Shown piece after piece: positions 1 to 64,000 of a stretch of DNA of 64,000 nt. The stretch spans positions 40,633-104,632 of the forward strand of contig MEOR01000081.1 in NCBI GenBank assembly GCA_001769295.1, read 5' to 3'. Every line of letters starts with the position of its first letter. Positions within the stretch are counted from its first letter, which is position 1. The position numbers and the translations under genes are program-made. A model generated the notes under the pieces. It was given only the letters and a program-made list of their open reading frames with translations. It had not been told where the DNA came from and did no database searches. Source of the DNA: Bacteroidetes bacterium GWF2_49_14 (GTDB lineage Bacteria > Bacteroidota > Bacteroidia > Bacteroidales > UBA12481).

Positions 1-1905
1 GCCATAGGAAAGGTTATCACCATAATAACGGATTCTTACATTATCCACTTCATAAGGGATCAAGTCCCATAAATACTTATAATATAGCTCAGTAGTAAAT
101 TTAAATGGCCGGTTCCAGGCCATGAAATAGTAATCTGTTCCACCGACCACATGTATGGATTTCTGGGCTTTGACATCCGGATTCATCTTTCCTGATAAAT
201 CCCTGAACTCCTTAAAAAGTGCCGGCTGATGGTAGGCTCCGGCAGAAAGCCTGAATTGCAGATCCTTCTCCCAGGCCGGCAGAAATGAGATACTGGTGCG
301 CGGGCTTATCAGCAATTCCCTGTTAATAGTCATAAAGGTGCCCCGTAATCCGCCGGTCAAAATAAGTTTGCCAGATGGCAGGCTTTTTTCCCAGGAATCC
401 CGCACATACCCTGTCAATTGATTTTGTGTCAGTTCCGACTCGGCGAAGTGAGTCTGGTAGAGGTTCACGGATGAATCAGAATAGGGCAGGGAATAGCCGG
501 CCGAATCCATCATCATCCATTCTTCAATCCGGTCCGTGAAAAAGCTGTGTTGCAGCCTGGCTCCCCATTGCAGTGAATGATTCCCAGGCGCCCTCCATTT
601 TCCTTTGTACTCCAGGCTGAAAACATTGGCCTTTAGCCTGTTTCGGGCATGATCCAGAAAAGTCCCAACTCCGATATTGACAATACTGTCGGCAAAATTA
701 TCTGAGTTCAATCTCTCATCAAGTTCATTCAGAAGATATTGCCCCTGGATATCGAATGATTCAGTCTCCTCAGTCCGGAAGGCTGAGACTATCCATTTCA
801 TTTCCAGATTATTATCTGGATGGAATGTGGCTGTTGCCGCGCCCATGTAAGTACTAAAGGCATCCACCTCTTTGCCGTCAAACCAGATTTCAAGCTGAAT
901 GGCATCCTTAACGGTTCCGAAAGATGTCTCGCTGTATTTTGGGATAAAATTATATCGGTTGCTGGCAATGTTACCGAGAAAACTTAGCTCCCAAACATCG
1001 GAGAGATCATAGGTAAGATAGGTCTGAAAATCGAAAAACTTTGGGTCATAATCACCTTTTGTTTCCAGACTGTTTAAAAGGTATTTATTTGATTTGTAAC
1101 GTATTCCTGTGATAAAGGAAAACCTCCGGTTTTTGCTCGTGCCTTCCAGGTGCACAGATCCGCCAAGCAAGCTCAGACTTGATGATCCTGCAAAAAAAGT
1201 GGGCTTTTTGTAGCGGATGTCGAGCACGGAGGATAACCTGTCGCCATATCGGGCATCGAATCCTCCGGCAGAGAAAAGGACCGAGGAAACCAAATCGGGA
1301 TTGATAAAGCTGAGGCCTTCCTGCTGACCCGACCGGATGAGGAAAGGTCGGTAAATCTCAATATCATTGACGTAGACGAGGTTTTCGTCGAAATTTCCAC
1401 CCCTGACAGAATACTGGGAGCTGAGTTCGTTGGTTGAAACCACACCCATCATGGTTTTGATAATTCCTTCAAAGCTTCCGGATGCATTCGGCAATACGGA
1501 AACCGCTTTAGGGTCAATTCGGACAAGATTTGAGCCCGGATCCCGATCCGCCCGGATAACCACCTCATCTACGGTTTCTACCATCGGAACCAAATCAATA
1601 TCCAGGTTAATGTTGAGGGGATCCGGGTAATCTGCCGGATGCAACTGGATTTCCCTTCTCTGGTATCCCAGCCTTGACACTGCGATCAGTATCTCATTTT
1701 TCCGGGTTGTAATTAACCGGTAAAAACCTTTTGAGTCCGTTGTGGAGCCTGCGGAGGTGCCTAATACGGCAATATTTGCCAGTTCAACGAATTCGCCCGT
1801 GGCTTCTTTAACAACACCAGAAATCCTGACGGTATTCTGAGCGGGTAAAGCAATGCTCACCACCCACATCAGAATAAGCAAGACCCCGAAACCTGATGGT
1901 CTCAT
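1..1905 (-). CDS. TonB-dependent outer-membrane receptor with N-terminal carboxypeptidase-regulatory-like domain (N-terminal 635 codons; C-terminus lies beyond window start)
   Basis: Absent from the ORF track because it runs off the window edge. Manual translation from ATG (complement) at 1905 gives MRPSGFGVLLILMWVVSIALPAQNTVRISGVVKEATGEFVELANIAVLG...VDEVVIRADRDPGS...YSVRGGNFDENLVYVNDIEIYRP...GGFDARYGDRLSSVLDI. That is a signal peptide, a CarboxypepD_reg-like domain and plug-domain motifs. The frame ends exactly at nt 1. I checked it at both ends but not every codon. Confidence 0.75.
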   Translation of the reverse strand, partial: MRPSGFGVLLILMWVVSIALPAQNTVRISGVVKEATGEFVELANIAVLGTSAGSTTDSKGFYRLITTRKNEILIAVSRLGYQRREIQLHPADYPDPLNINLDIDLVPMVETVDEVVIRADRDPGSNLVRIDPKAVSVLPNASGSFEGIIKTMMGVVSTNELSSQYSVRGGNFDENLVYVNDIEIYRPFLIRSGQQEGLSFINPDLVSSVLFSAGGFDARYGDRLSSVLDIRYKKPTFFAGSSSLSLLGGSVHLEGTSKNRRFSFITGIRYKSNKYLLNSLETKGDYDPKFFDFQTYLTYDLSDVWELSFLGNIASNRYNFIPKYSETSFGTVKDAIQLEIWFDGKEVDAFSTYMGAATATFHPDNNLEMKWIVSAFRTEETESFDIQGQYLLNELDERLNSDNFADSIVNIGVGTFLDHARNRLKANVFSLEYKGKWRAPGNHSLQWGARLQHSFFTDRIEEWMMMDSAGYSLPYSDSSVNLYQTHFAESELTQNQLTGYVRDSWEKSLPSGKLILTGGLRGTFMTINRELLISPRTSISFLPAWEKDLQFRLSAGAYHQPALFKEFRDLSGKMNPDVKAQKSIHVVGGTDYYFMAWNRPFKFTTELYYKYLWDLIPYEVDNVRIRYYGDNLSYG

Positions 1906-1921
1906 GCAGGGGCCAGGGGCG

Positions 1922-2566
1922 TTACTTTTTCTTAAAATCACCGTTTTTCAGAGCTTTAAAGAATTGTGCCCAGGCCAGTGGATTGGTTATATTGACCGGA
2001 GGTAACTGGCCTGCCCAGTATAAACGGTCATTATAGGTTTTCATTGTATTGCGGAAGGCCATTGTGGGAGTAGCCGGCGCATTAATCAGCATAGCCTTGA
2101 GGTCCATCATATTCAGGTTTTTTATGGCTCTGTCAAGGTCTGTTCTGGGCAGTTCATAGGCCAGGAATGCCTGCTTGAACCGTTCATAATTACCTTGCCA
2201 GGGTTTAATAACCAGTTCGCGAAGCTGTATCGTGTCCTGGAACAATTGAATCGGAATAAAAGGATATTTAACTGAAAAGGTATCACGAACTATATAGGTC
2301 AGATATTTGAACCCTATAGCCCTGAAGATAATGGTGTCATTTACCTCTGCAGGAAAATTAAAGTTTCCCTGGAGATCGCTCGCCCCTGCAAGCCCTTTAT
2401 TCACCATAAGAATGTGTACATATGGGACAGGCTCATTCATTTCGGTAACGGTTCTCCCGGTAAGATGAATAATCTGGGGTTTTGTGGGTTCCTGGGAATA
2501 GAGGCAGATACCCGTTGCAAAAAATGCAACATTCAGCAAAAGTAAGGATCTTAAAGCTGGTTTCAT
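1922..2566 (-). CDS. Secreted protein with carboxypeptidase-regulatory-like beta-sandwich domain, function unknown
   Basis: ORF 1922..2602. The likely start is MKPALRSLLLLNVAFFATGICLYSQ (signal peptide) at 2566. IIHLTGRTVTEMNEPVPYVHILMVNKGLAGASDLQGNFNF resembles the CarboxypepD_reg pattern. Confidence 0.5.
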   Translation of the reverse strand: MKPALRSLLLLNVAFFATGICLYSQEPTKPQIIHLTGRTVTEMNEPVPYVHILMVNKGLAGASDLQGNFNFPAEVNDTIIFRAIGFKYLTYIVRDTFSVKYPFIPIQLFQDTIQLRELVIKPWQGNYERFKQAFLAYELPRTDLDRAIKNLNMMDLKAMLINAPATPTMAFRNTMKTYNDRLYWAGQLPPVNITNPLAWAQFFKALKNGDFKKK

Positions 2567-2672
2567 CATGAGGCAAATATACCTGAAAACGATTGTCGGC
2601 AAGAAAAATTATGGATACTTTTGCGATGGGCAGCATAATCTTGGCTGCCTTTTTAATTCAATTAAAGAAATA

Positions 2673-4286
2673 ATGGGACAATTAGTACTTCTGGGGGCTG
2701 AAGCAATCGCACAGGGAGCATTGGATGCCGGTATGTCAGGTATTTATGCCTATCCGGGGACCCCGTCAACCGAAATTACGGAGTATGTTCAGAGAAATAA
2801 GTATGCCCGGGACAACGGAATCCGCAGCAGTTGGTCGGCAAATGAGAAAACCGCCCTGGAATCTGCCCTTGGGATGTCATATGCAGGTAAAAAATCGATG
2901 GTGTGCATGAAACATGTCGGACTGAATGTTGCAGCCGATGGGTTTCTCAATTCGGCGATAACCGGAGCAGGAGGTGGTTTTATCGTAACTGTCGCCGATG
3001 ATCCGTCAATGCACTCTTCCCAGAATGAACAGGACTCCCGCTTTTATGCTGATTTTGCCCTGTTGCCGGTATTTGAGCCATCAAGTCAGCAAGAAGCGTA
3101 TGATATGGTATTCAGTGCATTCACCTTATCAGAAAAGTTTGGCATTCCTGTTATGATGAGGATAACAACCCGGCTTTCGCATTCCCGCGCCTCTATAACC
3201 ACCTTATCCCCGAGGAGCCAGAATGCCCTGAAATTGCCGGAAGATCCGAGGCAGTTTGTTTTATTGCCATCCATAGCCAGGAAAAGATATAAGATGCTGC
3301 TGGGTATTCAGAACCAGTTGATTACCGAATCTGATAAATCGGGTTATAATTCTTTTGAACCCGGTACGGACCATTCCCTGGGAATAATTGCCTGCGGGAT
3401 TGCCTGTAATTACGTCAAAGAGAATTTTCCGGGTGGATTACCTTATCCCATGCTTAAGATTTGCCAGTATCCGGCACCCGAAGAACTCATCCGTAAAATG
3501 GCCGTGGAATGTAAAACGATCCTTGTATTGGAAGAAGGATACCCGTTATTGGAATCAAAACTTAAAGGACTGCTAAACAATACCAACCTGACGATTAAGG
3601 GACGCCTCGACGGTACATTGCCCAGGGATGGCGAGCTGACCCCCGATATTGTCGGCCTGGCATTGGGTTGCAAGGTCGCCCTTGGTCCTGACATCCCCGA
3701 ATTTCTGGCCAACCGGCCGCCTTCGATGTGCAAGGGTTGTGGACATATTGATACATTTCTCGCCCTGAAAGAGGCTATCAGCGAATTTGGCGGCGACCGG
3801 ACATTCTCGGATATCGGCTGCTATACCCTTGCAGCACTTCCACCACTCGATGCAGTTAATTCCTGCGTTGACATGGGGGCATCTATAACAATGGCCAAAG
3901 GCGCTGCCGATGCCGGCCTCATTCCTGCAGTCGCCTTTATCGGCGATTCCACTTTTACACATTCCGGCATGACGGGTTTGCTCGATGCTATAAATGAAGA
4001 CAGCCCGATTACCGTTATTATTTCTGATAATGAAACCACTGGAATGACCGGAGGCCAGACCTCAGCTGCTTTCGGTAAGTTAGAGGGCATTTGCCGGGGT
4101 TTGGGCGTTCCGGAGGAGCATCTGAAAATTATAACTCCTTTGAAAAAGAATCAGGAACCTAACGTTGATGTTATCAGCCGGGAGCTTAAGCATCCAGGCA
4201 TTTCAGTAATCATCAGCCGCAGGGAATGCATTCAGACAGCTATTAAAAGAAAAAAAGAGGAAAAATCCCGAAAAACCGAACCATGA
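2673..4286 (+). CDS. iorA: Indolepyruvate:ferredoxin oxidoreductase, alpha subunit
   Basis: ORF 2568..4286. The conserved N-terminus MGQLVLLGAEAIAQGALDAGMSGIYAYPGTPSTEI begins at ATG 2673. TPP-binding region GDSTFTHSGMTGLLDA is present. The gene is followed by iorB with an ATGA overlap. Confidence 0.85.
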   Translation: MGQLVLLGAEAIAQGALDAGMSGIYAYPGTPSTEITEYVQRNKYARDNGIRSSWSANEKTALESALGMSYAGKKSMVCMKHVGLNVAADGFLNSAITGAGGGFIVTVADDPSMHSSQNEQDSRFYADFALLPVFEPSSQQEAYDMVFSAFTLSEKFGIPVMMRITTRLSHSRASITTLSPRSQNALKLPEDPRQFVLLPSIARKRYKMLLGIQNQLITESDKSGYNSFEPGTDHSLGIIACGIACNYVKENFPGGLPYPMLKICQYPAPEELIRKMAVECKTILVLEEGYPLLESKLKGLLNNTNLTIKGRLDGTLPRDGELTPDIVGLALGCKVALGPDIPEFLANRPPSMCKGCGHIDTFLALKEAISEFGGDRTFSDIGCYTLAALPPLDAVNSCVDMGASITMAKGAADAGLIPAVAFIGDSTFTHSGMTGLLDAINEDSPITVIISDNETTGMTGGQTSAAFGKLEGICRGLGVPEEHLKIITPLKKNQEPNVDVISRELKHPGISVIISRRECIQTAIKRKKEEKSRKTEP

Positions 4287-4855
4287 AAACCGATATCATT
4301 TTAGCCGGAGTAGGAGGGCAGGGTATATTGACAATAGCCGCTGTGATTGGCTTTGCCTCACTTCATGAAAAACTTTTTATCAAGCAGTCAGAAGTTCATG
4401 GCATGAGTCAACGAGGAGGTGCTGTTCAATCTCACCTGCGAATCTCTTCGGATCCTGTTTCATCGGATCTTATACCGCTCGGCCGGGCCAGCCTGATACT
4501 ATCAGTTGAGCCCATGGAAGCTCTTCGTTACCTGCCCTATCTTTCAAAGGATGGATGGGTGATAACAAGCGTGGTCCCGTTTGTGAATATTTCTGATTAT
4601 CCCGATATGACAATGATTGAGAATTCGATCATAAAAATTGCCAATCATATTCTACTGGACGCCGAAAAGGTTGCGAAAGAATGCGGTTCGCCAAAATCCT
4701 CAAATATTGTCATGCTTGGCGCAGCGTCCGGTCATGTCGACCTCTCTTTCGAAGCCTTAAGGAAAGGAGTGGAAATGGTTTTTGGCAGGAAGGGTCAGGA
4801 TATGGTCGACGCTAACCTTCGTGCTCTTGATGCCGGGAAAACTTTTAGCCGTTAA
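4283..4855 (+). CDS. iorB: Indolepyruvate:ferredoxin oxidoreductase, beta subunit
   Basis: 190 aa. MKTDIILAGVGGQGILTIAAVIG is typical of the gamma-type 2-oxoacid:ferredoxin oxidoreductase domain. 4-nt overlap with iorA. Confidence 0.8.
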   Translation: MKTDIILAGVGGQGILTIAAVIGFASLHEKLFIKQSEVHGMSQRGGAVQSHLRISSDPVSSDLIPLGRASLILSVEPMEALRYLPYLSKDGWVITSVVPFVNISDYPDMTMIENSIIKIANHILLDAEKVAKECGSPKSSNIVMLGAASGHVDLSFEALRKGVEMVFGRKGQDMVDANLRALDAGKTFSR

Positions 4856-4863
4856 CTTCGTAA

Positions 4864-5769
4864 TTACCAGATTTTTGAAGGATAGATGCCGTCCTTGTAC
4901 ATTTGGTTCAACCGATCTACAACTACGGGTTTGTCTGCCTGGTACGTAACTCCAAACCATTGTGCCTGGCTTTCAAGGACCCTCACCTTAATCAATCCGC
5001 TGCTGATCATGAGGTTTACTCCATAGGGAATGTAAAATTCAGATTTCAGTTCATTTCCCCGCTCCCTCAGAAAACCCGAGAATAATTCTTTTAAGGGCTG
5101 CAGAATAGCCGGTGTAAAACCCCAGAAATTCATTGAAACAACCTCGTCCCCCAGAAGTGTGTGCTCCTTTTGCTCCTCACCCAGATAAATGATCCTGCTG
5201 TCTTTCTCTTCAATATGCGTGCGTTCAACCACATCTGTCAGGTAGTTTGAAGCATCAACCGAACAGATTCCGCGCGAAACGGCCCCGTTTTCAGAAAGAG
5301 TGTTCGCGATCGAGTATCCGACCATGGATTGAATACTGATATCTGACGGGGAAAGGGCTGAAAGAAGCTCAGCCATAACCCTGAAGGCATCCTTGCCATA
5401 ATAGTCATCCCCGTTGATCACTGCAAACGGCTCCTTGAGTTTATGCGCAGCGCAAAGCACCGCGTGCCCTGTTCCCCAGGGTTTTTGCCGTTCAGGATTG
5501 ACAGTTATGCCCGATGGAATATCGGTAAGCCTTTGTACAACATGGTCAATGAGAATTCTTGATTTATAGCGGTTGGCAAAAATCAGGTAAAAATCTTCAA
5601 CAATCTCTTCCCTCAGGACAAAGATTACCTTTCCAAACCCGGCTTCAGCAGCATCGTAAACAGAAAAGTCAATTATTGACTCCCCATTGGGGCCCAGCTT
5701 GTCCATCTGCTTCAGGCTTCCATATCTGCTGCCCATTCCAGCTGCCAGCACTAATAATGTTGGTTTCAT
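4864..5769 (-). CDS. Sugar-phosphate nucleotidyltransferase family protein
   Basis: ORF 4864..5817, probable start MKPTLLVLAAGMGSRYGSLKQ at 5769. Shows the G-x-G-[ST]-R nucleotidyltransferase signature, PWGTGHAV and INGDDYYG. Confidence 0.6.
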   Translation of the reverse strand: MKPTLLVLAAGMGSRYGSLKQMDKLGPNGESIIDFSVYDAAEAGFGKVIFVLREEIVEDFYLIFANRYKSRILIDHVVQRLTDIPSGITVNPERQKPWGTGHAVLCAAHKLKEPFAVINGDDYYGKDAFRVMAELLSALSPSDISIQSMVGYSIANTLSENGAVSRGICSVDASNYLTDVVERTHIEEKDSRIIYLGEEQKEHTLLGDEVVSMNFWGFTPAILQPLKELFSGFLRERGNELKSEFYIPYGVNLMISSGLIKVRVLESQAQWFGVTYQADKPVVVDRLNQMYKDGIYPSKIW

Positions 5770-5860
5770 TGAAGATCTGTTAGAATTTGGGGCAAAAATA
5801 ACAATATGACCTATCATCTGGCGTTTTCTTTATATTTGAATCAATAAATTCTTATTAGCC

Positions 5861-6040
5861 GTGGAAAACACTATTAAAATCATTGAGACCATGACCAAAG
5901 CCGGCAAAGCGCTGAAAGCCGGGGAATTGGTGGAATTATGCGGATTATCAAGGGACGAAGTGGACAAAGCCCTCAAGCAGCTGAAAAAGGAAGAAAAGAT
6001 TACCTCGCCGAAAGTTTGTTACTGGGAACCCAAAAAGTAG
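5861..6040 (+). CDS. Small winged-helix (MarR-like) DNA-binding protein, 59 aa (49 aa if ATG 5891 is used)
   Basis: Below the 60-aa cutoff of the ORF track. Manual translation: VENTIKIIETMTKAGKALKAGELVELCGLSRDEVDKALKQLKKEEKITSPKVCYWEPKK*. This is an HTH-like pattern. The stop lies 5 nt before the next gene's ATG. A TATATTTG (-7-like) box lies at 5831..5838. Confidence 0.5.
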   Translation: MENTIKIIETMTKAGKALKAGELVELCGLSRDEVDKALKQLKKEEKITSPKVCYWEPKK

Positions 6041-6045
6041 AGTAC

Positions 6046-7194
6046 ATGAACAAGGGGAAATCGGTCTTATCTGCTGTTGGATTACTATCCATGCTGATAT
6101 TTTGCGGATGCAATGAGCCGGCACCGCAGACAGGTTCCTTCAGCACCCTCACAGTTCCGCCGATGCCTTCCCCGAAGGGTTATGTATGTTATAAAGTAGT
6201 TGGTGAAATTATTCCTGATGGAAGGTTAAATGAAAAGAGTTGGGAATCAGCTCCCTGGACGGATTATTTCGCAGATATTGAAGGAGTTACAAAACCTGAA
6301 CCCCGTTTCAGGACCCGTGCAAAGATGCTTTGGGACAGTGTTAACCTGTATATCGCAGCACATTTGGAAGAGCCACATTTATGGGCCCGATTGAAGCAGC
6401 GCGATACAGTCATCTTCTATGACCATGATTTTGAGGTATTTATCGATCCGGATGGAGATGCACACGGATATTACGAGCTGGAAGTCAATGCGCTTGGAAC
6501 GGCCTGGGATCTGCTTTTGTTGAAACCATACAGGGATGGAGGTCCCCCGGTAAACAGCTGGGATATTCAGGGACTGGATATCGGGATTAATCTTGATGGG
6601 AGCCTGAATGACCCTTCTGATATGGATTCGGGTTGGACTGTGGAAATGAAATTGCCGTTATCCGTTTTAAAAGAATGCGCGGCCAAATCATCACCCCCTG
6701 TTGACGGGGACCAATGGAGAATTAATTTCTCCCGGGTTGAATGGAGAACTTTGATCAGCGGTGGATCCTATCTCAAGGAAACCGATCCCAAAACCGGTAA
6801 GTCCTATCCGGAAGATAACTGGGTATGGTCACCCCAGGGACGCATAAACATGCACATGCCTGAGATGTGGGGATATGTTCAGTTCTCAGGCCTGGTATCG
6901 GGTTCCGGAACAGAGGATTTCAAGCCTGATATTGATTTGCCGGTCAAATGGGCACTCAGGACCATCTATTACCACCAGTATGAGTACTTCAGGCAAAACC
7001 AGAAATATGCAAGAAACCTTGCAGAACTTGGATTAACTGCCGCAAGTTTTCCGGCTGGGACCGGTCTTCCGCAAATGGAGGCCACAGCCAGGAGTTTTGA
7101 GGCGTGGATGAACGGAAAAAAAACGGATTATCCGTATAGTATTAGGGAGGACGGGCGGTTGAGCCTCAGAGCGCCAGAACTACCTGATAAATAG
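6046..7194 (+). CDS. Lipoprotein with carbohydrate-binding family 9 (CBM9/DOMON-like) domain
   Basis: ORF 5938..7194. The real start is probably MNKGKSVLSAVGLLSMLIFCGC (lipobox) at 6046, because the upstream part overlaps the small wHTH gene in another frame. DGRLNEKSWESAPWTDYF...FEVFIDPDGDAHGYYELEVNALGT resembles CBM9-like proteins. Confidence 0.55.
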   Translation: MNKGKSVLSAVGLLSMLIFCGCNEPAPQTGSFSTLTVPPMPSPKGYVCYKVVGEIIPDGRLNEKSWESAPWTDYFADIEGVTKPEPRFRTRAKMLWDSVNLYIAAHLEEPHLWARLKQRDTVIFYDHDFEVFIDPDGDAHGYYELEVNALGTAWDLLLLKPYRDGGPPVNSWDIQGLDIGINLDGSLNDPSDMDSGWTVEMKLPLSVLKECAAKSSPPVDGDQWRINFSRVEWRTLISGGSYLKETDPKTGKSYPEDNWVWSPQGRINMHMPEMWGYVQFSGLVSGSGTEDFKPDIDLPVKWALRTIYYHQYEYFRQNQKYARNLAELGLTAASFPAGTGLPQMEATARSFEAWMNGKKTDYPYSIREDGRLSLRAPELPDK

Positions 7195-8460
7195 ATACCC
7201 AAGCGCGCGGTCAAGGTTTCCGGAAGGCTCATTTGGCTGAATTCTTGCCAAATCGAACAAGTTAACAGCGCATTGTGCCGTAACCTGATTTATTCTGATA
7301 AAACCGGCAGTGTCCATTGTTTTTTCACCGACCGGCAAAACGGCGAAAAGTTCAGACGCCATCAAGGCAGTAGTTTCGATTACCCCTGGATTTCCTCCCA
7401 TCATTTGGGCGACACCGCATGCAGCCATTATTCCGCCTGCGGCTAATTCGTTTTTCCAGCCAAGGTTCAATCCGGAGGCTGAGGCGCGGTTCTGAATCAT
7501 CGTTCCGATAAGGCCGGCAACCCAGAGACCTTCTATGATTTTTTCATCGGCCAGCATATAGTTTTCCTGGATCAGTTTAAAGGAGGCAGGAACAATTGCA
7601 GCGCCACTGCAGGTAGGTGCGGTTATGATAAGCCGGTTATCCAGTATTTCTTCAGCCATTGCCCTGGCATAAACGGCGCATCGTGCTGATTCCGGCGAAA
7701 GTGAAGGACTGTGGTGGATCTGCCTGAGATAATTTTTATAGATTTCTGTAGCCTGACGCTCAGTTCCATCCGGTAGGAATCCGGAAGTTTTCAACCCATG
7801 GTCCAGGCAACCCAGCATAACCTTCCAGGTTGCATTCATGCGCTTGTTAACCTGATCCCGGGTAAATCGGTATCGTGAACATTCTCCCGACAAAATATAA
7901 TCAAGAAGGGTAATTTTTTCGCTTTCGAGAATTAAACGGATTTCTGAAAAAAGCTCTTGAGATGCCATTTCAGTAAACCGGCCAGGTACCTGAACCCCGG
8001 GCCCACGAATAACTCCGTTGCCTGCTGATTGATATTCAGCCTGAAACACTGGCTGACCATCCGGATTGACCAGATGGAACCGGATTGTATTCGGGTGTGT
8101 AAAGTCGTTTGAGGAGCTGTTGAAAATCACATCCGATTCAGGATTGAAAGGCCAGAAATCTCCCATAAAGGAGAAACATCCATTTTCCCGTATCCGGCTG
8201 TAGAAAACCGGCAATCTTACCGGAGAATCCTCAAGTAAAAAACCTCCCAGCCCGCACACGACGGCCATATCTGATAAGTTTTCCTTACCGAGTTCGGAGA
8301 ATTTTCCAAGAAATTCGATAAGTATTCTCTGATGAGGGCGGTAGGGACTCGACAAAAGCAGTTCACGAAAGGCCTGACCGATCCTGAGGGCACCTGTTGT
8401 GAGTAATGAACTGGGACCGATAGCCAGAGAATAAACCTCAAAAATGCTGGGTAAACCCAT
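7180..8460 (-). CDS. L-serine dehydratase (iron-sulfur type) family homolog, divergent; probably lacks the Fe-S ligands
   Basis: 426 aa. The N-terminus SIFEVYSLAIGPSSLLTTGALRIG resembles the SDH beta-domain start (IGPSSSHT). APTCSGAAIVPA and GWKNELAAGGIMAACG...GGNPGVIETTA resemble the alpha domain, but the Cys positions are substituted (see findings). Confidence 0.55.
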   Translation of the reverse strand: MGLPSIFEVYSLAIGPSSLLTTGALRIGQAFRELLLSSPYRPHQRILIEFLGKFSELGKENLSDMAVVCGLGGFLLEDSPVRLPVFYSRIRENGCFSFMGDFWPFNPESDVIFNSSSNDFTHPNTIRFHLVNPDGQPVFQAEYQSAGNGVIRGPGVQVPGRFTEMASQELFSEIRLILESEKITLLDYILSGECSRYRFTRDQVNKRMNATWKVMLGCLDHGLKTSGFLPDGTERQATEIYKNYLRQIHHSPSLSPESARCAVYARAMAEEILDNRLIITAPTCSGAAIVPASFKLIQENYMLADEKIIEGLWVAGLIGTMIQNRASASGLNLGWKNELAAGGIMAACGVAQMMGGNPGVIETTALMASELFAVLPVGEKTMDTAGFIRINQVTAQCAVNLFDLARIQPNEPSGNLDRALGYLFIR

Positions 8461-8476
8461 CTGGCAGAAGCTTTAT

Positions 8477-10213
8477 TTATCGGGTAGCATCGGTTATTCT
8501 GGCCAGGCGCTTTCCATCCCGGTAAGCCACGATAAATGCCGACCAGATTTTCGTCCTCTGTATGAAACCATCACGGAATCTGACCGCCTCATCATAAGTT
8601 CTGTAAGATCCTACAGTATACTTATACCAGCCGTCAATGAACTCCTCCTGAATGTTTTCTGAGATTCCATATTTTGCAGCCAGATGAGTCCCTGCCTGCG
8701 ACCGGTCACGGAATGCACCGCACTGAACCCTGTATTCAACACCTGCAATCGCCTGAGACTGCCGAATATTTGCAGCCACACCGGATGAAATAGTCCCGGA
8801 CTTCGGACTGTTGTCTCCGTATTGTTTGAGCAACTGGTCTATCCTCTGTTCGTTCGATATATCATTATTAACGTCAGTTTTCCTTACTCTAGAGGGTTCT
8901 CCCTCTCCGATGATTTCCTGAAACCTCCTGTCCATAATATCCTCAGCCCTGTTGTCGACGAAAATGGTTTTGTTAAAGCGGTACGTTGTCAACCCTTCCG
9001 GCTGCTGATATTCCATTCTTCCGGTAATTGTCTGACTTCCGGAAAGGGCGTCCCCAGTCTTGACATGATAATTGTAAGTTATTATTGAATCAGCGGGCAT
9101 CTGGTCCCATTCTATGGTAACCGTTTGATTCATAAAACTGAAGGTGCAGTTATCGGATTGTAATTCAAGTGCGGTAAAGCCGTCAGCAAATCGCTGGATC
9201 ACTTTTGCCGGACCTTTGTAATTTCCCTTATTAATCTTGATTTTAACTTCGAAATTCCTTCCGGTCTGGATGGTTTCGGGAACTTCACAATCCACATACG
9301 CTTTCACCTGGGCAAAGTCGTAATTAAATGCCTGGACGGGCTGTTTAACCGGTTCCTCAATGGTTTTCCCGGTGCGGGTCTTTTGTTGTTCCTTTTGTTG
9401 TGATGTTTCCCTTTTTGTAACCGGTTGAGTGCTGCTTTCGGTCCCTGTCCTGGTTTTTGTCCTCGGGTTGGCAGTCAAATCCGTATTGGCGTTTTTCGAA
9501 CTGCCTTGAATGGTATATCTGATTCCAAGACTGGTAAGTGAGTAATAATCATTTAAACTTGTCGAGCCCTTAAGACAGTCGAGAAGGTCAGTATTTGTAA
9601 GACGAGCAGAGTGCTCGAGCTCAAACTGTAGATTTGGCATAACTCTGTACGAAAGTCCAAGTGTAATTGGAACGGACATTGCAGTTTGCTGCGGGGATTT
9701 GGTTGCTCCGTCGGTTTTATAGCCGAACGTGGGAAGAATGACCTGATTGGTTGACCAGAATCGTCGGACTGACCTGAATCCAATGGTTGATATCCCGACT
9801 GAAACATAGGGTGAAAACTTGAAAGTTCTGGATTTAATCATGTGAATCGGGTCAAGCCGAAGTGATAATCCAAAATCAGTCAGGGTTCCCATAAAATAGG
9901 TTGATGCCAACTGATTATCAGCAACTTCATATACGCTGTACAGACTCCCGGTAAGGAATTGTGCCTGAATACCTAAAACCGGGCTGAATTGTTTGATAAT
10001 GGCGATGCCGATCCCGAATTTCGAAGCCTGGCCTATTTTAATAATCGGGTTAAAATCATTCTGGCTCATGTCACCGTAAAAGGAGAGGGCCCCGGGACTT
10101 AGTTTCAGTGATAATCCCTGTGGGTTAACAGGCTCCTGGGCAGAAATATCGGGAAACGCCAGAGTAACTGTCAGGGTTGTTAAAAATAATATAATGCGAA
10201 GATTTCGTTTCAT
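8477..10213 (-). CDS. Outer-membrane beta-barrel / SPOR domain protein
   Basis: 578 aa. Signal peptide MKRNLRIILFLTTLTVTLAFPDISAQ, then about 230 aa with alternating beta-strand OMP character. A T/Q/K-rich linker follows. The C-terminal YRVQCGAFRDRSQAGTHLAAKYGISENIQEEFIDGWYKYTVGSYRTYDEAVRFRD matches the SPOR pattern. Confidence 0.6.
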   Translation of the reverse strand: MKRNLRIILFLTTLTVTLAFPDISAQEPVNPQGLSLKLSPGALSFYGDMSQNDFNPIIKIGQASKFGIGIAIIKQFSPVLGIQAQFLTGSLYSVYEVADNQLASTYFMGTLTDFGLSLRLDPIHMIKSRTFKFSPYVSVGISTIGFRSVRRFWSTNQVILPTFGYKTDGATKSPQQTAMSVPITLGLSYRVMPNLQFELEHSARLTNTDLLDCLKGSTSLNDYYSLTSLGIRYTIQGSSKNANTDLTANPRTKTRTGTESSTQPVTKRETSQQKEQQKTRTGKTIEEPVKQPVQAFNYDFAQVKAYVDCEVPETIQTGRNFEVKIKINKGNYKGPAKVIQRFADGFTALELQSDNCTFSFMNQTVTIEWDQMPADSIITYNYHVKTGDALSGSQTITGRMEYQQPEGLTTYRFNKTIFVDNRAEDIMDRRFQEIIGEGEPSRVRKTDVNNDISNEQRIDQLLKQYGDNSPKSGTISSGVAANIRQSQAIAGVEYRVQCGAFRDRSQAGTHLAAKYGISENIQEEFIDGWYKYTVGSYRTYDEAVRFRDGFIQRTKIWSAFIVAYRDGKRLARITDATR

Positions 10214-10386
10214 GATTATCAGTCTTGGTAAAAACCTCTTAACTATAAAATGCCCAGTTTATGAAATCGAGAATAAAAGTACGAATTGAATCATGTTTGA
10301 CCGCACTGCCTTATGTCCATTAAACGAATCTTTTATAAACTTTTTTATCAACATAATTGTTTGGTAAGGTAAACATTTAACGTAAA

Positions 10387-10935
10387 ATGAAAAGAATAAT
10401 TGTTTTAGCCTTTTGTGCTTTAACCTTCTTTGGTTCCGATGCGCAGGACCGGAAACCGGCTGGTTTTTATGACTTTGTGGTTAAGGATATTGACGGTAAG
10501 GAATTCAAGTTCAGAGAGCTTAAAGGTAAGAAGGTGATGGTAGTCAATACGGCTTCAAAGTGTGGGTATACCCCGCAATATGAGCAATTGCAGGAATTAT
10601 ATACCCAATTCGGGAGAGAAAAGTTTGTTATCATTGGCTTTCCTGCTAACAACTTCAAGGGCCAGGAACCTGGTTCCAATGAGCAGATAAGGGAATTCTG
10701 CACGTCAGAATTCAATGTAACTTTTCCTATGATGAGCAAGATATCAGTAAAGGGTGATGACATGGATCCGCTTTATCAGTGGTTGACTCGCAAAGAACTG
10801 AATGGTGTACTCGATTCTGAGGTTAAATGGAATTTCCAGAAATACCTGGTGGATGAAAAAGGGGCGCTTGTCAGGGTCATTCCTTCCAAGGAGAGCCCGA
10901 TGAGTGAGGAAATCGTGGGATGGATTACTAAGTAA
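10387..10935 (+). CDS. gpx: Glutathione peroxidase
   Basis: 182 aa. VVNTASKCGYTPQYEQLQELY and GFPANNFKGQEPGSNEQIREFC are canonical GPx motifs (Cys type). Signal peptide present. Confidence 0.9.
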   Translation: MKRIIVLAFCALTFFGSDAQDRKPAGFYDFVVKDIDGKEFKFRELKGKKVMVVNTASKCGYTPQYEQLQELYTQFGREKFVIIGFPANNFKGQEPGSNEQIREFCTSEFNVTFPMMSKISVKGDDMDPLYQWLTRKELNGVLDSEVKWNFQKYLVDEKGALVRVIPSKESPMSEEIVGWITK

Positions 10936-10962
10936 AACCTGCAGGATTTTTAAAAAGTTATG

Positions 10963-10996
10963 CAAAGCTTGCCATTGGCAGGCTTTGTTTATTTTT
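10963..10996 (+). terminator. Rho-independent terminator after gpx
   Basis: Stem caaagcttgcc (10963..10973), loop att, stem ggcaggctttg (10977..10987, one G-U pair), followed by tttattttt. Confidence 0.6.
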
Positions 10997-12302
10997 GCCC
11001 CTTTCAACAAATCCTGTGAAAGAAATTCTGAAAAATCTTAACCCCGATGAGCGAAAGGCTTTTGTCCTCCATATGGTTTATTCCATCATTGAGGGCATCA
11101 TTTTGGGCATCCTCGCGCTTAATGAGTTTGTTCTGATAAAGAGCTTAAAGGGAACCGATTTTCAGATTGGAATCTTATTCCAGTTTTCTTCCGTTTTGCT
11201 GATCTTTTCTATCCTGTTTAACGAGTGGATCAAACGCACAGCGGATAAGGCGAAGTTAATCCGGATCGTGGCATGGGTAACCCGGTTGCCGCTGTTCATC
11301 CTTATTTTTTTCCCCAGAACCGTTGAAGAAATAGCCGGAAATTCGGTTTACGGTTCTCTTTTTCTTCTTTTATTTCTTCTTTTTTATCTGGCAAATCCAA
11401 TTATTTACCCGATAATCAACCTTCTTCTCAAGAATAATTACCGGCATGAGCATTTTGGTCCTCTTTACAGCTATGCAACCGGAGTCAATAAACTCGTAAT
11501 GCTTGGTGCCACTTTTCTGTTCGGATTGTGGCTCGATGCCAATCCCTATATTTTCATTTACGTTTACCCTTTCATGGCAGGGCTCGGAATTTTATCCGTT
11601 TATGTGTTGGCTGCCATTCCTTATCACCAGCATGACCTTGATAATTCAGGGCGGCAGGGGATATGGGTATCGGTCCTGGATTCACTAAAGAACATGCTCC
11701 GGATTTTCAGGGAGAACAAGCCATACCGGGATTTCGAAACCGGTTTTGCACTGTATGGCTTTGCCTGGATGACCACAGTAGCGGTTATTACCATTTATTT
11801 TGAAAAGGGGCTTCATCTGAGTTATTCTTCGGTTGCGTTTTACAAAAACGCCTACAATCTTCTTTCAATCCTGATGTTCCCGTTCTTCGGCAAGTTGATC
11901 GGAACAATCGATCCAAGGAAATTCGGAGTCTATACTTTTCTTTCCCTGTTTTTATATTTCCTTTTTCTGATGCTGACTCAGGTGTTTTCCGGCAATACGG
12001 TTATTCTGGGAGTAACCATTTATTATACACTTATCCCCGCTTATTTGTCGCATGCCGTTTTCGCTGCAACCATGGGATTGCTATGGTATATAGGATCTGC
12101 CTATTTCAGTAAAAATCAGGAAGCGGCAGAATATCAGTCCATTCACTTGACCATGACCGGAATCCGGGCACTTTACGGACCTATTCTGGGTGTATTGTTT
12201 TATCGCTGGTTCGGCTTAACCTTTACTTTTATTTTTGCCATGGTTGCCTTACTCGCAGCAATGGCGGTTATGTCCGTGAGCATTCGTAAGCATCCGGCTT
12301 AG
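10995..12302 (+). CDS. MFS transporter
   Basis: 435-aa ORF with about 12 hydrophobic segments. The TTG start at 10995 lies inside the gpx terminator T-tract, so the true start is more likely GTG 11016 (xKEILKNLNPDERKAF) or ATG 11073. Confidence 0.6.
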   Translation: MPLSTNPVKEILKNLNPDERKAFVLHMVYSIIEGIILGILALNEFVLIKSLKGTDFQIGILFQFSSVLLIFSILFNEWIKRTADKAKLIRIVAWVTRLPLFILIFFPRTVEEIAGNSVYGSLFLLLFLLFYLANPIIYPIINLLLKNNYRHEHFGPLYSYATGVNKLVMLGATFLFGLWLDANPYIFIYVYPFMAGLGILSVYVLAAIPYHQHDLDNSGRQGIWVSVLDSLKNMLRIFRENKPYRDFETGFALYGFAWMTTVAVITIYFEKGLHLSYSSVAFYKNAYNLLSILMFPFFGKLIGTIDPRKFGVYTFLSLFLYFLFLMLTQVFSGNTVILGVTIYYTLIPAYLSHAVFAATMGLLWYIGSAYFSKNQEAAEYQSIHLTMTGIRALYGPILGVLFYRWFGLTFTFIFAMVALLAAMAVMSVSIRKHPA

Positions 12303-12350
12303 GCTCGGTCTGACCGATTTTAGTAATTTAGACGGATTAACATTTTGTAT

Positions 12351-13946
12351 ATGAAAACAGGTTACAGATTCTTTCCCCTGATGTTGGTTTGTGTCTCGAT
12401 ATCGGTGTTGAACTCTCAGGGTCAGTCTTTTGCTGATTGGGTATCAGGCTTTCCTGACGGTTGCACTTCCGTAACGGCAGGCCGATTGGCAACCTTTGAC
12501 GGATCGGTTGTGACCTCTCACACGGATGATAGTCACCGCACGCGTTCATCTGTAACCATAGTTCCCGGCACGGATCACCCGCGCGGATCCTATACGGAAA
12601 TGCACCGGCGTATTAACGATGATACGAAGGCAATGCCTTCCTATGCATTCCAGAAGACCGGTGAAATACCGCAGGTTTCGAGAACCTACGGGTTTATCAA
12701 TTCAGCCTACCCCTGCATGAATGAAGCCCAGCTTGGCATCGGTGAATCTACTTTCGGTGGACGGCCTGAACTGCGTTCAGATGCGGGCTTGATTGATTGT
12801 CAGGATTTGATACGACTGATGCTCGAAAGATGTAAAACAGTAAGGGAGGCTTTGGAACTAACAGGCGCACTGCTCAAACAGTACGGATGGAACGATGCCG
12901 GTGAGTGCCTGACGATTGCCGATAAAAATGAGGTTTGGCATCTTGAAATCGTCGGACCCGGAAAAGGCGAGATCGGTGCCGTCTGGGTTGCACAGCGGGT
13001 TCCCGACGACCATGTATCAGTAAATGCCAATGCCAGCACCATAAAGGAAATAAACTTGTCGGACGGGGACTATTTCAAGGCATCTGAGAATGTTTTTGAC
13101 GTGGCCAGAAAATATGGTTGGTGGAAGGAGGGTGAATCTTTCCGGTTTTGCTATGCATATGCTCCTGAAAGCCGGACAAGCTTTGCTTCACGTCGACGCG
13201 AGTGGAGGGTATTCAATCTTCTGGCCCCGGGCCTAAAACTCGATCCCAACTCTGAAAACTTTCCGTTCTCGGTAAAACCAGATAAACTGGTAACCCTGGA
13301 AGATCTGATCACCGTTTTCAAGGATTACTATGAAGGAACGGAGTTTAATTTTGTTAAGGATATAACGGTTACCGATGAGCAGGGTAAAACGATACTATCA
13401 CCGATGGCCAATCCTTTCATGCCTTATGACATGAATAAAATATTTAAGATAAATGGAGGATGGGGATGGATGGGGGAGAGAACCATTGCAAGGTGGTATA
13501 CCATGTACGCAACGATTATCCAGTGCCGGAGCTGGCTACCCGACGATGTTGGGGGACTGGTCTGGTTTGCCCAGGACAATGTTGCTACCTCGGTTTACAT
13601 ACCCGTTTTTTGCAGTGTTACGGATTTACCCCAAACCTATAAAGTGGACGGAAGGGAAACCGGATTCTCAGATGAATCAGCCTGGTGGGCGTTTAATCGT
13701 CTTAGCACCCTGACTGCACAGCGGTGGGGGGATATGAGAAAAGATGTTGATGCAGTATGGGATCCCCTTCAGAAGGATATTATAAGCAGAACCACCGAAA
13801 TCGAGAAACAGGTTTCGGGTATTCAGGATGCCGCAGACCGGCGCTCATTGTTGACCGAATTTACGATAAACTGGGGCAATGAAGTTGTCAGAAAAGCATG
13901 GAAACTTGGTGATCTCTTGTGGACAAAGTATGACGAGAAGTTTTAA
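12351..13946 (+). CDS. C69-family dipeptidase (secreted)
   Basis: ORF 12345..13946, ATG at 12351. Signal peptide, then the catalytic N-terminal Cys context GCTSVTAGRLATFDGSVVTSHTDD typical of peptidase C69. Confidence 0.8.
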   Translation: MKTGYRFFPLMLVCVSISVLNSQGQSFADWVSGFPDGCTSVTAGRLATFDGSVVTSHTDDSHRTRSSVTIVPGTDHPRGSYTEMHRRINDDTKAMPSYAFQKTGEIPQVSRTYGFINSAYPCMNEAQLGIGESTFGGRPELRSDAGLIDCQDLIRLMLERCKTVREALELTGALLKQYGWNDAGECLTIADKNEVWHLEIVGPGKGEIGAVWVAQRVPDDHVSVNANASTIKEINLSDGDYFKASENVFDVARKYGWWKEGESFRFCYAYAPESRTSFASRRREWRVFNLLAPGLKLDPNSENFPFSVKPDKLVTLEDLITVFKDYYEGTEFNFVKDITVTDEQGKTILSPMANPFMPYDMNKIFKINGGWGWMGERTIARWYTMYATIIQCRSWLPDDVGGLVWFAQDNVATSVYIPVFCSVTDLPQTYKVDGRETGFSDESAWWAFNRLSTLTAQRWGDMRKDVDAVWDPLQKDIISRTTEIEKQVSGIQDAADRRSLLTEFTINWGNEVVRKAWKLGDLLWTKYDEKF

Positions 13947-13955
13947 TTGATCATA

Positions 13956-14966
13956 ATGGCAAAGTACAAGAAACTAATTCTTAACATTTTAAAGTACCTC
14001 CTCTTTTTAAGTGTGGGCATCGGCCTCTTTCTATGGGTGTACCGCGACCAGGATATGAATTCACTATGGGCCGGCCTGTCAGAATTTCATTACGGCTGGA
14101 TAATTGCATCGCTCGGCATAGCCCTCCTCAGTCATTTCCTTAGGGCACTTCGCTGGAGAATGCTTCTTGATTCAATAGGATACAAACCGGGAGTCCTGAA
14201 CGTTTTTTTATCTATCCTGGTTATGTATCTGGCTAATTTTGCAGCTCCGAGAATGGGTGAAGTCACGCGGTGCGGGATCCTGACCCGATATGAAAAAATT
14301 CCCTTTACCGCCCAGTTAGGGACAGTGGTTATAGAACGGATGGTTGACGTTGTTATCCTGCTCCTGATAATCATTTGCGTATTGTTATTTGACTGGAATG
14401 TTCTTACGGATTATCTGAGTGATAAAATGAGTGTCCGGGATTCCGGAAAGTACTCATTCCTGACATCCTGGTGGTTTTTATCAGTAGCTGGCCTCTTTGT
14501 TTTCCTTGGAATTCTTGCGGTTGTCTTTCGGAGGACACTCCTGAAAGCAAGCATAACCAGGAAAATAGTGTCGTATTTTGAAAAATTCGTCGAAGGACTT
14601 AAATCAATTTTGCACTTGAAAAAGCCGCTGATTTTCATCCTTCTTACCATTGGAATCTACGCCTGCTATTTCATGATGACCTGGTTTGTGATGATTGCCT
14701 TTACTCCAACCATGCACCTTTCACCGTTCGTGGCTCTTGCGGTGCTTGCCATGGGTAGCGTCGGAATGGTCATTCCATCCCTGGGGGGGATTGGTACCTA
14801 CCACAGTTTTGTTGTTGCCACCCTGAAATTATACGGCACTTCAGCATACAACAGCACCTTACTGGCTTTTGTCCTTCATGGTTCAACATCCGTTTTTCTG
14901 ATTTTTATCGGAGCAATTGCCCTGATTATTCTGCCGGTTGTGAATCCGTCAAGGAAACTGTTTTAA
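13956..14966 (+). CDS. Lysylphosphatidylglycerol-synthase-TM / flippase-like (UPF0104) membrane protein
   Basis: ORF 13947..14966 (ATG at 13956). Polytopic membrane protein. LLSHFLRALRWRMLL and AAPRMGEVTRCGIL are typical of this family. Confidence 0.6.
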   Translation: MAKYKKLILNILKYLLFLSVGIGLFLWVYRDQDMNSLWAGLSEFHYGWIIASLGIALLSHFLRALRWRMLLDSIGYKPGVLNVFLSILVMYLANFAAPRMGEVTRCGILTRYEKIPFTAQLGTVVIERMVDVVILLLIIICVLLFDWNVLTDYLSDKMSVRDSGKYSFLTSWWFLSVAGLFVFLGILAVVFRRTLLKASITRKIVSYFEKFVEGLKSILHLKKPLIFILLTIGIYACYFMMTWFVMIAFTPTMHLSPFVALAVLAMGSVGMVIPSLGGIGTYHSFVVATLKLYGTSAYNSTLLAFVLHGSTSVFLIFIGAIALIILPVVNPSRKLF

Positions 14967-15059
14967 TTATTTTTACAATTTAAAGAGCTTTTCTCTGAAC
15001 CTATCTGCTTCTTCGTTGTCTAATCACTGTAAATAATTGATTCACGATCGATTCCACTT

Positions 15060-15947
15060 ATGAATGTCCAGCGCTACAGTATCAGTGATCTTGAAAAACT
15101 CACGGGAATAAAGGCTCATACCATAAGGGTATGGGAGAAGCGCTATGGAATCATAAGTCCGGAAAGGACCGATACAAATATCCGCTTCTATTCAGTCAGT
15201 GACCTTCACCGGCTCCTGAACATCAGCTTTCTAAACCGGAACGGGTTTAAAATCTCGTTGATTTCGGGCATGAACGACCGGGAAATTGATCAGGAGGTTT
15301 CAAGAATAAGTGAAAAGCCCGGTGCCGATGAGGGTTTTGTACCTGATTTGATAACCGCCGTCAGCAACCTTGATGAAGACTTGTTTGAAAGGGTGCTTAA
15401 TACCTCCATCCTCAAACTTGGTTTTGAGTCGGCTTTTCAGGAAGTTGTTTTTCCATTGCTGGAGAAGGTTTTACTGATGTGGCAACTGGGACGGATAAAC
15501 GCTTGCCAGGAGCGTTTTGTCAATAATCTGGTACGACATAAACTGGTTGTTGCCATAGATGGGTTAGTCGGTCAGAATGAAATCAGCAAAAAAAACTTTC
15601 TCCTCTTTCTTCCGTCAGGGCATTATGATGAAATTCAGCTTCTATTTGCCAATTATATTCTCCGGAAGTTGGGCGATCATGTAATTTACCTGGGACCCTC
15701 GATCCCGCTGGATCATTTGAGATCCCTTAACGGGAAAACAACTATCGATTATCTGGTTGTCAGCATTAATCCAGGCTTTCCGGAAAAGGAATTTGAAAAG
15801 TATTGTCAACAGTTGACCGAGATTTTCCCACAAAGTCTGATTGGGGTCATCACCCCGCCGGTTGAATACAATGTTCCGATTTCCAGTAAGGTACGCCTTA
15901 TATGCTCCTCCAAGGGGTTTCATCAAGTCCTGGAGTCTTTCTCCTGA
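15060..15947 (+). CDS. MerR-family transcriptional regulator with B12-binding-like C-terminal domain
   Basis: 295 aa. YSISDLEKLTGIKAHTIRVWEKRYGIISPERTDTNIRFYSVSDL is a MerR HTH. The C-terminal ~130 aa has a Rossmann-like B12-binding-domain pattern (FLLFLPSGHYDEIQLLFANYILRKLGDHVIYLG). Confidence 0.7.
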   Translation: MNVQRYSISDLEKLTGIKAHTIRVWEKRYGIISPERTDTNIRFYSVSDLHRLLNISFLNRNGFKISLISGMNDREIDQEVSRISEKPGADEGFVPDLITAVSNLDEDLFERVLNTSILKLGFESAFQEVVFPLLEKVLLMWQLGRINACQERFVNNLVRHKLVVAIDGLVGQNEISKKNFLLFLPSGHYDEIQLLFANYILRKLGDHVIYLGPSIPLDHLRSLNGKTTIDYLVVSINPGFPEKEFEKYCQQLTEIFPQSLIGVITPPVEYNVPISSKVRLICSSKGFHQVLESFS

Positions 15948-16071
15948 TCCTTATTTAGATAAAATTTAGCCTGATTTTTATAATCAGCAGATTGTCAATT
16001 TGATGATCATGCAACTTATTTAGAGAGTTAGCCAGATTGTGTGGTTTTGTTCAAGCAATAGTTAAACAAGA

Positions 16072-16103
16072 TTTGTATTTTTTACACTAAGTGAATATCT
16101 TTG
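16072..16103 (+). promoter_or_regulatory. Candidate Bacteroidota primary-sigma promoter (-33 TTTG / -7 TAnnTTTG) for the ECF sigma gene
   Basis: TTTG at 16072..16075, a 20-nt spacer, then TATCTTTG at 16096..16103, about 40 nt upstream of ATG 16144. Confidence 0.4.
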
Positions 16104-16143
16104 TCTAAGAAATACAAACCAAAAGATTAACAAAACATACGCT

Positions 16144-16647
16144 ATGACAGCACTTGAATTCAACCACCAACTCATGGTTCTTCAGCCAAAACTTGGTTTT
16201 TTCGCAAAGAGTCTGACTGCTGATCCGGAAGATGCAAAAGACCTTATGCAGGAGACTATTTTCAAGGCGCTTACCAATCGTGACAAATTCCAGGGAGATA
16301 AAAACCTGAAAGCATGGGTGTTTACAATTATGAAAAACACTTTTATCAATAATTATCGAAGGAGTGTCAGGTCAAACACTTTGATCGATTCAACGGATAA
16401 TTCTTATTATTTGAATCTGGGGACAGAATCAGTTTTTCAGACCCCGGAAGCCGCGCATAATGAAAAGGAGATTCGCAACGCCATTAGCGAACTGCCAGAA
16501 GATTACAGAATTCCATTTGAAATGCATACAAAAGGGTATAAGTACAAAGAGATTGCGGAGTACCTTGATCAACCCCTCGGTTCGGTTAAGAGCAAGATTT
16601 TCTTTGCCAGGCGAAGACTTATGGAGCGCCTGAAGGATTTCAGGTAA
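16144..16647 (+). CDS. RNA polymerase sigma-70 factor, ECF subfamily
   Basis: 167 aa. Region 2 (DAKDLMQETIFKAL...LKAWVFTIMKNTFINNYRR) and region 4 (LPEDYRIPFEMHTKGYKYKEIAEYLDQPLGSVKSKIFFARRRL). Confidence 0.85.
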   Translation: MTALEFNHQLMVLQPKLGFFAKSLTADPEDAKDLMQETIFKALTNRDKFQGDKNLKAWVFTIMKNTFINNYRRSVRSNTLIDSTDNSYYLNLGTESVFQTPEAAHNEKEIRNAISELPEDYRIPFEMHTKGYKYKEIAEYLDQPLGSVKSKIFFARRRLMERLKDFR

Positions 16648-16653
16648 CAATGC

Positions 16654-16678
16654 AAGCCGGTTTAACCGGCTTTTTTTT
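16654..16678 (+). terminator. Rho-independent terminator after the ECF sigma gene
   Basis: aagccgg / tttaa / ccggctt hairpin followed by a T-run (16671..16678). Confidence 0.7.
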
Positions 16679-16740
16679 GCTTACCTTTAAACTCTTAACC
16701 TCTATCAAAGTCAAACATCAGAATTTAAAAACCAATTTGT

Positions 16741-17136
16741 ATGAAAAAAACTCTCTGTTTATCAGTCGTCCTTGGGATGTTCCTGGTTATGGGAACTATG
16801 GCCCAGAATCCAAACATGAATCAGCAAGATTTTCAGGCCAGAAGGCAACAGCAGATCGATAACCTTAAAAAGGAATTGACGCTGACCAAGGAGCAGAATA
16901 CAAAATTTGATGCGATTTATAAGGATTTTAATGAGAAATCCGCAGCTGCAATGCAGAATGCCGGAGAAGATCGTGAAGCTATGCGGGCCAAAAGGCAGGA
17001 GCTGACTAAGGATCGTGATGCCAAGATTGAAAAGATCCTGACTCCGGAACAGATTAAGAAATGGAAGGCCTACCAGGAAAAACTAGCTGCTGAACGGGCG
17101 AAAATGCAGCGTGGTGGCGGCGGCGGTCGTAATTAA
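16741..17136 (+). CDS. Periplasmic LTXXQ-motif (Spy/CpxP-like) protein
   Basis: 131 aa. Signal peptide, helical K/E/Q-rich sequence with LTLTKEQ and ILTPEQ (LTXXQ motifs), and a Gly5 tail. Confidence 0.5.
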   Translation: MKKTLCLSVVLGMFLVMGTMAQNPNMNQQDFQARRQQQIDNLKKELTLTKEQNTKFDAIYKDFNEKSAAAMQNAGEDREAMRAKRQELTKDRDAKIEKILTPEQIKKWKAYQEKLAAERAKMQRGGGGGRN

Positions 17137-17144
17137 TCACATAA

Positions 17145-19733
17145 TCAGCGGATATTCAGATCTGCCTTAACAATAGTTCCCTGCCCCTGGATGGTTAAAA
17201 GATAATCACCGGGAGCAGGGAATTTTATTTCCGGCATAGGATACAAGCCGGTATCTTCCTTGAAACTGATAACGTGATTCCAGCTCCAGCGGTTAATTCC
17301 TGTTTCCGCCTCAAAACGTGTACTGAAGATTTCTTTATCTTTCTGATCGGTGAGGATTATCACCATGGATCCGGCGGTTGGCTGATACCAGTAGACCTCA
17401 GAATCGGCAGATGTAAGCCAGTTAAGATCACCCTGAAAGTCCTTTTGCGCCGGCAGCTTCCCACTTTTGAGGGCTAGGAAACCCGCTTCACCAGGTGCAA
17501 TGGACTTGTAAAAGCGCCTCACCGGTTCTGCAAACAGCGTAAAAAGGCTTAGACCGTGCGTGGCAGCGACCAAAAATCCGTTGTCTCCTGCCCAGGCAAG
17601 TTTCTGAACACTAGCTGTGGGAAGCGTGGCACTCAGTGAAGTCCAGGTATTACCCCGGTTGGCAGAAACGAAGACCCCGCGATCCGTGCCAATATAGATA
17701 AGGTCCTGCATAACCGGATCTTCAAGAATATAATTAACCCTGTCAACCGGTAAGCCTCTTGAAATGGACTTCCAATTTACCCCTTTGTTTTCTGATATAT
17801 ACAGGTAGGGCTTATAATCATCCTCATCCAGGGCTCTCATGGCCAGATAAACGCGTCCCTCCTCATGAACCGACGGCATGATACAGCAGACTGCCTTGAT
17901 CGGCAGGTCATTGCTGATTTCAATCCAATTGATCCCGTCATCCCGGGATACCCAGAGAGCACCTTTCTCAGTACCGGCATACAAAAGCCCCGACTTTACC
18001 GGAGATTCTGCCAGGGCCGTCATTGCACGGCTTTTTCTGAAAGGATCCTCAGAATAGCAAAGATCAGGACTGAGCCTGAACCAGTTATCACCACGGTCAA
18101 TGCTGTGATATACCTTATTAGCTCCATAATACAAGGAGGTAGGGTTGTGTTTTGATATAAACCATGGGGTAAACCAACTGGTTCGGATGGGTGATTCCCC
18201 GGCTTCACTTGAGGGTTGAATAAAACGAGTTTCTCCGGTTCTGATATTCTTCTTATTCAGGTTGCCATTTTGGGAAGTATAATAGCACAGATCCGGATCC
18301 GTGGGATCGGGCATAGAGGTAAAACCATCACCACCCGACCATGGATCGAGCCAAACGTATTCCCAGCCTTCCGGTGCGCTGCCCGGAACCACAGAATTAA
18401 GCGGACCCTTGATACAGGAATTATCCTGGGTTCCGCCATAAGCTACGGGTACCTCCGGACGGTTGTCAACAATCAGATCATAAAATTCACCAGTGGGTAT
18501 GTTGTTGCAATGCAGCCAGTTCCGGCCGCCATCGTGACTTATGTATATGCCGCCGTCATTTCCCAGGATCAGGTTTTCGGGGTTGAAAGGATCCAGGTAT
18601 AGATCGTGATTATCCAGATGCAATGCAGTGCCCTTATTGGGAATAAGATGTGTAACCTGCCCTCCGAGCTTCGTAAAAGTCTTGCCTCCGTCATGGGACT
18701 GAAGGGTATGAACCCCAAGAACATACACCTTATTCCGGTCATGTGGGGAAACCCTGATATCACCAAACGCCCAGCCGAACCCGGAGTAAATGTCAAGGGA
18801 AGTGGAATGTGTTCTTTTCCAAGTTTTTCCGCTATCATCAGACCTGTAAACTTCGGCTCCGATCAGTTTTTCGTCTCCGCCGGTTTTTAGTGTGTTCCTG
18901 TTATCGATTACGGCATAAACCACATTCGGATGAGACGGGCTGATCGATAGTCCTATCCTGCCGATACCCTCATTTACAGGAAATCCTGATTCACACTTTT
19001 CCCATGTGGCGCCGTAGTTTTCCGAACGGAAGATTGCCGAGCGCTGACCCTGAATCATTTCCCAGGAGGCGGCAATTATAATTTTATGTACCGGATCCCA
19101 CACTACATCCACAATACCAACACTATCGGAAATGTGAAGAATCTTCTCCCATGAGTCGCCGCCATTCCGGCTGAGAAACAGCCCCCGCTCCGCATTTGGG
19201 GACCACATGTGGCCAATGCAGGCGGCAAAAACAAGGTTCGCATCGTTTGGATCAACCACGACACGACCAATATGGTGGCTGTCTGGCAAGCCTTTTTGCG
19301 TCCAGGTCTTTCCCCCATTAACAGATTTGTAGATTCCGGTTCCGGTATAGGTATAACCCCGGGTAGCCCTCAGATTCTCACCTGTACCCAGATAGAGAAT
19401 TTCAGGATTTGAGGGGGCAACTGCAATATCACCAATGCTGAAGGTGGCCTGATCTTTGAAAATGCATGCCCAATGAAGTCCCTGGTCGGTTGTTTTCCAT
19501 AAACTTCCCGATCCGAATCCGGCATAAATGACACCCGGCTGGTCGGGGGGGCAATCAATCGATTCAATTCTTCCGCCTTGAAAGGAGGGACCTGCCGGTA
19601 CCCATTCCAGCTTTTTGAAGACAGAGGCGTCCTCCATTTTTTGTACCTCTGAATAAGTTTCGAGTGGATTCTGGGCTGTCAGCATAACAGGGCTGACCAG
19701 CACCCAAATAAGCAGACTGACCTTTCTAATCAT
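17145..19733 (-). CDS. Secreted BNR/Asp-box repeat protein (sortilin-VPS10 / GH74-like double beta-propeller)
   Basis: 862 aa, signal peptide. At least 11 S-x-D-x-G-x-T-W-type boxes, including TTDQGLHW, SVNGGKTW, SRNGGDSW, SENYGATW, SDDSGKTW, SHDGGKTF, SHDGGRNW, SIDRGDNW, SRDDGINW, SENKGVNW and SANRGNTW. Confidence 0.7.
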   Translation of the reverse strand: MIRKVSLLIWVLVSPVMLTAQNPLETYSEVQKMEDASVFKKLEWVPAGPSFQGGRIESIDCPPDQPGVIYAGFGSGSLWKTTDQGLHWACIFKDQATFSIGDIAVAPSNPEILYLGTGENLRATRGYTYTGTGIYKSVNGGKTWTQKGLPDSHHIGRVVVDPNDANLVFAACIGHMWSPNAERGLFLSRNGGDSWEKILHISDSVGIVDVVWDPVHKIIIAASWEMIQGQRSAIFRSENYGATWEKCESGFPVNEGIGRIGLSISPSHPNVVYAVIDNRNTLKTGGDEKLIGAEVYRSDDSGKTWKRTHSTSLDIYSGFGWAFGDIRVSPHDRNKVYVLGVHTLQSHDGGKTFTKLGGQVTHLIPNKGTALHLDNHDLYLDPFNPENLILGNDGGIYISHDGGRNWLHCNNIPTGEFYDLIVDNRPEVPVAYGGTQDNSCIKGPLNSVVPGSAPEGWEYVWLDPWSGGDGFTSMPDPTDPDLCYYTSQNGNLNKKNIRTGETRFIQPSSEAGESPIRTSWFTPWFISKHNPTSLYYGANKVYHSIDRGDNWFRLSPDLCYSEDPFRKSRAMTALAESPVKSGLLYAGTEKGALWVSRDDGINWIEISNDLPIKAVCCIMPSVHEEGRVYLAMRALDEDDYKPYLYISENKGVNWKSISRGLPVDRVNYILEDPVMQDLIYIGTDRGVFVSANRGNTWTSLSATLPTASVQKLAWAGDNGFLVAATHGLSLFTLFAEPVRRFYKSIAPGEAGFLALKSGKLPAQKDFQGDLNWLTSADSEVYWYQPTAGSMVIILTDQKDKEIFSTRFEAETGINRWSWNHVISFKEDTGLYPMPEIKFPAPGDYLLTIQGQGTIVKADLNIR

Positions 19734-19744
19734 GATAAAGTGTT

Positions 19745-20782
19745 TTATCTTATCAAAAAACCTTTCCGGAGGGGATCTACAGGATCAAAAAAGAATTCGT
19801 GGCGACCGGTAAAGCTGGCTGTTCCTGAAACTTCGGGAATTACAGCCTCATAAGGTCCAAAGGTTACAGTATCGACAATTTCAACGGTCATTGTAGTTCC
19901 GATGATACTCTCAATGGTTACCGCATGTCCTGGCTTAAGTTCGCCTTTCAGATAATGAAGTGCCGCCCGTGCCGAAACACCCGATCCTGTTGGCGACCGG
20001 TCAACCTCCCCGTCTGCAAAAACACAGACGTTGCGGCTATGGTTTGCCTGATTCTCAGGTGATCCGGTAAAAATAGTGCCATACAGGAAGCTTAAATCTT
20101 CTTCGATAGGATGTGTAATGGGAAATTCATTCATAACCGCATGCTTTATTCTACGGCCAAAATCGATCAAACGGGTATAGTCGGACGAGCCCAGGTTTAA
20201 TCCGAGAGCCTCAGCATCGACAAATGCATAGAAAGCTCCACCATAGGCTACGTCGAAATGAACCTTGCCTATTCCGGAAACCTGGATCGTTTTATTTTCC
20301 ATCAGCACAAAGCTTGGTACATTTTGAAAAAAGGACCTTACAACTTTTCCCCGGTGTATTTCAGCATGTGCTGTAATCCTCCCCGGAGGTGCATCTATCT
20401 TTAAAACGGTTTTATTACCGGTGACGGAAACCAGACCTGTTTCAACGGCCAATTTGACCAGGGCAATCATGGCATGCCCGCACATCGTGCTATAACCCTC
20501 ATTATGGAGGAAAAAGGTACCAAAATCACCATCAGCGGTCACCGGTGGAGTGATAACTGCACCATACATGTCTGCGTGTCCCCGGGGCTCCCACATCAGG
20601 CCGGTTCTGATATGATCCAGGTGCTCCTTAAAATACCTTCTTTTTTCAAGTATCGTAGAGCCCGGAATATCAGGGAGTCCGCCTGTGATTACCCGCAGGG
20701 GTTCACCTGCTGTATGCATATCCAGAGTCTGGATGCATTGCCAGTTTTCTGGCTGTCGCCATTCAGATAATCTTGAGATCAT
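19745..20782 (-). CDS. Proline racemase superfamily enzyme, Cys/Thr type; predicted trans-3-hydroxy-L-proline dehydratase
   Basis: 345 aa. DMHTAGEPLRVITGG; first catalytic position STMCGHA (Cys); second position DRSPTGSGVSA (Thr where racemases/epimerases have DRSPCGTG). Confidence 0.7.
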   Translation of the reverse strand: MISRLSEWRQPENWQCIQTLDMHTAGEPLRVITGGLPDIPGSTILEKRRYFKEHLDHIRTGLMWEPRGHADMYGAVITPPVTADGDFGTFFLHNEGYSTMCGHAMIALVKLAVETGLVSVTGNKTVLKIDAPPGRITAHAEIHRGKVVRSFFQNVPSFVLMENKTIQVSGIGKVHFDVAYGGAFYAFVDAEALGLNLGSSDYTRLIDFGRRIKHAVMNEFPITHPIEEDLSFLYGTIFTGSPENQANHSRNVCVFADGEVDRSPTGSGVSARAALHYLKGELKPGHAVTIESIIGTTMTVEIVDTVTFGPYEAVIPEVSGTASFTGRHEFFFDPVDPLRKGFLIR

Positions 20783-20786
20783 CCTA

Positions 20787-22169
20787 TTATTGCCTTAATG
20801 CCTCAACTTCTTCGATGCTCTTTGGTTTACGCTTGCCAATAATCCGATATCCGTCAGCCGTGATAACAATGTTTTCTTCATTGCGTACCCCGCTGAAGTT
20901 TTTAAAGTGCCCGATCTTTTCAAAATTCAGAAAATGACCGTTCCTGCCTTCTTTTTGCCACAGATCAATCAGCTCCGGAATGAAATATATCCCCGGCTCG
21001 ATGGTAGCTACAAAACCCGGTTCCATAGGCCTTGCCAGTCTCAGGGACTTCAGCCCGAATTGAGTGCTCTTGGGCTCACCGGCATAGCCGACCCAAACTT
21101 CGCCCAGATCTTCCATATCATGAACATCAAGCCCCATCATGTGTCCTGTTCCGCAGGGAAAGAAGAGGGCATGGGCCCCGGCGGCCAATGCCTCTTCCGT
21201 GTCACCCTTCATCAGGCCAAGATCTTTCATTCCGTTTATAATGGTTCTGCAGGCTGCGTAATGTGCTTCTCTGAAGGGCCTTCCGGGAGCCAGAGTATCA
21301 AGTGCAGCCTGATGAGCCAGGTAGGATAGCTGATACACTTCTTTCTGCCGTCCTGAAAACTTCTTGTCAACCGGAAAGGTACTCGACAGGTCACCGCTGT
21401 AATGCATTTCTGTTTCTGCTCCGCAATCGCACAGGACCAGCTGCCCGGGTTTAAGAATGTTACCATGATAATGATTGTGGAGGGTCTGACCATTGATTGT
21501 CATGATAACCGGAAAGGACAGCTGGCCGCCGCTGGCCAGCGCAACTTCCGTGACTGCAGCAGCAAGTTTTGCCTCTGACATCCCGGGCTGCGCCATTTTC
21601 ATGGCTGTTATATGCATATCTACAGAACTATTTACTGCCTTCTCTATTTCTGCCAGCTCTTCTTCAGTTTTATGATTGCGGAGATTGACAACCCCTTTCA
21701 CCATTTCGGTGGAAGCTTTTTTACCGGCCTCATCAGGGTTAATACCCAGAAGATTCATCAGTTTGATTTTGTTTTCGGGACGGTAGGGAGGCAGAAAGTG
21801 GACAGGACGACCTTTCTTACCTGCCTGGTCCAGGTAATCCTTTAATTGATTGAAAGGCCTGATCTGACCGATTCCAAAGGCCTGGCCCCGCTCAAGGAGA
21901 GTTGGCTGGGTGCCCATCCATACAATGTCCTCAATTGTCAGATCGTTGCCGAACAGGATTTCCTGGTTGTTGTCGACATCAATGACAGCAGCCAATCCGG
22001 CATAATCCATTCCGAAGAAATACAGGAATGTACTGTCCTGACGGAAATGAAAGGTGTTGTCGGCATAATTCATCGGGCTCTCTTCATTACCAAGGAAAAG
22101 CAGTATTCCGGACGGAATGGCTTTGGTAAGGGCTTGACGGCGTTGAATGTAGGTTTTAGCAGGAAACAT
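20787..22169 (-). CDS. pepP: Xaa-Pro aminopeptidase / prolidase (M24B)
   Basis: 460 aa. Aminopeptidase-P N-terminal domain plus a pita-bread fold with metal ligands in the contexts LCDCGAE, GDLSSTF, GTGHMMGLDVHD, EPGIY and VRNEE. Confidence 0.8.
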   Translation of the reverse strand: MFPAKTYIQRRQALTKAIPSGILLFLGNEESPMNYADNTFHFRQDSTFLYFFGMDYAGLAAVIDVDNNQEILFGNDLTIEDIVWMGTQPTLLERGQAFGIGQIRPFNQLKDYLDQAGKKGRPVHFLPPYRPENKIKLMNLLGINPDEAGKKASTEMVKGVVNLRNHKTEEELAEIEKAVNSSVDMHITAMKMAQPGMSEAKLAAAVTEVALASGGQLSFPVIMTINGQTLHNHYHGNILKPGQLVLCDCGAETEMHYSGDLSSTFPVDKKFSGRQKEVYQLSYLAHQAALDTLAPGRPFREAHYAACRTIINGMKDLGLMKGDTEEALAAGAHALFFPCGTGHMMGLDVHDMEDLGEVWVGYAGEPKSTQFGLKSLRLARPMEPGFVATIEPGIYFIPELIDLWQKEGRNGHFLNFEKIGHFKNFSGVRNEENIVITADGYRIIGKRKPKSIEEVEALRQ

Positions 22170-22264
22170 ATGTGTTAACTTTAGATTAATAGGGTCAATA
22201 TAGGCATATTTCGTCTCGACAAGATGCGGTTTTTGCCTAAATTTGTCACCTAAATTATTCCAGA

Positions 22265-23293
22265 ATGAAGAATACCCGGGGATTTGCCAGTGATAACAAT
22301 GCAGGGGTTCATCCGGAAATTATGGCCGCAATCCAAAATTGCAATTCCGGACATGAAGTTGGCTATGGCGATGATCCCTATACCAGGAAGGCAGAAGAAC
22401 AAATCAACCTTTTTTTTGGTCAGGATACGGAAGTTTTTTTTGTATTCAATGGAACAGCTGCCAATGTGGTGGGGCTGCGCAATATGACACAGTCATATAA
22501 CTCGATCATATGTGCTGAATCAGCCCATATCCAGGAGGATGAATGCGGCGCCCCGGAAATGTTTACCGGGTGTAAGCTGATCCCACTGGAGACTCATCAG
22601 GGAAAGTTAACGGTTGAATCCATTATTCCGCATGTTAAGGGAATTGGTTTCGAGCACCATTCTCAACCAAGGGTTGTCAGCATAACCCAGGCTACGGAAT
22701 TGGGAACGGTCTATTCCACTGCGGAAATCCGGACCATAGCCGATTATGTCCACAGTAAGAATATGCTGCTTCACATGGACGGTGCGCGAATTGCAAATGC
22801 TGCGGTCTCGCTCGGAATATCCCTGCGGGAAACTACACGCGATGCGGGTGTTGATGTCCTTTCTTTCGGCGGCACCAAGAACGGGGCTATGTACGGAGAA
22901 GCCATACTACTTTTCACACCGGGGCTCAGCTCTGCGTTTAAGTACATACGCAAGCAATCCATGCAGCTTGCATCAAAGATGAGATATATTGCAGTTCAGT
23001 TTGAAGCGTTGCTTACGAATGACCTGTGGCTAAGGAATGCATCCCATGCGAATGCTATGGCACGGATTCTGGCTGAAAAAGCAGGCAATATTCCCGGCGT
23101 GGAAATTACCCGCCCGGTTGACGCCAATGGCGTATTCGCTGTTATTCCGGAACGCATGATTGTTCCGCTTCAGGATGAATTCTTCTTTTACATATGGGAC
23201 GAAAAGGCACACGAGGTCAGATGGATGACCTCCTGGGATACAACCGAACAGGATATCGATAAGTTTGTCCATCTGATAAGGAGCCTAGCATAA
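22265..23293 (+). CDS. ltaE: Low-specificity L-threonine aldolase
   Basis: 342 aa. FASDNNAGVHPEIMAAI, NGTAANVVGL and SFGGTKNGAMYGEA (PLP-Lys context) are typical of the beta-eliminating lyase / threonine aldolase family. Confidence 0.8.
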   Translation: MKNTRGFASDNNAGVHPEIMAAIQNCNSGHEVGYGDDPYTRKAEEQINLFFGQDTEVFFVFNGTAANVVGLRNMTQSYNSIICAESAHIQEDECGAPEMFTGCKLIPLETHQGKLTVESIIPHVKGIGFEHHSQPRVVSITQATELGTVYSTAEIRTIADYVHSKNMLLHMDGARIANAAVSLGISLRETTRDAGVDVLSFGGTKNGAMYGEAILLFTPGLSSAFKYIRKQSMQLASKMRYIAVQFEALLTNDLWLRNASHANAMARILAEKAGNIPGVEITRPVDANGVFAVIPERMIVPLQDEFFFYIWDEKAHEVRWMTSWDTTEQDIDKFVHLIRSLA

Positions 23294-24024
23294 TGGCCGG
23301 TTCGATTGACGTATCCATACGGAGGCTTTTTCTGAGCATGTTTTTCCCGGTTCTTTTTTTGCTTTTCGTTTGGATCGTATTCATTTCAGATCATGCTCTG
23401 GACCTGGAAATATTTTACCACGGCCTCTATCCGAGAAAGTTGAGCGGATTGCAAGGCATTCTTTTGGCACCGCTAATACATGGGGGACTCAGGCATATTT
23501 TCGCAAACAGTTTACCCCTTTTTGCACTGGGATCCCTCCTGTTTTACTTTTATCCCACCCTGGCATTCAGGGTATCCCTGGCCAGCTACCTGCTCCCTGG
23601 TATTGCAGTATGGCTGGTTGGCAGATCTTCTTACCACATTGGAGCCAGTGGAATCATATATAGCCTGGCCGCATTTCTCTTCCTTAGCGGTTTACTGAGG
23701 CATCACCTCGGCCTCATGGCCGTCTCCCTTCTGGTCGTGGTCCAATACGGGACCATGGTATGGGGTGTACTGCCCCTTCAGGAAGGAGTATCATGGGAGT
23801 CTCACCTGGCTGGCATGGTTACCGGTTTAGGCCTTGCCGGCCTTTACAGGAACAAAGGGCCTAAAGGGTATCTAACCTATGCCCAAAGTATGGGACTCTT
23901 TTCGTCAAATATTTCAGATAATGAGGCTGCTGAGCGTGTTCCCTGGGACGAATATGAAGTAGAAGGGCCACTTAAGCCAGTTCCACCCCAAACTGAGCAT
24001 AATACCGAAGAGGTAAACAATTAG
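23293..24024 (+). CDS. Rhomboid-family intramembrane serine protease
   Basis: 243 aa. TAATG overlap with ltaE. Six TM segments, with GASGIIYS (GxSG) and SHLAGMVTGLG (His motif). Confidence 0.75.
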   Translation: MAGSIDVSIRRLFLSMFFPVLFLLFVWIVFISDHALDLEIFYHGLYPRKLSGLQGILLAPLIHGGLRHIFANSLPLFALGSLLFYFYPTLAFRVSLASYLLPGIAVWLVGRSSYHIGASGIIYSLAAFLFLSGLLRHHLGLMAVSLLVVVQYGTMVWGVLPLQEGVSWESHLAGMVTGLGLAGLYRNKGPKGYLTYAQSMGLFSSNISDNEAAERVPWDEYEVEGPLKPVPPQTEHNTEEVNN

Positions 24025-24061
24025 CTGCAAATAAACGTTGTCATATTTATTCCCAAAAAAA

Positions 24062-25159
24062 ATGAGACCAAGAATCCTGATCTTTCTGTTTGTTTTAGTG
24101 TCTGCCAGCCTGACCCTTCAAGCCGGTTTACCAGCGAAGAGACCCGCAAAACCAGTAAAAAACATTATTCTTTTAATTGGTGACGGGATGGGGGTATCCG
24201 AGGTCTATGCCGGATATACCTACCAAAAAGGATCCTTGAACATGATGCGATTCAGGACAGCAGGTTTTTCAGTCACCTATTCAACTTCATATATTACGGA
24301 TTCTGGTGCCGGAGGTACAGCGCTCGCTACCGGTTATAAAACCTATAACGGTGCAATCGGTGTGGATTCCACGGGTCAACCGGTAAAAACAATTCTTGAA
24401 TGGGCAGAGGAGAAAGGTAAAGCGACCGGTTTAGTTGCAACGTGCGCCATAACCCATGCAACACCGGCCAGTTTTATCTCTCATCAGGCCAGAAGGTCTG
24501 ATTATGAGTTAATTGCTTCTGATTTTTTAAAGACCGATGTAGATGTGTTCATTGGCGGAGGTCGTAATCATTTTGCAAAAAGAAAGGACAGTGTGGATCT
24601 TACGAGGCAATTGATTGAAAAAGGTTATACTATGGCCTATACTCTGGAGGAGTTGGGTGGTATTGCTAAAGGACCGGTTGGAGCACTTCTGGCACCGGAG
24701 CATCTGCCAAAAATAAGCGAAGGCCGTGGTAACCAGCTTACTGAATCCGTCAATCAGGCCATAAGGTTTTTATCCGCCGACCCTGATGGATTTTTTCTCA
24801 TGGTTGAAGGCTCCCAGATCGACTGGGGGGGACATGCCAATGATATAAAGTATATTGTAGAGGAGGTAGCCGATTTTGACAATGCTGTCGGGGCGGCCTT
24901 GGATTTCGCAGAGAAGAACCCGGAAACCCTTATAATTGTGACCGCGGATCATGAAACCGGAGGATTGGCACTCGCCGGAGGGAAATTATCCACCGGCCAG
25001 GTTACTGGCTCTTTTACCACAACGGACCATACCGGGGTGATGGTTCCTGTTTTTGCCTACGGACCATTCAGTGAGACTTTTGGCGGAATGCAACAAAACA
25101 CTGAGATTTTCAGTAAAATGATGAATGCTTTTGGATTCATCAAATCAAAAACCAACTAA
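24062..25159 (+). CDS. phoA: Alkaline phosphatase (PhoA family)
   Basis: ORF 24038..25159, ATG at 24062 (MRPRILIFLFVLVSASLTLQA signal peptide). LLIGDGMGVS, ITDSGAGGTALATG (nucleophile Ser in place of the usual DSA), EGSQIDWGGHAN and TADHETGG. Confidence 0.85.
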   Translation: MRPRILIFLFVLVSASLTLQAGLPAKRPAKPVKNIILLIGDGMGVSEVYAGYTYQKGSLNMMRFRTAGFSVTYSTSYITDSGAGGTALATGYKTYNGAIGVDSTGQPVKTILEWAEEKGKATGLVATCAITHATPASFISHQARRSDYELIASDFLKTDVDVFIGGGRNHFAKRKDSVDLTRQLIEKGYTMAYTLEELGGIAKGPVGALLAPEHLPKISEGRGNQLTESVNQAIRFLSADPDGFFLMVEGSQIDWGGHANDIKYIVEEVADFDNAVGAALDFAEKNPETLIIVTADHETGGLALAGGKLSTGQVTGSFTTTDHTGVMVPVFAYGPFSETFGGMQQNTEIFSKMMNAFGFIKSKTN

Positions 25160-25162
25160 ATC

Positions 25163-25549
25163 ATGTCATCCAGAACTAAAGATAAAGCCATAGCACTGGT
25201 AGCACATAATGAAAAGAAAAATGCGCTGCTCGAGTGGGCGAAAACCAATCGGGAAGAGCTTATGAAGCATAGGTTGATTGGTACAACCAACACGTCCAGG
25301 TTGCTGAATTCGGTTCTTGAAATGAATGTTGAATCTTTCGGTCACGGACCTTCCGGAGGGGACATACTGCTTGCAGCCAAAATCCTACAGAATGAAGTTG
25401 ACAAACTGATATTTTTCGTAGACCTTCAGAATCCGCACGGTCACGAGCATGATATTCAGACGCTGATCAGGACAGCCACCATCAATAACGTTCCGATTGC
25501 TCTGAACCCTGCTACGGCAACCCTGATAATTTATGAGTGTAAGCAATAG
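25163..25549 (+). CDS. mgsA: Methylglyoxal synthase
   Basis: 128 aa. IALVAHNEKK, LIGTTNTS, GPSGGDILLAAKI, LIFFVDLQNPHGHEHD and NVPIALN align with the E. coli MgsA pattern. Confidence 0.85.
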   Translation: MSSRTKDKAIALVAHNEKKNALLEWAKTNREELMKHRLIGTTNTSRLLNSVLEMNVESFGHGPSGGDILLAAKILQNEVDKLIFFVDLQNPHGHEHDIQTLIRTATINNVPIALNPATATLIIYECKQ

Positions 25550-26498
25550 GAACGGTATTCCTTTTGCATGGGGCACCTCCCGGCCTTTCAATGATCAGTC
25601 GGGTTATTTAAAACGGTTGTTTGGCTGCCGGATACAGAAACTCTCTGTCGATGCTGGATTTACATGCCCCAACCGCGATGGCTCCAAAGGATCGGGAGGC
25701 TGCACGTTCTGCAATAACAGCTCTTTCAGTCCCTCCTATTGCGGACCTGGCCATTCCGTTACAGAACAACTTCGAATGGGGATGGCATTTTTCTCTGGTA
25801 AATACCCTGACAATATGTATCTGGCATATTTTCAGGCATATACGAATACATATGCCCCAAAAGAAAGGCTGATTCCATTGTATGAGGAAGCACTTTCCCA
25901 GCCCGGTATCGCCGGTCTGGTGATTGGTACTCGTCCGGATTGCGTGGATGAGTCTTTACTGGATTATTTTGCTGAACTTTCTCAATCGGTTTATGTTTCC
26001 ATTGAATACGGCATCGAATCGACAAAAGAGTCAACGTTGATCAGGATTAACCGCGGTCATTCATACACCGATTCAGTTGACGCCATCAATGCAACGGCCA
26101 GCCGCGGCATTCATACGGGAGGCCACCTTATTGTAGGATTGCCAGGTGAGGTCGAGCAGGATATTCTGGAACATATTAACAGGATCAATCAACTGCCGGT
26201 TACTATGATAAAATTTCATCAATTGCAGATCATCAGGGGAACGGTCATGGAAAAAGAGTATACGGATCACCCTGGGGATTTTATCCGTTTCACCGTTGAT
26301 TCGTATATTGATTTGATTATCAGGCTGCTTGAGATTCTTCGACCGGATATCGTTGTTGAGCGGTTCGCCAGTGTGGCACCACCGGCATTGATTTCAACGC
26401 AGCGTTGGGGTTTAAAGAATTTTGAATTGGTAGCCAGGCTTGAGAGGGAGATGATTAACCGTAAAACCTGGCAAGGCCGTCTCTTTACTCTGGATTAA
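25533..26498 (+). CDS. Radical SAM protein, TIGR01212 family
   Basis: 321 aa. Begins KLSVDAGFTCPNRDGSKGSGGCTFCNN, the signature start of this family. 17-nt overlap with mgsA. Confidence 0.8.
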   Translation: MSVSNRNGIPFAWGTSRPFNDQSGYLKRLFGCRIQKLSVDAGFTCPNRDGSKGSGGCTFCNNSSFSPSYCGPGHSVTEQLRMGMAFFSGKYPDNMYLAYFQAYTNTYAPKERLIPLYEEALSQPGIAGLVIGTRPDCVDESLLDYFAELSQSVYVSIEYGIESTKESTLIRINRGHSYTDSVDAINATASRGIHTGGHLIVGLPGEVEQDILEHINRINQLPVTMIKFHQLQIIRGTVMEKEYTDHPGDFIRFTVDSYIDLIIRLLEILRPDIVVERFASVAPPALISTQRWGLKNFELVARLEREMINRKTWQGRLFTLD

Positions 26499-27723
26499 CG
26501 GACTTTTCTCGCAATCCCAGGAAAAGAGAGAAATATACTATTACAATAAGAGCACCTGCCGCGGATAGAACAAAGGCTGCCTTCATGGACCAGACGGTCC
26601 AGATAAGGCCAGTTATTGTTGATCCAAAAAGAACACCCAGGCTAGCAAAACTATTGTAAAAACCCAAGGCAGTTGCTGTTTGATTCTTTGCTGAGATGTT
26701 AGAAATCAAAGCCTTGGAGACTCCTTCTGTTGAACTGGCAAAAATTCCGTAAATAAGAAAAAGTAATGCGAACTGCCAGATACCCGATGCAAAACCAAAA
26801 GAACCATAGACAATAACAAACAGGCTCAGGCCGAAAACTAAAATTGTTTTTTGGCCTATCTTGTCTGACAGACGGCCAATGGGATAACTGCTTAATGCGT
26901 ATATCAGGTTAAAGAAAATGTAGAAACCGATCACCTGGGTATCTTCAAAGCCGTTTGATTTCAAGGTAAGGAGCAGGAATGCATCGGAGCTGTTAAATAG
27001 CGTGAAAGCAAGCAATCCGATTATCAGAAGTTTATAGTCCTTTGATGCTGTTTTCCAATAAGAAAGGAAGCCGAAGAATGATTTCCTTTCTGTTTGCTTG
27101 TGGCTTTTTACCTTTTCACGAAGCAATAATGTGAAGAGGACGGCCAACATCCCGGGAATCACTGAAATCACAAAAAGCAACCGATACTGTTCAGGCAGAA
27201 AGTAGAGAATAATGAGGGCTAATGCGGGTCCCATCGCGGCACCCAAGGTATCCATGCTCCTGTGGAAACCAAAAACCCTGCCCTTATGCTCCCGGGTTGT
27301 CAGGTCGGAAAGATAGGCATCTCTCGCACTTGTGCGGATCCCTTTACCCAGTCGTTCAACGGACCTGAGCAGGAAAATACCGATCGGAAAAGCGAAAATG
27401 GCCATCAAGGGTTTCGCGATAGCACTCAAACCATACCCAAACCGGATAAACGGAACTCTTCTGCCGATCCGGTCTGACAGTTGCCCGAAATAACCCTTTG
27501 AAATTCCGGCAAAAGCCTCCACAAATCCTTCGAGCACTCCAATTCCGATTATTGAAAACCCTATGGACTGCAGGAACATAGGCATGATAGGGTACAGCAT
27601 CTCACTGGCAACATCAGTCAGAAGGCTGACACCAGATACGATCAGGATTGGCCGTGTAATAATGCGGCCGGTTTTCCTGTCCTCAATGTTCATTTGGTTC
27701 CGGATGAATTGTGATCTGAACAT
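26485..27723 (-). CDS. MFS transporter
   Basis: 412 aa, about 12 TM segments, with the loop motif GQLSDRIGRR. The start may be the internal Met at 27693. It overlaps the upstream CDF gene's end in either case. Confidence 0.7.
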   Translation of the reverse strand: MFRSQFIRNQMNIEDRKTGRIITRPILIVSGVSLLTDVASEMLYPIMPMFLQSIGFSIIGIGVLEGFVEAFAGISKGYFGQLSDRIGRRVPFIRFGYGLSAIAKPLMAIFAFPIGIFLLRSVERLGKGIRTSARDAYLSDLTTREHKGRVFGFHRSMDTLGAAMGPALALIILYFLPEQYRLLFVISVIPGMLAVLFTLLLREKVKSHKQTERKSFFGFLSYWKTASKDYKLLIIGLLAFTLFNSSDAFLLLTLKSNGFEDTQVIGFYIFFNLIYALSSYPIGRLSDKIGQKTILVFGLSLFVIVYGSFGFASGIWQFALLFLIYGIFASSTEGVSKALISNISAKNQTATALGFYNSFASLGVLFGSTITGLIWTVWSMKAAFVLSAAGALIVIVYFSLFLGLREKSVNPE

Positions 27724-28534
27724 TCTGGAAATTTTCCTGAATTTCTGATTCTATCCGGTTACAGAAATCATGAACCTCCTGAAATGCCAGACTTGCAGGC
27801 ATCTCAATGTGGAAGTCAATGAACCGGTAGTTGCCGGCCTTACGGGTTTTGACATCATGGGAGTGAACGCTGAGGTCAGAGAATATCTTGTTTAGCAGTT
27901 CGAGTTCTGTGGGATCCCAGGCGGTATCAAGAAGGGGCATGAATGCCTTTTTTATCAGTACATATGATTCCCGCAAAATCAGAAAAGCAACTAAAATTGC
28001 AACGATCGGGTCCAGCCAGTGAATCCCGGTTATCCACATCAGCCCTAAACCAAAGGCGACACCTAGTGAGGTATAAACATCAGTTTTTAAATGTAGCGCA
28101 TCAGCCTCAAGTGCCACAGAGTGCGTTGTTTTTGCAGTTTTGTATAGCTGCCTGGAGACCACAGTATTAACACCGGCAGAAATTAACATGACCAAACTTC
28201 CAAGGCCGATGGCTTCAACAGGCTCCGGATGTATCATTTTCTTCACGGCTTCAAAAATGATCCATGCGGCTGCAATCAGGATCAACAAACCTTCAATTAC
28301 ACCGGAAACATTTTCAACTTTTCCGTGACCGTAATTATGCTTTTCATCCGAGGGGGTATCTGATACTTTAACCGCAAAAAAAGCAATGACAGCTGCAAGC
28401 AAATCCATGGAAGAGTGGATGGCCTCGGAAATTATACTGACAGACCCACTAGCCAGGCCAGCCAGAACCTTAAGCAGAATCAGAAAGGTATTTGAGAAAA
28501 CGGAGAGCTGGGCTACTTTTGTTTTTTGATTCAT
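27683..28534 (-). CDS. Cation diffusion facilitator (CDF) family transporter
   Basis: 283 aa. SEAIHSSMDLLA and ADALHLKTDVYTS metal-site motifs, plus a C-terminal cytoplasmic domain. Confidence 0.85.
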   Translation of the reverse strand: MNQKTKVAQLSVFSNTFLILLKVLAGLASGSVSIISEAIHSSMDLLAAVIAFFAVKVSDTPSDEKHNYGHGKVENVSGVIEGLLILIAAAWIIFEAVKKMIHPEPVEAIGLGSLVMLISAGVNTVVSRQLYKTAKTTHSVALEADALHLKTDVYTSLGVAFGLGLMWITGIHWLDPIVAILVAFLILRESYVLIKKAFMPLLDTAWDPTELELLNKIFSDLSVHSHDVKTRKAGNYRFIDFHIEMPASLAFQEVHDFCNRIESEIQENFQNVQITIHPEPNEH

Positions 28535-28576
28535 ATCTGCGGGGTCAGCACAAATGTTGAGCCCGCAAAAATAATC

Positions 28577-29812
28577 CTAATTTTTCTCTTTTTTTGCAAC
28601 TCTACCGACTTCATTCATCACTCTGAAGATATTCCCTGACCAGATTTTCTCGATGTCTTTTTTTGAGTAGCCCCGGGTAACCAATTCCAGTGTGATATTT
28701 CCCATTTCAGAGGCATCGTAGCAATCCGCCAATCCGCCGCCTCCGTCAAAATCGGTGCCGATTCCAACATGATCTATGCCGGCAAGGGCAACGATGTGGT
28801 CGATATGATCCACCATATCCTTAACTGTTGCAAGTCTTTCAGGGTATTTCTGCCTGAGGGCATTACGTTCTGCCCGCGCAGCAGTGAGTTGCTCCTGTGT
28901 CAGGTTACTCCAATCCCCATATTTCTGCCTTATGGCCGTTTCGGCTGCATTTCTTTCAGGATTTTGCTCCGGTGATTTCACATAGGCAGATAGTATGCAC
29001 ATCTGGATGACTCCGCCATTTTTCGCCAGGGCTTTAATCATGTCGTCATTCAGATTTCTGGGGTTGTTGCAGAGTGCCTTAGCGCAGCTGTGAGAAGCGA
29101 TGACAGGGGCTGAAGATGTCTGGATCACATCATAGAAGGATTTATCCGACATATGGGAAACATCGACCATTATTCCAAGCCGGTTCATTTCATGCACCAC
29201 TTCAGCGCCAAAACTGCTCAGACCATTATGCAGAGGTCCGGCCGGGTCGGTTGAAGAGTCGCAGATATCATTGTTTTTGGAATGACAAAGTGTAATGTAG
29301 CGGGTCCCAAGATGGTAGAACTCTTCGATCCGAGTAATATCCCTGCCAATAGGGTAACCGTTTTCAAGGCCAATAAACATTGAGATTTTACCTTCATCCT
29401 CGAGCTTGTAACCATCCTTGGGTGTTAAAGCAATTCCTGCAAGATCGGCATGCTTTGATGCTGTTTTGTAGATATGGTCATAGGTTGCCTTGGCTCTTGA
29501 GTAAGCCGAGTTCCGCCCCTCATCCGTGAGGGGACCCTGGCCTACGAAAACAGCGAAGAAAGCCCCATCCAACCCCCCTTGTTTCATCCTTGGAAAGTCC
29601 ATTTTGCCGCCATTTTTTCGCGCATCGTGTGATTCTGCCATATTATAAGAGGTATCACCAAAACGCATCGGTGTGTCATTATGGGAATCAACAGTGAATG
29701 CCTGTTGGTGGATTTCCTTCGCCAAGGTTTTCAGATCTGACTGGCTATATGCCAGATTATTAGTTAATAAAGAAATACAGGCGAAGCTCGTGAGGAAACA
29801 GATGATTTTCAT
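28577..29812 (-). CDS. Membrane (renal-type) dipeptidase, M19 family, secreted
   Basis: 411 aa, signal peptide. VDSHNDTP, ITLCHSKNN, VDVSHMS, ASHS and GIGTDFDGGGG motifs. Confidence 0.85.
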   Translation of the reverse strand: MKIICFLTSFACISLLTNNLAYSQSDLKTLAKEIHQQAFTVDSHNDTPMRFGDTSYNMAESHDARKNGGKMDFPRMKQGGLDGAFFAVFVGQGPLTDEGRNSAYSRAKATYDHIYKTASKHADLAGIALTPKDGYKLEDEGKISMFIGLENGYPIGRDITRIEEFYHLGTRYITLCHSKNNDICDSSTDPAGPLHNGLSSFGAEVVHEMNRLGIMVDVSHMSDKSFYDVIQTSSAPVIASHSCAKALCNNPRNLNDDMIKALAKNGGVIQMCILSAYVKSPEQNPERNAAETAIRQKYGDWSNLTQEQLTAARAERNALRQKYPERLATVKDMVDHIDHIVALAGIDHVGIGTDFDGGGGLADCYDASEMGNITLELVTRGYSKKDIEKIWSGNIFRVMNEVGRVAKKEKN

Positions 29813-29835
29813 ACCGGTAGTTTTAGATGCCGAAT

Positions 29836-31644
29836 TTATCGATTATGCCTTTGGTTGGTATGGCCTTTAACATGTTTTAACTTAAAGAAAAGGCTTTTCT
29901 GCTCCAGTTTCTCCTCAGGTTTTCGTGCGACATAAACCGGCTTGAGGGTGTATGGATCCAGTCCGGTATGGTATATGGCTGCTGAAAGTGTCATAGGGGT
30001 TGGGGTGAAATCCTGTACCTGATCGGTATTCAGATGAATTGCCTGAGTTTCTGCAGCAAGCTCAGCCATATCTTCCAGGGTGCACCCCGGATGGCTCGAT
30101 ATGAAATAGGGGATCAGTTCCTGCCTAAGATTGTTTTTACGGTTAACTTCCTCGAAGATCCTTTTTAATTCATAAAATTTTGAGAATAGCGGTTTCCTCA
30201 TAATACGAAGAACGTGTTCTCTTGTATGTTCCGGGGCAACCTTTAATCTTCCGGAAACATGGTGTGCGATCAGCTCTTTCGGGTATTCCCGGATGGAGGA
30301 GTCTTCTGCGGTTCGCGCGTTTAAGAACAGGTCATACCGTATGCCACTACTGACAAATGCTTTTTTAATGCCCGGAACTTCCCGGATCTTCTTCATCAGG
30401 GAAATCAGTTCTTTAGGACTGATATTAATATTCTTGCAGATGCCCGGGAAGATACAAGAAGGTCTCCTGCACCGCTGGCATTTTTTGGGGTCAAATGGTT
30501 CCATCCGGTACATGTTGGCCGAGGGACCTCCGATATCCGAAATATAACCCTTGAATCCCGGCATTTTTGATACTTGCCGAATCTCGGCCAAAACAGAATG
30601 TTCGCTTCTGCTGGAAACATGCTTTCCCTGATGCGCAGAGATCGTGCAGAATGAGCACCCTCCGAAGCATCCGCGGTGCAGATTGATGGAGAAACGGATC
30701 ATTTCGAATGCTGGAATCAACGGTTTGGTCCAATATCGCGGATGCGGAAGCCTGGTATATGGGAGGTCGTGCCAGGTATCCATTTCTGACATGGATGGTG
30801 GTCCGTAGGGAGGATTAACCACAACCTGACAATGGTCGTGAGGTTGAAGGAGACGAGCGGTTTCCATGACGTTCGATTGTTCCTCGATAATCCTGAAATT
30901 CAGTGCATACTTGGTTTTATCAGCACTAACTTCGCGGTACGGATAAAGAGATAGTGTTTCCCGCTGAGGCCATTCCTCAGAAGGCTCCCCAAATGGGAGC
31001 GGATAGGCAACCTGGGGAACTCTTCTTAAAATGGTTTTATCATTTCCTTCGCTGATCATCTTTGCCAGTTCAATTATTGGCCGTTCTCCGTTCCCGTAGA
31101 CCAAAAAATCGATATTCATGGTGTCAACCAGACTGGGATTTACCCGATTATCCCAATAGTCGTAATGTGCCAGCCTCCGGAGTGAGGCTTCAATGCCACC
31201 TGCGATAATGAGACTATCGGGATAAAGCCTTTTGATTATTGTTGAATATGTGGAAACAGCCCTGTCAGGTCTGAATCCCGCCTTATTTCCAGCTGAATAG
31301 GCATCATTTGACCGCAGTCGTCTATTTGCGGTGTAATGGTTTATCATGGAGTCCATATTGCCTGCTGTGACTCCGAAAAAAAGTCTTGGTTTGCCAAGTT
31401 TGGTGAAATCGCGAAGGTCGTCTCTCCAGTTGGGTTGAGGAACAATGGCGACCCGGTAACCTTCTTTTTCAAGTATCCGTCCGATAACTGCCGCTCCGAA
31501 AGCAGGATGATCCACATAGGCATCACCTGAGAAAAGAATGACATCCACCTGATCCCAATCCCTATCAGCCATTTCCTTTTTTGTTGTAGGCAGCCATTCG
31601 GTCAGCCGATAGTGATCAGGGTAGTATTGTTTTGTGTCGGTCAT
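29836..31644 (-). CDS. ygiQ: YgiQ-family radical SAM protein (UPF0313)
   Basis: 602 aa. VDVILFSGDAYVDHPAFG N-terminus; HRGCFGGCSFCTISAHQG radical-SAM cluster motif. Confidence 0.85.
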   Translation of the reverse strand: MTDTKQYYPDHYRLTEWLPTTKKEMADRDWDQVDVILFSGDAYVDHPAFGAAVIGRILEKEGYRVAIVPQPNWRDDLRDFTKLGKPRLFFGVTAGNMDSMINHYTANRRLRSNDAYSAGNKAGFRPDRAVSTYSTIIKRLYPDSLIIAGGIEASLRRLAHYDYWDNRVNPSLVDTMNIDFLVYGNGERPIIELAKMISEGNDKTILRRVPQVAYPLPFGEPSEEWPQRETLSLYPYREVSADKTKYALNFRIIEEQSNVMETARLLQPHDHCQVVVNPPYGPPSMSEMDTWHDLPYTRLPHPRYWTKPLIPAFEMIRFSINLHRGCFGGCSFCTISAHQGKHVSSRSEHSVLAEIRQVSKMPGFKGYISDIGGPSANMYRMEPFDPKKCQRCRRPSCIFPGICKNINISPKELISLMKKIREVPGIKKAFVSSGIRYDLFLNARTAEDSSIREYPKELIAHHVSGRLKVAPEHTREHVLRIMRKPLFSKFYELKRIFEEVNRKNNLRQELIPYFISSHPGCTLEDMAELAAETQAIHLNTDQVQDFTPTPMTLSAAIYHTGLDPYTLKPVYVARKPEEKLEQKSLFFKLKHVKGHTNQRHNR

Positions 31645-31648
31645 TATC

Positions 31649-32872
31649 CTATTGGGCTAATTCGAGAAGTGAACTGTCGCCGTAACTCAGAAACCGGAAT
31701 TCATGGTCTAATGCATATTGGTAGATTTCTTTCCATTGACCTCCGGTGAAGGCAGCAACAAGAAGTAGAAGGGTGCTGCCTGGTTGGTGGAAGTTGGTAA
31801 TCAGTCTTTTAGCGATCCGGAATTGGTATCCGGGAATAATCATCAGCCGTGTTGAGAACTCTAATAAAACCTTTCCGGTATCGTTCATGTAGCGGATGAC
31901 ATTTTCAAGAGATGTTTGCGTTTCCGGGATCGAATTGCCCGTATAGGGATCCCATTGGTCGATCTGAGGGGTTTCTTCAGGCCAGTCCTGACATGAGGCC
32001 AATTTGACTCCCAGCCAGTAAAGGCTTTCAAGGGTGCGGATTGTGGTGGTTCCAACCGCGGTGATTTTCACAGGATCGAGGCTGATCAGTTTCTCGATCG
32101 CCGCTTTTGGAATTAAAACAACTTCAGTGTGCATCGAATGATCTGCTACCGAATCAGCTTTCACCGGTACAAAGGTTCCAGCGCCAACATGCAGCGTTAT
32201 TGGGACCATGCCTATGCCCTTTTTTTGTAGTTTTTCAATAGAATCGGGGCTAAAGTGTAGTCCGGCTGTTGGTGCTGCAACCGAACCGTCGATCCGGGCA
32301 TAAACGGTCTGATACCTGATTTTATCAATGTCCTCAGCAACCCTGTTTAGGTAGGGAGGAATCGGGGTTTGCCCAAAAATTTCAGTTATTTCAGCGAAAG
32401 TTAGTTCAGCCGGGTCCCATGACAGGCGAACCAGATTTCTATGATTAAAAGATTTAACTAATTCAGCTGTAAGGTTATAGGTAGCTCCCTTATTATTGGT
32501 GGACGCAATAAGCAAGCCAGACTTCCATTTTTTTTTATTGCCGATAATGGTTTGCCAGACACATGTTCCGGTTGAGGCGAAGGATTGTGTGTGTTCGACA
32601 GGCTCTATCGGTTCAAGGAGAAAAACTTCAACCGGGCTACCGGTTGATTTTCGGAACAACAATCTGGCCTGGATAACCCGTGTATTGTTCCAAATGATTA
32701 AAGAATCGGTTGGCAGCCAATGATCCAGATCCTTAAAGGAGCCATGAGTAATTTGGTTGTTCTTGAATATAAGAAGTTTACTTTGATCGCGCTCCTTGAG
32801 AGGAAAGTGTGCAATTCTCGCATCCGGGAGAATATAAGAATAGTCTTTGCTGCGGATATCTGTGATCGTCAT
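31649..32872 (-). CDS. queA: S-adenosylmethionine:tRNA ribosyltransferase-isomerase
   Basis: 407 aa. YSYILPDARIAHFPLKERDQSKLL, VAAPTAGLHF, ITLHVGAGTF, GTTTIRTLES, TNFHQPGSTLL. Confidence 0.9.
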   Translation of the reverse strand: MTITDIRSKDYSYILPDARIAHFPLKERDQSKLLIFKNNQITHGSFKDLDHWLPTDSLIIWNNTRVIQARLLFRKSTGSPVEVFLLEPIEPVEHTQSFASTGTCVWQTIIGNKKKWKSGLLIASTNNKGATYNLTAELVKSFNHRNLVRLSWDPAELTFAEITEIFGQTPIPPYLNRVAEDIDKIRYQTVYARIDGSVAAPTAGLHFSPDSIEKLQKKGIGMVPITLHVGAGTFVPVKADSVADHSMHTEVVLIPKAAIEKLISLDPVKITAVGTTTIRTLESLYWLGVKLASCQDWPEETPQIDQWDPYTGNSIPETQTSLENVIRYMNDTGKVLLEFSTRLMIIPGYQFRIAKRLITNFHQPGSTLLLLVAAFTGGQWKEIYQYALDHEFRFLSYGDSSLLELAQ

Positions 32873-32932
32873 GCTTTAGGATTCTGATCCGCCATAAAAA
32901 TAGGTAACTTTGCAACAAAACACAGGATTGAC

Positions 32933-33520
32933 ATGGGAAGGGTTAACGTGGGAGACTTAGTAAGGTTTGTTGATGAGATGGGCGAGGGGAGGGTAGTCAG
33001 GTTGATTTCCGAAAGCATCGCCGAGGTGAAGACCAATGATGGGTGGGTTTTACCTGCAAATGTAAGGAACCTGGTGGTTATACCTGAACCCGGCAAAGAG
33101 CCGTCAAGGGTTGAAACACTCATTTCAGAAGTTATCTTCCGGCAGGTTGAGCATGAAAAGGAAGTGACAAATCTTACTCTTAATAAGCCTCCTGTTGCCA
33201 AGTCCTCCAAAGTTAAGTCTCCTGCCAGGGAGATAGATCTGCATATCAATAAAATAGCGGATAGTGTGGTTGGATTGACCAATACAGAGATTCTTGGTAT
33301 TCAGATGGAATTGTTCCGCCGTGAATTGAACCGGGCCATACGGGATAACGAAAGCGAAATTATCTTTATTCATGGAATTGGTAACGGGACCCTCAAAGGG
33401 GAATTAAGAAGGGCAGCAGATCGTGACTTTAGCTGGTGCTCACAGGAAGATGCTTCATTTAAGGAATATGGATTCGGTGCTACACGGATCAGGATTCCGC
33501 AGAACAAACCTCAATATTAA
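32933..33520 (+). CDS. Smr-domain protein (MutS2-like small nuclease domain)
   Basis: 195 aa. C-terminal EIDLHINKI...IIFIHGIGNGTLKGELRR matches the Smr domain pattern. Confidence 0.7.
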   Translation: MGRVNVGDLVRFVDEMGEGRVVRLISESIAEVKTNDGWVLPANVRNLVVIPEPGKEPSRVETLISEVIFRQVEHEKEVTNLTLNKPPVAKSSKVKSPAREIDLHINKIADSVVGLTNTEILGIQMELFRRELNRAIRDNESEIIFIHGIGNGTLKGELRRAADRDFSWCSQEDASFKEYGFGATRIRIPQNKPQY

Positions 33521-33530
33521 CTACTTTTGA

Positions 33531-33888
33531 GCCGGCAGCAGACCGTTCTATCGCTGGTCCGTGAAAGCGGACGAGAGGAAAGTCCGGGCAACGCAGAGCG
33601 CCATGCTTCCTAACGGGAAGGTGCCGAGAGGCACAGTAGTGTAACAGAAAACAACCGTCCCGGATTACGGGATAAGGGTGAAAAGGCGGGGTAAGAGCCC
33701 ACCAGTCCGTATGGTGACATTCGGAGTTGTACACCTCATGGGTTGAAAGGCCATGTATACCGGCAATTAAGGGCTGCTCGCCCGATGTCGGGGGGTAGGT
33801 CGTTTGAGTAAACGGGCAACCGGTTACCTAGATAAATGATAGAATTCCGGCAACGGAAACAGAACCCGGCTTATAGGTCTGCTGCTTT
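33531..33888 (+). ncRNA. rnpB: RNase P RNA, bacterial type A
   Basis: Universal motifs GAGGAAAGTCCGGGC (P4 5' strand), ACAGAAAACAACCG, AAGGGTGAAA..GCGGGGTAAGAGCCCACC and ACAGAACCCGGCTTAT (P4 3' strand). P1 pairing is gcagcagacc (33535..33544) with ggtctgctgc (33876..33885). Ends are approximate. Confidence 0.9.
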
Positions 33889-34040
33889 TTTATCCTCGTT
33901 TTTTAAACGTTCATCAAATTGTTTTAAACTTTCACTTAACTAAGCCGAAATGAATTGGTTATGCCCGGCTTTTTTTTTATTTTTGAAATGACTTAGAAAC
34001 AAGAGTGTTAAGAATAAAATATTTGACGTTCATAAAAAAG

Positions 34041-34088
34041 TTTCAAAATTGGGGTTACCTTTTTATAAAGAACAGGATCAACAGATGG
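34041..34088 (+). promoter_or_regulatory. Shared regulatory block, copy 1 (upstream of and running into the sigma-factor start codon)
   Basis: TTTCAAAATTG (34041..34051) plus a 36-nt block GGTTACCTTTTTATAAAGAACAGGATCAACAGATGG (34053..34088). The block is 27/36 identical at identical spacing to 38966..39001 upstream of the peptide gene. Confidence 0.45.
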
Positions 34089-34660
34089 TGCATTACACCG
34101 TTGAAGCCATCCTCGAGGGGCTGAAAAACAGTGACAATAGTGTACTTGAGTTTGTCTACAGGAAGTATTTTCCGATCGTAAGGTTCTTTGTCATAAAAAA
34201 CAGCGGAACGGATGAGGATGCAAAGGATATTTTCCAGGAAGCAATGATCCTCATGTATAAAAGGCTGAAAGATGGTACTCTTGATTTAACCTGTGCCTTC
34301 AAAACCTATCTCTACTCAGTATGCCGCATACTCTGGATGAGACATCTTGAAAGGAGACAGATCAAAACAGACGACCTATCGGACAATCAGGTTTTCATAG
34401 ATATTGAAGACCAGATTGAAGATCAGGTTACTGAGCAGGAGAGATTTCGTTTGTACCAGAAGCATTTTCAGACGCTTCACAAAGATTGTCAGGAAATCTT
34501 ACGACTCTTCCTGAAGAAAGTTCCGCTTAAGGAGATTGCCCAGCTGGTTAATATTAAAAGTGACAAATACCTGAAGAAAAGAAAGTTTGAATGTAAGGAG
34601 ACTTTGACTAAGCGAATACAAAATGACCCTGATTATAAACGATTAAGAAATGATAGTTGA
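34085..34660 (+). CDS. ECF-like sigma-70 family RNA polymerase sigma factor
   Basis: ORF 34049..34660 starts at TTG. ATG 34085 (MVHYTVEAILEGL) is preferred because the upstream 36 nt recur non-codingly at 38966. Region 2 is DAKDIFQEAMILMYKRL...FKTYLYSVCRILWMRHLERR. Region 4 is CQEILRLFLKKVPLKEIAQLVNIKSDKYLKKRKFECKETL. Confidence 0.8.
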   Translation: MVHYTVEAILEGLKNSDNSVLEFVYRKYFPIVRFFVIKNSGTDEDAKDIFQEAMILMYKRLKDGTLDLTCAFKTYLYSVCRILWMRHLERRQIKTDDLSDNQVFIDIEDQIEDQVTEQERFRLYQKHFQTLHKDCQEILRLFLKKVPLKEIAQLVNIKSDKYLKKRKFECKETLTKRIQNDPDYKRLRNDS

Positions 34661-35780
34661 TATAAGTTTATCAGAATTGTTCGACCGGTACCTCGAAGAT
34701 GACCTCAACATCCTCGACAGGCAGGAAATCGAACTTCGGCTAGCTCAGGATCCGGCTTTTGCCAATCGGTTTAAGCTCCACAAAGAGATTGATCAGGCTG
34801 TGATGGAGAGCGAAATAATGCAATTCCGGAAACAGCTTGAAATGATCCAGACCGATAATCCCGATCTTGTTAAAGACAGTCCTATGGAAGTTGCGAGGTT
34901 TTTCGAACCCGAAATTGACCGTGCGATCCTGGAAGAAGATGTAATGAGCCTGCGAAATCAATTGAGCAGGATTCATGCTTCCATAATCGATGATGTTGAC
35001 GCTTCCGAGATTCCTGGTTATGCAATTATTGAGGAAGCAATTATAAATCAGGATGCTGTGGTTCTGCAGGCTGAGCTGAAGGAGTTTACTAATTCACGCT
35101 TGTCGGGAGCCTTGCCGGAAGAGCTTGAAGGAATTAAACTCAGCAGGGAAATTGACCAGGCTCTTCTTGAGGAGGATGTCATGGAACTAAGAGAGAAACT
35201 CACCGCCATTGGAGACCAGGTAACAGGAAAAACTCTTGTTGTCAGTTCCAGACGGAAAATTATAACCACAATTACTTCCATTGCGGCTGTCCTAACCTTT
35301 CTGATCTCCGGCACCATAGTACTGATGCAGAATCCCACTATTTCCGGTAACCAGAGATTGTCCGGTATGTTTGAGAATTACGGAAGCATCAGTGAATCAC
35401 GTGGACCGGTGGATGCAGTAAACAAAATAACAAACACTGCAGTTCACCTGTATAATAATAAACAATATCCATTGGCCGGTCCACTGTTTGATGTCTACCT
35501 TGAACAGAATGATTCTGATGATGAAGTGGTCAAAGTTTATGCCGGTCACTGTGCCCTGGAAACCAATGATCCTGACAAAGGGATACGTTATCTTTCAAGT
35601 ATTACCTCAGAAGCCCCGGCCTATATAGATGCTCAGTGGTACCTGGCTGGCTGTTATCTGAGAAAGGATCAACCGGCTGTAGCAATTGACATAATTGAAA
35701 AACTAAGTAAAAACGATAAAATAGACAGGTATCCTTATCCAATCGAAAAACTGCTGAAAAAACTTCGCAAGGTCGAATAA
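34650..35780 (+). CDS. Putative anti-sigma factor: single-pass membrane protein with four internal repeats and a TPR-like C-terminal domain
   Basis: 376 aa. 11-nt overlap with the sigma gene. The N-terminus LFDRYLEDDLNILDRQEIELRLAQDPAFANRF resembles anti-sigma N-terminal domains. Four copies of EID-A-L-EEDVM-LR--L--I lie at aa 46-66, 88-108, 126-146 and 167-187. TM helix at about aa 204-226. The C-terminus holds 2-3 TPR-like helix pairs. Confidence 0.5.
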   Translation: MIVDISLSELFDRYLEDDLNILDRQEIELRLAQDPAFANRFKLHKEIDQAVMESEIMQFRKQLEMIQTDNPDLVKDSPMEVARFFEPEIDRAILEEDVMSLRNQLSRIHASIIDDVDASEIPGYAIIEEAIINQDAVVLQAELKEFTNSRLSGALPEELEGIKLSREIDQALLEEDVMELREKLTAIGDQVTGKTLVVSSRRKIITTITSIAAVLTFLISGTIVLMQNPTISGNQRLSGMFENYGSISESRGPVDAVNKITNTAVHLYNNKQYPLAGPLFDVYLEQNDSDDEVVKVYAGHCALETNDPDKGIRYLSSITSEAPAYIDAQWYLAGCYLRKDQPAVAIDIIEKLSKNDKIDRYPYPIEKLLKKLRKVE

Positions 35781-35784
35781 GCGG

Positions 35785-35861
35785 CTTACAGTTTCCAACC
35801 CGTTCCCGCTGATTTCCTTTTTAAGTTTTAAAGTGCAGTTCTGAAGTTTCTTACAGTTTCC
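35785..35861. repeat. Direct repeat CTTACAGTTTCC (two copies, with extended similarity) in the convergent intergenic spacer
   Basis: Exact 12-mers at 35785..35796 and 35850..35861. Flanks are similar (aACCcGTtCC versus gACCGTCC). Confidence 0.5.
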
Positions 35862-35876
35862 GACCGTCCGTTTCCA

Positions 35877-38825
35877 TTATATCCCCGCTTTTGGCGGGGA
35901 TTTCTTTTTCCATTGTGTAACAAAAAGACCAAAGAGACTTACTGGAATCAGTAATAACCATAAAATCGCATAAGATTTAGGTTTCGGGAAATCCAAAGTC
36001 AAGTTCTGCCCCACAGGTAAAACTGCCGCCCAGAACCGAGGATGAGCTTGCAGCTGATCAGCTGCCGCGAGGTACGCTAACTTACTGTTCCTTAATGCAG
36101 CTGCAATAGGCTGGTCCTTAATCAAATTGCTATAAAATCCGGACATAATCTTCTCGCTTGATTTGTCATCCACCGTCCATAGTGTCATAATTATTACCGG
36201 GCAGCCAGCAAATAGAAAAGCTCGCCCAAGGCTCATAATCCCTTCGCCCGCAGCCAATTCCCCGGATCCGGTTTCGCAAGCGGACAAAACCACCAGGTTG
36301 GAATTCAGGGACAGATTATAAATCTCATGGCTGAACAGGCAACCATCCTCCGTTTTGTCCGAGCCCGGTGTGAAAACCAGGCATGAGTTCATGGGCTTTT
36401 CCCGGTCGGTTAAGGTATGCATTGCCAAATGCAGAATGGTATAATCTGAGCAAATGTTTTTAAAGGTTCCCTCCCTGGCTCCATTTTTTATGAGCAGCCT
36501 TCCCCCGATTGATTCCCGGGCGGATCTGGCCTCTTTCAGTGTTCCACTCAGCTGTGGCAGCGCATCCCCCTTGTTTCTCAGGAACTCTATTGATTGTATT
36601 CTGGCAGGTTTATAAACAGGCGCAACTGCCAGGATAGACCTGGTGGCCTCCTTCTTATGAACAGGATGGAATTGATATAAAGTTGCGGTAAACCCGTATG
36701 AGACTATATGTTCCCTTATGAGATACTCATAACTGTGGAAGTCATGTTTCACGGCCTTACCCGATGGTTTTATCAAGGCATCAAATGAAATGTAATTAAG
36801 CAATCCATCAGGAATTATTATCAATTCCTTATTCTCAATCATTCCTTCAAATGGTTGGATAAGAATACTATAAAGGCCGGATGAGGCTTCATAAAAGGAC
36901 CTCATCTCACTGCCATTATAGGTGGAATACCCACCTTTCATGTAGTTGATTAAAAAGTCAGTTCTTGCCATGGTCAGGCTATCCAGTGGAATCATGAAAA
37001 CCTGGCTTTCCGGTCGGCTCACCGCAATGCAAATGATAGCTTCAGCGGTCATGGAATACTGAAGCATGACTTCATTTTCGCGCAAGGACGCTGCCGTCTG
37101 ATCCAGGCTGATGACCGACCGGTCGAATTTGGAACGATAATAGTCCGGATACTTTGTCTCATAAGTTCTTATCAGGCTATCTTTCTTAATGTTAAGCCGA
37201 AAACTCTCAGCCTCAAGCTCCTTTATCAATTCTATATTTTTAGCGCTCGAGGCGGACTGCCTTGCAAGATAGCCCTGGACTTCGGATAGCTTGATATCAA
37301 TTTCTTTTTCAAGGGACAGATCCTCGGCGAGAATGATTCCTGATTTTGTTTCACTGTCGCTCATTGCCCTCCATAGTCCTGCCGATTTGGATATTTCGAT
37401 GAACTCGAAAAGGTTTTTGAGATCATCTCTGTCGAGGGTCCGTAAATAGAGGGTATATGCTACGCTGATCATCTCATCGAAAGAGCTTTCCTGCCTTCTG
37501 CTCAACTCAATCTGGCTTGAAGACTGCAGAAGTGTTCCTCGCGTTGAATCTATCAGGTTAGCTGTTGCGGCATAGTTTCTCATAGCAAGCCGGATATAAT
37601 CGATTTGGCCACTTTCTTCGCCCATATCTCTGTAAATACGAGATGTAAGAAGCAACAGGTTAATCAGATCCAGCGTATTCAGGCTTCTGATATTTTCCGG
37701 AGCATTCTCAATGTCTGCATCGCCAGGACCGGTTGCAATAAGTTTGAGAACCTCCCTTGTTCTTAATAATGCTTCTGAATAATTTCCTGTGGATCTAAGG
37801 AGATCTCCTTCAAGAAGTTTAGTCTCAACCAAGAGGTCAAGCGGTGGGTTAGCCTGCCCTTCGATTATCCGGGCCATCGAGGCCAACTCCGCAAGAGCTT
37901 TAAGTTCATCTTTATCAGCCAGTTGAATAAGTTGCGCTTTATTAATCATGGCCAGGAACCTAATCCGATCGTCAGGCTCAGCATCGGCCCTTTTATTCAA
38001 CACAATATCAAGAACTTCGCGTGCTTCAACAAAACGATTCAATTCAATCAGCGAATTGGAAAGGTTAGTATAAACCATGTCCTCATCGGTGATATTGAAT
38101 TCCTTAATCATTTCAATACTCTTATAAAAAGCCTCGATGGCTGCTTCATGATTAAAAAGGTTTTGGTAAACCAATCCCTTGTTATTCAGTAGTTTGGCTT
38201 TGTTGATGTTAGCCTTTTGACTCAATGTGCTATCCTTTATACAATCATTAAATATTAACATTGCCTGCTGCAAATACTCCAGTGCGCTATTGTATTCCCC
38301 GGCCTGTTTCCGCACGGTGGCTAAATTCAGGTACAATGAACCAATACCTAACTTGTCTGGCCGTGTCATTGACCTCAGCACAGCTATGGCCTTAAGATAG
38401 GTACTTTGACTTTCCGCAAGCCGGGAAATATCCTTGAGGAGTACTCCGGTGTTGTTTAAGGCTCTGTACATCCAATCCAGGTCATCATCCGGTTTGCCAG
38501 CAAAATCGACCGACTCAATCCATTCAATTAATACAGGCAAGTCTTTAGTATTTAGAAATCTATTATTGTAACGACTTATAACGTAGGCAATTATAACTTC
38601 AGTGTGGAAGTCCTGGTCGGGGCTCTGCAAGTATTTCACCAAGGGTTCAATGATTGGTTTCACCTTTTCTTCAGGCAAATTTTTAATCATATCCAGAATC
38701 TCATTGGCTCGGTTTTGATCGATTGCCTGGTAAGGATTGACGGACTGACAATGTCCGGAAGCCGACAACAAAATCAGGCTTATCAGCATTCCAACTGCAA
38801 TATTTTGAAAACTGTTTCTATTCAT
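35877..38825 (-). CDS. TPR-repeat CHAT-domain (caspase-like) protease, exported, with a C-terminal membrane anchor
   Basis: 982 aa. Signal peptide MNRNSFQNIAVGMLISLILLSASGHCQ. About 450 aa of TPR-like repeats (YLNLATVRKQAGEYNSALEYLQQA, LNNKGLVYQNLFNHEAAIEAFYKS and others). CHAT domain with ILHLAMHT (His) and NLVVLSACETGSGE (Cys). C-terminal TM YAILWLLLIPVSLFGLFVTQW followed by KKKSPPKAGI. Confidence 0.85.
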   Translation of the reverse strand: MNRNSFQNIAVGMLISLILLSASGHCQSVNPYQAIDQNRANEILDMIKNLPEEKVKPIIEPLVKYLQSPDQDFHTEVIIAYVISRYNNRFLNTKDLPVLIEWIESVDFAGKPDDDLDWMYRALNNTGVLLKDISRLAESQSTYLKAIAVLRSMTRPDKLGIGSLYLNLATVRKQAGEYNSALEYLQQAMLIFNDCIKDSTLSQKANINKAKLLNNKGLVYQNLFNHEAAIEAFYKSIEMIKEFNITDEDMVYTNLSNSLIELNRFVEAREVLDIVLNKRADAEPDDRIRFLAMINKAQLIQLADKDELKALAELASMARIIEGQANPPLDLLVETKLLEGDLLRSTGNYSEALLRTREVLKLIATGPGDADIENAPENIRSLNTLDLINLLLLTSRIYRDMGEESGQIDYIRLAMRNYAATANLIDSTRGTLLQSSSQIELSRRQESSFDEMISVAYTLYLRTLDRDDLKNLFEFIEISKSAGLWRAMSDSETKSGIILAEDLSLEKEIDIKLSEVQGYLARQSASSAKNIELIKELEAESFRLNIKKDSLIRTYETKYPDYYRSKFDRSVISLDQTAASLRENEVMLQYSMTAEAIICIAVSRPESQVFMIPLDSLTMARTDFLINYMKGGYSTYNGSEMRSFYEASSGLYSILIQPFEGMIENKELIIIPDGLLNYISFDALIKPSGKAVKHDFHSYEYLIREHIVSYGFTATLYQFHPVHKKEATRSILAVAPVYKPARIQSIEFLRNKGDALPQLSGTLKEARSARESIGGRLLIKNGAREGTFKNICSDYTILHLAMHTLTDREKPMNSCLVFTPGSDKTEDGCLFSHEIYNLSLNSNLVVLSACETGSGELAAGEGIMSLGRAFLFAGCPVIIMTLWTVDDKSSEKIMSGFYSNLIKDQPIAAALRNSKLAYLAAADQLQAHPRFWAAVLPVGQNLTLDFPKPKSYAILWLLLIPVSLFGLFVTQWKKKSPPKAGI
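35882..35909 (+). terminator. Rho-independent terminator of the sigma/anti-sigma operon, overlapping the last codons of the convergent CHAT gene
   Basis: tccccgc (35882..35888) / ttttg / gcgggga (35894..35900), followed by tttcttttt. Confidence 0.55.
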
Positions 38826-38890
38826 ATGGGAAAGTAAATAATTGCCGCATGAATATAGAAAGAAAGACAGGTCAAGAGACGATCTTCAGA

Positions 38891-38914
38891 ATTATACAAA
38901 TGTTTTTGTATAAT
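38891..38914. promoter_or_regulatory. Perfect 10-bp inverted repeat (operator-like) in the divergent CHAT / peptide intergenic region
   Basis: ATTATACAAA-tgtt-TTTGTATAAT at 38891..38914, flanked by direct TTCAGAA heptamers (38885..38891 and 38922..38928). Confidence 0.4.
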
Positions 38915-38942
38915 ACAGATATTCAGAAGATTAGCGAAATAT

Positions 38943-39001
38943 TTTCAAAATTGTATAGAAAACGAGGTTACCTTTTTAAGAAAGGAGGGATTAATAGATG
39001 G
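38943..39001 (+). promoter_or_regulatory. Shared regulatory block, copy 2 (upstream of the double-glycine peptide gene)
   Basis: TTTCAAAATTG (38943..38953), 12 nt of intervening sequence versus 1 nt in copy 1 (an 11-nt difference), then GGTTACCTTTTTAAGAAAGGAGGGATTAATAGATGG (38966..39001). Its ATG (38998) opens only a 5-codon mini-ORF (METVS*). Confidence 0.45.
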
Positions 39002-39036
39002 AAACTGTAAGTTAAAAACTTCTAAAATTCAAAGAA

Positions 39037-39168
39037 ATGGAACGGTTCAATCTCTCTTCGCTTGTTGCTGCTGCTCTCGCAGTTGATGAAATGATCAATG
39101 TTCGTGGTGGTGATGGTCCTGTAACCCCGCCAGTTAAAAAGGGCGAAGAAAGCGACATCATTCTTTAG
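39037..39168 (+). CDS. Double-glycine-leader precursor peptide (43 aa), predicted substrate of the adjacent C39 ABC exporter
   Basis: Not in the ORF track (<60 aa). Manual translation: MERFNLSSLVAAALAVDEMINVRGG|DGPVTPPVKKGEESDIIL*. The leader fits the GG-leader consensus (Gly -1/-2, Val -4, Met -7, Glu -8, Leu -12). It lies 97 nt upstream of the peptidase-domain ABC transporter, on the same strand. Confidence 0.65.
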   Translation: MERFNLSSLVAAALAVDEMINVRGGDGPVTPPVKKGEESDIIL

Positions 39169-39198
39169 GACAACGTTCCCAGCCTGGTTTCTTGTTTA

Positions 39199-39220
39199 CG
39201 GCAATAATCACTGATTGCCG
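39199..39220 (+). promoter_or_regulatory. Intercistronic hairpin between the peptide gene and the exporter (possible attenuator / mRNA-stabilising stem)
   Basis: cggcaat (39199..39205) / 8-nt loop / attgccg (39214..39220). No strong T-tract follows. Confidence 0.3.
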
Positions 39221-39264
39221 ACAGTTATTATTATGTATCTTTCGCTGGCCTAAACGCGGTCGGA

Positions 39265-41454
39265 ATGCCTTCATTAACCTATACCCGACAACTCGATGCG
39301 AAAGATTGCGGTCCTGCCTGTTTACGGATGATCGCTGGTTATTACGGCCAAAAATACTCCCTCCAATTTTTACGGGAAAGATCCTTTATCACCCGTCAAG
39401 GTGTAAGTTTACTTGGTATCAGCGACGCGGCAGAGTCAATCGGCTTTTCAACCCTTGGCGTTCGTCTCACCTGGGAACAACTGCTTAATGAGGCCCCCAA
39501 ACCTAGCATTATCCATTGGAACCAAAACCATTTTATCGTTCTGCAAAAAATCGGTGCGCGAAAAGTTCACGTTGCGGATCCGGCTCTTGGTATTTTGAAG
39601 TATTCGATCAAGGAGTTTAAAAAAGGCTGGATTTCAGCTGTCCATGAAGGGAATGAGGTTGGTTTGTGCCTCTTGCTAGAACCCACGCCTGAGTTTTATA
39701 AGATTGAGGGTGAACCTCAAAAACGGAACTCATTCCGATTTTTGCTGGAGTATTTCCGGCCACACAAGAAATACCTTGTCCAGCTTGTTAGCGGTATGCT
39801 GGTAGGATCGGTCATTTTACTGATTCTTCCCTTCCTGACCCAATCTGTTGTGGATATCGGAATTAGCAATCAGGATATGGGATTCATCTACCTTGTCCTT
39901 ATTGCTCAGTTGGTTTTAATTGCGGGAAGAACCAGTGTTGAGTTTATTCGATCCTGGATTCTTCTGCACATCAGTACAAGGATTAATATCGCACTAATAT
40001 CAGATTACCTGGTCAAATTGATGAGGCTTCCCACTTCATTTTTTGATACCAAAATGACCGGTGATATTTTGCAGAGGATAGGCGATCATACCCGCATTGA
40101 AACTTTCCTTACTCAATCAACCCTTAATGTTCTGTTCTCAATATTTAACCTGTTTGTTTTCAGTATTGTATTAGCAATTTATAATGCAAAGATCTTACTC
40201 TTGTTTTTAATTGGCAGTTTGTTGTATTTACTTTGGATCAGTTTGTTTCTTCGTAAGCGACGTGAACTTGACAACCGAAGGTTTATCCAGTTGTCAGAAA
40301 ATCAGAACAGCATTATTCAGATTGTATCTGGCATGCAGGAGATCAAGCTTAATACCTGTGAGCAGCAGAAGCGCTGGGACTGGGAGTTCATTCAGGCCAA
40401 GATATTCAGAATCAGGGTTAAGAGTCTTGCCTTGGTGCAATACCAACAGGTGGGTTCGGTGGTAATTAATGAAACAAAGAATGTGCTGATCGCATTTCTG
40501 TCGGCAAAGGCTGTTATTGAAGGCCAGATGTCGCTTGGTATTATGTTTGCAATCCAGTTTATAGTGGGGCAGATGAACAGCCCCATTGACCAGCTTATTA
40601 ACTTCTTTCATGCGGCACAAGATGCAAAGATCAGTCTTGAGAGGTTAGCTGAAGTACATGATCAACCTGTCGATGGAGTAGGCAGGGAGAGTAAGGTTGA
40701 CGAATTGCCGGCCAATATCAGCCTTAAAATTTCCGGATTGGTTTTTCAGTATGAAGGCCCGCATTCTCCAAGGGTGGTAGATGACATAACATTTGATGTA
40801 CCCGAAAACAAGGTAACTGCCATTGTCGGTTCGAGTGGAAGCGGAAAAACCACCCTTATTAAAATCTTGCTGGGATTATACCGGCCAGTTTACGGCGAGG
40901 TCCAGCTAGGCAATAGTTCCCTGGAGAATTACAATCAAAGGATTTATCGAAGCAAATGTGGGGCAGTTTTGCAAGACGGTTATTTGTTTTCAGACACGAT
41001 TGCAAAAAACATAGCATTGAGTGATGAATCGATTGATCCTGGAAAACTGGCCTTTGCTGCTGAAAAAGCTAATATCTTGGAGTTTATCAGGAGTTTTCCC
41101 CTTGGATTCAATTCGCGGATAGGGGTTGATGGACATGGTATAAGTCAGGGACAGAAGCAGCGGTTGCTGATTGCACGTGCGATTTACAAGGATCCCAGGC
41201 TTATTTTCTTTGATGAGGCCACGAATTCCCTGGATGCAAATAATGAAAGGATCATTATGGAAAACCTGGCAGAATTTTTTAAAGGCAGGACGGTTGTCAT
41301 TGTGGCGCACAGGCTTAGCACAGTTAAAAATGCTGATCAGATATTGGTTATGGAGAAGGGCAAGATAATTGAAACCGGAAAGCATGAGGAATTAGTGCGG
41401 TATCAGGGAGCCTACTATAATCTTGTTAAAAATCAGCTCGAATTAGGAATATAG
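39265..41454 (+). CDS. Peptidase-domain-containing ABC transporter (PCAT; C39 peptidase + TMD + NBD)
   Basis: 729 aa. C39 domain TRQLDAKDCGPACLRMIAGYYG (Gln/Cys), IIHWNQNHFIVLQK (His), VHVADPA (Asp). Six TM segments. NBD with GSSGSGKTT (Walker A), ISQGQKQRLLIARA (signature) and LIFFDEATNSLD (Walker B). Confidence 0.9.
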   Translation: MPSLTYTRQLDAKDCGPACLRMIAGYYGQKYSLQFLRERSFITRQGVSLLGISDAAESIGFSTLGVRLTWEQLLNEAPKPSIIHWNQNHFIVLQKIGARKVHVADPALGILKYSIKEFKKGWISAVHEGNEVGLCLLLEPTPEFYKIEGEPQKRNSFRFLLEYFRPHKKYLVQLVSGMLVGSVILLILPFLTQSVVDIGISNQDMGFIYLVLIAQLVLIAGRTSVEFIRSWILLHISTRINIALISDYLVKLMRLPTSFFDTKMTGDILQRIGDHTRIETFLTQSTLNVLFSIFNLFVFSIVLAIYNAKILLLFLIGSLLYLLWISLFLRKRRELDNRRFIQLSENQNSIIQIVSGMQEIKLNTCEQQKRWDWEFIQAKIFRIRVKSLALVQYQQVGSVVINETKNVLIAFLSAKAVIEGQMSLGIMFAIQFIVGQMNSPIDQLINFFHAAQDAKISLERLAEVHDQPVDGVGRESKVDELPANISLKISGLVFQYEGPHSPRVVDDITFDVPENKVTAIVGSSGSGKTTLIKILLGLYRPVYGEVQLGNSSLENYNQRIYRSKCGAVLQDGYLFSDTIAKNIALSDESIDPGKLAFAAEKANILEFIRSFPLGFNSRIGVDGHGISQGQKQRLLIARAIYKDPRLIFFDEATNSLDANNERIIMENLAEFFKGRTVVIVAHRLSTVKNADQILVMEKGKIIETGKHEELVRYQGAYYNLVKNQLELGI

Positions 41455-41455
41455 C

Positions 41456-41980
41456 ATGACTCACAGTGATCCTCAAATCGAACTGCGCCAGGAAGAACTC
41501 CGGGAGATACTCGGAATTGTTCCGCCATGGATTGTAAGGTGGGGGACTGTTCTGATAGCCATGGTGATACTTACCCTGTTAATTGGGGCAGCCTGGTTTC
41601 GATATCCCGACCGGATCAGCAGCCAGGTTGTCCTGACCGCTTCGAATCCAATTAAAGGGGAACTTTTTTTGTCAGTCAAAGATGCCGGAAAAGTGAAGAT
41701 TGGGAATCGCGTTGTTTTACATATTGATAATTATCCCTACATGCAATACGGAATGGTAAAGGGAACGGTTGAGCAAATCTCATTATGGCCTGAGGCAGAA
41801 TACTATAGGGTCGAGATAAGCCTGCCAGAAGGTATGAAATCGACCTATAAAAAAGAGCTGGTGTTTTCCAAGAATATGACTGGCCAGGCGCAGATTATTA
41901 CCGATAAGATGAGCCTTCTGGTTAGAATACTTGATCCTGTTAAAGGCCTTATTCGCAGAAAGAATAACCAGGATGTTTAA
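41456..41980 (+). CDS. Short HlyD-family (membrane fusion protein-like) protein: TM anchor plus beta-barrel domain only
   Basis: 174 aa. Starts 1 nt after the PCAT stop. N-terminal TM WGTVLIAMVILTLLIGAAWF. VVLHIDNYPYMQYGMVKGTVEQISL...MTGQAQIITDKMSLLVRIL resembles the C-terminal barrel of HlyD proteins. No lipoyl or coiled-coil hairpin region. Confidence 0.6.
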   Translation: MTHSDPQIELRQEELREILGIVPPWIVRWGTVLIAMVILTLLIGAAWFRYPDRISSQVVLTASNPIKGELFLSVKDAGKVKIGNRVVLHIDNYPYMQYGMVKGTVEQISLWPEAEYYRVEISLPEGMKSTYKKELVFSKNMTGQAQIITDKMSLLVRILDPVKGLIRRKNNQDV

Positions 41981-42702
41981 TTTGTAAGCCTCCGGCAGCT
42001 AAAATAGTAGTCCTCCATGGGCTCATTAATGCGGATTGTGCTGATACGCAGCTCTGTTATCAGGGTTCCATTCTTTGATTGGATAAAAAAGGGAACCGTT
42101 ATACCACCCGCCTTTCGATAATCTCCGAATGTTGATTCGGCCACATAGGGCATCTTGTTCACGAGTAGGTTAGCTTCCGTTTTAATAACCAGGTAGGACA
42201 GCGAGTCAATGAAGAAATACAGGACTTCCCCCGACTGTTTCTTGATTTGTATTTTATATGCAGAATGAAGCCCTACGGCCACTTTCCCCATTAGTGAAAT
42301 GGTGTATCCTTTTGTTCGGTAGGTATGCAGGATTCCGTCAAAATCTGCAGATTCCCGTATCTGTGCCAGTTCAGCGCCGGTCAATTGAATAGTATCCAAT
42401 GAGGAGTAGGGATTATAGCTCCACCCGATTACCCCGTCGTATGCCTGTGTAATTCTGCCATCGTCAAGATGAACATCGAATCGATATTTATTAGGCCTTT
42501 TTTGTATAATGCTTATGGGCAGTGCAGCCCCCATCTGTGTAATGGTTCCGATTGACGTGAGGGTTTTGATTTTCATCCTGTTTGAAAAACCGGTTGCATG
42601 GGCATGCTGGCTCAAAATTTCTGCAAGAGTTTGACTATAAACTGAAACAGGCAAGGACAGAAGGATCAGGAAGAGTATGAAAGAAATGTGTTTTTTATGC
42701 AT
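41977..42702 (-). CDS. Secreted protein, LolA-like / outer-membrane lipoprotein-sorting-like fold (tentative)
   Basis: 241 aa. Signal peptide MHKKHISFILFLILLSLPVSVYSQ. The pattern KIKTLTSIGTITQMGAALPISIIQKRPNKYRFDV...AYDGVIGWSYNP...FGDYRKAGGITVPF recalls LolA-like periplasmic proteins. No motif certainty. Confidence 0.4.
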   Translation of the reverse strand: MHKKHISFILFLILLSLPVSVYSQTLAEILSQHAHATGFSNRMKIKTLTSIGTITQMGAALPISIIQKRPNKYRFDVHLDDGRITQAYDGVIGWSYNPYSSLDTIQLTGAELAQIRESADFDGILHTYRTKGYTISLMGKVAVGLHSAYKIQIKKQSGEVLYFFIDSLSYLVIKTEANLLVNKMPYVAESTFGDYRKAGGITVPFFIQSKNGTLITELRISTIRINEPMEDYYFSCRRLTN

Positions 42703-42704
42703 AG

Positions 42705-43544
42705 TTAACTCTGATCCAGTGTTTTCGTGGCTCTGTAAATGGCCAAAAGATTGAATAGCAGTTTTTCGGCCTGTGACAAAGGAAGCATATTTGAACCGTC
42801 TGAGAGGGCCTGCGAAGGGTTTGGATGTGTTTCCATAAAAATACCATCAACACCGGAAGCGATACCGGCTCTTGCTATGGTTTCTATCATTTGAGGATTA
42901 CCCCCGGTTATTCCTCCGGGTTGATTGGGAGCTTGCAAACTATGAGTAATATCCAGAACCACAGGATATCCCCATGATTTCATGATGGGGATTCCGCGAA
43001 AATCAACGACCAGGTCTCCATAACCAAAAGTCGATCCCCTCTCAGTAAGAAAAATACGGGAGTTTCCCGTTTCCACAATCTTTTCCACTCCAAATCTCAT
43101 CGCCTCAGCTGAAAGAAACTGGCCTTTTTTAAGATTAACCGGTTTTCCGGTTTGTGCTGCAACCTGTATGAGTTCAGTCTGGCGGCACAAGAATGCCGGG
43201 ATTTGTAAAACATCAGCAAACCTGGCGACGAAATCTACCTCTTTTGTCTCATGCACATCTGTGAGGACCGGCAGTCCGGTATAGCGTTTAACTTCGTCCA
43301 GCAGATTCAGGGCTTCCGAATCTCCGATTCCCTTGAATGAATCAAGCCGGGTCCGGTTTGCCTTACGATAGCTTGCTTTAAAGATTAGAGGTATCTTCAA
43401 CCGGTTACAGATTTCTTTCAGTTTCTCTGCGGTCTGGAAGAGTGTTTCGCGATTTTCTACAACGCAGGGACCTGCAATGAGTAGAAAACCCGGGTCCTGA
43501 GCAGGCTGAATACCGGGAATGGTATGAATAAAGTCGTTCTTCAT
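42705..43544 (-). CDS. kdsA: 3-deoxy-8-phosphooctulonate (KDO-8-P) synthase
   Basis: 279 aa. LIAGPCVVE, FKASYRKANRTRLDSFKG, LTDVHE, IPAFLCRQT, VNLKKGQF, VLDITHS. Confidence 0.9.
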   Translation of the reverse strand: MKNDFIHTIPGIQPAQDPGFLLIAGPCVVENRETLFQTAEKLKEICNRLKIPLIFKASYRKANRTRLDSFKGIGDSEALNLLDEVKRYTGLPVLTDVHETKEVDFVARFADVLQIPAFLCRQTELIQVAAQTGKPVNLKKGQFLSAEAMRFGVEKIVETGNSRIFLTERGSTFGYGDLVVDFRGIPIMKSWGYPVVLDITHSLQAPNQPGGITGGNPQMIETIARAGIASGVDGIFMETHPNPSQALSDGSNMLPLSQAEKLLFNLLAIYRATKTLDQS

Positions 43545-43553
43545 GGTGGTAAA

Positions 43554-44846
43554 TTAGTAATTATAGCGATCACCCCACAACTTTCTCATTTTAGCGAGCA
43601 GCTCCGTCTCCCTGGGATTTTCAGCAGGGTTCCATAACCGTGTTCCCTTAATGGTTTCGGGCAGATATTCTTCATCCAGAAAACGGCCGGTAAAGTCGTG
43701 CGGATAGTTATATTTTTCCCCATATCCGAGTTCTTTCATCAGGCTTGTGGGAGCATTTCTCAAATGCAGAGGCACCGGTAAGTCGCCGGTTTTCCGCACA
43801 AGATCCTGCGCGCCTCCTATTGCCAGGTAGGTTGAGTTGCTTTTGGGGCAAGTTGCCAGGTAGACTGCAGCTTCGGACAGGATAATTCTGCTTTCGGGCC
43901 AGCCGATTTTTTTTACGGCATCAAAACAGGAATTTGCGAGCAGAAGTGCGTTCGGATTAGCCAGTCCGATATCTTCTGCTGCAAAGATCAGGAGTCTGCG
44001 GGCGATGAACTCAGGATCCTCGCCCCCTTCTATCATTCGAGCCAGCCAATATACAACTGCATTGGGGTCCGAACCTCTCAGTGATTTTATGAAGGCTGAT
44101 ATAATATCATAATGAAATTCACCATTCTTATCATAGATGGCGATGTTTTCCTGAATGATTCGGGCAACCATTTCATTTGTGACGATCAATGGTTCTGTAT
44201 CAACCGCGGATTGCACCACAATTTCCAGTACGTTAAAAAGTTTTCGGGCATCGCCGCCCGAAAATCTAAGCAAGGCTTCAGTTTCGATCAGGTCAATCTT
44301 TCTTGACTTCAGGTCGAAATCCTGTTCAAGGGCTTTTCGCAGCAGGTCCTCAAGGTGGCTGCGATCAAGACTTTTTAGAACATAAACCTGGCATCGGCTC
44401 AATAGGGGGGAGATAACCTCGAAGGAGGGGTTTTCTGTTGTGGCACCTATCAGGGTTATTATTCCTTGTTCAACTGCGGCGAGCAGTGAATCCTGTTGTG
44501 ATTTACTGAAACGGTGGATCTCGTCAATAAAAAGGATCGGCGACGGGGATCCGAAAAATCTGGTTTTCTGCGCTTTATCTATAACTTCGCGAATATCTTT
44601 TACCCCTGAGTTAATCGCACTAAGGGAAAAGAAAGGCCGGTTTAAATGGTTTGAAACGATTTTTGCAAGGGTGGTTTTACCCACGCCCGGAGGGCCCCAA
44701 AGAATAAATGAAGGGATCAAACCTGACTCAAGGGATCTTCGCAGGATAGAGTTTTCGCCAACAAGGTGCTCCTGTCCAACATATTCATCAAGAGTTTTGG
44801 GTCTCATCCTTTCCGCAAGCGGCACGTTTGTTGGCATTTTTCTCAA
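43554..44846 (-). CDS. rarA: Replication-associated recombination protein A (AAA+ ATPase)
   Basis: 430 aa. LAERMRPKTLDEYVGQEHL, WGPPGVGKTTLA (Walker A), LFIDEIHRFSKSQQD, GATTENPSFE, YDIISAFIKSLRGSDPNA. Confidence 0.9.
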   Translation of the reverse strand: MRKMPTNVPLAERMRPKTLDEYVGQEHLVGENSILRRSLESGLIPSFILWGPPGVGKTTLAKIVSNHLNRPFFSLSAINSGVKDIREVIDKAQKTRFFGSPSPILFIDEIHRFSKSQQDSLLAAVEQGIITLIGATTENPSFEVISPLLSRCQVYVLKSLDRSHLEDLLRKALEQDFDLKSRKIDLIETEALLRFSGGDARKLFNVLEIVVQSAVDTEPLIVTNEMVARIIQENIAIYDKNGEFHYDIISAFIKSLRGSDPNAVVYWLARMIEGGEDPEFIARRLLIFAAEDIGLANPNALLLANSCFDAVKKIGWPESRIILSEAAVYLATCPKSNSTYLAIGGAQDLVRKTGDLPVPLHLRNAPTSLMKELGYGEKYNYPHDFTGRFLDEEYLPETIKGTRLWNPAENPRETELLAKMRKLWGDRYNY

Positions 44847-44917
44847 TTAATATCCGTAAAAATAACTAAATTGAGGTGAAGGCGGTATCTTTGGGCAAAT
44901 TGAAAGGTCCATTCCCT

Positions 44918-45820
44918 ATGAGGATATTGCCAATTATCTGGGTTTCCGTGTCAGCACTGATTTCCATTCCGCTTTTTGGACAAAACAAATTCTATCCGCC
45001 TGATCCATATACCGACTGGGATGGAATCACGCATAAATCCAGATATCTGATTACTTCTCCGGGATATATGGGGCCGAACGCACTCCCGGTTCCTTTCTTA
45101 CATAAGGGATTGGTACCGGAGCGGGTCAACTGGAGCGGTCGCTATGAATATTACCTTGGCAAAGGGAATCAGACGCAGGACTTTCATACTGATTTTGTAG
45201 TTCCCATCAGCGACCGGGTAGGTCTGGAGTTTAGTTATGCCCCTGTTGAGTTCTTCAGCATGGATTCTGCGACCAGCAGAAACTGGAGGACTTATAGTGG
45301 GATGGCGTCGGAAGGGCAGGCTCTGGGAGATATTTATTTCGGAACGATGTTTCAGTTGGTTCGTGATCATCAGTATATTCCTGACATCACCTTTGCCATG
45401 ACCTGTCGAACTGCCAGCGGAACTGGCAGGGAATTTGCACGGCATACGGATACACCGGGTTATCATCTGGATATGTCAGTCGGGGATTCTTATGGTAAGC
45501 GGCAAGGGTTCTTCCAATTTGTCCGATGGTATGCTGAAACGGGTTTTCTGGTGTGGCAGACCTATCTCGACAATTATCCTCAGGATGATGCCTGGCTTTA
45601 CGGCTTAGGTTTGGATCTTGAGTTTCGTGATTTCTATGTGAATCAATCGTACAGGGGTTATACGGGATATATGAACAATGGGGATAAACCACAGATTTAT
45701 CAGGCTGATCTAGGCATTAGGATTGGAAGAGCTGCTCTTGTTTTTGGCTATCAGAAGGGATTCCGGGACTATCCATTCCAGTGTTTCAGGGCAGGAATAA
45801 GCCTGAACGGATTGAAATGA
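44918..45820 (+). CDS. Hypothetical outer-membrane protein
   Basis: ORF 44876..45820 (GTG). The likely start is MRILPIIWVSVSALISIPLFGQ (signal peptide) at 44918. Aromatic-rich, alternating beta pattern. No family recognised. Confidence 0.4.
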   Translation: MRILPIIWVSVSALISIPLFGQNKFYPPDPYTDWDGITHKSRYLITSPGYMGPNALPVPFLHKGLVPERVNWSGRYEYYLGKGNQTQDFHTDFVVPISDRVGLEFSYAPVEFFSMDSATSRNWRTYSGMASEGQALGDIYFGTMFQLVRDHQYIPDITFAMTCRTASGTGREFARHTDTPGYHLDMSVGDSYGKRQGFFQFVRWYAETGFLVWQTYLDNYPQDDAWLYGLGLDLEFRDFYVNQSYRGYTGYMNNGDKPQIYQADLGIRIGRAALVFGYQKGFRDYPFQCFRAGISLNGLK

Positions 45821-45837
45821 AATGAAATGAACTGAAC
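45813..45837 (+). repeat. Pentanucleotide tandem repeat (TGAAA)x3 (TGAAC)x2 spanning the stop codon
   Basis: tgaaatgaaatgaaatgaactgaac, read directly. It places TGA in all three frames. Confidence 0.8.
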
Positions 45838-45880
45838 TAAACGGGTTTGATTATTAAAACACATCTTAGATACCAGCAAA

Positions 45881-46519
45881 ATGAAACGAATTGCCATTAT
45901 TTTTTTGCTTATCGGAATCTCGACGGGCCTGTCGGCGCAGAACCTGATTAGCTTCGGACCAAAAATCGGTTGGAATTCGACCAGCCTCTCCACCGACTAT
46001 ACGGACTACATTGACGATATCAAGAGTGGCTTTCAGGGAGGGCTTTTCTTTTCGATTTATCTCAACAGGTTTTATGTCCAGCCGGAAGCCTACTTAAGTA
46101 TCAAAAAAGGTTCCCTCGATTCGTCCATTGATGATCCTTTGACGGGTGCCGGAACCCTTAACATTTCTCAGACGATGACTCTCCGAACGGTTGACTTGCC
46201 CTTGCTGCTCGGATATAAGGTACTTGACCTGAAGCTGGTGCGGCTAAGGCTTTGGGGGGGACCTGTTGCATCCTATGTGTTAAACAGGGATTATACCCTG
46301 AGTATCAACGGTGTGGATGAGACTGATAGAATCACAAAAGAAGATTTTAGAGATGCAACGTGGTCCGTCCAGGCAGGGGCAGGCATTGATGTCCTTATGT
46401 TGACCTTTGATATTGGCTATGATTTTGGTCTTGAGAATTTTATGACGATCCGTTCCCTGGATGATTTTAACCTTCGCAATAACGTTTTCTTTTGTTCATT
46501 GGGTTGGCGCATTTATTGA
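45881..46519 (+). CDS. Porin-family outer-membrane beta-barrel protein
   Basis: 212 aa. Signal peptide MKRIAIIFLLIGISTGLSAQ, G/Y/F-rich alternating strands, terminal aromatic (GWRIY). Confidence 0.6.
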   Translation: MKRIAIIFLLIGISTGLSAQNLISFGPKIGWNSTSLSTDYTDYIDDIKSGFQGGLFFSIYLNRFYVQPEAYLSIKKGSLDSSIDDPLTGAGTLNISQTMTLRTVDLPLLLGYKVLDLKLVRLRLWGGPVASYVLNRDYTLSINGVDETDRITKEDFRDATWSVQAGAGIDVLMLTFDIGYDFGLENFMTIRSLDDFNLRNNVFFCSLGWRIY

Positions 46520-46570
46520 GACAGCTCAAACCCAATCAATTGCCTGTTTATCAAATAGTGTGAAGCAGGA

Positions 46571-46601
46571 TTTGTAATGCCTGACAGTTGTATTAGTTTT
46601 A
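46571..46601 (+). promoter_or_regulatory. Candidate -33/-7 promoter for the sensor kinase gene
   Basis: TTTG 46571..46574, a 19-nt spacer, then TAGTTTTA 46594..46601 (near TAnnTTTG). This argues against the TTG 46602 start. Confidence 0.35.
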
Positions 46602-46619
46602 TTGGATATTCAGGACCCA

Positions 46620-49298
46620 ATGATACAAATACCGATTTACAGCCTGGCATTGTTTCTGGTATCGGTTATCACTTTTGGATTGGCAATCTATGCATGGACG
46701 AACCGATCGGTTCGTGGAGCAAAGGAATTCGGACTTCTTATGCTGGCCTCTACCTTTTATATTACCGGCTATGCTATGGAAATCCAGATGAATACTGTTT
46801 CCGGGGTTCTTTTCTGGTTAAAGGTCCAGTATTTGGGTATAGCCACAATTCCCGCTGCCTGCATCCTGTTAGCCGTCAGGCTGACCAACCGTGACCAGTG
46901 GCTGGCAAGCTGGTGGATTCGTTCACTCATTCTTGTACCGGCTATCATCCTCCTGTTTTATTTTACCAACTCCCTGCATCACCTGTTTTACACCGGGATA
47001 GGTGAGTTTATACAAGGTAAGAATTTTAATCTCCTGGAAATCCACAAAGGCCCAATATATTTCTTTAATCTGGGCTTTTTAAACTTCTCCCTGCTGCTGT
47101 CGTTCATACTTTTTTCATCCAATCTCCGGCTGGGTTCGGTAACCAGAGATCAGACCATTTTCATGATGGCCGGTAGCCTGGGTCCATGGATCGGCATGCT
47201 GTTTTACCAGCTCAAATTTTCAAACGGATTGGACACCGGTCCATTTGGCTTTCTGATTACGGCCCCACTTTTTGCTTGGGGAGTCTTTGCCAATCAGGTG
47301 GTGTTTTTATTACCAAAAGCACGCCATTCGGTTTATGAATCCCTTGGGGACGCGGCCATTATTATTGATCGCGAAAACCGGATGATTGATTACAACCGGA
47401 CAGCCAGTGTTTTATTGACAGGATTGGAAAGGGGATCCATAGGAAAGAAATTAGAGGAGATATTATCATCTTATCCTGATCTGCTAATCGAACTAGGGAA
47501 ATCTGATCAGCCAAACCTTCAGATCCGCTTGCGATTTGGCGAATCCAGCCGGACATTTATCCTCACCCGGTCCTCAGTTCTGTCGAAAAATCTTAAACAC
47601 GATTTGGGTTGGGTTATCGTCCTTCATGAAATTACCGATCAGGTTTTTCTGCTTGATAATTTGCGTGAAAGTGAAGAAAAGTACCGGCTTATTTTTGAAA
47701 ACACTCCGGTTGGTTTGATTCATTACGATCAAACCGGTAAAATTTTAACTTGTAATGATCGTTTTGTGGGGATTATCGGATCCAGTAAGGAGATTCTTAC
47801 TGGCCTGGATATGACCAGATTACCGGATCAGAACATTGTAGAGGCAGTTAATCAGTCGCTTGAAGGAAGATTAGGTTATTTTGAGGGTGAGTATCATTCA
47901 GTTACAGCCTTGAAAATCACTCCTGTGCGGGCATTTTTTGCACCGATTTCCGGAAAGGATGCATCAATTCTGGGCGGTGTCGGTATCGTTGAAGACTTTA
48001 CTGAAAGGTACGAAGGTGATAAGGCCCTGAGGTATCGCGATCAGTTTGAGGCAATGCTGGTGGAAGTTGCTTTGCAGTTTCTATCGACTTCGCCGGAGGA
48101 GATGGATGAAACCTTTAGGGAAGGGTTGGCGAAATTAGGACAGTTTTGCGGTGTTGACAGGTCATACATTTTTCGATTTGATTTTGATAAAAAGCTGATG
48201 ACCAATACCCATGAGTGGTGCGCACCCGGTATTACACCAGAAATTGATAATCTTCAGAATATTCCGCTTGAAGTGGCGCCGTATCTCATGACTACCATCC
48301 GGAGCTCAGGGATAGTATACATACCTGATCTGAACCTTTTGGGGCCTGAATGGGAAACCGACAGGAGAATTCTGGAGTCGCAGGGAATTAAATCGCTGAT
48401 TGTTGTTCCGATTGAAACTCATGACGAGATGCTGGGGTTTGCCGGGTTTGATTCTGTTCGCGATCTCAGGACCTGGACAAAAGATGAAATTTCCCTGCTG
48501 CACATTATCGGACGGCTGTTTGCAAGTGTCATCAAGAAAAAAGAGTTAAACGATTCCCTCATAGCTGCCAGGGACCGGGCCGAGGAGGCAAATCGCATCA
48601 AATCGCTTTTTCTTGCCAATATGAGTCATGAAATCAGGACGCCGCTTAATGGCATTCTTGGATTTGCTGAATTGTTGCAGACAGAATTTAAGGATCCAGA
48701 GGTATCGAGATATGCTGAGATCATTCTTTCGAGCGGAAACCGATTATTGCAGACGCTCAGCCAGATTCTTGATTTATCGCGAGTTGAATCGGGGAAAATG
48801 GAGCTTTTCATTGAGCGAGTAGACGTAATCCAGGCCCTTGATGAAGTCATATTTCTTTATTCTCCCGCAGCAATGAAAAAAGGCCTTTTTATCCAACGTG
48901 ATCAATTGGTTGGAGATATGCTTCTGGATCTCGATGACCAATTATTCAGGAACTCGATCGGCAACCTGATCAGTAATGCCATCAAATTCACCGATAAGGG
49001 AGGTGTCAGGATTACAACGCTTTATGAAATTATCATGGGCAGGCGTTTCGGGACTATCCGGATTGAGGATACGGGTATCGGGATTCCATTAAAATACCAG
49101 AAAACCATCTTTGAAGATTTTCGGCAGGTGAGTGAAGGATCTAAAAGGAATTATGAGGGCACCGGATTGGGATTATCACTTACGAAGAAGTTCGTTGACC
49201 TCTGCGGGGGAACTCTGGAAGTTGAGAGTGAGTCTGGATTAGGGTCAGTCTTTATTATGCGGTTTCCGGAGAAAATTGCCGGTACGGCTTCCCACTAA
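46620..49298 (+). CDS. Sensor histidine kinase with N-terminal 7TM domain, PAS and GAF domains (no receiver domain)
   Basis: ORF 46602..49298, ATG at 46620. Seven hydrophobic segments; PAS-like SEEKYRLIFENTPVGLIHYD; GAF region; HisKA FLANMSHEIRTPLNGILG; HATPase_c NLISNAIKFT...DTGIGIP...GTGLGLSL. Confidence 0.85.
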   Translation: MIQIPIYSLALFLVSVITFGLAIYAWTNRSVRGAKEFGLLMLASTFYITGYAMEIQMNTVSGVLFWLKVQYLGIATIPAACILLAVRLTNRDQWLASWWIRSLILVPAIILLFYFTNSLHHLFYTGIGEFIQGKNFNLLEIHKGPIYFFNLGFLNFSLLLSFILFSSNLRLGSVTRDQTIFMMAGSLGPWIGMLFYQLKFSNGLDTGPFGFLITAPLFAWGVFANQVVFLLPKARHSVYESLGDAAIIIDRENRMIDYNRTASVLLTGLERGSIGKKLEEILSSYPDLLIELGKSDQPNLQIRLRFGESSRTFILTRSSVLSKNLKHDLGWVIVLHEITDQVFLLDNLRESEEKYRLIFENTPVGLIHYDQTGKILTCNDRFVGIIGSSKEILTGLDMTRLPDQNIVEAVNQSLEGRLGYFEGEYHSVTALKITPVRAFFAPISGKDASILGGVGIVEDFTERYEGDKALRYRDQFEAMLVEVALQFLSTSPEEMDETFREGLAKLGQFCGVDRSYIFRFDFDKKLMTNTHEWCAPGITPEIDNLQNIPLEVAPYLMTTIRSSGIVYIPDLNLLGPEWETDRRILESQGIKSLIVVPIETHDEMLGFAGFDSVRDLRTWTKDEISLLHIIGRLFASVIKKKELNDSLIAARDRAEEANRIKSLFLANMSHEIRTPLNGILGFAELLQTEFKDPEVSRYAEIILSSGNRLLQTLSQILDLSRVESGKMELFIERVDVIQALDEVIFLYSPAAMKKGLFIQRDQLVGDMLLDLDDQLFRNSIGNLISNAIKFTDKGGVRITTLYEIIMGRRFGTIRIEDTGIGIPLKYQKTIFEDFRQVSEGSKRNYEGTGLGLSLTKKFVDLCGGTLEVESESGLGSVFIMRFPEKIAGTASH

Positions 49299-50734
49299 GC
49301 GGATCTTGCTATTCGCCTGGCCATTTTAGTAAAAATGAGTATATGCAATGGCATCAGGCCGAACCAATAGGCACGTCCTGAAATCCCGCTGGGACGGAAA
49401 GTTGCCTCCTGTCGCATTTCAAAGCCTGATGAGGATTCGTGGATACTGAATTCCAGCCAGGCTTCGCCAGGCAGTTTCATTTCGGCGAACATCAGCAGGC
49501 GTCGACCATTTTTATCTGCAATCAAAACACGCCAGAAATCCAAAGCGTCCCCCGGATGGATTTGTGTTGGATGTGTTCTTCCCCTACGAAGTCCTACTCC
49601 ACCAACCATCCGGTCCAGGATACCGCGTATTTTCCAGATCCAGTTTGCATAATACCACCCTTTGTTCCCTCCGACCGACCATATATTTTCCAGGGTTTTT
49701 TGATAATTCTCTCCAATAGGAACAACCTGCAGATTTCTGTAAGAACCAAACTTTGGCACTTCAATGAACCTTGTCATTCTTTTCGAAAGACCGGGGTCAT
49801 TAAGGGCATCCTTCCAGCTGGACAAAACCAGGTTCTGTTCTATTTTAGCGAAGGCCATCTGGATTGCCTGGTCATAGGAAATGGGTACGATCCCGAGAAT
49901 TTTTTCAAGATCCCGGTTCCGGCAGAGGAGATCCGATTTCATGCTTTCCACCAGGTTTAGAGCCAGTTTGAAAGAAGTTGTCGTAACAAAATACAGCCAA
50001 TACGAAGATAATTTAGGCGTCATTACCGGAACCGTGATGATTCTCCTTTTCAGGTTACGGTTACGGGCATAGCCAAGAATCATCTCTTTATACGTAAGAA
50101 TATCGGGGCCTCCGATATCCCAGGCCTGACCAAGTGCTTTTTCGTTATCCAGAACCCCAATCAGGTATTGAATAACATTCCGGATTGACACTGGCTGGCA
50201 TAGGTTGTTAAGCCAGGCAGGTGCAACCATGACAGGTAACTTTTCGGCAAGGTCGCGTATTATCTCAAAGGAAGCGCTGCCTGATCCCACGACAATTCCG
50301 GCCCTTAAGATGGTTGAAGGGATTATGGATTGTCTTATGATTTTTTCAACCTCCCAACGGGATCGGAGGTGAGGGGACATTTCTCCCGTTGCCGGAACAA
50401 GCCCGCTCAAATAAATCACATTCCTGGCTGATGTTTGTTCAAGGTATCCGATAAAGTTTAAGGCTATGCACTTTTCAAGATCTTCGAAATTTCGTGTTGA
50501 GCTGCTCATCGAGTGCATCAGGAAATAGGCTGCATCGATATCCTTTGGAAGCCCTTCAAGCTGGGCAGCCTTAAGAAAATCAACTCCTATTGTTGCCAAC
50601 CGGGGATGACGGTAATCTTCAAGAAATCGGTTACCTGCTCTTACACAACAGGTTACCTCATGTCCCTGTTCGAGCAAGGCAGGAAGTAACCGCCGTCCAA
50701 TATAGCCGGTTGCTCCGGTTAGAAGTATCCTCAT
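49295..50734 (-). CDS. NAD(P)-binding (SDR/NmrA-like) domain fused to a DUF2867-like C-terminal domain
   Basis: 479 aa. MRILLTGATGYIGRRLLPALLEQGHEV is a Rossmann motif. The C-terminal ~150 aa resembles DUF2867 proteins (recognised from memory only). Confidence 0.65.
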   Translation of the reverse strand: MRILLTGATGYIGRRLLPALLEQGHEVTCCVRAGNRFLEDYRHPRLATIGVDFLKAAQLEGLPKDIDAAYFLMHSMSSSTRNFEDLEKCIALNFIGYLEQTSARNVIYLSGLVPATGEMSPHLRSRWEVEKIIRQSIIPSTILRAGIVVGSGSASFEIIRDLAEKLPVMVAPAWLNNLCQPVSIRNVIQYLIGVLDNEKALGQAWDIGGPDILTYKEMILGYARNRNLKRRIITVPVMTPKLSSYWLYFVTTTSFKLALNLVESMKSDLLCRNRDLEKILGIVPISYDQAIQMAFAKIEQNLVLSSWKDALNDPGLSKRMTRFIEVPKFGSYRNLQVVPIGENYQKTLENIWSVGGNKGWYYANWIWKIRGILDRMVGGVGLRRGRTHPTQIHPGDALDFWRVLIADKNGRRLLMFAEMKLPGEAWLEFSIHESSSGFEMRQEATFRPSGISGRAYWFGLMPLHILIFTKMARRIARSA

Positions 50735-51307
50735 TTAATAATTTGACTCCTTGATCTCAAAGAAAGCTTTAGGGTGATTGCAGGCCGGGCAGTTTTCAAG
50801 TGGCTTGGTACCCTCGTGTACATATCCGCATTTTCTACATTTCCACGTCACTTTCCCCAGTCTTTCAAACACTTTGCCAGATTGAATGTTTTCATGGAGT
50901 TTTAAGAACCGCTTTTCATGTTCAGCTTCAACTTTGGCGATGAGCTTAAAAGCGGTTGCGACCTCTTTAAAGCCTTCTTCACGTGCAATCCGCTCGAATT
51001 CAGGATATAGTTCAGACCATTCTTCATTTTCTCCTTCAGCAGCAGCTTTAAGGTTTTCCAGGGTAGTTCCGATTTTTCCAGCCGGATAAACTGCTGTAAT
51101 TTCAACCGGGAATCCTTCCAGGAATTTAAAAAATCGCTTCGCATGAACTTTCTCATTATCAGCAGTTTCCTCGAAAAGTGATGCTATTTGTTCGTAACCT
51201 TCCTTACGGGCGATTTTAGCTGCAAATTCATACCGGTTGCGTGCCTGAGATTCGCCTGCAAATGCCTTCAAAAGGTTTTTTTCGGTTTGTGATCCATGTA
51301 GTTCCAT
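50735..51307 (-). CDS. rbr: Rubrerythrin
   Basis: 190 aa. Diiron four-helix motifs (ESQARNRY, EKVHAKRF, EEWSELY, EAEHEKRF) plus C-terminal rubredoxin WKCRKCGY...CPACNHP. Confidence 0.9.
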   Translation of the reverse strand: MELHGSQTEKNLLKAFAGESQARNRYEFAAKIARKEGYEQIASLFEETADNEKVHAKRFFKFLEGFPVEITAVYPAGKIGTTLENLKAAAEGENEEWSELYPEFERIAREEGFKEVATAFKLIAKVEAEHEKRFLKLHENIQSGKVFERLGKVTWKCRKCGYVHEGTKPLENCPACNHPKAFFEIKESNY

Positions 51308-51341
51308 AGGAGAAGTATTAAAAATTGTTAATAGTCAAGGC

Positions 51342-52604
51342 TTAGAACAGGATGCTGACCAGCAGCATGATATTCAGCGATGTGACGATAGCGCCAACTA
51401 AATATAGTGTAAATTTTGTGAGGGCCCTATTCTTGTATTTTCCCATTACCTTTTCTGATGATGTAAGGTAAACCTGCAAAAAAATCGTGATGGGCAGTTG
51501 AATGCTTAGCATCATCTGGGAAATTATCAGTCCATTAAACGGATTGGAAATAAGAAAAATAATAATTGTTGCCACAATCAGTGATACAATGACGCCTGTT
51601 CGTGTATGGTTATCCTTAATATCGTATGGTTCCTTGTAAAGACCGGCAAAAATAGTTCCGGCGGCCATTCCTGAAGTAATTGTTGAGGCGACGCCGGCAA
51701 ACAGGAGAGCTATGGCGAAAATTACCGAGGCCTGGCTGCCAAGCAATGGCTTTAAGGTTTCCTGCGCTTGTTGAAGTTCGGTTATCGGGATCTGGGTTCT
51801 AAAAAATGTGGTTGCTGCTAGAAGAATCATTGCACTGTTGATACCCCAACCAATGATCATGGAAAACAAAGTGTCAAATAGTTCAAAATCAAGCTGTTTC
51901 TTAATTACCTTATCGTCTTTCAGGTTCCACTGCCGGCTTTGGATAATCTCCGAATGGAGGAAAAGATTATGCGGCATCACCACCGCACCGAGAACACTCA
52001 TAATAATGATCATGGAGCCGTGGGGAAATGAAGGGGTGATCCAGCATCGTGCGGCTTCACCCCAATCAATGTTCACCAGGCTGAGTTCGTATATAAATGA
52101 GAGGCCGATAATGGATACAAAGGCGATAATCCATTTCTCGATTAATCGGTATGAATTGGTAATCAGCATAATAATAACAAAAGCAAGGACTAAAAGTGCT
52201 CCGGCTTTTATGGGGATATGAAAGAGCATATTAAGGGCAATGGCTCCGCCAAGGATTTCGGCCAGAGAGGTAGAAACAGATGCAAGCATTCCTGTTCCGA
52301 GGATTGACCTTGACCAGAAGGGTTTCAGATGCATGCTTGCGGCTTCGGACAGGCACAGTCCGGTGGCAATTCCGAGGTGGGCTACATTATGCTGGAGGAT
52401 AATCAGCATTACGGTGGATAGGGTAACCATCCAGAGCAGCTTATAGCCAAAATCAGCGCCGGCAGCCAGGTTTGAGGCCCAATTGCCAGGATCAATAAAG
52501 CCCACCGTTACCAATAATCCAGGGCCAATATATTTGAATATTTCCAGGCCACCGTAGCCCGGTTTATGCTCCTTGCTTTTCAGGTCTTGTAAAAACTTCA
52601 ACAT
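51342..52604 (-). CDS. mntH: Nramp-family divalent metal (Mn2+/Fe2+) transporter
   Basis: 420 aa. GPGLLVTVGFIDPGNWASNLAAG (DPGN motif) and VVMPHNLFLHSE. Confidence 0.85.
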   Translation of the reverse strand: MLKFLQDLKSKEHKPGYGGLEIFKYIGPGLLVTVGFIDPGNWASNLAAGADFGYKLLWMVTLSTVMLIILQHNVAHLGIATGLCLSEAASMHLKPFWSRSILGTGMLASVSTSLAEILGGAIALNMLFHIPIKAGALLVLAFVIIMLITNSYRLIEKWIIAFVSIIGLSFIYELSLVNIDWGEAARCWITPSFPHGSMIIIMSVLGAVVMPHNLFLHSEIIQSRQWNLKDDKVIKKQLDFELFDTLFSMIIGWGINSAMILLAATTFFRTQIPITELQQAQETLKPLLGSQASVIFAIALLFAGVASTITSGMAAGTIFAGLYKEPYDIKDNHTRTGVIVSLIVATIIIFLISNPFNGLIISQMMLSIQLPITIFLQVYLTSSEKVMGKYKNRALTKFTLYLVGAIVTSLNIMLLVSILF

Positions 52605-52836
52605 CGGGATTGATTCCTTTGCGCTTTCTTATCAGCGTATCAAAAATAACAAAATGAAAACGATAGAAAGACCAGGTTTTCTTAGGGTAGTCCATAAATT
52701 GGGGAGATATTCCAGATATCAGAAAACTGACTGCCGATTATATTTGGCTAAATCATTTAATGTCAATGGTTTAATACTTATTGGCATTTTTATTGCTATC
52801 TTTGTCAAGATAGTAGTAAGCTAATAAAATATTCGG

Positions 52837-53871
52837 ATGCGGGTAGGTTTTCATATGACTTTGATGCTGGTCCTTTTCCTGACAGGGTGCCAAAAGGAAA
52901 CACCAGATACCGGTTCCGGAACGGAAAATGAAGTGGTTTTCACCATTTATGATGGCCGGGGAACTTTAAAAAGCGGTTCAAATTGTGCGTTTGATGTTGA
53001 TTATGCCATGGTGATAATCAGTCATGTTGTTAAGAATAAGCGAGTTTATGAGAATTTCTTTACCGGTACATACCTTGAAAATGCTGTTTTATACACTTTT
53101 CCTCTGATACTGCCTAAACTACCAAAAAATCAGTATTACAGGGTGGAAGAGTGTCTCCTTTATGCCGATGAGGACAAGAGTCGCACCAACCCGACCGGCG
53201 ACCGGCTGGTCAGCGCAGCTCCGCATGAGGGTAGTAATTTCGGCAACAGAATTCCTGACCCTCTCAATGTGGAATTTGAAATAGATGCATTCAATAAAAC
53301 AGACGTGGGGTTGAGTGTTTTTTGCTTTAATGGGTCTGATCCGGCCGATTATGGATTTGTCTGGTTTCAGCCGACTGTTGTGGTTGTTAAGCAGAAATGG
53401 TTTTATGGCAGTTTTTATCCTGATAATTACCTTGACTATTCCGGTAGTTCGTATGATTTAGCAGGGGAACTGGCGGTTGATATGCCCGCCCTTTACAAGG
53501 TTCAGGTATATAGGGACAAAAATCTGGACAATACCTTCGCCAGTTCTGAGCTCCTTATTGAATATGGAAATGAGAAAGATTATCTTGCCGGGAAGATACA
53601 GCCGTTATCCGTTCAGTATGCCGATGGTCCTGATGCGAACGGACATTTTGAACTCCGGTTTCTTGCTTATTTACGGGTTGGCGGTTCATTTATCTACAAG
53701 GAGGTTGGATCGGTCTATTTTGAAGGAGATAATACCTTGATTTACAGGACCCCTGTTCTGGTCAGGAAGCCGGATTTTGATTCTGGCATTGATCCGGGTG
53801 ACGATAATATCTTTGAATTTGCAATCAGTAATTCCAATACCCAGAATTCTGATTTCAGATTTGGTACTTAA
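52837..53871 (+). CDS. Hypothetical lipoprotein
   Basis: 344 aa. MTLMLVLFLTGCQKE is a lipobox. No recognisable family. Confidence 0.4.
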   Translation: MRVGFHMTLMLVLFLTGCQKETPDTGSGTENEVVFTIYDGRGTLKSGSNCAFDVDYAMVIISHVVKNKRVYENFFTGTYLENAVLYTFPLILPKLPKNQYYRVEECLLYADEDKSRTNPTGDRLVSAAPHEGSNFGNRIPDPLNVEFEIDAFNKTDVGLSVFCFNGSDPADYGFVWFQPTVVVVKQKWFYGSFYPDNYLDYSGSSYDLAGELAVDMPALYKVQVYRDKNLDNTFASSELLIEYGNEKDYLAGKIQPLSVQYADGPDANGHFELRFLAYLRVGGSFIYKEVGSVYFEGDNTLIYRTPVLVRKPDFDSGIDPGDDNIFEFAISNSNTQNSDFRFGT

Positions 53872-53957
53872 ACATCCTTTTAACAGGAAGAACTCCGCTA
53901 CTTTCTTTTATTTTAGCGCTTGGCAATTTTATAGCAAACCTAAAGCGCTCAAATTCC

Positions 53958-54812
53958 ATGATTCTAATTTTGAAGGCAGTATTGGGGGTAATGACCAGTT
54001 TGTTCGGGATTTATTATCTCAGGGATGTATTTAAGAACCGCAGCAGTTTTTCGAATAAGCCCTGGCCTGGTTTGCTGACAACGGGGTTTGTGACCAATTT
54101 CTTTGACACCCTGGGTATTGGAAGTTTTGCGCAGCAGACGGCTATTTTCAAGATATTCAAGCTGGTTGATGACAGACTGATTCCTGGCACCATGAATGTA
54201 GGCAATACGTTAGCCACAGCTACACAAGCCTTTATATTCATGACAGCGGTCAAGGTTGATCCGTTAACCCTGGTTTCCATGTCTTTAGCCGCTCCGATCG
54301 GAGCCGTATTTGGGGCAGGAGTTGTGGCCAGGATGCCTCGGAGGGGGATTCAACTGGGGATGGGAATAGGGCTGCTTGTTGTTGCGATAATGATATTAGG
54401 CGGGCTTCTGGACCTGATCCCGCTGGGTGGCGAGGCTATTGGCCTGGAAGGATGGAAACTGGCAATAATTATTGTTATGTGTTTAGTTTTCGGAGCCTTG
54501 CAGACAATCGGAGTTGGTTTTTATGCCCCTTGCATGGCGATGGTATATTCCTTCGGTATGCATCCTGCAACCGCGTTCCCGATCATGATGACAGCCACGG
54601 CCATGCTAATGGTTGCCGGGGGAGGGCGGTTTATCAGGGAGCAGGCCTACGATCGGAAAGTTGCCATTTCATTATCCGTTGCCGGGGTTTCGGGTGTTTT
54701 TCTGGCTGCCTTTGTAGTTAAATCACTCCCGCTTGATGTGATGAAATGGCTGGTTTGCGTAGTTGTAATTTATACTTCTGTAACAATGTTCCTGTCAGCC
54801 AGGAAAAAATAG
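53958..54812 (+). CDS. TauE/SafE (DUF81) family membrane transporter
   Basis: 284 aa, about 8 TM segments. FVTNFFDTLGIGSFA and two-fold internal symmetry are typical of the family (tentative). Confidence 0.5.
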   Translation: MILILKAVLGVMTSLFGIYYLRDVFKNRSSFSNKPWPGLLTTGFVTNFFDTLGIGSFAQQTAIFKIFKLVDDRLIPGTMNVGNTLATATQAFIFMTAVKVDPLTLVSMSLAAPIGAVFGAGVVARMPRRGIQLGMGIGLLVVAIMILGGLLDLIPLGGEAIGLEGWKLAIIIVMCLVFGALQTIGVGFYAPCMAMVYSFGMHPATAFPIMMTATAMLMVAGGGRFIREQAYDRKVAISLSVAGVSGVFLAAFVVKSLPLDVMKWLVCVVVIYTSVTMFLSARKK

Positions 54813-54949
54813 TGTGAGTCGCCAGGCTTACCAATCCGTTGGTTAAGATAGTATACCAAGAGGCCAAAAAACTGGTTTCCATACCTTTTCTTATGCTCTA
54901 GATTTAGAATGGAAAATTTTGGGAATTTACATAACTAAATCTGAAATCC

Positions 54950-57900
54950 ATGAAGCAACGAGTAATTCTTGTTTTAATGATGGCGTTTTTGTCTTCAACT
55001 TTGTTCGGGCAAACACGTCAGCTAACCGGAACAGTGGTCTCTGGGGCTGATAGGCAGCCAGTTCCGGGTGTAGCGGTAGTGGTCAAAGGATCTAACTCCG
55101 GAACGACCACTGATGGCTCTGGTAAGTTTGTTCTGGCCATTCAGGGGCAGGCATCCAGCCTGGTGTTTTCTTCTGTCGGCTTTAAAAAACTGGAAATCCC
55201 CATCACATCATCCAACCAATATGATGTGACGATGGAGGTTGATGTAATGAATATTGATGAGGTTATTGTAACTGCCCTCGGAATTTCCCGTGAAAAGAAA
55301 ACACTGGGATACGCGGTTCAGGATATTAGTTCAGGCCAATTGACAGATGCCAGGGACAATAATATTGTTAACTCCTTGTCTGGTAAGATTGCCGGGGTTC
55401 AGGTAACCAGCGGAGGGAGTACGGTTGGAGCATCTTCGAGGTTAGTAATCAGGGGCAATAAATCCTTCAGCGGTAACGAACCCCTTTTCGTGATTGACGG
55501 AACTCCAATCTTCAACAATACAACGAACCTCGGCGGTGCCGGTGGTATTGACTGGGGTAACACTGCCGCAGATATTGATCCTAACAACATTGAAACAATG
55601 ACCGTTCTGAAGGGTGCCAATGCGGCAGCTCTTTATGGCAGCCGGGCGACCAACGGAGTAATCCTAATTACAACAAAAAAGGGAAAAGACGGTCGCAAAC
55701 TGGGCGTGGATTTTACCACCTCCATGTCCTTCGATAAAGTAGCCTATCTGCCTAAGCTCCAGAATGAATATGGTGGTGGATGGAATGGTGAAGAATATAT
55801 ATGGAAAAGGGATAATCCGGAGATGAGTTACCAGGATTATGCTAAATCCTATGCCTACAATTGGGTAGATGGTGGTGGCGGTGGTGTTAATGACAGTTGG
55901 CCGATAAACTGGGGACCCAGAATGGATGCAGGATTGCTTCTCGACCAATGGTCGACCGGGCCAAACAGTCCCTGGATTTCACGTCCGGATAATTATCGCA
56001 ATTATTTTCAGACCGGCATGAATGCTGAAAACAGCCTTTCAATTTCCGCCAACGGGGAAAAAGCTTTGGGGCGTTTGTCCTTTACCAATCTGGACACGAA
56101 AGGGATCATTGATTATACTGATCAATCTCAGCAAACATTAAACGGGAGCATAACCTTAAAGCCAACTGACCGGCTGACCTCGGTGACGAACATGACTTAC
56201 CTTAAAAAGGAGAGCAACAATATTCCGAATAACGGATATTCCGGGATTGGGGTAGATTTCGCATGGCTTCAGAGGGATTTTGATATGCTTTATGCCAAGC
56301 AGCTCTATAAAGATAAGGGCAATGATGATTTTATTTTCCCGGACGGAGACAATTTCTATTATACCCTAAGAAACAAAACCGGCTTTACCCGGGACAGAAT
56401 GTTTGGAAACACAAGTGTGGATTACAAAATCACGGATTGGATGTCGGTTATGGGTAGAGTGGGGATGGATTTTTACAATGAATACCGAAAGGATCTGACG
56501 CAATCGGGCACCCAGGGTAATATCAGCAGAAAAAGGGGAGGCCAGTTCAATCAGACCCAGTTCTATTATAACGAAACCAATGCGGACCTGATTCTGAAGT
56601 TTGACAAAACCTTTGGTGAAATACGACTGGATGGTCTCATCGGAGGCAACTACCGTAATGTAAAGGCGCAATCCATGTATATGGCTGCCGCCGATCTGAC
56701 GGTACCGGACCTCTATACCATCTCCAACGTCAAAGGAAACCCTACCGTTAGCATGTATACTGATGAAAAGGAGGTAAATAGTCTTTTCTTTGCGGCTAAC
56801 GGATCGTATAAAGATTTCTTGTTTATTGGTGTGACCGGGCGAAATGATTGGAGTTCGACTCTGCCAGCCGCCAACCGGTCTTATTTCTATCCATCTGTAA
56901 GCTTGGGATTTGATGTCACTGAGGCATTCAAACTGGAATCCAGTATACTTAGCTATGCCAAGCTGAGGGGCAGCTGGGCAAGGGTAGGGGGTGATGCAAG
57001 TGCATATCAATTAACAAATACCTACTCGGCCAGCACCTTTAATTCAATTTCCATGTTCAGTCCGGGTGCAACCTATCCACCTGCCAACCTGAAACCTCAA
57101 ATCACCTCGTCTTTTGAGTTTGGTGGTGATGTCCGGTTGTGGCAAAACAGGTTGTCGCTGGATATAACCTACTATGATCAGACCACCGTTAATCAGATTT
57201 TAAGGGTACCAACTTCATTGACAACCGGTTATAGTGCAATGCTTTATAATGCCGGGGAGATTGAGAACAGCGGGATTGAGATCATGGCAAACATCAAGGC
57301 AATTGATAAACCTGATGGTTTCTCGTGGGATCTAAGTTTCAACTGGGCCAGGAATAAGAGCATAGTGAATGAATTATATGGTGACCTTGAATCCTACCGT
57401 ATTTCCGGCGGATTTGGGGGTGCAACCACGGTAGGCGTACCTGGCCAACCCTGGGGTGTTATTTGGGGATTACCCTTTGTAAGAAATGATGAAGGAAAGG
57501 TTGTTGTCGGCAGTGATGGTATTCCGCTTACAACCAATGTGGGCAAAGCACTGGGAGATGTCACACCTGATTGGGTTGGAGGTATTCGTAACTCGTTTAA
57601 TTACAAGGGCTTAAATTTCAGTTTCCTGATTGACATGCGGAAAGGCGGGGATTTCTTCAGTTGTTCGGCCTGGCATGCTTATGCCACCGGCTCCTATGAG
57701 AATACCATCCAAAATAATGTCAGGGAGACTGGGCTGATAGTTGATGGCGTGAAAGAAGACGGCTCAGTCAATGATATCAGGGTTTCTGCACAGGATTATT
57801 ATGGTGGATCCTGGATGTGGAACAATCATGAGTACTCGATTCTGGACGGTTCCTATATAAAGCTAAGGGAAATTGTTCTTGGATATGACATTAATGTTGC

Positions 57901-58099
57901 CAAGTTTCCATGGCTCCAAAAGTTGAATATTTCATTGTACGGCAGGAACCTTGCGATACTATACCGTGACAAGAGTACCGCTGAACTCGGGATTGATCCG
58001 GAGGTTGGACTTGGAGGTGGTGACTTCGGTGTTGGATTTGAGAATTTCCAGATACCAACCACCAGGAGCTTTGGCATTAAATTGAGAGTAAGCTTCTAA
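54950..58099 (+). CDS. susC: SusC/RagA-family TonB-linked outer-membrane protein
   Basis: 1049 aa. Signal peptide, CarboxypepD_reg domain (LTGTVVSGADRQPVPGVAVVVKGSNSGTTTDGSGKF), TonB box/plug (IDEVIVTALGISREKK; NALYGSRATNGVILITTKKG), C-terminal barrel ending in F. Confidence 0.9.
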   Translation: MKQRVILVLMMAFLSSTLFGQTRQLTGTVVSGADRQPVPGVAVVVKGSNSGTTTDGSGKFVLAIQGQASSLVFSSVGFKKLEIPITSSNQYDVTMEVDVMNIDEVIVTALGISREKKTLGYAVQDISSGQLTDARDNNIVNSLSGKIAGVQVTSGGSTVGASSRLVIRGNKSFSGNEPLFVIDGTPIFNNTTNLGGAGGIDWGNTAADIDPNNIETMTVLKGANAAALYGSRATNGVILITTKKGKDGRKLGVDFTTSMSFDKVAYLPKLQNEYGGGWNGEEYIWKRDNPEMSYQDYAKSYAYNWVDGGGGGVNDSWPINWGPRMDAGLLLDQWSTGPNSPWISRPDNYRNYFQTGMNAENSLSISANGEKALGRLSFTNLDTKGIIDYTDQSQQTLNGSITLKPTDRLTSVTNMTYLKKESNNIPNNGYSGIGVDFAWLQRDFDMLYAKQLYKDKGNDDFIFPDGDNFYYTLRNKTGFTRDRMFGNTSVDYKITDWMSVMGRVGMDFYNEYRKDLTQSGTQGNISRKRGGQFNQTQFYYNETNADLILKFDKTFGEIRLDGLIGGNYRNVKAQSMYMAAADLTVPDLYTISNVKGNPTVSMYTDEKEVNSLFFAANGSYKDFLFIGVTGRNDWSSTLPAANRSYFYPSVSLGFDVTEAFKLESSILSYAKLRGSWARVGGDASAYQLTNTYSASTFNSISMFSPGATYPPANLKPQITSSFEFGGDVRLWQNRLSLDITYYDQTTVNQILRVPTSLTTGYSAMLYNAGEIENSGIEIMANIKAIDKPDGFSWDLSFNWARNKSIVNELYGDLESYRISGGFGGATTVGVPGQPWGVIWGLPFVRNDEGKVVVGSDGIPLTTNVGKALGDVTPDWVGGIRNSFNYKGLNFSFLIDMRKGGDFFSCSAWHAYATGSYENTIQNNVRETGLIVDGVKEDGSVNDIRVSAQDYYGGSWMWNNHEYSILDGSYIKLREIVLGYDINVAKFPWLQKLNISLYGRNLAILYRDKSTAELGIDPEVGLGGGDFGVGFENFQIPTTRSFGIKLRVSF

Positions 58100-58110
58100 T
58101 AACGCTCAAA

Positions 58111-59598
58111 ATGAAGAAAACTATGAAAACGATAATCAAAATAAAGTTCCTGATACTGGCTTCAGTATTGATGATCTCGAATTCTTGCACAAAGAATTTT
58201 GACGAGATGAACACAAATCCTAATTCGCCCACAACAGTTCCGGCCACCAATGTCTTTTTGCGCGCCACCAATTCGCTGATTGGAACCTTGCTGGGGGAAA
58301 GGCTCGACGTATATTATGCGGGTTCCTATGCTGGGCAAACCGCTGCTATCGGATTCGGAGATTATGAATACCGCGTTGATATCAACAACAGTATGTGGAG
58401 GAGCATGTATACCGCAATGACTTATTTTGTTGATGCAGCCCGTTTGGCACAACTTGAGGAGAACACAAACCTGTATGCTGCTGCTTTAATGATGAAGGCT
58501 TATACGGCTCACCAGACGACAGATATGTGGGGAAAAATTCCCTATTCTGAAGCTTTCAAAATGGCAGATGAGATTATTTATCCGAAATATGATTCCCAGC
58601 AGGAGGTGTATGCCGCCATCCTGGCGGAACTTAAGGAGGCTGCCGATTTGCTGAACAATGGCACGGGTAGCATGGGCGCAGGTGATTGGATGTTTAATGG
58701 TGACATAACCAAATGGAAAAAGTTCTGCAATTCAACCCGGCTCAGAGTTGCCATGCGGATGTCAATGGTTGATGAATCCGGGGCTAAAGCCGTAATAGCT
58801 GAGATTCTGAATAATCCATCCACTTATCCGATCATGACTGACAATGCAGATAATGCCTATTTTGTATGGCCAGGTATCAGTCCTGATCAGGAGCTCTGGT
58901 TCAAACGAATGGGGGTAGTCAGTGGTCCGAAAAAGGATCAGTACCGCACAAACAGTGTTCTGGTAAATGTACTTAAGGACCATAATGATCCAAGGCTTCC
59001 TGTGTATGTTGATAAAAACAAATATGGCGCCTACAACGGTTACCGATTCTATTACGGTCAGACAAAAGACAGCCTGAATAATGGGAACAATGTTTCACAC
59101 ATCGGCGACCGGTTTGGCAACGATCCAAAGGGATTCTCGCCACTAATGAACAGTGCTGAGGTTCATTTCATTCTGGCTGAAGCTATTGAACGCAATTTTA
59201 TCACTGGAAATGCACAGGCCGAATATGAAACCGGGATAACCCGCTCCCTGGAAGAAAATAAAATCGGAGCCGATGCCATTTCAGCGTTTCTGACTCAACC
59301 GGGTGTGGCCTGGGGTAGCGGTACCTCAACAAACCTTTACAAGATTGGTTTGCAGAAATGGATCTCCCTGTTCAAGCAAAGTGTTGAAGCGTGGTCAGAA
59401 AGTCGCCGCACGGATATTCCGCTCATGGACCAGAACGTGTCGGAAAACTATGCACTCAAACATAACAGGCCTCCTTTCCGAATGGCTTATGCCGACGAGG
59501 AAAAATCCCTGAATACAAGCTTCCCGCTGGATGTTGTGGAGGATGATATCTTCTATGGAACACAAATGTGGTGGGATACCCGAAAAGGAATTCACTGA
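58111..59598 (+). CDS. susD: SusD/RagB-family nutrient-binding lipoprotein
   Basis: 495 aa. Lipobox LMISNSCT, 11 nt after susC. TPR-like helical core typical of SusD-like proteins. Confidence 0.85.
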   Translation: MKKTMKTIIKIKFLILASVLMISNSCTKNFDEMNTNPNSPTTVPATNVFLRATNSLIGTLLGERLDVYYAGSYAGQTAAIGFGDYEYRVDINNSMWRSMYTAMTYFVDAARLAQLEENTNLYAAALMMKAYTAHQTTDMWGKIPYSEAFKMADEIIYPKYDSQQEVYAAILAELKEAADLLNNGTGSMGAGDWMFNGDITKWKKFCNSTRLRVAMRMSMVDESGAKAVIAEILNNPSTYPIMTDNADNAYFVWPGISPDQELWFKRMGVVSGPKKDQYRTNSVLVNVLKDHNDPRLPVYVDKNKYGAYNGYRFYYGQTKDSLNNGNNVSHIGDRFGNDPKGFSPLMNSAEVHFILAEAIERNFITGNAQAEYETGITRSLEENKIGADAISAFLTQPGVAWGSGTSTNLYKIGLQKWISLFKQSVEAWSESRRTDIPLMDQNVSENYALKHNRPPFRMAYADEEKSLNTSFPLDVVEDDIFYGTQMWWDTRKGIH

Positions 59599-59633
59599 TG
59601 TTTAGGTTAAGGTTAATTTGAATTATGATCGGG

Positions 59634-59670
59634 GAAACAGGTGGACTTGTCCACCTGTTTCTTATTTTTA
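59634..59670 (+). terminator. Rho-independent terminator after susD
   Basis: Perfect 12-bp stem gaaacaggtgga / cttg / tccacctgtttc, followed by ttattttta. Confidence 0.75.
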
Positions 59671-59708
59671 AACAACGAAGTACCTGGCCTATCTAATTCG
59701 GAAAAGCT

Positions 59709-61355
59709 ATGCATGCAACATTGAGTTTGGTGGATTCAATTATAATTCTGGTTTACCTGATTGGTATTCTGGTGGTGGGAGTACTATCCGTTCGGTGGAA
59801 AAAATTGACCAGTGATGGATATTTCCTCGCCAACCGGGGCTTGAAATGGCCCGTAATCGGGGCCGCACTGTTTGCATCCAACATCTCAACCATACATTTG
59901 GTGGGATTGGCCGCATCGGGCTATAATGAAGGGCTGGTGTGGGGGAATTTTGAATGGCTTGCTGCAGTGACCCTGATACTCCTTGGTTTGGTGTTTGCTC
60001 CTTTCTATTTCAAGAGCCGAATTGCCACACTGCCCGAATTTCTGGAAAAGCGCTATGGTCCGGGCTCCAGAACGGTACTTGCCTTCATCGGACTGCTCGG
60101 TGCACTTTTCGTTCATATAGGAATGAGTCTTTATGCCGGAGCCGTTGTGTTTGAAACGTTTTTTGGCATTGATGTGATAACTTCGATTGTTGTTATTTCT
60201 CTGGTTACAACCATTTACACAGTGATTGGCGGATTGAAAGCCGTCGTTGTGACGGAAACCATCCAGACGGTGATTCTGATCGGAGGTTCGGTTTTGTTGA
60301 CAGGAATTGCCATTTTTGCTTTGCCTGACAATGGGGTTCACACGCTTGCCGAACTAAAGGCAGTCCTCAAACCAGGTCAGCTGAGCATCCTGCACACAAA
60401 GGAAAGCCTGACTGCCCTTGGTGAAGGGGGATTTGAATCCGGTCTGACCTGGTACGCCTGTTTTCTCGGTTATCCGATTCTCGGCCTATGGTACTGGTGT
60501 TCCGATCAGACTATTGTCCAAAGGGTATTGGGCGCCAAAACCCAGAATGACGCACAGCTGGGGCCGATTTTTGCAGGGTTTCTGAAAATCCTGCCGGTTT
60601 TCATTCTGGTTCTTCCAGGGGTATTCGCTTATGTCCTGTTCAGAGACGTCATCGGTACCGATGCCAATCAGGCCTTTCCAGTCCTGGTCAATAAACTGCT
60701 CCCGGTCGGTCTGAAAGGGGTGATGGCGGCAGCCATGCTAGCCGCCCTTATGAGCACCATTGCAGCCGCACTTAACAGCTCTGCCACCCTGGTGGCCGTT
60801 GATATTGTAAAACGTCTCAATCCGGCAACCACAGACAGAAAGCAGATAAGGGTAGGCCGGATTGCGGCGGTAGTTGTGATGGTGCTGGCCATGCTCTGGT
60901 CGACACAGGGAGACAAGTTTTCCAGCATATTTGAGGCGATCAACAAAATCGCCGCAGCTATCGCTCCTCCTGTTGCCACTGTTTTGCTCTTTGGTGTCTT
61001 CTCAAAAAGAGGCACCCGGCAGGCCGGATTGATTACCCTGATTGCCGGCCTGGTTTTGGGTATTGGTTTCTTTTGTATCGATTTTGCACCGATCAGCGGA
61101 TATATGTACCTGACCAAGGGCTTGCATATTCCATTCATGGTACAGGCCTGGTGGCTGTTCGTCATTTGCACGGTCATCTATTTTATTGTCAGTTACCTGA
61201 CTCCAAAGCCGGATCCTGAAGTGATTAAAAAGTACACCTGGGAAAACCCGCTTGCAGTGGTTGCCAAAGGGAAATTTGAAGGCATCCGGGATCCCCGGCT
61301 TTGGGCCGGCGTTTTGATTTTTGCATTAGTATGTTTATACAGCATTTTTTCATAA
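59709..61355 (+). CDS. Sodium:solute symporter (SSF/SGLT-like)
   Basis: 548 aa, about 14 TM segments. YFLANRGLKWPVIGAALFASNIST and GGLKAVVVTETIQTVILIGG are typical SSF motifs. Confidence 0.85.
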   Translation: MHATLSLVDSIIILVYLIGILVVGVLSVRWKKLTSDGYFLANRGLKWPVIGAALFASNISTIHLVGLAASGYNEGLVWGNFEWLAAVTLILLGLVFAPFYFKSRIATLPEFLEKRYGPGSRTVLAFIGLLGALFVHIGMSLYAGAVVFETFFGIDVITSIVVISLVTTIYTVIGGLKAVVVTETIQTVILIGGSVLLTGIAIFALPDNGVHTLAELKAVLKPGQLSILHTKESLTALGEGGFESGLTWYACFLGYPILGLWYWCSDQTIVQRVLGAKTQNDAQLGPIFAGFLKILPVFILVLPGVFAYVLFRDVIGTDANQAFPVLVNKLLPVGLKGVMAAAMLAALMSTIAAALNSSATLVAVDIVKRLNPATTDRKQIRVGRIAAVVVMVLAMLWSTQGDKFSSIFEAINKIAAAIAPPVATVLLFGVFSKRGTRQAGLITLIAGLVLGIGFFCIDFAPISGYMYLTKGLHIPFMVQAWWLFVICTVIYFIVSYLTPKPDPEVIKKYTWENPLAVVAKGKFEGIRDPRLWAGVLIFALVCLYSIFS

Positions 61356-61365
61356 TCAGATTATT

Positions 61366-62388
61366 ATGAGGCAAGCCATTATGATTAAGCCTGGAGTGAT
61401 TGAGTACCGGGAAATTCCGGAACCCGCTCCGCTTCTGGAAAAAGAGATACTCCTTCGCATTAAGAAGATCGGGGTTTGCGGTTCGGATATCCATGTATTT
61501 CATGGAAAACATCCTGCAACGCCTTATCCGGTGGTTCAGGGGCACGAATATTCAGGGGTGGTAGAGGCGGTCGGTTCCGGTGTATCCCGTGTAAAGCCCG
61601 GGATGAAGGCAACCGCCCGTCCACAGCTGGTTTGCGGTACATGCGGCCCCTGCAAAAGAGGCCAGTACAATGCCTGCCAGGAACTAAAAGTCCAGGGATT
61701 CCAGGCTCCGGGCGTGGCCCAGGACCTTTTTGTGGTTACTGAGGACCGTATTGTCCCCTTTGATGATTCCATGACCTTTGAGCAGGGCGCCATGATTGAG
61801 CCGGCGGCTGTCGGAGCTCATTCGACAAACCGGTCAGGAAGCCTGTTGAGGAAAAATGTGGTGGTTTCGGGTGCCGGAACGATCGGTAACCTGGTGGCTC
61901 AGTTTGCGCGGGCCCGGGGAGCAAAAAAAGTGCTGATCACCGATGTCAGTGATTTTCGACTGGGTATTGCACGTCAGTGCGGAATAGAGCTGACGGCCAA
62001 TGTAGCGACCAATTCTTTTGCCGATGCCGTGAAGAGAGCTTTTGGTGATGAAGGTTTTCAGACCGGTTTTGAGGCAGCCGGAGTGCAGGAATCCCTGGAT
62101 GTTCTGATGCAGTATGTGGAGAAGGGCGGTGATGTGGTGGTTCTTGGGGTTTATTCAAAAAACCCGGTAGTTAACATGTATTACCTGGGTGAGCATGAAC
62201 TGAATGTTTACGGTTCCATGATGTACCGGCAGGAAGACTATGAGACTGCCGCTGCCATGATCGCATCCGGGAAGATTGTTACCCAGCCTCTGTTAACGCG
62301 AAATTTTCCGTTTTCGCAATATATAGACGCCTATGAATTCATTGATAAACAAGGAGATCGAACCATGAAGGTTATGATCGATTTATAA
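61366..62388 (+). CDS. Zinc-dependent medium-chain dehydrogenase (sorbitol / threonine dehydrogenase-like)
   Basis: 340 aa. GVCGSDIHVFHGKHP, GHEYSGVV, structural-zinc CGTCGPCKRGQYNAC, and GAGTIGNL NAD motif. Confidence 0.8.
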   Translation: MRQAIMIKPGVIEYREIPEPAPLLEKEILLRIKKIGVCGSDIHVFHGKHPATPYPVVQGHEYSGVVEAVGSGVSRVKPGMKATARPQLVCGTCGPCKRGQYNACQELKVQGFQAPGVAQDLFVVTEDRIVPFDDSMTFEQGAMIEPAAVGAHSTNRSGSLLRKNVVVSGAGTIGNLVAQFARARGAKKVLITDVSDFRLGIARQCGIELTANVATNSFADAVKRAFGDEGFQTGFEAAGVQESLDVLMQYVEKGGDVVVLGVYSKNPVVNMYYLGEHELNVYGSMMYRQEDYETAAAMIASGKIVTQPLLTRNFPFSQYIDAYEFIDKQGDRTMKVMIDL

Positions 62389-62404
62389 ACGTAATAACAA
62401 TCAG

Positions 62405-63571
62405 ATGAAGAATTTTACTTACCATCAGTCGACGAAAATACTTTTTGGCCGTGGCCGGGTTAATGAGTTGGCTGAGGTTGTTTCTCAATATGGAAAAAGG
62501 GTGCTTCTGGTTACCACCCCGGCAGCTTCTCCTTCGCTGGAAGATCAATACAAAAGTATTAAGGAGATACTGACTTCAGCAGGTATCGTTGTAGTGCATT
62601 TCGATGGGGTCATGCCCAATCCTACCACGGCAATAATTTCAGCCGGAGCCGTGATGGCCAGGGAAACGGATGTTCAAGTCATCATTGGTCTTGGCGGGGG
62701 ATCGAGTATGGATGCGGCAAAGGCAATTTCCGTTGAAGCTACCCATCCGGGGACCAGCTGGGACTATCTGTTTTATAAATCGCCACAGCCCGACGCTTCG
62801 AAACTGCTTCCTGTAATTGCCGTTTCCACCACATCCGGAACCGGTTCGCAGGTGACCCAGGTTGCCGTGATTACCAATGCCGAACATCGGGATAAGTCTG
62901 CACTTTATAATAACATACTCTATCCCCAGGTTTGTATTGTTGATCCGGAATTGATGATAAGTGTCCCTGAGTTCGTGACGGCCACCACGGGTTTTGATGT
63001 TCTTTGCCATGCCTTCGAAAGTACCATCAATTCGGGCACCGGGGCCTATGTTGACCTATTGGCCTGGGAAGCCATATCTCTGGTAGCCGGGTATCTGCCA
63101 AAAGTTCTGCGTAACCTGGGGGACCTTGAAGCACGGGAAAAGATGGCCTGGGCTGATACACTGGCGGGCTTGTGCATTGCCAACGCCGGCGTAACCCTGC
63201 CGCACGGAATGGGAATGGCTGTTGGGGGCATGTACCCGCATGTGGCTCATGGTGAGGCTCTTGCAATTTTATATCCTGCGTTTGCCGACTTTACCTGGGA
63301 AGCGGCGGTTCCGCAATTCTCAAAAATCTCGCGGATATTAAATCCTTCCTTAGTCGGAGTTTCGGATCAGGAAGCTGCATCGAAAAGTCCAGATGAGATT
63401 GTTAAGTTCTTGAAATTGATCGGATTGAATAAAAAGCTCAGAGATGTTAACATGCCTGAAGCCGAGATTGAGGCTTTGGCAAAGCAGTGCATGGTTTTGC
63501 CCGATTACAAGGGAAATCCGAGGGTGGCAACATTTGAGGAGATGGTTCAGCTAGTGAGGTTATCCTTTTAA
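62405..63571 (+). CDS. Iron-containing (group III) alcohol dehydrogenase
   Basis: 388 aa. GLGGGSSMDAAKA, TTSGTGSQVT, and His-rich metal site (FDVLCHAFES...LPHGMGMAVGG...HGEALA). Confidence 0.85.
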   Translation: MKNFTYHQSTKILFGRGRVNELAEVVSQYGKRVLLVTTPAASPSLEDQYKSIKEILTSAGIVVVHFDGVMPNPTTAIISAGAVMARETDVQVIIGLGGGSSMDAAKAISVEATHPGTSWDYLFYKSPQPDASKLLPVIAVSTTSGTGSQVTQVAVITNAEHRDKSALYNNILYPQVCIVDPELMISVPEFVTATTGFDVLCHAFESTINSGTGAYVDLLAWEAISLVAGYLPKVLRNLGDLEAREKMAWADTLAGLCIANAGVTLPHGMGMAVGGMYPHVAHGEALAILYPAFADFTWEAAVPQFSKISRILNPSLVGVSDQEAASKSPDEIVKFLKLIGLNKKLRDVNMPEAEIEALAKQCMVLPDYKGNPRVATFEEMVQLVRLSF

Positions 63572-63615
63572 TGCTGATAATAGTTCCTGCAATGGGCATG
63601 ATAGGGTACTATGAC

Positions 63616-64000
63616 ATGAAAAAGATTTTTCTAATCCTTCTTGCTATGCCAATTTTTTCCGTTGCATTATCGGCTCAGGATCCCAAAGTCCTGTTTTGGT
63701 GGAGTTTCGATGATTCGGCGAAATCGGCGGGTAAGGAAATAACGTTGGCTGGTCCGCATGGCAGCTACCAAACCGGCGGATTAACGAAATACGTTCCCGG
63801 TGTCAAAGGCCGGGCCATCAAGTTTGACGGGTTCTCATCCTATATCGATGTTTTGCCGGGAGAGCTTAAGGACGGCAGCAAAGATGCTGAACTGTTAAAT
63901 CTTCCGCGTAAAATGAGCATCGAGGCCTGGGTTTCACTTGGGGCCTATCCGTGGAACTGGGCGCCGATCCTGACCATGGGAAAATACAAGATCACCGGGT
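63616..64000 (+). CDS. Secreted LamG/concanavalin-A-like domain protein (N-terminal fragment; continues beyond the window)
   Basis: Not in the ORF track (open at the window end). ATG 63616: MKKIFLILLAMPIFSVALSAQDPKVLFWWSFDD...YVPGVKGRAIKFDGFSSYIDV...MSIEAWVSLGAYPWNWAPIL. This is the typical LamG-type 'F-D-G ... E-A-W-V' pattern. Confidence 0.5.
   Translation, partial: MKKIFLILLAMPIFSVALSAQDPKVLFWWSFDDSAKSAGKEITLAGPHGSYQTGGLTKYVPGVKGRAIKFDGFSSYIDVLPGELKDGSKDAELLNLPRKMSIEAWVSLGAYPWNWAPILTMGKYKITG

Follow-up and report, generated by a model that had tools for sequence, protein, structure and literature searches.

We read the block of genes between rnpB and kdsA as a conserved signalling module, an interpretation that we hold with slightly more confidence than doubt, in which an ECF sigma factor, a single-pass anti-sigma protein and a TPR-CHAT protease act together with a sigma-driven double-glycine (GG) peptide in self-reinforcing feedback. 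The module and the control of the peptide by the sigma factor are well supported at the sequence level, and feedback of the peptide on the protease/anti-sigma pair is plausible. The co-occurrence of the sigma/anti-sigma/CHAT trio with an exported peptide suggests peptide signalling that is read out by proteolysis. No description of the system was found in the literature searched, to which the module is new, and its host group is uncultured Bacteroidota. The window (the whole 64-kb stretch analysed) is derived from the MAG "Bacteroidetes bacterium GWF2_49_14", and the comparative data raised the finding from this one locus to a family. Gene content, domains, catalytic residues and predicted topology were demonstrated in silico, as were a two-block promoter-like motif before both operons and, in two clades, the inheritance of the four parts together.

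Gene calls and profile scans recovered every feature listed in an earlier note on this DNA, and the flanking anchors were identified, rnpB by an Rfam match and kdsA through its L001 ortholog (Table 1). All the genes on that list are real, but it omitted the LolA-like gene from the block. This gene adjoins the block in all clade A genomes and is missing beside clade B modules (both described below), and its membership of the module is uncertain. The AT-richness that had been suspected is real, the GC content of 0.426 being the lowest of 111 windows of 8.8 kb, but the dip is small (0.455 for the whole window). The block is syntenic in four genomes, and a recent island was therefore ruled out. 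As to the reported absence of CRISPR/cas, no tandem or CRISPR-like array was found in the 64-kb window; the cas-type check with PADLOC covered the block's proteins only, for which the defence models gave only generic ABC/P-loop ATPase matches to the PCAT nucleotide-binding domain. All block genes were under purifying selection, with dN/dS values of 0.02–0.23. The terminator-like hairpin is located 3′ of the anti-sigma gene and shares its sequence with the final stretch of the CHAT gene, which converges on it from the other strand.

Table 1. Features of the block and its flanks, with positions in the window
Feature	Position	Strand	Remarks
rnpB	33535-33889		Left anchor; Rfam RF00010, 263 bits
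Motif copy 1	34053..34088	+	GGTTACCTTTTTATAAAGAACAGGATCAACAGATGG; extends into the sigma start codon (34085)
ECF-type sigma factor, 191 aa	34085..34660	+	TIGR02937 sigma70-ECF; Sigma70_r2
Single-pass anti-sigma-like protein, 376 aa	34650..35780	+	TPR_19 at C-terminus; family alignment
Exported membrane-anchored TPR-CHAT (caspase/separase-like) protease, 982 aa	35877..38825	-	CHAT and TPR profiles
Terminator-like hairpin	35881..35901	+	ATCCCCGCTTTTGGCGGGGAT, then T-run; 9-bp stem, 6 GC pairs
Motif copy 2	38966..39001	+	GGTTACCTTTTTAAGAAAGGAGGGATTAATAGATGG; upstream of the peptide gene
Double-glycine-leader peptide precursor, 43 aa	39037..39168	+	MERFNLSSLVAAALAVDEMINVRGG, then core DGPVTPPVKKGEESDIIL
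Small hairpin, CGGCAAT...ATTGCCG	39199..39220	+	Between the peptide and PCAT genes; conserved in L001
PCAT (C39 peptidase fused to ABC exporter), 729 aa	39265..41454	+	Peptidase_C39, ABC_membrane, ABC_tran
Truncated HlyD-type adaptor, 174 aa	41456..41980	+	TIGR01843 positions 309-412 of 422
LolA-like exported protein, 241 aa	41977..42702	-	LolA_like match under the Pfam cut-off
kdsA	42705-43544		Right anchor; identity via L001 ortholog with PF00793

The sigma factor scored 63.1 bits against TIGR02937 (cut-off, 42.9) and 27.9 bits against Sigma70_r2, and the dN/dS of its gene was 0.02 in the comparison with the related locus L001. The 11-nt overlap with the anti-sigma gene was confirmed by gene calls. 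In the cytoplasmic N-terminus of the anti-sigma-like protein, the four spaced repeats described previously (EID-A-L-EEDVM-LR-L-I) were located, with starts at residues 46, 88, 126, and 167; this N-terminus had no profile match, and the single-sequence model was unreliable in that region. It is followed by a transmembrane (TM) segment at 208–226 and, on the periplasmic side, by a TPR-like domain of roughly 150 aa, for which the AF2 model gave block-mean pLDDT values of 75–94. The basic residues (RRK) immediately before the sole TM segment suggest an N-in/C-out orientation. In the family alignment, the pattern YLEGxL...FE..L..D was seen at the N-terminus, along with the TM segment and a TPR at the C-terminus.

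CHAT domains are members of the caspase/legumain/separase clan. The 982-aa protein matched CHAT with an E-value of 1.4e-50 and also TPR_12, TPR_1, TPR_2, and TPR_8. Its N-terminal signal-like segment is followed by a helical/TPR array of about 550 aa, the CHAT domain at 649–940 with His803 and Cys850, and a TM segment at 952–970 that ends in KKKSPPK. Because of the signal-like N-terminus and the C-terminal TM segment with its basic tail, the bulk of the protease is placed outside, and the protein is predicted to be periplasmic and membrane-anchored. This topology agrees with the proposal that the protease and the outer domain of the anti-sigma protein share one compartment. The AF2 model had a pLDDT of 81.6, and Foldseek searches against the PDB ranked DdvA first, Csx29 second, and separase third. 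The Csx29 model scored 17.6 bits against the 982-aa protein, far below its cut-off of 300. The assignment of the His and Cys residues as catalytic was upheld, since both are invariant among 12 homologs and align with the catalytic dyad H862/C907 of DdvA, the top PDB sequence match (PMC11506125).

DdvS/DdvA of Myxococcus xanthus consists of an ECF sigma factor and a transmembrane anti-sigma factor that carries a periplasmic TPR-CHAT domain as a fusion, and proteolysis triggered by CHAT was proposed for it (PMC11506125, PDB 8rot/8rw5); DdvA is the only characterised TPR-CHAT anti-sigma. In DdvS/DdvA, and putatively here, a membrane anti-sigma protein and a periplasmic TPR-CHAT with a His/Cys dyad control an ECF sigma factor, and the proposed logic of CHAT cleavage followed by intramembrane proteolysis carries over. 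Unlike in DdvA, the protease here is encoded apart from the anti-sigma protein and brings a signal sequence and a C-terminal anchor of its own, and the anti-sigma protein has only a small outer TPR domain and lacks the zinc-binding CHCC motif. The regulon here is a peptide-export operon in Bacteroidota, whereas that of DdvS/DdvA in Myxococcota is CBASS/CRISPR, and no peptide is associated with DdvA. The earlier note had instead cited type III-E craspase (Cas7-11/gRAMP), in which the TPR-CHAT protease Csx29 cleaves Csx30 and thereby controls RpoE. This parallel holds in part: proteolysis couples a TPR-CHAT protease to the release of an ECF-type sigma factor, and Csx29 forms the second-ranked group of fold matches, but DdvA, which that note did not cite, is the closer precedent. 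Craspase is cytoplasmic, RNA-guided, and bound to Cas7-11, whereas the protease here is predicted to be periplasmic in a window devoid of CRISPR-like arrays. The site-1/site-2 systems of anti-sigma proteolysis, RseA-DegS-RseP, RsiW-PrsW, and RsiV, likewise have a single-pass anti-sigma factor with an outer domain beside a dedicated extracytoplasmic protease and an apparently autoregulated sigma factor. They differ in that the candidate site-1 protease here is a caspase-like CHAT protein with a long TPR array and the regulon includes an exported peptide.

One sequence block indeed precedes both the sigma gene and the peptide gene. The exact 11-mer GGTTACCTTTT occurs at only two sites in the 64-kb window, both within the motif copies, and these copies are also the only exact matches to GGTTAC-N16-GGAWNAA. 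In form, the block matches an ECF promoter, GGTTAC-N16-GGA(T/A), whose spacer is constant in length but not in sequence. Among 18 aligned instances from clades A and B, the common elements were GGTTACCTTT(T), an 11-nt spacer of fixed length and variable sequence, and GGA[TA][TCA]AA. The motif was conserved in related genomes of both clades: copy 1 showed no difference in L001 and was retained in L089, L090, and L110, always 32 nt from the start codon, and copy 2 was conserved in L001, L090, and L110, where it likewise precedes the peptide gene, and ahead of the clade B peptide genes. At copy 2, the window and L001 were 74% identical upstream of the motif and 93–98% identical from the motif onward; between genomes, the motif region was 93–96% identical against a background of about 87%. 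Across Bacteroidota, GTTACC(C/T) with an AT-rich block about 17 nt later was observed approximately 50 nt upstream of related sigma genes, including those of Flavobacteriaceae and Saprospiraceae, and the wider-family sigma genes of L016 and L061 had the first motif block and lacked the second. Copy 1 is likely the autoregulated ECF promoter of the sigma/anti-sigma operon, and copy 2 is likely the sigma-dependent promoter of the peptide/PCAT/HlyD operon; in motif shape, placement and conservation, the block behaves like the target promoter of the sigma factor, as had been proposed. Counting against the main explanation, the geometry of copy 1 puts the transcription start at or beside the first base of the sigma start codon (TTG in L089 and L110), which is awkward for a leaderless mRNA, and the motif is absent from the clade B sigma gene.

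The peptide leader matches the double-glycine consensus (L-12, E-8, M-7, V-4, GG). The peptide is identical in the window and L001, with two synonymous changes in the gene, and the clade A peptides form four clusters, each with KGEE[SG]DIIL at the end. The small hairpin downstream of the peptide gene may, on weak evidence, be an attenuator; the fold of the whole peptide-PCAT intergenic region was no better than that of shuffled sequence (z = -0.32). PCAT matched Peptidase_C39 (2.2e-33), ABC_membrane, and ABC_tran, and its dN/dS was 0.07. The intact C39 triad reported before was borne out by alignment of Cys15, His, and Asp with the triad of PCAT1, the aligned Cys being the residue changed to Ala in 7n87. 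The 174-aa adaptor matched only the C-terminal part of HlyD; it retains an N-terminal TM segment and the C-terminal beta-barrel region, but the lipoyl and alpha-hairpin parts of full-length relatives (420–450 aa), about 250 residues, are missing, and these relatives match it in two separate stretches. It is kept at 171–174 aa in L001 and L110, with 34% identity to the latter and a dN/dS of 0.23. The truncated HlyD argues for periplasmic release of the peptide over classical quorum sensing.

In four related genomes (the window, L001, L090, and L110/L111), the full clade A block, comprising sigma, anti-sigma, TPR-CHAT, GG peptide, PCAT, and the approximately 174-aa HlyD remnant, occupies the same place on the chromosome. 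One side is bordered by queA-side genes, smr, and rnpB, and the opposite side by the LolA-like gene, kdsA, and mgsA; the L090 contig ends within the PCAT gene. In the sister clade B (L009, L093, L096, L098, L099, L108, L109, and L114), the sigma factor is about 47% identical. There, the sigma and CHAT genes are convergent, and one motif then stands ahead of one to three GG-peptide genes and a co-oriented, contiguous anti-sigma gene. Three clade B loci were found through the peptide alone, and CHAT and anti-sigma genes adjoined the peptide in all three. No exporter was found within 10 kb of the clade B loci, which counts against the main explanation. The clade B peptide family comprised 117 clusters, in which the leader hardly changes and the 10-aa core, K-x-x-D-x-Y-x-x-L-D/N, varies. 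Across six peptide genes, 9 of 32 leader codons differed only synonymously; the L108 paralogs preserve one core through synonymous changes, L114 has three tandem peptide genes with a single core, and the peptide and anti-sigma cassette of L108 is triplicated as a unit. Judged from its sequence evolution, the peptide is a real, selected gene.

It is scarcely credible that the trio and the peptide/PCAT pair are unrelated neighbours and the shared sequence a chance repeat. The confinement of the PCAT linkage to one genus-level lineage would fit such a coincidence, but a second clade with another gene order again combines the trio with the motif and the GG peptide, the 11-mer is restricted to the two expected sites, and the motif region is conserved above the background, so that this reading is already contradicted by the comparative data. 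The same recurrence bears out the view of the gene set as one functional unit, and of the linkage claimed earlier, that of the trio with the GG peptide holds in clades A and B, whereas that with PCAT does not hold generally. Of the related CHAT genes, 80 genome loci were surveyed; 30 had a related sigma gene nearby and none had a C39 PCAT; at those 30 loci, no GG peptide was found. Most Bacteroidota trios have no GG peptide, which counts against the main explanation, and the trio therefore senses something without it.

In the proposed mechanism, the CHAT protease would be the site-1 protease that clips the anti-sigma protein on the periplasmic side. Intramembrane proteolysis would follow and free the sigma factor, as proposed for the fused DdvA, and the free sigma factor would transcribe its own operon and the peptide operon. 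PCAT would cut off the leader. Since the adaptor is missing the hairpin that would usually extend to the outer-membrane channel, most of the 18-aa peptide would end up in the periplasm. The periplasmic peptide would act back on the protease/anti-sigma pair, with either the TPR array of the CHAT protein or the TPR domain of the anti-sigma protein as its partner; activation is the favoured sign and would yield a self-reinforcing switch. Between the window and L001, the CHAT N-terminal TPR region evolves fastest in the locus (69% amino acid identity) and the peptide is identical, which would not be expected of a dedicated peptide receptor. The domain identity matrices of clade B picked out no single receptor.

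The peptide may also be output only, a minority possibility of some weight in which an unrelated envelope or danger signal acts on the trio, which then induces a secreted bacteriocin-like or other effector without feedback. Related trios without the peptide stand beside varied cargo, including a Tc-toxin with TIR/SIR2 genes (L007), a beta-helix protein (L003), and PKD/DUF7849 proteins in Flavobacteriaceae; a class I lanthipeptide cluster adjoins a related CHAT gene in L005, some sources label the peptides 'bacteriocin(-like)', and DdvS/DdvA controls a defence island (PMC11506125). However, the cores are 10–18 aa long, acidic and hydrophilic without conserved Cys pairs, no immunity gene is present, and the adaptor lacks the part that usually links to the outer-membrane channel. 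The contiguity of peptide and anti-sigma genes behind one motif in clade B, with no exporter nearby, also speaks against an effector, and a leader that hardly varies, a core that does, and paralogs that share one core fit a matched signal better.

Unlikely, though still to be weighed, is a peptide that acts as a negative regulator, namely a securin-like substrate or pseudosubstrate that occupies the CHAT protease and ends the response after induction. Its co-expression in clade B with the anti-sigma protein, the other negative element, fits this role, and its amplified gene dosage would suit a stoichiometric inhibitor. Both core families have an acidic stretch leading to Asp and then a hydrophobic or small residue (KGEE[SG]D-IIL and K-x-x-D-x-Y), and about 10 precursors have a tandem double core that would need a second cut. 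The likeness to a caspase site is, however, a pattern match by eye only, and certain tandem cores are joined between Pro and Lys, not between Asp or Asn and Lys. Distinctly improbable is a CHAT protease that is unrelated to the anti-sigma protein and matures or degrades the exported peptide, with the anti-sigma TPR domain as the peptide receptor. The confident prediction of that periplasmic domain and the single peptide/anti-sigma cassette triplicated in L108 fit such a receptor, but peptide-less trios are common (the 30 of 80 CHAT loci), which ties the protease to the sigma/anti-sigma pair, and the fused DdvA joins CHAT directly to an anti-sigma factor (PMC11506125).

RRNPP quorum sensing relies on TPR receptors that bind their peptides in the cytoplasm after re-import. 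The module favoured here also encodes a short exported peptide together with TPR repeats, but the RRNPP receptors belong to Firmicutes and act in the cytoplasm as transcription factors or phosphatases, and their peptides are exported via Sec/PptAB and imported via Opp, whereas both TPR domains here are extracytoplasmic and neither has an HTH. In peptide pheromone systems of the ComC/ComAB type, a C39 PCAT handles both processing and export of a GG-leader peptide, and the reader is a histidine kinase. Similarly, the GG-leader peptide here adjoins a PCAT with an intact triad, has a conserved leader and a variable core, and is encoded behind a promoter controlled by the pathway that it may feed. 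In contrast, the reader here is the sigma/anti-sigma/protease set without a two-component system, the host phylum is Gram-negative, and, with the truncated adaptor, the peptide may stay periplasmic. In L112, the export unit of this module (PCAT, mini-HlyD, and GG peptide) adjoins a two-component system and is wired to its kinase and response regulator.

Every open reading frame (ORF) that the earlier note had listed for the block was recovered at the same coordinates, and the profile-HMM check bore out the domain calls, with ECF sigma factor, CHAT and TPR, Peptidase_C39, ABC_membrane, and ABC_tran profiles all matched. Spot counts had also suggested that the block is more AT-rich than parts of its flanks; a dip in GC content is present, but it is small. 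Given this modest deviation and the synteny of the block across four genomes, a recent island was rejected. Upstream of rnpB, a 195-aa Smr-domain protein is encoded (32933–33520; Pfam Smr match just under the cut-off), which is also kept in L001 and L110, two of the comparison loci from other sources. A hairpin followed by a T-run at approximately 33942–33978, between rnpB and the sigma gene, is probably the rnpB terminator.

Features of the block and its flanks (positions in the window)
Feature	Position	Strand	Remark
rnpB	33535–33889		
Shared block, copy 1 (motif 1)	34053–34088		before sigma gene
Sigma gene, 191 aa	34085–34660	+	ORF call
Anti-sigma-like membrane protein, 376 aa	34650–35780	+	ORF call; 11-nt overlap with sigma gene
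TPR-CHAT protein, 982 aa	35877–38825	-	convergent ORF
Shared block, copy 2 (motif 2)	38966–39001		before peptide gene
GG-leader peptide, 43 aa	39037–39168	+	ORF call
PCAT (C39 peptidase-ABC exporter), 729 aa	39265–41454	+	ORF call
Mini-HlyD (truncated HlyD adaptor), 174 aa	41456–41980	+	ORF call
LolA-like gene	41977–42702	-	after the block, as is kdsA

The product of the first gene was assigned to the ECF (group 4) sigma factors, with regions 2 and 4 only and profile matches above the cut-offs: TIGR02937 gave 63.1 bits (cut-off, 42.9) over residues 22–174, and Pfam Sigma70_r2 gave 27.9 bits (cut-off, 24). A conserved GGTTAC-N16-GGAT lies upstream of this gene. Hydropathy of the product of the overlapping second gene indicated one transmembrane helix (TM) at residues 208–226 with RRK on its N-terminal side, which, together with a predicted extracytoplasmic C-terminal domain, fits the membrane architecture of a class I anti-sigma factor. 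The TPR_19 profile matched its C-terminus, and residues 261–376 had block-mean pLDDT values of 75–94 in the AF2 model. In the single-sequence AF2 model, the N-terminal 255 residues had pLDDT values below 50, and residues 1–200 matched none of the Pfam or NCBIfam profiles. The usual anti-sigma pattern, YLxGxL...FE..L..D, was seen in the alignment of the family, and the four EID-A-L-EEDVM-LR-L-I repeats noticed earlier start at residues 46, 88, 126, and 167. The translated cytoplasmic region (residues 1–207) contains no cysteine, and a CHCC motif is therefore impossible. Synteny, topology, and the family pattern point to this membrane protein as the putative cognate anti-sigma factor. An R-[SG] pair approximately 25–35 residues past the TM is conserved across the anti-sigma family and hints at a candidate cleavage site.

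The 982-aa protein matched CHAT (PF12770; 172.8 bits, E = 1.4e-50) and several TPR families, and His803 and Cys850 were invariant among the 12 homologs compared. Of the proteins with a solved structure, the Myxococcus anti-sigma factor DdvA (8rot/8rw5) was the closest in sequence; in the alignment, H803 paired with H862 and C850 with C907, which are named as the catalytic dyad of DdvA (PMC11506125), so that the CHAT His and Cys residues picked out in the earlier note do align with catalytic positions. The AlphaFold (AF2) model (pLDDT 81.6, pTM 0.71) consisted of a long helical array, a caspase-like domain, and a C-terminal helix, and Foldseek ranked DdvA first, followed by the type III-E TPR-CHAT protein Csx29 and separases. 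With an above-threshold CHAT domain carrying the His/Cys dyad and a TPR superhelix before the caspase-like fold, the protein is assigned to the TPR-CHAT proteins. Its hydropathy profile showed a signal-like N-terminus and a C-terminal TM at residues 952–970 followed by KKKSPPK; these hydropathy segments predict a periplasmic location for most of the putative protease and for the final approximately 150 residues of the anti-sigma factor.

For DdvA, signal-induced cleavage of the membrane-proximal linker by CHAT, followed by cleavage by RseP, has been proposed (PMC11506125). DdvA carries an anti-sigma N-terminus with a zinc-binding CHCC motif, a TM, and TPR-CHAT in one polypeptide, whereas the corresponding parts of our locus are encoded by separate genes on opposite strands. 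The locus is thus a split version of the DdvA architecture, DdvS/DdvA-like in its predicted working but not a fused polypeptide. The conserved trio of sigma, anti-sigma, and TPR-CHAT proteins, their shared compartment, and the DdvA precedent suggest that the CHAT enzyme would act as an extracytoplasmic protease that starts the degradation of the anti-sigma factor. A type III-E craspase was considered and rejected: the locus CHAT protein scored only 17.6 bits against the Csx29 model NF041237 (cut-off, 300), the window contains no repeat array, as the earlier note had stated, and the protease, unlike craspase, is predicted to be periplasmic. PADLOC, run on the proteins of the block, gave no match for the sigma, anti-sigma, CHAT, peptide, and HlyD proteins; this result also counts against a craspase, and a defense system was rejected on it.

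The same sequence block had been reported before the sigma and peptide genes, and both copies were found again; the motif proved to be conserved in two sister clades, clade A (to which the window belongs) and clade B. The 11-mer GGTTACCTTTT occurs exactly twice within the 64-kb window, and the two copies of the block are the only exact matches to GGTTAC-N16-GGAWNAA in it. Of the 20 instances aligned, 18 came from these clades and the other two from sigma genes of the wider family. Block 1 was GGTTACCTTT(T) in 18 of the 18 clade A/B instances, in which it was followed by 11 positions of free sequence and invariant length, by block 2 (GGA[TA][TCA]AA), and by a conserved A-T six bases past block 2; the wider-family sigma genes (L016 and L061) kept block 1 but not block 2. 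Because the spacer varies in sequence at a fixed length, we read the shared block as the signature of a two-block sigma-dependent promoter, whose geometry we take to be the same as the canonical ECF "AAC-N16-CGT" spacing. This comparative evidence argues strongly that the sigma factor recognizes GGTTAC-N16-GGAT at both operons and would drive both. Related sigma genes of Flavobacteriaceae and Saprospiraceae had (T)GTTACC(C/T) approximately 50 nt upstream of their start codons and an AT-rich block (e.g., TTTAAAT) approximately 17 nt after it, which fits family-wide autoregulation. Transcription of the sigma gene is predicted to begin right at the initial base of its start codon (ATG in the window, TTG in L089 and L110), so that the sigma mRNA would be leaderless or nearly so.

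The DNA of the window and L001 is approximately 87% identical as background; the identity was 96% from rnpB to motif 1 (33890–34052), 93% from motif 2 to the peptide gene, 98.5% in the peptide gene, and 74% immediately upstream of motif 2. No credible Rfam match was found in 33880–39300, and a known RNA element was rejected as an identity of the block. In the clade A locus L090 (14849–15025), an ATG within the motif shares the reading frame of the peptide gene and opens a 58-aa ORF (METVLIIIKIKQ plus the precursor); the same ATG in the window and L001 opens a 5-codon ORF only (METVS*). In several Flavobacteriaceae, a second GTTACC-N17-TTTAAT-like match on the plus strand lies inside the minus-strand sigma gene (L070 4863, L076 5040, L086 4869, L074 3857, and L067 2927); it may simply reflect the conservation of the coding sequence, or it may be an antisense promoter.

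The LAVDEMINVRGG leader has L-12, E-8, M-7, V-4, and GG, as in double-glycine leaders, and the predicted mature peptide is DGPVTPPVKKGEESDIIL; none of the curated peptide models matched the 43-aa precursor in profile searches. The PCAT gene, which starts 97 nt downstream, encodes PF03412, PF00664, and PF00005 domains, as is characteristic of PCAT/AMS exporters, and alignment with the PCAT1 and ComA structures substantiated its intact Cys/His/Asp triad. An attenuator hairpin between the two genes was rejected; it is conserved, yet its fold was no better than those of shuffled sequences. Mini-HlyD matched TIGR01843 at the C-terminal positions 309–412 of 422 with 45.8 bits, below the cut-off of 208.65. 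An N-terminal TM, aligned by eye from the translations of the window and L005, and the C-terminal barrel region are kept, and approximately 250 central residues are absent compared with the 446-aa L005 homolog, so that the full HlyD architecture (TM, lipoyl, alpha-hairpin, and barrel) is not present. L001 and L110 encode versions of conserved length (171 and 174 aa, respectively), although the L110 protein is only 34% identical, and the dN/dS ratio is 0.23; mini-HlyD is therefore not a protein in decay. Most of the 150 best representatives from a search of 1.8 billion proteins were adaptors of 420–450 aa matched in two stretches, and at least eight were proteins of 169–182 aa matching mini-HlyD end to end. 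In type I systems, the alpha-helical hairpin of the adaptor touches the outer-membrane channel. Mini-HlyD has no hairpin, and delivery of the peptide into the periplasm is therefore predicted; together with the leader and the triad of PCAT, the truncation of the adaptor suggests that PCAT would mature the peptide and release it there.

Clade A has the whole block at one chromosomal site in the window, L001 (GCA_964512915.1), L090 (whose contig ends within the PCAT gene), and L110/L111. Sigma identity is 75–100%, the identities of CHAT and mini-HlyD fall to approximately 41–43% and 34%, respectively, and in every genome the motif is found before the sigma gene as well as before the peptide gene. 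The peptides form four clusters, all ending with KGEE[SG]DIIL and having a Pro run of variable length. In clade B (L009, L093, L096, L098, L099, L108, L109, and L114), where sigma is approximately 47% identical, the sigma gene converges on the CHAT gene, and divergently from the latter the motif is followed by one to three GG-peptide genes and an anti-sigma gene (505–512 aa). The motif is always 81–82 nt upstream of the first peptide start codon, the clade B sigma gene is without it, and no C39 exporter was found within 10 kb. All three loci reached by peptide sequence alone (L108, L109, and L114) had CHAT and anti-sigma genes beside the peptide.

The clade B peptide family comprised 117 clusters at 90% identity, with a nearly invariant leader, MKTLFANNETKNFDSFSFDVLT.EEL.LVKGG, and a core of approximately 10 aa, K-x-x-D-x-Y-x-x-L-D/N, variable at x; a tandem double core was found in approximately 10 of the clusters. 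At 9 of 32 leader codons, the differences among six clade B genes were purely synonymous, the leaders of two L108 paralogs differed and their cores were kept the same through synonymous changes, and one core was shared by three tandem genes of L114. These patterns indicate that the clade B peptide genes are protein-coding and that the mature peptide is under selection. L108 (7649–14722) contains three tandem cassettes of motif, two peptide genes, and anti-sigma gene (509 aa), whose anti-sigma copies are 100% identical; in the first cassette, the motif is degenerate and there is one peptide gene only. The array is flanked by ISL3-family transposase genes, and L098 has two such cassettes. Reduced loci were also observed: L091 (4510–7050) has sigma, motif, and anti-sigma without CHAT or a recognizable peptide, L095 (10001–10585) is a clade B variant with sigma alone, and L109 has CHAT, peptide, and anti-sigma with no sigma gene within 10 kb.

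Related CHAT proteins served as anchors for 80 genome loci, of which 30 had a related sigma gene within 10 kb and 14 a detectable anti-sigma homolog; none had a C39 PCAT, and only L009 had a GG peptide. The metagenome loci obtained from CHAT homologs contained a PCAT in L005 alone, in a lanthipeptide cluster. GG-leader ORFs in the 88 CHAT-anchored loci were limited to L009 besides L001 and the L005 lanthipeptide precursors, and the wider trio family is thus without the peptide. Judging from this survey, the trio is widespread in Bacteroidota, the GG peptide is an addition seen in the two sister clades, and a neighboring PCAT and mini-HlyD are specific to clade A. The linkage proposed in the earlier note therefore stands for the trio and GG peptide, which recur in two clades, and for PCAT in this lineage only. 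The interpretation given there is partly supported: strong comparative and structural support was gained for a functional unit, for a promoter shared by the two operons, and for the coupling of protease and sigma factor, and the peptide-sensing loop is plausible.

Other neighborhoods of related proteins were observed. In L005 (4384–17608), a 28% identical TPR-CHAT protein, with a signal peptide and without a C-terminal anchor or a nearby sigma gene, is encoded beside a class I lanthipeptide cluster containing two Cys/Thr-rich GG-leader precursors, PCAT, the full-length HlyD, and LanB/LanC genes. In L065 (Flavobacteriaceae; 3365–11140), and likewise in L059, L061, L074–L076, L080, L085, and L086, two conserved genes lie between the sigma/anti-sigma pair and the CHAT gene, encoding a 327-aa lipoprotein-like protein with no Pfam match and a 650-aa PKD/DUF7619/DUF7849 protein; these loci appear to be a different elaboration of the trio. 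In the soil contig L007 (1–8215 and 14868–20453), the trio adjoins Tc-toxin genes (TcA/TcB/SpvB-like) and TIR/SIR2 genes, which suggests that related trios may control toxin or defense cargo.

It is plausible that the peptide acts on the protease/anti-sigma pair, in view of its strict linkage in two clades, its operon with the anti-sigma gene in clade B, the paralogs that keep one core, and cores that are short and hydrophilic. We favor activation, which we consider possible at this stage: the PCAT-processed peptide would bind the periplasmic TPR array of CHAT and activate it, the anti-sigma factor would be destroyed, and the freed sigma factor would amplify the peptide, a chain that we hold as tentatively as activation itself. 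Two points stand against a simple receptor model. Between the window and L001, no part of the locus has evolved faster than the N-terminal TPR region of CHAT, yet the peptide is the same in both; moreover, most trios work without any peptide. A pure output without feedback is a somewhat doubtful alternative. It is unlikely that the peptide instead inhibits CHAT or is a pseudosubstrate, a view for which it counts that an acidic stretch with Asp as its last residue, before a hydrophobic or small one, is common to both peptide families and could be a caspase-like site. Divergence among five clade B loci did not single out a receptor, the anti-sigma and CHAT domains both being fast-evolving. Overall, the locus is best read as putative proteolytically controlled ECF signaling, with a realistic, though minor, chance that activation by the peptide represents a new mode of peptide sensing.

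Peptide-based cell signaling is textbook knowledge for Gram-positive bacteria; to our knowledge, it is essentially undescribed in Bacteroidota. A regulatory role of bacterial CHAT/caspase-like proteases has emerged recently, through craspase and DdvA, and the module links the two fields. The peptide/PCAT half resembles ComC/ComAB, but the locus has no kinase. RRNPP receptors are cytoplasmic TPR proteins with HTH or phosphatase output that bind a re-imported peptide, whereas both TPR proteins of the locus are predicted to be extracytoplasmic and neither matched an HTH profile. Full-text literature searches found no paper linking CHAT proteases to GG peptides and no description of sigma/anti-sigma/CHAT trios in Bacteroidota; queries combining CHAT with ECF/anti-sigma, CHAT with double-glycine, and Bacteroidetes with PCAT signaling peptides returned only DdvA and type III papers, and the ECF re-classification paper makes no mention of CHAT in its main text.

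If activation by the peptide holds, the locus would be a peptide pheromone circuit of a Gram-negative phylum with a protease as the receptor, in which an extracellular or periplasmic peptide is read without a kinase or a cytoplasmic TPR regulator, and the first dedicated peptide signaling system described in Bacteroidota. The truncated HlyD suggests a PCAT route for peptides into the periplasm instead of the outside of the cell. The module can be seen as DdvA in a split and genetically tractable form: with the protease and anti-sigma factor as separate proteins, the cleavage step becomes directly testable. It also offers a defined candidate ligand or substrate with a large natural library for specificity studies (more than 100 pherotype-like peptide variants in metagenomes), a candidate promoter with its regulon in a hitherto unstudied group of ECF sigma factors from Bacteroidota, and orthogonal sigma, anti-sigma, protease, and peptide parts of possible use in circuit design.

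A further export unit of this type was observed in L112 (4091–11873), which encodes PCAT, a 179-aa mini-HlyD (one of the short proteins matched end to end in the search above), and a GG-leader peptide with the core GVAYEWVLNEDGEYVLVIKRGVKGSNH. Divergent genes for a histidine kinase and an OmpR-type response regulator adjoin this unit, and a gene for another kinase follows downstream. The arrangement resembles ComCDE and lies on what looks to be a Bacteroidota contig; an export unit of this kind can thus also be coupled to a classical peptide-sensing system.

Follow-up and report, generated by a model that had tools for sequence, protein, structure and literature searches.

The window analyzed here, a 64,000-nucleotide stretch of DNA from Bacteroidetes bacterium GWF2_49_14, carries a locus that is a split, tail-anchored Bacteroidota variant of the fused design of DdvA. 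The central gene of this locus (35877..38825, minus strand) is an open reading frame that begins with ATG and encodes a protein of 982 amino acids, 100% identical to a hypothetical protein of that bacterium, in which a putative signal peptide is followed by a TPR solenoid, a CHAT domain, and a C-terminal transmembrane (TM) helix. Judged from its sequence, the product of this gene (hereafter the CHAT protein) is a caspase-like cysteine protease with an intact dyad and predicted activity. Genes for an ECF sigma factor and an anti-sigma factor lie beside it, and this association is functional and not the result of chance. We favor, although tentatively, a model in which the split TPR-CHAT protease constitutes the third part of a Bacteroidota sigma/anti-sigma module and acts as its site-1 protease.

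The Pfam CHAT profile (PF12770) matches residues 649–940 of the protein over its full length (positions 5–289 of 289), with an E-value of 1.4e-50 and a score of 172.8 bits against a cut-off of 24. The Pfam families TPR_12, TPR_2, TPR_8, and TPR_1 match across residues 121–316. An AlphaFold model (pLDDT 83.9, pTM 0.79) comprises a helix (residues 3–21), a disordered stretch (22–31), a TPR/helical-repeat solenoid (37–580), the CHAT domain (585–940), and a TM helix (952–974). The solenoid (37086..38717, minus strand), assigned from the Pfam TPR matches and the all-helical model, is predicted to be the part of the protein that binds a ligand or partner. The CHAT domain (36006..37073, minus strand), which is delineated by Pfam, the model, and Foldseek, resembles separase and Csx29 in that a caspase-like fold comes after a domain of helical repeats. 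Foldseek searches with the model matched Csx29, DdvA, and separase with E-values of 1e-14 to 1e-10, and DdvA was the best match in a sequence search of the PDB (E = 3.5e-4). The catalytic dyad consists of His803 (36417-36419, minus strand) and Cys850 (36276-36278, minus strand). Both residues are invariant in alignment A1 and both are present in 91 of 95 homologues, which indicates that proteolysis matters and that the protein is not a pseudoprotease, the outcome that the preliminary description had wanted checked.

The topology of the CHAT protein was deduced from hydropathy, the positive-inside rule, cleavage-site statistics, and conservation across the family. Hydropathy reveals three hydrophobic segments (residues 6–26, 862–880, and 952–970), the first of which is the N-terminal h-region. 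It forms part of a predicted signal peptide, MNRNSFQNIAVGMLISLILLSASGHC (residues 1–26; 38748..38825, minus strand), recognized by hydropathy, the model, and homologue statistics, that ends in SASGHC and is predicted to be cleaved before Q27. Signal peptidase I sites in Bacteroidetes prefer Gln at position +1, and the N-terminus of the CHAT protein fits such a site. A lipobox was considered and rejected because His occupies position –1 before the Cys. Directly after the h-region, the pattern [ASGCTVIL]x[ASGC]Q occurs in 57 of the 81 homologues with a signal-peptide-like N-terminus, compared with about 5% expected. The segment at residues 862–880 is not a membrane helix; it holds Arg868, lines up with a conserved stretch among homologues, and forms a buried helix and strand of the CHAT core in the AlphaFold model.

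The strongest hydrophobic segment (KD 2.21) is the third. Hydropathy, the model, and 72 homologues delineate a C-terminal region (35880..36005, minus strand) that consists of an 11-residue linker after the CHAT domain (residues 941–951), a TM helix (952–972; YAILWLLLIPVSLFGLFVTQW), and a basic tail predicted to be cytoplasmic (973–982; KKKSPPKAGI). A C-terminal TM helix with a basic tail is found in 72 of 92 complete homologues, and a signal-peptide-like N-terminus in 62 of the 67 tail-anchored homologues whose 5' end is intact. The homologue alignment contains no conserved motif ahead of the TM helix, which argues for an anchor and led us to reject a sortase-type sorting signal. Thus, the mature periplasmic part is predicted to span residues 27–951 (925 amino acids), with both the TPR solenoid and the CHAT domain in the periplasm and a single helix tying the end of the latter to the inner membrane. 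The active site is predicted to be extracytoplasmic and near the membrane, where a site-1 protease would act. These results bear out the cleavable signal peptide, the extracytoplasmic and C-terminally anchored topology, and the periplasmic extent of about 930 amino acids claimed in the preliminary description. That account also took the C-terminal helix for the only other hydrophobic one; it is indeed the sole TM helix, but the buried segment of the CHAT core had been missed. A catalytic cysteine in the periplasm must remain reduced, a requirement that counts against the favored model.

The ECF sigma factor (34085..34660, plus strand; TIGR02937, 2.7e-17; Sigma70_r2) is encoded 1.2 kb from the CHAT gene. 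Its open reading frame is listed from a TTG at 34049, but translation more likely begins with the ATG at 34085, a codon for which relatives have TTG. Overlapping the sigma gene by 11 nt is the gene for an anti-sigma-type membrane protein of 376 amino acids (34650..35780, plus strand), assigned from its open reading frame, Pfam, hydropathy, and an AF2 model. The N-terminus of this protein is cytoplasmic, and a single TM helix (residues 208–226; 35271-35327, plus strand) leads through a juxtamembrane linker (227–255) to a C-terminal periplasmic TPR-like domain (256–376; 35415-35777, plus strand). The AF2 model assigns low confidence to the linker at residues 226–255 and is confident in the C-terminal helical-repeat domain. 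Within the periplasmic part of the anti-sigma factor, conservation is highest at an Arg in the linker and not on a surface of the folded domain. This residue, R251 of R251-G252 (35400-35405, plus strand), is Arg in 38 of 43 homologues, and the residue that follows is Gly or Ser in 32 of 43. No CHCC or HxxxCxxC zinc motif is visible in the anti-sigma sequence. A terminator-like hairpin of the sigma/anti-sigma operon (35881..35901, plus strand; 9-bp stem with 6 GC pairs and a T-rich tail) extends into the final codons of the CHAT gene, which converges on this operon.

This arrangement extends well beyond the window. Of the 72 Bacteroidota homologues with a tail anchor, 33 are encoded within 3 kb of a sigma gene and a homologous anti-sigma gene, and sigma genes are 7.7 times denser within that distance than beyond it. 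The linked loci are drawn from many families of Bacteroidota. The three genes occur in operonic, convergent, and divergent arrangements, so that orientation changes while proximity is kept. In loci L003, L010, L025, L053, and L055, the CHAT gene lies on the same strand and follows the anti-sigma gene with gaps of 0–114 nt. The convergent arrangement of the window is kept in L005, where CHAT identity is 47%, and across the L086–L088 clade, in which anti-sigma identity falls to 38%. The neighboring ECF sigma gene is genuine by its profile match, and the pairing of the CHAT gene with an anti-sigma factor that carries a periplasmic TPR-like domain, as given in the preliminary description, holds both in the layout of the window and in the family. 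This linkage gives no direction of action between the proteins and would be expected of any physical partners. No sigma gene was found within 3 kb in the remaining 39 of the 72 homologues, and some genomes contain tandem CHAT paralogues (L010, L028, L039, and L051); together, these observations suggest that the CHAT family may have other substrates.

Among known systems, the locus most closely resembles DdvA of Myxococcus xanthus, an anti-sigma factor with a fused periplasmic TPR-CHAT region for which site-1-like self-cleavage has been proposed (PMC11506125). DdvA is a top Foldseek match for the CHAT protein model (E = 4e-14). The likeness includes a TPR solenoid and a CHAT domain with a His-Cys dyad, both periplasmic (predicted for the window), an ECF sigma partner encoded beside the TPR-CHAT protein, a flexible juxtamembrane linker close to a membrane-proximal protease, and a proposed site-1-like role. 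However, the window does not encode a DdvA-type single polypeptide. DdvA combines a zinc anti-sigma domain, a TM helix, a linker, and TPR-CHAT in one chain, whereas the window encodes two proteins: a TPR-CHAT protein whose N-terminus is a signal peptide and whose only TM helix is C-terminal, and a separate 376-residue anti-sigma factor. The order along the membrane is thus reversed. The N-terminal domain of DdvA is of the zinc type, whereas no zinc motif is visible in the window's anti-sigma factor, and the DdvA CHAT domain is reported to be without three helices (PMC11506125), whereas the window's CHAT domain spans the whole Pfam profile. Fused DdvA homologues were reported only from Myxococcota and one Comamonas (PMC11506125), in contrast to the Bacteroidota origin of the present family. 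DdvS controls a CBASS/CRISPR island (PMC11506125); the neighbors of the CHAT locus, in contrast, are housekeeping genes and a peptide exporter, and PADLOC assigned no defense family to the CHAT protein, the sigma factor, or the anti-sigma factor.

A second relative is Csx29 of the type III-E 'Craspase', which cleaves Csx30, an inhibitor of the ECF-like sigma factor CASP-sigma (PMC10028731). Csx29 shares the TPR-CHAT fold (Foldseek E = 2e-14, TM-score 0.41–0.52), and its signal-dependent cutting of a sigma inhibitor is the action that we propose for the window's protein. Csx29 is cytoplasmic, guided by RNA through Cas7-11, and encoded in a CRISPR locus, whereas the CHAT protein bears export signals. 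The CHAT protein was rejected as a member of the Csx29 family (NF041237, NCBIfam), scoring 17.6 bits against a cut-off of 300, and no cas genes (Cas7-11, Csx30, or Csx31) are present among the neighbors called in the syntenic loci L001 and L086–L088. Presentation of the window's protease as a new alternative to DegS/Prc was overstated in the preliminary description, whose sole precedent was cytoplasmic Csx29. Csx29-Csx30 (PMC10028731) and DdvA (PMC11506125) precede it and mean that the principle of CHAT-based sigma release already exists, although in the case of DdvA it is proposed only.

In our model, a periplasmic signal would bind the TPR part of the CHAT protein, perhaps together with the TPR-like domain of the anti-sigma factor, and thereby activate the CHAT dyad. 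The protease would then cut the flexible juxtamembrane linker of the neighboring anti-sigma factor, with Arg251-Gly252 as the candidate site. We infer this cleavage from the arrangement of the two proteins; a site-1 role is plausible because the CHAT domain is kept close to the membrane by its anchor and the flexible linker contains the conserved Arg-Gly/Ser. A site-2 protease and cytoplasmic proteases would finish the anti-sigma factor. No site-2 protease gene was found among the ten window ORFs tested, although another part of the genome could encode one. DegS/RseA/RseP and PrsW/RsiW are known systems in which ECF anti-sigma factors undergo regulated intramembrane proteolysis, and DegS is activated by the C-terminal peptides of misfolded outer-membrane proteins. 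As with DegS, the window is predicted to encode a protease that is tethered to the inner membrane, faces the extracytoplasmic side, and stands beside a single-pass anti-sigma factor with a periplasmic domain, and a peptide C-terminus may serve as activator, which for this locus is only proposed. The enzymes differ in kind: DegS combines a serine protease with a PDZ sensor, PrsW is embedded in the membrane, and the CHAT protein joins a cysteine protease of clan CD to a putative TPR sensor.

The freed sigma factor would transcribe from putative promoters of the form GGTTACC-N17-AT(C/T)AA. One copy of this motif (GGTTACC-N17-ATCAA; 34053..34081, plus strand) lies just upstream of the sigma start, and a second (GGTTACC-N17-ATTAA; 38966..38994, plus strand) is located 71 nt upstream of a peptide gene and points away from the CHAT gene. 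The pattern GGTTACCTTTTTA has only these two exact copies in the 64 kb, and when up to 2 mismatches are allowed, 0 of 100 shuffles reached the number of copies present. The copy at the sigma operon is 100% conserved in L001 and L005 and near-identical in L086–L088; at the peptide gene, L086, L087, and L088 keep both boxes but differ in the 17-nt spacer. L037 and L009 have the same layout. A Gibbs search across all sigma genes of the family revealed no common promoter. If the motif is a promoter, sigma transcription would begin at or very near the start codon; the TTG start codon in relatives is awkward for such a leaderless message. In the window clade, the motif stands ahead of the sigma operon and of the peptide gene, and the CHAT gene lacks it, a distribution that would place the CHAT protein upstream of the sigma factor in the pathway.

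The peptide gene (39037..39168, plus strand) is an open reading frame that encodes a 43-amino-acid peptide with a double-glycine leader (MERFNLSSLVAAALAVDEMINVRGG) and a core (DGPVTPPVKKGEESDIIL). The leader ends in GG and displays the usual hydrophobic pattern; its end (VDEMINVRGG), followed by D, predicts a mature peptide of 18 amino acids. In L001 the peptide is identical and its gene differs by one synonymous base, and L086–L088 retain the core (D/E)G..TPP(P)VK.G.E.DIIL. These cores are short, acidic, and rich in Pro, with a DIIL C-terminus that is conserved in the window clade. Downstream lie genes for a Peptidase-C39 ABC exporter (PCAT; 39265..41454, plus strand; Pfam Peptidase_C39, ABC_membrane, ABC_tran; TIGR03796, TIGR01193), with Peptidase_C39 at residues 5–123 (2.2e-33), and for a short HlyD-type adaptor of 174 amino acids (41456..41980, plus strand; TIGR01843, 4.2e-12) that covers only the C-terminal part of the profile (309–412 of 422). 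The syntenic HlyD-type gene encodes 438 amino acids in L086 and L087. The exporter is predicted to process and export the adjacent peptide, cutting off its leader. In the window clade and in L009, L037, and L083, peptide genes with GG leaders lie 165–213 nt from CHAT genes, and an anti-sigma-like paralogue comes after the peptide gene in L009 and L037. The association with such peptides is confined to Bacteroidales-like lineages, and among the 72 loci, only 2 that do not belong to the clade of the window have a C39 exporter within 3 kb.

The motif ahead of the peptide gene and the predicted export of its product by the C39 transporter make the mature 18-residue peptide the best candidate for the signal, and the motif common to the peptide gene and the sigma operon suggests a self-inducing circuit. 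It is tempting to speculate that this represents Gram-negative peptide quorum sensing, in which DGPVTPPVKKGEESDIIL binds the TPR sensor, the CHAT protease cuts the anti-sigma factor at the juxtamembrane Arg, and the sigma factor raises transcription of the peptide and exporter genes as well as of the operon that encodes it; we regard this fuller scheme, taken as a whole, as unlikely. Peptides with GG leaders and C39 ABC exporters mediate signaling in streptococci (ComC/ComAB and BlpC/BlpAB). The window shares with ComC/BlpC a short peptide of this type, an adjoining C39 exporter, and a peptide gene that is apparently controlled by the regulator that the peptide would activate. ComC and BlpC belong to Gram-positive bacteria and act through a histidine kinase with its response regulator, whereas the receiver proposed here is a periplasmic TPR-CHAT protein with an anti-sigma/ECF sigma pair in a Gram-negative phylum.

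The competing explanation that fares best holds that the CHAT protein works with the anti-sigma factor, as its sensor or partner, and leaves it uncut. The protease could process or destroy the exported peptide (maturation or quenching) or cut other periplasmic proteins; alternatively, the TPR-like domain of the anti-sigma factor could hold the protease inactive, as securin does separase, with release of one partner controlling the other. Such a partner would produce the same genetic linkage, would fit the direct adjacency of GG-leader peptide genes to CHAT genes in four lineages and the anti-sigma-like paralogues that follow two of those peptide genes (L009 and L037), and would explain the many CHAT paralogues without a sigma gene nearby. 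We nevertheless consider it improbable, since retention of the dyad by 91 of 95 homologues shows that proteolysis matters and the most conserved periplasmic feature of the anti-sigma factor is an Arg in a flexible linker instead of a folded-domain surface. A further point against it is that leader removal is already explained by the exporter's C39 domain.

Less probable still is that the CHAT protease belongs to the output of the sigma regulon, as an envelope protease produced when needed, for example in quality control, defense, or attack on a competitor, while the anti-sigma factor senses alone. When the three genes form one operon, the protease could equally be such an output: the same-strand CHAT genes of L003, L010, L025, L053, and L055 are probably co-transcribed with the anti-sigma gene, by analogy with other ECF sigma factors such an operon would be autoregulated, and neighboring genes often belong to ECF regulons. 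Against this, the CHAT gene of the window clade, L009, and L037 is convergent or divergent to the sigma operon and is without the promoter-like motif, proximity is kept while orientation changes, and TPR-CHAT is the sensor part of the fused relative DdvA. A cytoplasmic CHAT protein, which an n-region with only one basic residue might suggest, or a coincidental sigma/anti-sigma neighborhood is very improbable in view of signal-peptide-like N-termini with signal-peptidase-type sites far above chance, basic residues after the C-terminal helix in 72 homologues, 7.7-fold enrichment of sigma genes within 3 kb, and a specific anti-sigma family at 33 of 72 loci.

The principle of CHAT-based sigma control was already known; this locus is set apart by its division into separate proteins with a tail-anchored protease, by the spread of that form in Bacteroidota, and by the peptide encoded alongside. 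If the proposed circuit is correct, no ligand of a TPR-CHAT anti-sigma pathway would have been known before this peptide, and the idea of DdvA-type self-cleavage would become directly testable.

The gene on the minus strand at 35877–38825 was called as an ORF of 982 residues, and a hypothetical protein with the same sequence is recorded for Bacteroidetes bacterium GWF2_49_14, a metagenome-assembled genome. Pfam searches identified TPR repeats (residues 121–316) and a full-length CHAT domain (residues 649–940; E 1.4e-50, profile positions 5–289 of 289). The preliminary description, made from the sequence alone, had proposed a cleavable signal peptide, a single other hydrophobic helix at the C-terminus followed by a basic tail, and about 930 residues of TPR and CHAT in the periplasm. 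Hydropathy analysis agrees with this layout, placing the N-terminal h-region at residues 6–26 and the strongest hydrophobic segment at residues 952–970, which is followed by KKKSPPKAGI. A third hydrophobic stretch that the description did not mention (residues 862–880, including Arg868) falls within the CHAT core, in a region that is conserved among the aligned homologues. The alignment and the structural model rule it out as a TM helix and assign it to the conserved core of the domain. The signal peptide ends SGHC/Q, which fits signal peptidase I, whose sites in Bacteroidetes favour Gln at +1. A lipoprotein signal was ruled out because the residue preceding the Cys is His (Ile in the closest homologue) and there is no lipobox. 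A PEP-CTERM/LPXTG-type sorting signal was likewise ruled out, as no conserved motif precedes the C-terminal helix in eight homologues.

The AlphaFold model of the CHAT protein, built from 35 sequences (pLDDT 83.9, pTM 0.79), comprises an N-terminal helix (residues 3–21), a disordered segment (22–31), an all-helical solenoid (37–580), the mixed alpha/beta CHAT region (585–940), an 11-residue linker, and a C-terminal helix (952–974). The layout of signal peptide and C-terminal helix therefore predicts that about 925 residues are periplasmic and that the anchor keeps the CHAT end at the membrane. We consider this topology very probable. In the model, it is the CHAT domain, and not the TPR end, that the tail anchor brings to within 11 residues of the membrane.

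Relatives were sought in one genome per species, and at least 592 were confirmed. The loci of the best 80 of these belong nearly all to Bacteroidota and include Saprospiraceae, Flavobacteriaceae, Cyclobacteriaceae, Bacteroidales, and Sphingobacteriales. Family counts were obtained by calling ORFs in those best 80 of at least 592 loci, followed by iterated profile searches. Among the matches listed, a C-terminal TM helix with a basic tail occurs in 72 of 92 complete homologues, a signal peptide-like N-terminus in 62 of the 67 tail-anchored homologues with an intact 5' end, and a signal peptidase-type site followed by Gln, directly after the h-region, in 57 of 81 (about 5% expected). Because these three features recur across homologues, the SP-TPR-CHAT-TM architecture appears to be a trait of the family. 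The preliminary description had treated loss of the catalytic dyad as the mark of a pseudoprotease. Since the His and Cys are kept in 91 of 95 homologues among the matches listed, the four exceptions being short, aberrant paralogues, the CHAT enzyme is predicted not to be one.

The CHAT gene is convergent with an ECF sigma gene on the plus strand (34085–34660; TIGR02937, 2.7e-17), which is overlapped by 11 nt by an anti-sigma-type gene encoding 376 amino acids (34650–35780, plus strand). The anti-sigma-type protein contains a single TM helix (residues 208–226) with RRK on its N-terminal side, and its C-terminal part matches TPR_19. Its AlphaFold model is poor overall (pLDDT 64.5) and includes a confident helical-repeat domain (residues 256–375). 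The protein has the layout of the anti-sigma factor with a periplasmic TPR-like domain that the preliminary description had named as the neighbour. Members of this anti-sigma family found beside CHAT genes elsewhere are usually about 250 amino acids long; they have one TM helix, with about 80 residues on its cytoplasmic, N-terminal side and about 150 in the periplasm. The cytoplasmic part of the window protein (residues 1–207; 34650–35270, plus strand) exceeds that of most relatives by about 120 residues and holds three to four copies of a motif like ID.A.(L/M)EEDVM.LR..L, which look like a repeated anti-sigma helix. A strong terminator-like hairpin of the sigma/anti-sigma operon (35881–35901, plus strand) overlaps the last CHAT codons (SPPKAGI), which may be why this tail is conserved in close relatives. 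Between an Smr-domain gene and the sigma gene lies a full-length class A RNase P RNA (33535–33889, plus strand; Rfam RF00010, 263.5 bits), the sole Rfam family found in the two intergenic regions searched.

Among the matches listed, 33 of 72 tail-anchored CHAT genes have an ECF sigma gene and the same anti-sigma family within 3 kb. Sigma genes in the CHAT loci are enriched 7.7-fold near CHAT, with 38 located within 3 kb and 5 beyond in equal amounts of DNA. The three genes lie on one strand in five loci from other genomes (L003, L010, L025, L053, and L055), with gaps of 0–114 nt before CHAT; in other loci, CHAT is convergent, as in the window, or divergent relative to the pair. Because proximity survives rearrangement across several bacterial families, gene order provides strong evidence that sigma, anti-sigma, and CHAT form a functional unit, and we judge it likely that CHAT is linked to the pair functionally in some way. 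The remaining 39 of 72 tail-anchored CHAT genes among the matches listed have no sigma gene within 3 kb, and tandem paralogues of the tail-anchored gene occur at L010 (7344–18499), L028, L039, and L051. For these two reasons the family is not tied one-to-one to a sigma factor. At L010, three TPR-CHAT paralogues surround one sigma/anti-sigma pair; such tandem copies suggest several sensors or proteases per switch.

Two characterized systems already tie TPR-CHAT proteins to ECF-type sigma factors. Csx29, from type III-E CRISPR systems, cuts Csx30, an inhibitor that binds the ECF-like CASP-sigma (PMC10028731). In Myxococcus xanthus, DdvA is a transmembrane anti-sigma factor with a periplasmic TPR-CHAT region of about 900 residues and a His-Cys dyad; its bulky periplasmic domain was shown to block RseP, and fused homologues were found only in Myxococcota and one Comamonas (PMC11506125). 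Its authors propose that signal-induced self-cleavage of the juxtamembrane linker provides the site-1 step, an idea they regard as testable only once the signal is known (PMC11506125). The top fold-search matches of the CHAT protein are Csx29, DdvA, and separase (E 2e-14 to 1e-10), and its best PDB sequence match is DdvA (8rot_B, E 3.5e-4). Membership tests place it in neither the Csx29 nor the DdvA family. Csx29 is cytoplasmic and RNA-guided, whereas DdvA is periplasmic and fused to its anti-sigma domain. The CHAT protein scores only 17.6 bits on the Csx29 model (cut-off 300), and no cas genes were found among the neighbours called at syntenic loci. Unlike DdvA, it lacks an anti-sigma domain, and the two proteins carry their TM helices at opposite ends. 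By analogy, the CHAT protein and the anti-sigma may work like a DdvA-like system cut into two genes. The topology and the sigma/anti-sigma link put forward in the preliminary description thus hold up; cleavage of an anti-sigma factor by a caspase-like enzyme, which it offered as new, is not new in principle, given the precedents of Csx29/Csx30 and DdvA. What differs is the form: the TPR-CHAT protein, periplasmic and tail-anchored, is encoded apart from the ECF sigma/anti-sigma pair that it partners, and this split arrangement is spread through Bacteroidota. No description of this split module was found in the literature searched, whose incomplete coverage leaves room for an earlier description elsewhere, and CHAT is not mentioned in the main text of the published ECF classification paper.

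In one clade, the split module is coupled to an exported peptide. Divergent from the CHAT gene, on the plus strand, lie a 43-codon gene for a double-glycine (GG) leader peptide (39037–39168) and a gene for a C39-peptidase ABC exporter (39265–41454), followed by a gene for a 174-residue HlyD-type adaptor (41456–41980) with an N-terminal TM segment and a C-terminal beta-barrel part. The peptide consists of the leader MERFNLSSLVAAALAVDEMINVRGG and the 18-residue core DGPVTPPVKKGEESDIIL. Sigma, anti-sigma, CHAT, peptide, exporter, and adaptor genes are syntenic in four other loci, across which anti-sigma identity drops to 38%. The syntenic peptide genes (L001, 9658–9789; L086, 14369–14509; L087, 14328–14468; L088, 14351–14488) encode 43–46 amino acids upstream of a C39 ABC exporter. 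Cores within this clade follow the pattern (D/E)G..TPP(P)VK.G.E.DIIL, with a conserved DIIL end. The window core is acidic, Pro-rich, and short, unlike a typical pore-forming bacteriocin, and we take the peptide as a candidate signal rather than as a bacteriocin. At L009, L037, and L083, unrelated GG-leader peptides whose cores are short and acidic are encoded 165–213 nt from CHAT genes; L083 also carries a C39 exporter. A family-wide place for CHAT in a peptide-export operon was ruled out: outside the window clade, only 2 of 72 loci among the matches listed have a C39 ABC gene within 3 kb. The short adaptor recurs in L001 (171 amino acids) and L088 (174), and the corresponding gene is longer in L086 and L087 (438) and in L083 (432); the short form has naturally lost the coiled-coil and lipoyl part. 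At L037 (3257–4287 and 6523–7530, both minus strand) and L009 (1–1475, minus strand), a second anti-sigma-like gene lies downstream of a GG-peptide gene, on the same strand, and three further GG-leader peptides, whose cores are rich in Cys, are encoded at L037.

The sigma operon and the peptide gene have a bipartite promoter-like motif in common, GGTTACC-N17-AT(C/T)AA, at 34053–34081 and 38966–38994 on the plus strand. The 64-kb window contains exactly two copies of the 13-mer GGTTACCTTTTTA, one 32 nt ahead of the sigma start and the other 71 nt ahead of the peptide start. Across relatives, the consensus is GGT(T/C)ACC-N17-AT(C/T/A)AA, with conserved boxes, a fixed 17-nt spacing, and a variable spacer; it resembles RpoE-type ECF promoters (GGAACTT-N16-TCAAA). 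A slightly relaxed form has 24 matches in 1.22 Mb of loci, compared with 4.1 in shuffles. Its support is confined to Bacteroidales-like lineages; when 43 regions upstream of sigma genes were given to a Gibbs sampler (width 30), no common motif emerged (about 10 bits, without convergence). No copy was found before the CHAT gene in the window clade. The simplest reading is that sigma would drive its own operon and the peptide gene, the protease being made independently, which is the pattern expected of a sensor in a self-inducing loop. The peptide is a candidate ligand; the full circuit, with the exported peptide in that role, is rather doubtful in our estimate. One difficulty is that, if the motif is a promoter, the sigma transcript would start at or near the start codon, a TTG in relatives. 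The second copy is followed by a conserved GGAAACTGTAA that includes the five-codon mini-ORF ATGGAAACTGTAAGTTAA (38998–39015). L083 contains two copies of a variant motif, GGTAACAATT...TTCCTATTAA, at 3426 (minus strand) and 7263 (plus strand); one is upstream of the GG-peptide gene, and the other, which follows the HlyD gene, has no obvious target.

How might the CHAT protease act on the pair? In the anti-sigma model, residues 226–255 are unstructured, and with them the 29-residue linker between the TM helix and the folded domain. No periplasmic feature of the family is more conserved than the motif (L/I)(F/Y)xx(Y/F)xPY...R(G/S) in this linker. Of 43 homologues, 38 have Arg at the position of Arg251, and 32 have Gly or Ser at the next position. 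Separase, a relative of the CHAT protein by fold, cuts after Arg (as quoted in PMC11506125). The linker is thus a candidate target for a site-1 cut. A signal would activate the CHAT protease, which would cut the linker, and site-2 and cytoplasmic proteolysis would follow. We favour this chain because CHAT is predicted to sit near the membrane, where a site-1 cut must occur, and because the anti-sigma offers a matching target; taken whole it is tentative, at slightly under an even chance, and its site-1 step is a good hypothesis with published precedents. No site-2 protease was found among the ten window ORFs tested. Less probably, the protease is a partner with a different target, for example the peptide or other proteins of the envelope, or is restrained by the TPR-like domain of the anti-sigma. 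That it is an output of the sigma regulon is allowed by the operonic loci and is distinctly unlikely. Chance adjacency or a cytoplasmic location of the CHAT protein, set against the recurrent proximity and signal peptide-like N-termini, is highly improbable. A role in anti-phage defence was rejected, PADLOC having returned no meaningful match.

ECF sigma factors outnumber all other signalling devices in Bacteroidota, and to our knowledge neither the triggering protease nor the signal is known for most of them. One published survey gives about 22 ECF sigma factors per genome in the phylum. Csx29 and DdvA are two recent cases in which a TPR-CHAT protease was linked to sigma control, and the module described here spans many families of Bacteroidota. 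Since its parts are encoded by separate genes, they can be deleted or purified individually, and one clade supplies a candidate ligand and a candidate reporter promoter; the question left by DdvA could therefore be tested here. If the site-1 model is true, it would add a cysteine-protease route to the regulated proteolysis of anti-sigma factors and might reveal peptide-based cell-to-cell signalling in a Gram-negative phylum.

Follow-up and report, generated by a model that had tools for sequence, protein, structure and literature searches.

Why should one and the same short block of DNA stand in front of a gene for an alternative sigma factor and, further along, in front of a gene for a small exported peptide? 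In the 64-kb stretch of DNA analysed here (the window), the block GGTTACCTTTTTA…AGATGG is read directly from the sequence at 34053-34088 (copy 1) and again at 38966-39001 (copy 2). An earlier note on this DNA had offered two explanations, i.e. a signal placing both genes under one regulator, possibly the sigma factor itself, or the remnant of a duplicated 5′ end of the sigma gene.

Genes around the two copies

The genes concerned, with the evidence for each, are the following.

34049..34660, plus strand: ECF-like sigma factor of the sigma-70 family (TIGR02937, 63.1 bits, cut-off 42.9; Sigma70_r2, 27.9 bits, cut-off 24)
34650..35780, plus strand: single-pass membrane protein with a periplasmic TPR domain (TM-TPR), candidate anti-sigma factor or sensor (translation, TPR_19 match, AF2)
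35781..35911, plus strand: probable 3′ UTR of the sigma operon (complementarity, duplex energy, terminator)
35877..38825, minus strand: TPR-CHAT protease, predicted periplasmic (CHAT, 1.4e-50, and TPR matches; translation)
39037..39168, plus strand: 43-aa double-glycine-leader peptide MERFNLSSLVAAALAVDEMINVRGG / DGPVTPPVKKGEESDIIL (ORF and sequence)
39265-41454, plus strand: C39-peptidase ABC exporter (Peptidase_C39, 2.2e-33; ABC_membrane, 1e-29; ABC_tran, 3.8e-28)
41456-41980, plus strand: short HlyD-like adaptor (partial match to TIGR01843)

The sigma factor has 203 aa when counted from TTG 34049 and 191 aa if it starts from ATG 34085, and the TIGR02937 (sigma70-ECF) match spans residues 22-174 of these 191. 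It has the size and regions of an ECF (group 4) sigma factor (~170-220 aa, sigma-2 and sigma-4 only); Pfam gives no match to a separate region 4, and the nearest solved relatives are ECF sigma factors, at E = 1.3e-4 only. The start of the TM-TPR gene overlaps the sigma stop codon by 11 nt, and the two genes lie side by side in 48 of 71 long loci. The predicted layout of TM-TPR comprises a helical cytoplasmic N-terminus of ~200 aa, a transmembrane helix at ~203-226 and the periplasmic TPR domain; AF2 modelling with 18 homologues is confident for the TPR domain and of low confidence for the N-terminus (pLDDT 50-72). Relaxed Pfam scans of this N-terminus and three homologues for an anti-sigma family returned noise only (Phage_RpbA, E = 0.04), and residues 1-200 contain no cysteine. 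TPR-CHAT is encoded by a separate gene (a 982-aa ORF), which stands beside sigma in 62/71 long loci; its predicted periplasmic location follows from an N-terminal signal peptide and a C-terminal transmembrane anchor, and candidate catalytic His and Cys residues were picked by eye.

The peptide consists of a leader ending in EMINVRGG and an 18-aa core, with the acidic DGPVTPPVKKGEESDIIL as the predicted mature peptide. NCBIfam models do not match the window peptide itself, and one homologous peptide matches the leader model TIGR01847 (17.7 bits, cut-off 15.7). Homologous peptides follow the motif described below in 44 loci, and across loci the mature forms have 10-30 aa (median 17), are mostly acidic and carry clade-specific C-termini. 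Exporter and adaptor genes (39265..41980) probably belong to one operon with the peptide gene; no strong terminator was found between the peptide gene and the exporter genes. The exporter has the make-up of a PCAT, i.e. a C39 peptidase, an ABC transmembrane domain and an ATPase, with a small double-glycine-leader precursor adjoining.

The repeated block

As the earlier note had read, the two 36-nt blocks can be aligned without gaps and agree at 27/36 positions, with the first 13 and last 6 nt the same. The 11-mer TTTCAAAATTG does occur at 34041-34051 and 38943-38953, 1 nt away from GGTTACC in copy 1 and 12 nt away in copy 2, and ATG 38998 opens only METVS-stop, with ATG 39037 as the peptide start. 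Exact GGTTACCTTTTTA is found twice in the 64-kb window. A weight matrix derived from homologous sites assigns both copies a score of 20.3, with everything else in the window below 12 and a maximum of 14.0 over 30 shuffled windows; chance repetition of the GGTTACC block is excluded. The 11-mer TTTCAAAATTG by itself is weaker evidence than the GGTTACC block: at no more than one mismatch it is found 5 times against 5.15 expected, i.e. at chance level, and its second copy is missing in L001, the closest relative (sigma 98% identical). The 9-nt spacers of copies 1 and 2 agree at just 2/9 positions, the likeness being limited to two presumably functional blocks. A palindrome lies at 38886-38919, and other regulatory sites may be close by.

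A two-part motif in related loci

When upstream regions were compared across 160 related loci, a recurrent two-part motif was present at homologous sigma and peptide genes, in line with the earlier proposal. It reads GGGT[T/A]ACCTTTT, ~11 variable bases, GGA[A/T]TAA, and occurs at 176 sites (matrix score of at least 15, in 1.82 Mb of related loci). Sorted by downstream gene, ~44 sites precede sigma, 47 a GG-leader peptide and 53 a small lipoprotein beside distant sigma homologues, so that the motif is almost confined to three gene types—sigma homologues, short double-glycine-leader peptide genes and, in the distant clade, the small lipoprotein gene adjoining sigma; a few sites precede HisKA genes within the module. 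A dispersed repeat, which the earlier note had named as a possible refutation, does not have this distribution, with only two sites in the window and nearly all sites in related loci located before module genes.

The motif accompanies the sigma family down to 32-37% identity. It adjoins the sigma gene in 14/14 evaluable close loci, in about half of the mid-distance loci (28/79, with ~9 more showing a weak variant) and, in divergent form, in 60/66 distant loci. In Prolixibacteraceae loci a housekeeping-type box TAATCTTTTG replaces it before the sigma ATG, and the peptide genes keep the motif. The distance from motif to ATG varies with gene class, being 38-42 nt for sigma genes, with medians of 79 nt for peptides and 66 nt for lipoproteins.

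Across 73 non-redundant sites, the second block lies in rigid register 21-27 nt past GGTTACC behind an unconserved spacer, and a purine occupies +34 relative to GGTTACC, i.e. 7 nt past this block, in 69/73 sites. On the 5′ side, the matrix of the same sites contains A at −20..−16, T at −15..−10 and A at −8..−5 relative to GGTTACC, A/T tracts that are phased with a period of ~11-12 nt. Taken together, the two-part motif, the upstream tracts and the conserved purine ~7 nt past the second block have the geometry of a −35/−10/+1 promoter. The −35 core is mostly TTACC / T[T/A]ACC, with AAC in 12/73 sites; at −10 the block GGA[A/T]TAA is rich in A/T, and canonical CGT is seen only in a subset, CGTATTAA in some loci only. 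A scan for E. coli-type promoters was not informative, with 26 matches where 18.7 +/- 5.1 were expected.

Such a promoter would be composed of UP element-like phased A/T tracts, the −35 block GGGT[T/A]ACCTTTT, a variable spacer of fixed length and the −10 block GGA[A/T]TAA, and transcription would be expected from the purine ~7 nt past the −10 block, i.e. at ~34087/8 and ~39000/1. In the window its putative parts are these.

34029..34051, plus strand: copy 1, phased A/T tracts, UP element-like, 5′ of the −35 block (matrix); includes TTTCAAAATTG at 34041-34051 and the sigma TTG at 34049-34051
34052..34063, plus strand: copy 1, −35 block GGGTTACCTTTT, overlapping sigma codons 2-5 (G L P F)
34075..34081, plus strand: copy 1, −10 block GGATCAA, 6/7 to GGA[A/T]TAA (matrix register)
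34087..34088, plus strand: copy 1, predicted transcription start (conserved purine 7 nt past the −10 block)
38942..38964, plus strand: copy 2, phased A/T tracts 5′ of the −35 block, with TTTCAAAATTG (38943-38953) in the distal unit
38965..38976, plus strand: copy 2, −35 block AGGTTACCTTTT (weight-matrix score 20.3; conserved in relatives)
38988..38994, plus strand: copy 2, −10 block GGATTAA, 7/7 to the consensus
39000..39011, plus strand: predicted +1 of the peptide transcript, with the 12-mer GGAAACTGTAAG starting at this position (conserved purine; repeat and covariation)

In both copies the spacer is 1 nt longer than in most instances of the motif. The −35 block of copy 2 is kept before the peptide gene in L001, L002, L005, L006, L082, L083, L086, L087 and L089. 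The 11-mer TTTCAAAATTG had been taken for a discrete element shifted by one helical turn; it is instead part of the phased A/T tracts, falling into the proximal unit in copy 1 and the distal unit in copy 2.

These comparisons strongly support the shared-promoter reading. The block is likely to be a conserved promoter of the alternative-sigma type, with the ECF-like factor encoded at 34049-34660 as its most likely reader; it would drive the peptide-exporter operon, mark the sigma/TM-TPR operon and serve a peptide circuit. In that the motif precedes both genes in distant genomes with unrelated flanks, the idea of a shared promoter that brings sigma and peptide genes under one regulator stands, and this regulator would most plausibly be the module's own sigma factor.

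The start of the sigma gene

The N-terminal extension from TTG 34049 had been considered non-coding, with ATG 34085 as the start, a view that close relatives contradict. All 12 that were compared have a start codon at codon 1 (TTG in 10, GTG in 1, ATG in 1), the position of ATG 34085 is occupied by ATG, TTG, GTG, TTA or ATA, and L006 preserves the residues G-L-P by synonymous changes. By this comparison the sigma ORF of this clade most likely starts at TTG 34049. With this start, the −35 block overlaps sigma codons 2-5, and the sigma-side promoter of this clade would lie within codons 2-12 of the ORF. Judged by codon usage, codons 2-5 are under DNA-level constraint, i.e. frozen at synonymous sites: the −35 block of copy 1 is invariant in 14/15 close-clade loci, use of non-majority synonymous codons is 0.04 here versus 0.33 in 59 conserved codons further 3′, and Leu codon 3 is TTA in 12/12 sequences.

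The transcription start predicted for copy 1 falls within the long sigma ORF, either on the last base of ATG 34085-34087 or on the base that follows it, the first G of GTG 34088-34090. Since an RNA from ~34087 would not contain the TTG start, and ATG or GTG is present there in some members only, classical autoregulation of full-length sigma cannot be assumed for copy 1. A conserved block at ~33981-34014 was considered as a promoter of its own for the long form; as it corresponds to neither the motif nor the housekeeping consensus, it was left unassigned.

Alternative explanations

It is improbable that the block is the site of a transcription factor, be it activator or repressor, with the true promoter elsewhere. 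Such a site might be seen in the short palindrome GGTNACC or in the two conserved blocks, which with a separation of about two helical turns could make up a two-part operator, and the palindrome at 38886-38919 hints at further regulatory sites nearby. The motif as a whole, however, is not symmetric: it has a T-run on just one side and is oriented toward the downstream gene in every case, which also argues against a symmetric operator at GGTNACC, the odd palindrome of the earlier note. Moreover, the 38-42 nt between motif and ATG in distant sigma genes leave no space for a second promoter, and an exact housekeeping −7 box is found 3′ of the motif in 0/73 sites (in 6/73 with one mismatch) and in none upstream. 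The positions of the blocks fit −35 and −10 elements relative to the conserved purine, and the module has a consistent sigma gene but no consistent transcription-factor gene.

Chance, a dispersed repeat, an RNA leader and a duplication remnant were each tested and rejected. A transcribed 5′ leader common to both mRNAs, i.e. a structured RNA or a translational operator, might be suspected from the proximity of start codons and the short ORF METVS in copy 2, yet is very improbable: METVS is not conserved (L002, for example, has GACGGAAAC in its place), the blocks fold no better than shuffled sequences (z −1.5 to +0.8), the spacer does not covary, and upstream A/T tracts suit a promoter. Nor does an Rfam family match the block, the only match of a covariance-model scan of the window at gathering score being RNase P RNA at 33535-33889. 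That copy 2 is a functionless, decayed remnant of a duplicated sigma 5′ end could be read from the overlap of copy 1 with the sigma ORF in this clade and from the same frame of copy 2, G-L-P-F-stop. This second proposal of the earlier note is extremely improbable, because the motif mostly lies outside the sigma ORF and is separately conserved before peptide genes, also in clades where the ORF excludes it, because the likeness of the copies is restricted to the two blocks rather than the spacer, and because copy 2 is kept in relatives despite diverged intergenic flanks.

A putative peptide circuit

If the block is a promoter read by this sigma factor, the same signal on the peptide-exporter operon and the sigma/TM-TPR operon would entail positive feedback. 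Sigma factor, TM-TPR, CHAT protease, peptide and C39 exporter together suggest an autoinducing peptide circuit, and it is probable that, across many Bacteroidota, the block links these genes into self-reinforcing peptide signalling. In such a circuit, the C39-ABC transporter would cleave and export the GG-leader peptide, a TPR domain in the periplasm, belonging to the membrane TPR protein or to the CHAT protease, would sense its acidic mature form DGPVTPPVKKGEESDIIL, proteolysis would set the sigma factor free, and the freed sigma factor would transcribe both promoters. What points to this circuit is the wiring, i.e. one putative promoter at peptide and sigma genes and periplasmic TPR proteins in the same module.

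It is rather unlikely, though well worth considering, that the promoter reading holds and the peptide nevertheless acts as a secreted effector, for example a bacteriocin, with the sigma factor answering some other envelope signal and no autoinduction loop. Bacteriocins are frequent among the GG-leader peptides that C39-ABC transporters export, and the one homologous leader that matches TIGR01847 does so to a bacteriocin-type signal model. Against this, the mature peptides, with a median of 17 aa, are short and acidic and look unmodified, immunity or modification genes were not found nearby, and the peptides co-occur tightly with two periplasmic TPR proteins, TPR domains being known to bind commonly to peptide C-termini.

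Another potential component of the peptide circuit is the probable 3′ UTR of the sigma operon, whose sequence complements that of the peptide mRNA at the 5′ end and around the start codon; in relatives this complementarity shows covariation. The UTR contains CTTACAGTTTCC twice (35785-35796 and 35850-35861) together with GTTTCC-like repeats, and is closed by an intrinsic terminator (35881-35901) with a T-run behind it. The predicted duplex with the peptide mRNA has an energy of −36.4 kcal/mol (z = −5.1); an inverted duplication that has been retained would explain the complementarity equally well. Minus-strand promoters for the inverted GGAAACTGTAAG copies were dismissed on inspection because the −10 positions mismatch. 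Regulatory RNAs derived from 3′ UTRs and tied to envelope-stress sigma regulons, such as MicL and CpxQ, are comparable in that an antisense seed lies immediately 5′ of the intrinsic terminator with which a sigma-controlled mRNA ends; here the RNA would be directed at the peptide mRNA of its own circuit, at the 5′ end and start codon.

All these elements can tentatively be assembled into a quorum-sensing-like circuit of Gram-negative Bacteroidota, in which a PCAT-exported GG-leader peptide may be sensed by periplasmic TPR/CHAT proteins, the sigma factor may be released from its membrane partner to act at a dedicated promoter, and an antisense 3′ UTR may serve as a brake, with a sigma factor rather than a kinase or Rgg-type receptor at its core.

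Relation to known systems

Autoregulated ECF promoters (RpoE/sigma-E; sigma-W, -X and -M of B. subtilis) are likewise two-part, with −35 and −10 blocks at rigid spacing and a T-run after −35; their sigma factors, which like the one here belong to the sigma70-ECF superfamily, are co-transcribed with a membrane protein encoded immediately downstream, and one promoter serves a small regulon. ECF-type promoters have an AAC core at −35 and a CGT core at −10, spaced by ~16-17 nt. In contrast, the −35 core here is GGGTTACC, AAC being the exception noted above, the −10 block is A/T-rich instead of a CGT-type box, the promoter overlaps the first 12 sigma codons in this clade, and the main regulon member would be a secreted GG-leader peptide. 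With the Bacteroidota housekeeping promoter (−33 TTTG / −7 TAnnTTTG) the motif shares A/T-rich surroundings and a short leader or none, but the housekeeping consensus is missing from the block and from the region downstream.

A parallel in protein architecture is DdvS/DdvA of Myxococcus xanthus, an ECF sigma factor and a transmembrane anti-sigma factor with a periplasmic TPR-CHAT domain, a module proposed to start regulated proteolysis (PMC11506125). DdvA-like proteins have been reported only in Myxococcota and one Comamonas species, and the output consists of CBASS or CRISPR-Cas genes (PMC11506125). The locus studied here likewise has an ECF-type sigma factor, a single-pass membrane partner and a predicted periplasmic TPR-CHAT caspase-like protease module. 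Unlike in the DdvA fusion, however, TPR-CHAT is a separate, convergently transcribed protein on the opposite strand that carries a signal peptide and a C-terminal anchor of its own, the membrane partner has a small TPR domain only and no zinc-binding (CHCC) anti-sigma domain, and the output would be a peptide with its exporter. The ECF reclassification paper does not mention a CHAT context.

Streptococcal ComC/ComAB-ComX and BlpC/BlpAB circuits also combine a GG-leader peptide, C39-ABC export and an alternative sigma factor, with positive feedback on the peptide genes. There, the peptide is sensed via two-component kinases or Rgg/ComR regulators and sigma acts downstream, whereas here the peptide gene seems to be directly under the sigma factor's own promoter, and sensing may fall to TPR and CHAT proteins in the periplasm of a Gram-negative envelope.

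Implications

Promoters common to an alternative sigma gene and its targets are routine, and the repeat alone is an ordinary kind of element. The module as a whole, however—sigma factor, membrane TPR protein, periplasmic CHAT protease, short exported peptide and C39 exporter—appears to be undescribed, no account of it or of the motif in Bacteroidota having been found in full-text searches of the literature, and it is conserved in many Bacteroidales and Marinilabiliales genomes. For this clade, our data correct the likely start of the sigma ORF and reveal what seems to be a dual-use sequence in the sigma gene, i.e. a promoter block held intact at synonymous sites inside a coding region. The motif offers a direct handle for reporter fusions and regulon prediction in cultured carriers such as Prolixibacter and Mangrovibacterium. 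If the peptide is a signal, this would amount to peptide-based cell–cell signalling in Bacteroidota through regulated release of a sigma factor.

Shared promoter-like block in the window

The repeat is as the earlier note described it: the 11-mer TTTCAAAATTG lies at 34041-34051 and 38943-38953, and the 36-nt blocks ahead of the sigma-factor gene (copy 1, 34053-34088) and the peptide gene (copy 2, 38966-39001) align gap-free with 27/36 identities, i.e. all of the first 13 positions, 2 of the next 9 and 12 of the last 14. From the ATG at 38998 in copy 2, translation would indeed yield METVS and stop; the peptide ORF begins at 39037. The 64-kb window contains exactly two instances of GGTTACCTTTTTA, and a weight matrix also finds two sites only (20.3 each; best score in 30 shuffled windows, 14.0).

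Features of the island
33535-33889, + strand: RNase P RNA, bacterial class A (263.5 bits), directly upstream of the island
34049/34085-34660, + strand: ECF-like sigma factor (TIGR02937, 63.1 bits; cut-off 42.9)
34650-35780, + strand: TM-TPR, a membrane TPR protein (376 aa) with a helical cytoplasmic half, one TM helix (~203-226) and a periplasmic TPR domain; its start overlaps the sigma stop
35781-35911, + strand: probable 3' UTR of the sigma/TM-TPR operon, with CTTACAGTTTCC twice, GTTTCC-like repeats and a terminal terminator; predicted to pair with peptide mRNA 39000-39047 (+)
35877-38825, - strand: TPR-CHAT protease, 982 aa, with signal peptide and C-terminal TM anchor
39037-39168, + strand: GG-leader (double-glycine-leader) peptide, 43 aa
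39265-41454, + strand: C39-peptidase ABC exporter
41456-41980, + strand: short HlyD-like protein

A hairpin with a T-run (~33945-33980) separates the RNase P RNA gene from the sigma upstream region. The cytoplasmic half of TM-TPR contains three EIDxA(I/L)LEEDVMxLRxxL repeats (34785-35183; a 36-nt family at the DNA level), and its residues D97, L105, V177, L180 and R181 do not vary across homologues. TM-TPR shares 100% identity with a protein of "Bacteroidetes bacterium GWF2_49_14". A near-perfect palindrome (TCAGAATTATACAAA / TTTGTATAATACAGA, 38886-38919) in the divergent region that separates the CHAT start (38825) from the peptide promoter may be an operator or part of a CHAT promoter.

Motif anatomy and distribution

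The same motif turns up again in loci fetched for their sigma homologues (80 genome and 80 metagenome loci, 98% down to 32% identity). A matrix of 73 non-redundant sites, counted from the first G of GGTTACC, consists of phased A/T tracts at -24 to -5 (period ~11-12 nt), a -35 block with G at -1 and GGT[T/A]ACCTTTT at 0 to 10, a spacer without conservation (11-20), and a -10 block, G G A A/T T A A, at 21-27 in a rigid register not imposed by the site filter. At +34 there is a purine in 69/73 sites; counted from it, the blocks lie at -35 and at -13 to -7, which is promoter geometry. The window's clade has one more spacer nucleotide, which puts the predicted starts at ~34087/8 and 39000/1. The distance from motif to ATG varies with gene class (sigma, 38-42 nt; peptides, median 79 nt; lipoproteins, median 66 nt), and spacing within the motif is constant across classes. 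The 11-mer TTTCAAAATTG, proposed as a separate element, is not a discrete conserved operator: it falls within the A/T tracts, and its copy-2 instance is missing from L001, a locus whose sigma factor is nonetheless 98% identical. Its shift by one helical turn arises because it is the proximal A/T unit in copy 1 (-12 to -2, where it also provides the TTG start codon) and the distal one in copy 2 (-23 to -13).

Genes preceded by the 176 sites scoring at least 15 (matrix scan, 1.82 Mb of loci)
ATG-start sigma gene: 30
TTG- or GTG-start sigma gene, close clade: about 14
GG-leader peptide gene (34-70 aa): 47
Small lipoprotein gene, divergent from distant sigma homologues: 53
Rest: chiefly peptide genes truncated at contig ends, and a few HisKA genes where a peptide gene usually sits

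Same-strand motif at the sigma gene, by sigma relatedness
Close: 14/14 evaluable loci
Mid-distance: 28/79, plus ~9 weak variants, e.g. GGGTTACTTTTT…GAATTAA
Distant (soil): 6/66; divergent motif driving a lipoprotein gene in 60/66

Most other Prolixibacteraceae loci have a housekeeping-type box (TAATCTTTTG) directly before the sigma ATG and retain the motif at peptide genes; thus, of all targets the peptide gene is the most constant, and autoregulation of sigma would be restricted to some clades. This clade pattern is as expected if the sigma family reads the motif, which we infer from sequence comparison. The module travels together: of 71 loci no shorter than 12 kb, 62 have CHAT, 48 have TM-TPR and only 15 have the exporter linked.

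Some loci depart from this arrangement. In soil metagenome loci L095-L160 (sigma 32-37% identical), the motif is found on the opposite strand, 76-80 nt upstream of the sigma gene (e.g. L108 6916, minus strand), and precedes a small repeat-rich lipoprotein gene (MKKLFIVLAVASLGFVACNN…); CHAT, TPR and peptide genes are absent there. At L019 15614, L038 16794 and L050 15307, a 263-311-aa HisKA-type protein (…NISHEIRTPMN…) follows the motif at the usual peptide-gene position; the module's output may have been swapped. In the close relatives L003, L084 and L088, sigma and TM-TPR are directly followed by the C39-ABC exporter, without a CHAT gene or a peptide gene preceded by the motif; among them are both loci with TTA at the position of ATG-34085 (L003 and L088).

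The alternative that the copies are remnants of a duplicated sigma 5' end, also raised in the earlier note, is rejected because peptide genes carry the motif even in clades whose sigma ORF does not include it, and matrix scans of the window and of related loci rule out a dispersed repeat. As to an RNA leader, the block has no Rfam match and folds no better than shuffles (z between -1.5 and +0.8). An operator upstream of a housekeeping promoter is opposed by an exact TAnnTTTG box downstream in 0/73 sites, by the lack of space for such a box before distant sigma genes, and by the asymmetry of the motif, which is always oriented toward the gene.

A probable promoter within coding sequence

The extension of the sigma ORF to TTG-34049 had been considered non-coding; the data point the opposite way. 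Codon 1 is a start codon in every one of 12 distinct close-clade sequences (TTG in 10, GTG in L084, ATG in L006), and the position of ATG-34085 varies (ATG, TTG, GTG, TTA or ATA). L006 has lost the DNA motif and keeps residues G-L-P through synonymous changes (GGC TTA CCG), with ATG at codon 1. A stop in the equivalent frame occurs in ~46% of non-coding motif instances versus none of the close-clade sigma copies, and databases list most homologues at a length of 203 aa, with GLPF…QDQQ conserved at the N-terminus. Codons 2-5 (GGG TTA CCT TTT) also show non-majority synonymous usage of 0.04 versus 0.33 in 59 equally conserved downstream codons, the six-fold degenerate Leu codon being TTA in 12/12 sequences; in L089 the -10 block has become consensus GAATAAA at the amino-acid cost of QDQ to ENK. 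Coding evidence and frozen synonymous sites together make the block in the window's clade both coding sequence and DNA-level element.

If transcription begins at the predicted ~34087, the mRNA would not include the TTG start. A short sigma could then be made only from loci that have an ATG or GTG, such as the window (GTG at 34088), and this form would begin as distant homologues do (MHY…); alternatively, the transcript might mainly serve the downstream TM-TPR gene. A further block conserved in the close clade (~33981-34014, CTTTGGAAT…GTTA[A/G]GAAT), about 35-70 nt before the TTG, matches neither GGTTACC nor the consensus of housekeeping promoters; the long form may have a promoter of its own there.

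A possible antisense 3' UTR

The predicted +1 of the peptide promoter is the first base of the 12-mer GGAAACTGTAAG (39000-39011), whose reverse complement, CTTACAGTTTCC, occurs twice on the + strand (35785-35796 and 35850-35861) between the TM-TPR and CHAT stops. Both elements covary in relatives (L082, L089).

Peptide +1 element and intergenic copies (minus strand)
Window, L001, L002, L087: GGAAACTGTAAG; copies GGAAACTGTAAG
L082: GGAAACTGTTAA; copies GGAAACTGTTAG, GGAAACTGTTTA
L089: GGAAACGGA; copies GGAAACGGAAAC repeats

Over its first 47 nt, AUG included, the predicted peptide mRNA is computed to pair with 35799-35862 at -36.4 kcal/mol (shuffled duplexes, -19.6 +/- 3.3; z = -5.1; 0/300 as low). 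In four relatives z ranges from -3.0 to -4.1; L004 and L005 lack the signal. A strong + strand intrinsic terminator (35881-35901) follows the antisense segment, which would therefore be part of the 3' UTR of the sigma operon. This terminator lies within the final codons of the convergent CHAT ORF (…KKKSPPKAGI-stop), and its hairpin is kept, with base changes, in L001, L082, L087 and L089. The antisense segment may act as a brake on peptide mRNA; equally, it may be what is left of an inverted copy of the peptide 5' UTR.

A proposed peptide circuit

The predicted promoter would work much as ECF-type promoters do, and the sigma factor belongs to the ECF superfamily. The cores deviate from the canonical -35 AAC and -10 CGT, and the TM-TPR downstream of sigma is not recognisable as an anti-sigma. 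Among characterised systems, DdvS/DdvA of Myxococcus comes nearest; in it, a periplasmic TPR-CHAT domain fused to an anti-sigma is the proposed trigger of regulated proteolysis and sigma release (PMC11506125). Both features that define DdvA are missing here: CHAT is unfused, and there is no zinc-binding anti-sigma domain. Two module proteins are predicted to expose TPR domains to the periplasm, one bearing a CHAT caspase-like domain with candidate catalytic residues, picked by eye, in LAMH…LSAC, 47 residues apart. Mature peptides are 10-30 aa long (median 17) and mostly acidic, with clade-specific C-termini (e.g. …DIIL, …PIIITE, …DAYxDLN) and no modification or immunity genes near their genes. 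By analogy with DdvS/DdvA, TPR and CHAT proteins would detect the exported peptide, cleavage of the membrane partner would follow, and sigma, once released, would transcribe from the sigma-side promoter as well as the peptide-exporter operon; acting on both, it would close a positive feedback loop.

Nothing in the literature searched describes this module for Bacteroidota. The repeat as such is an ordinary type of element; what merits follow-up is the proposed circuit that it reveals, the probable promoter within coding sequence and the possible antisense 3' UTR.
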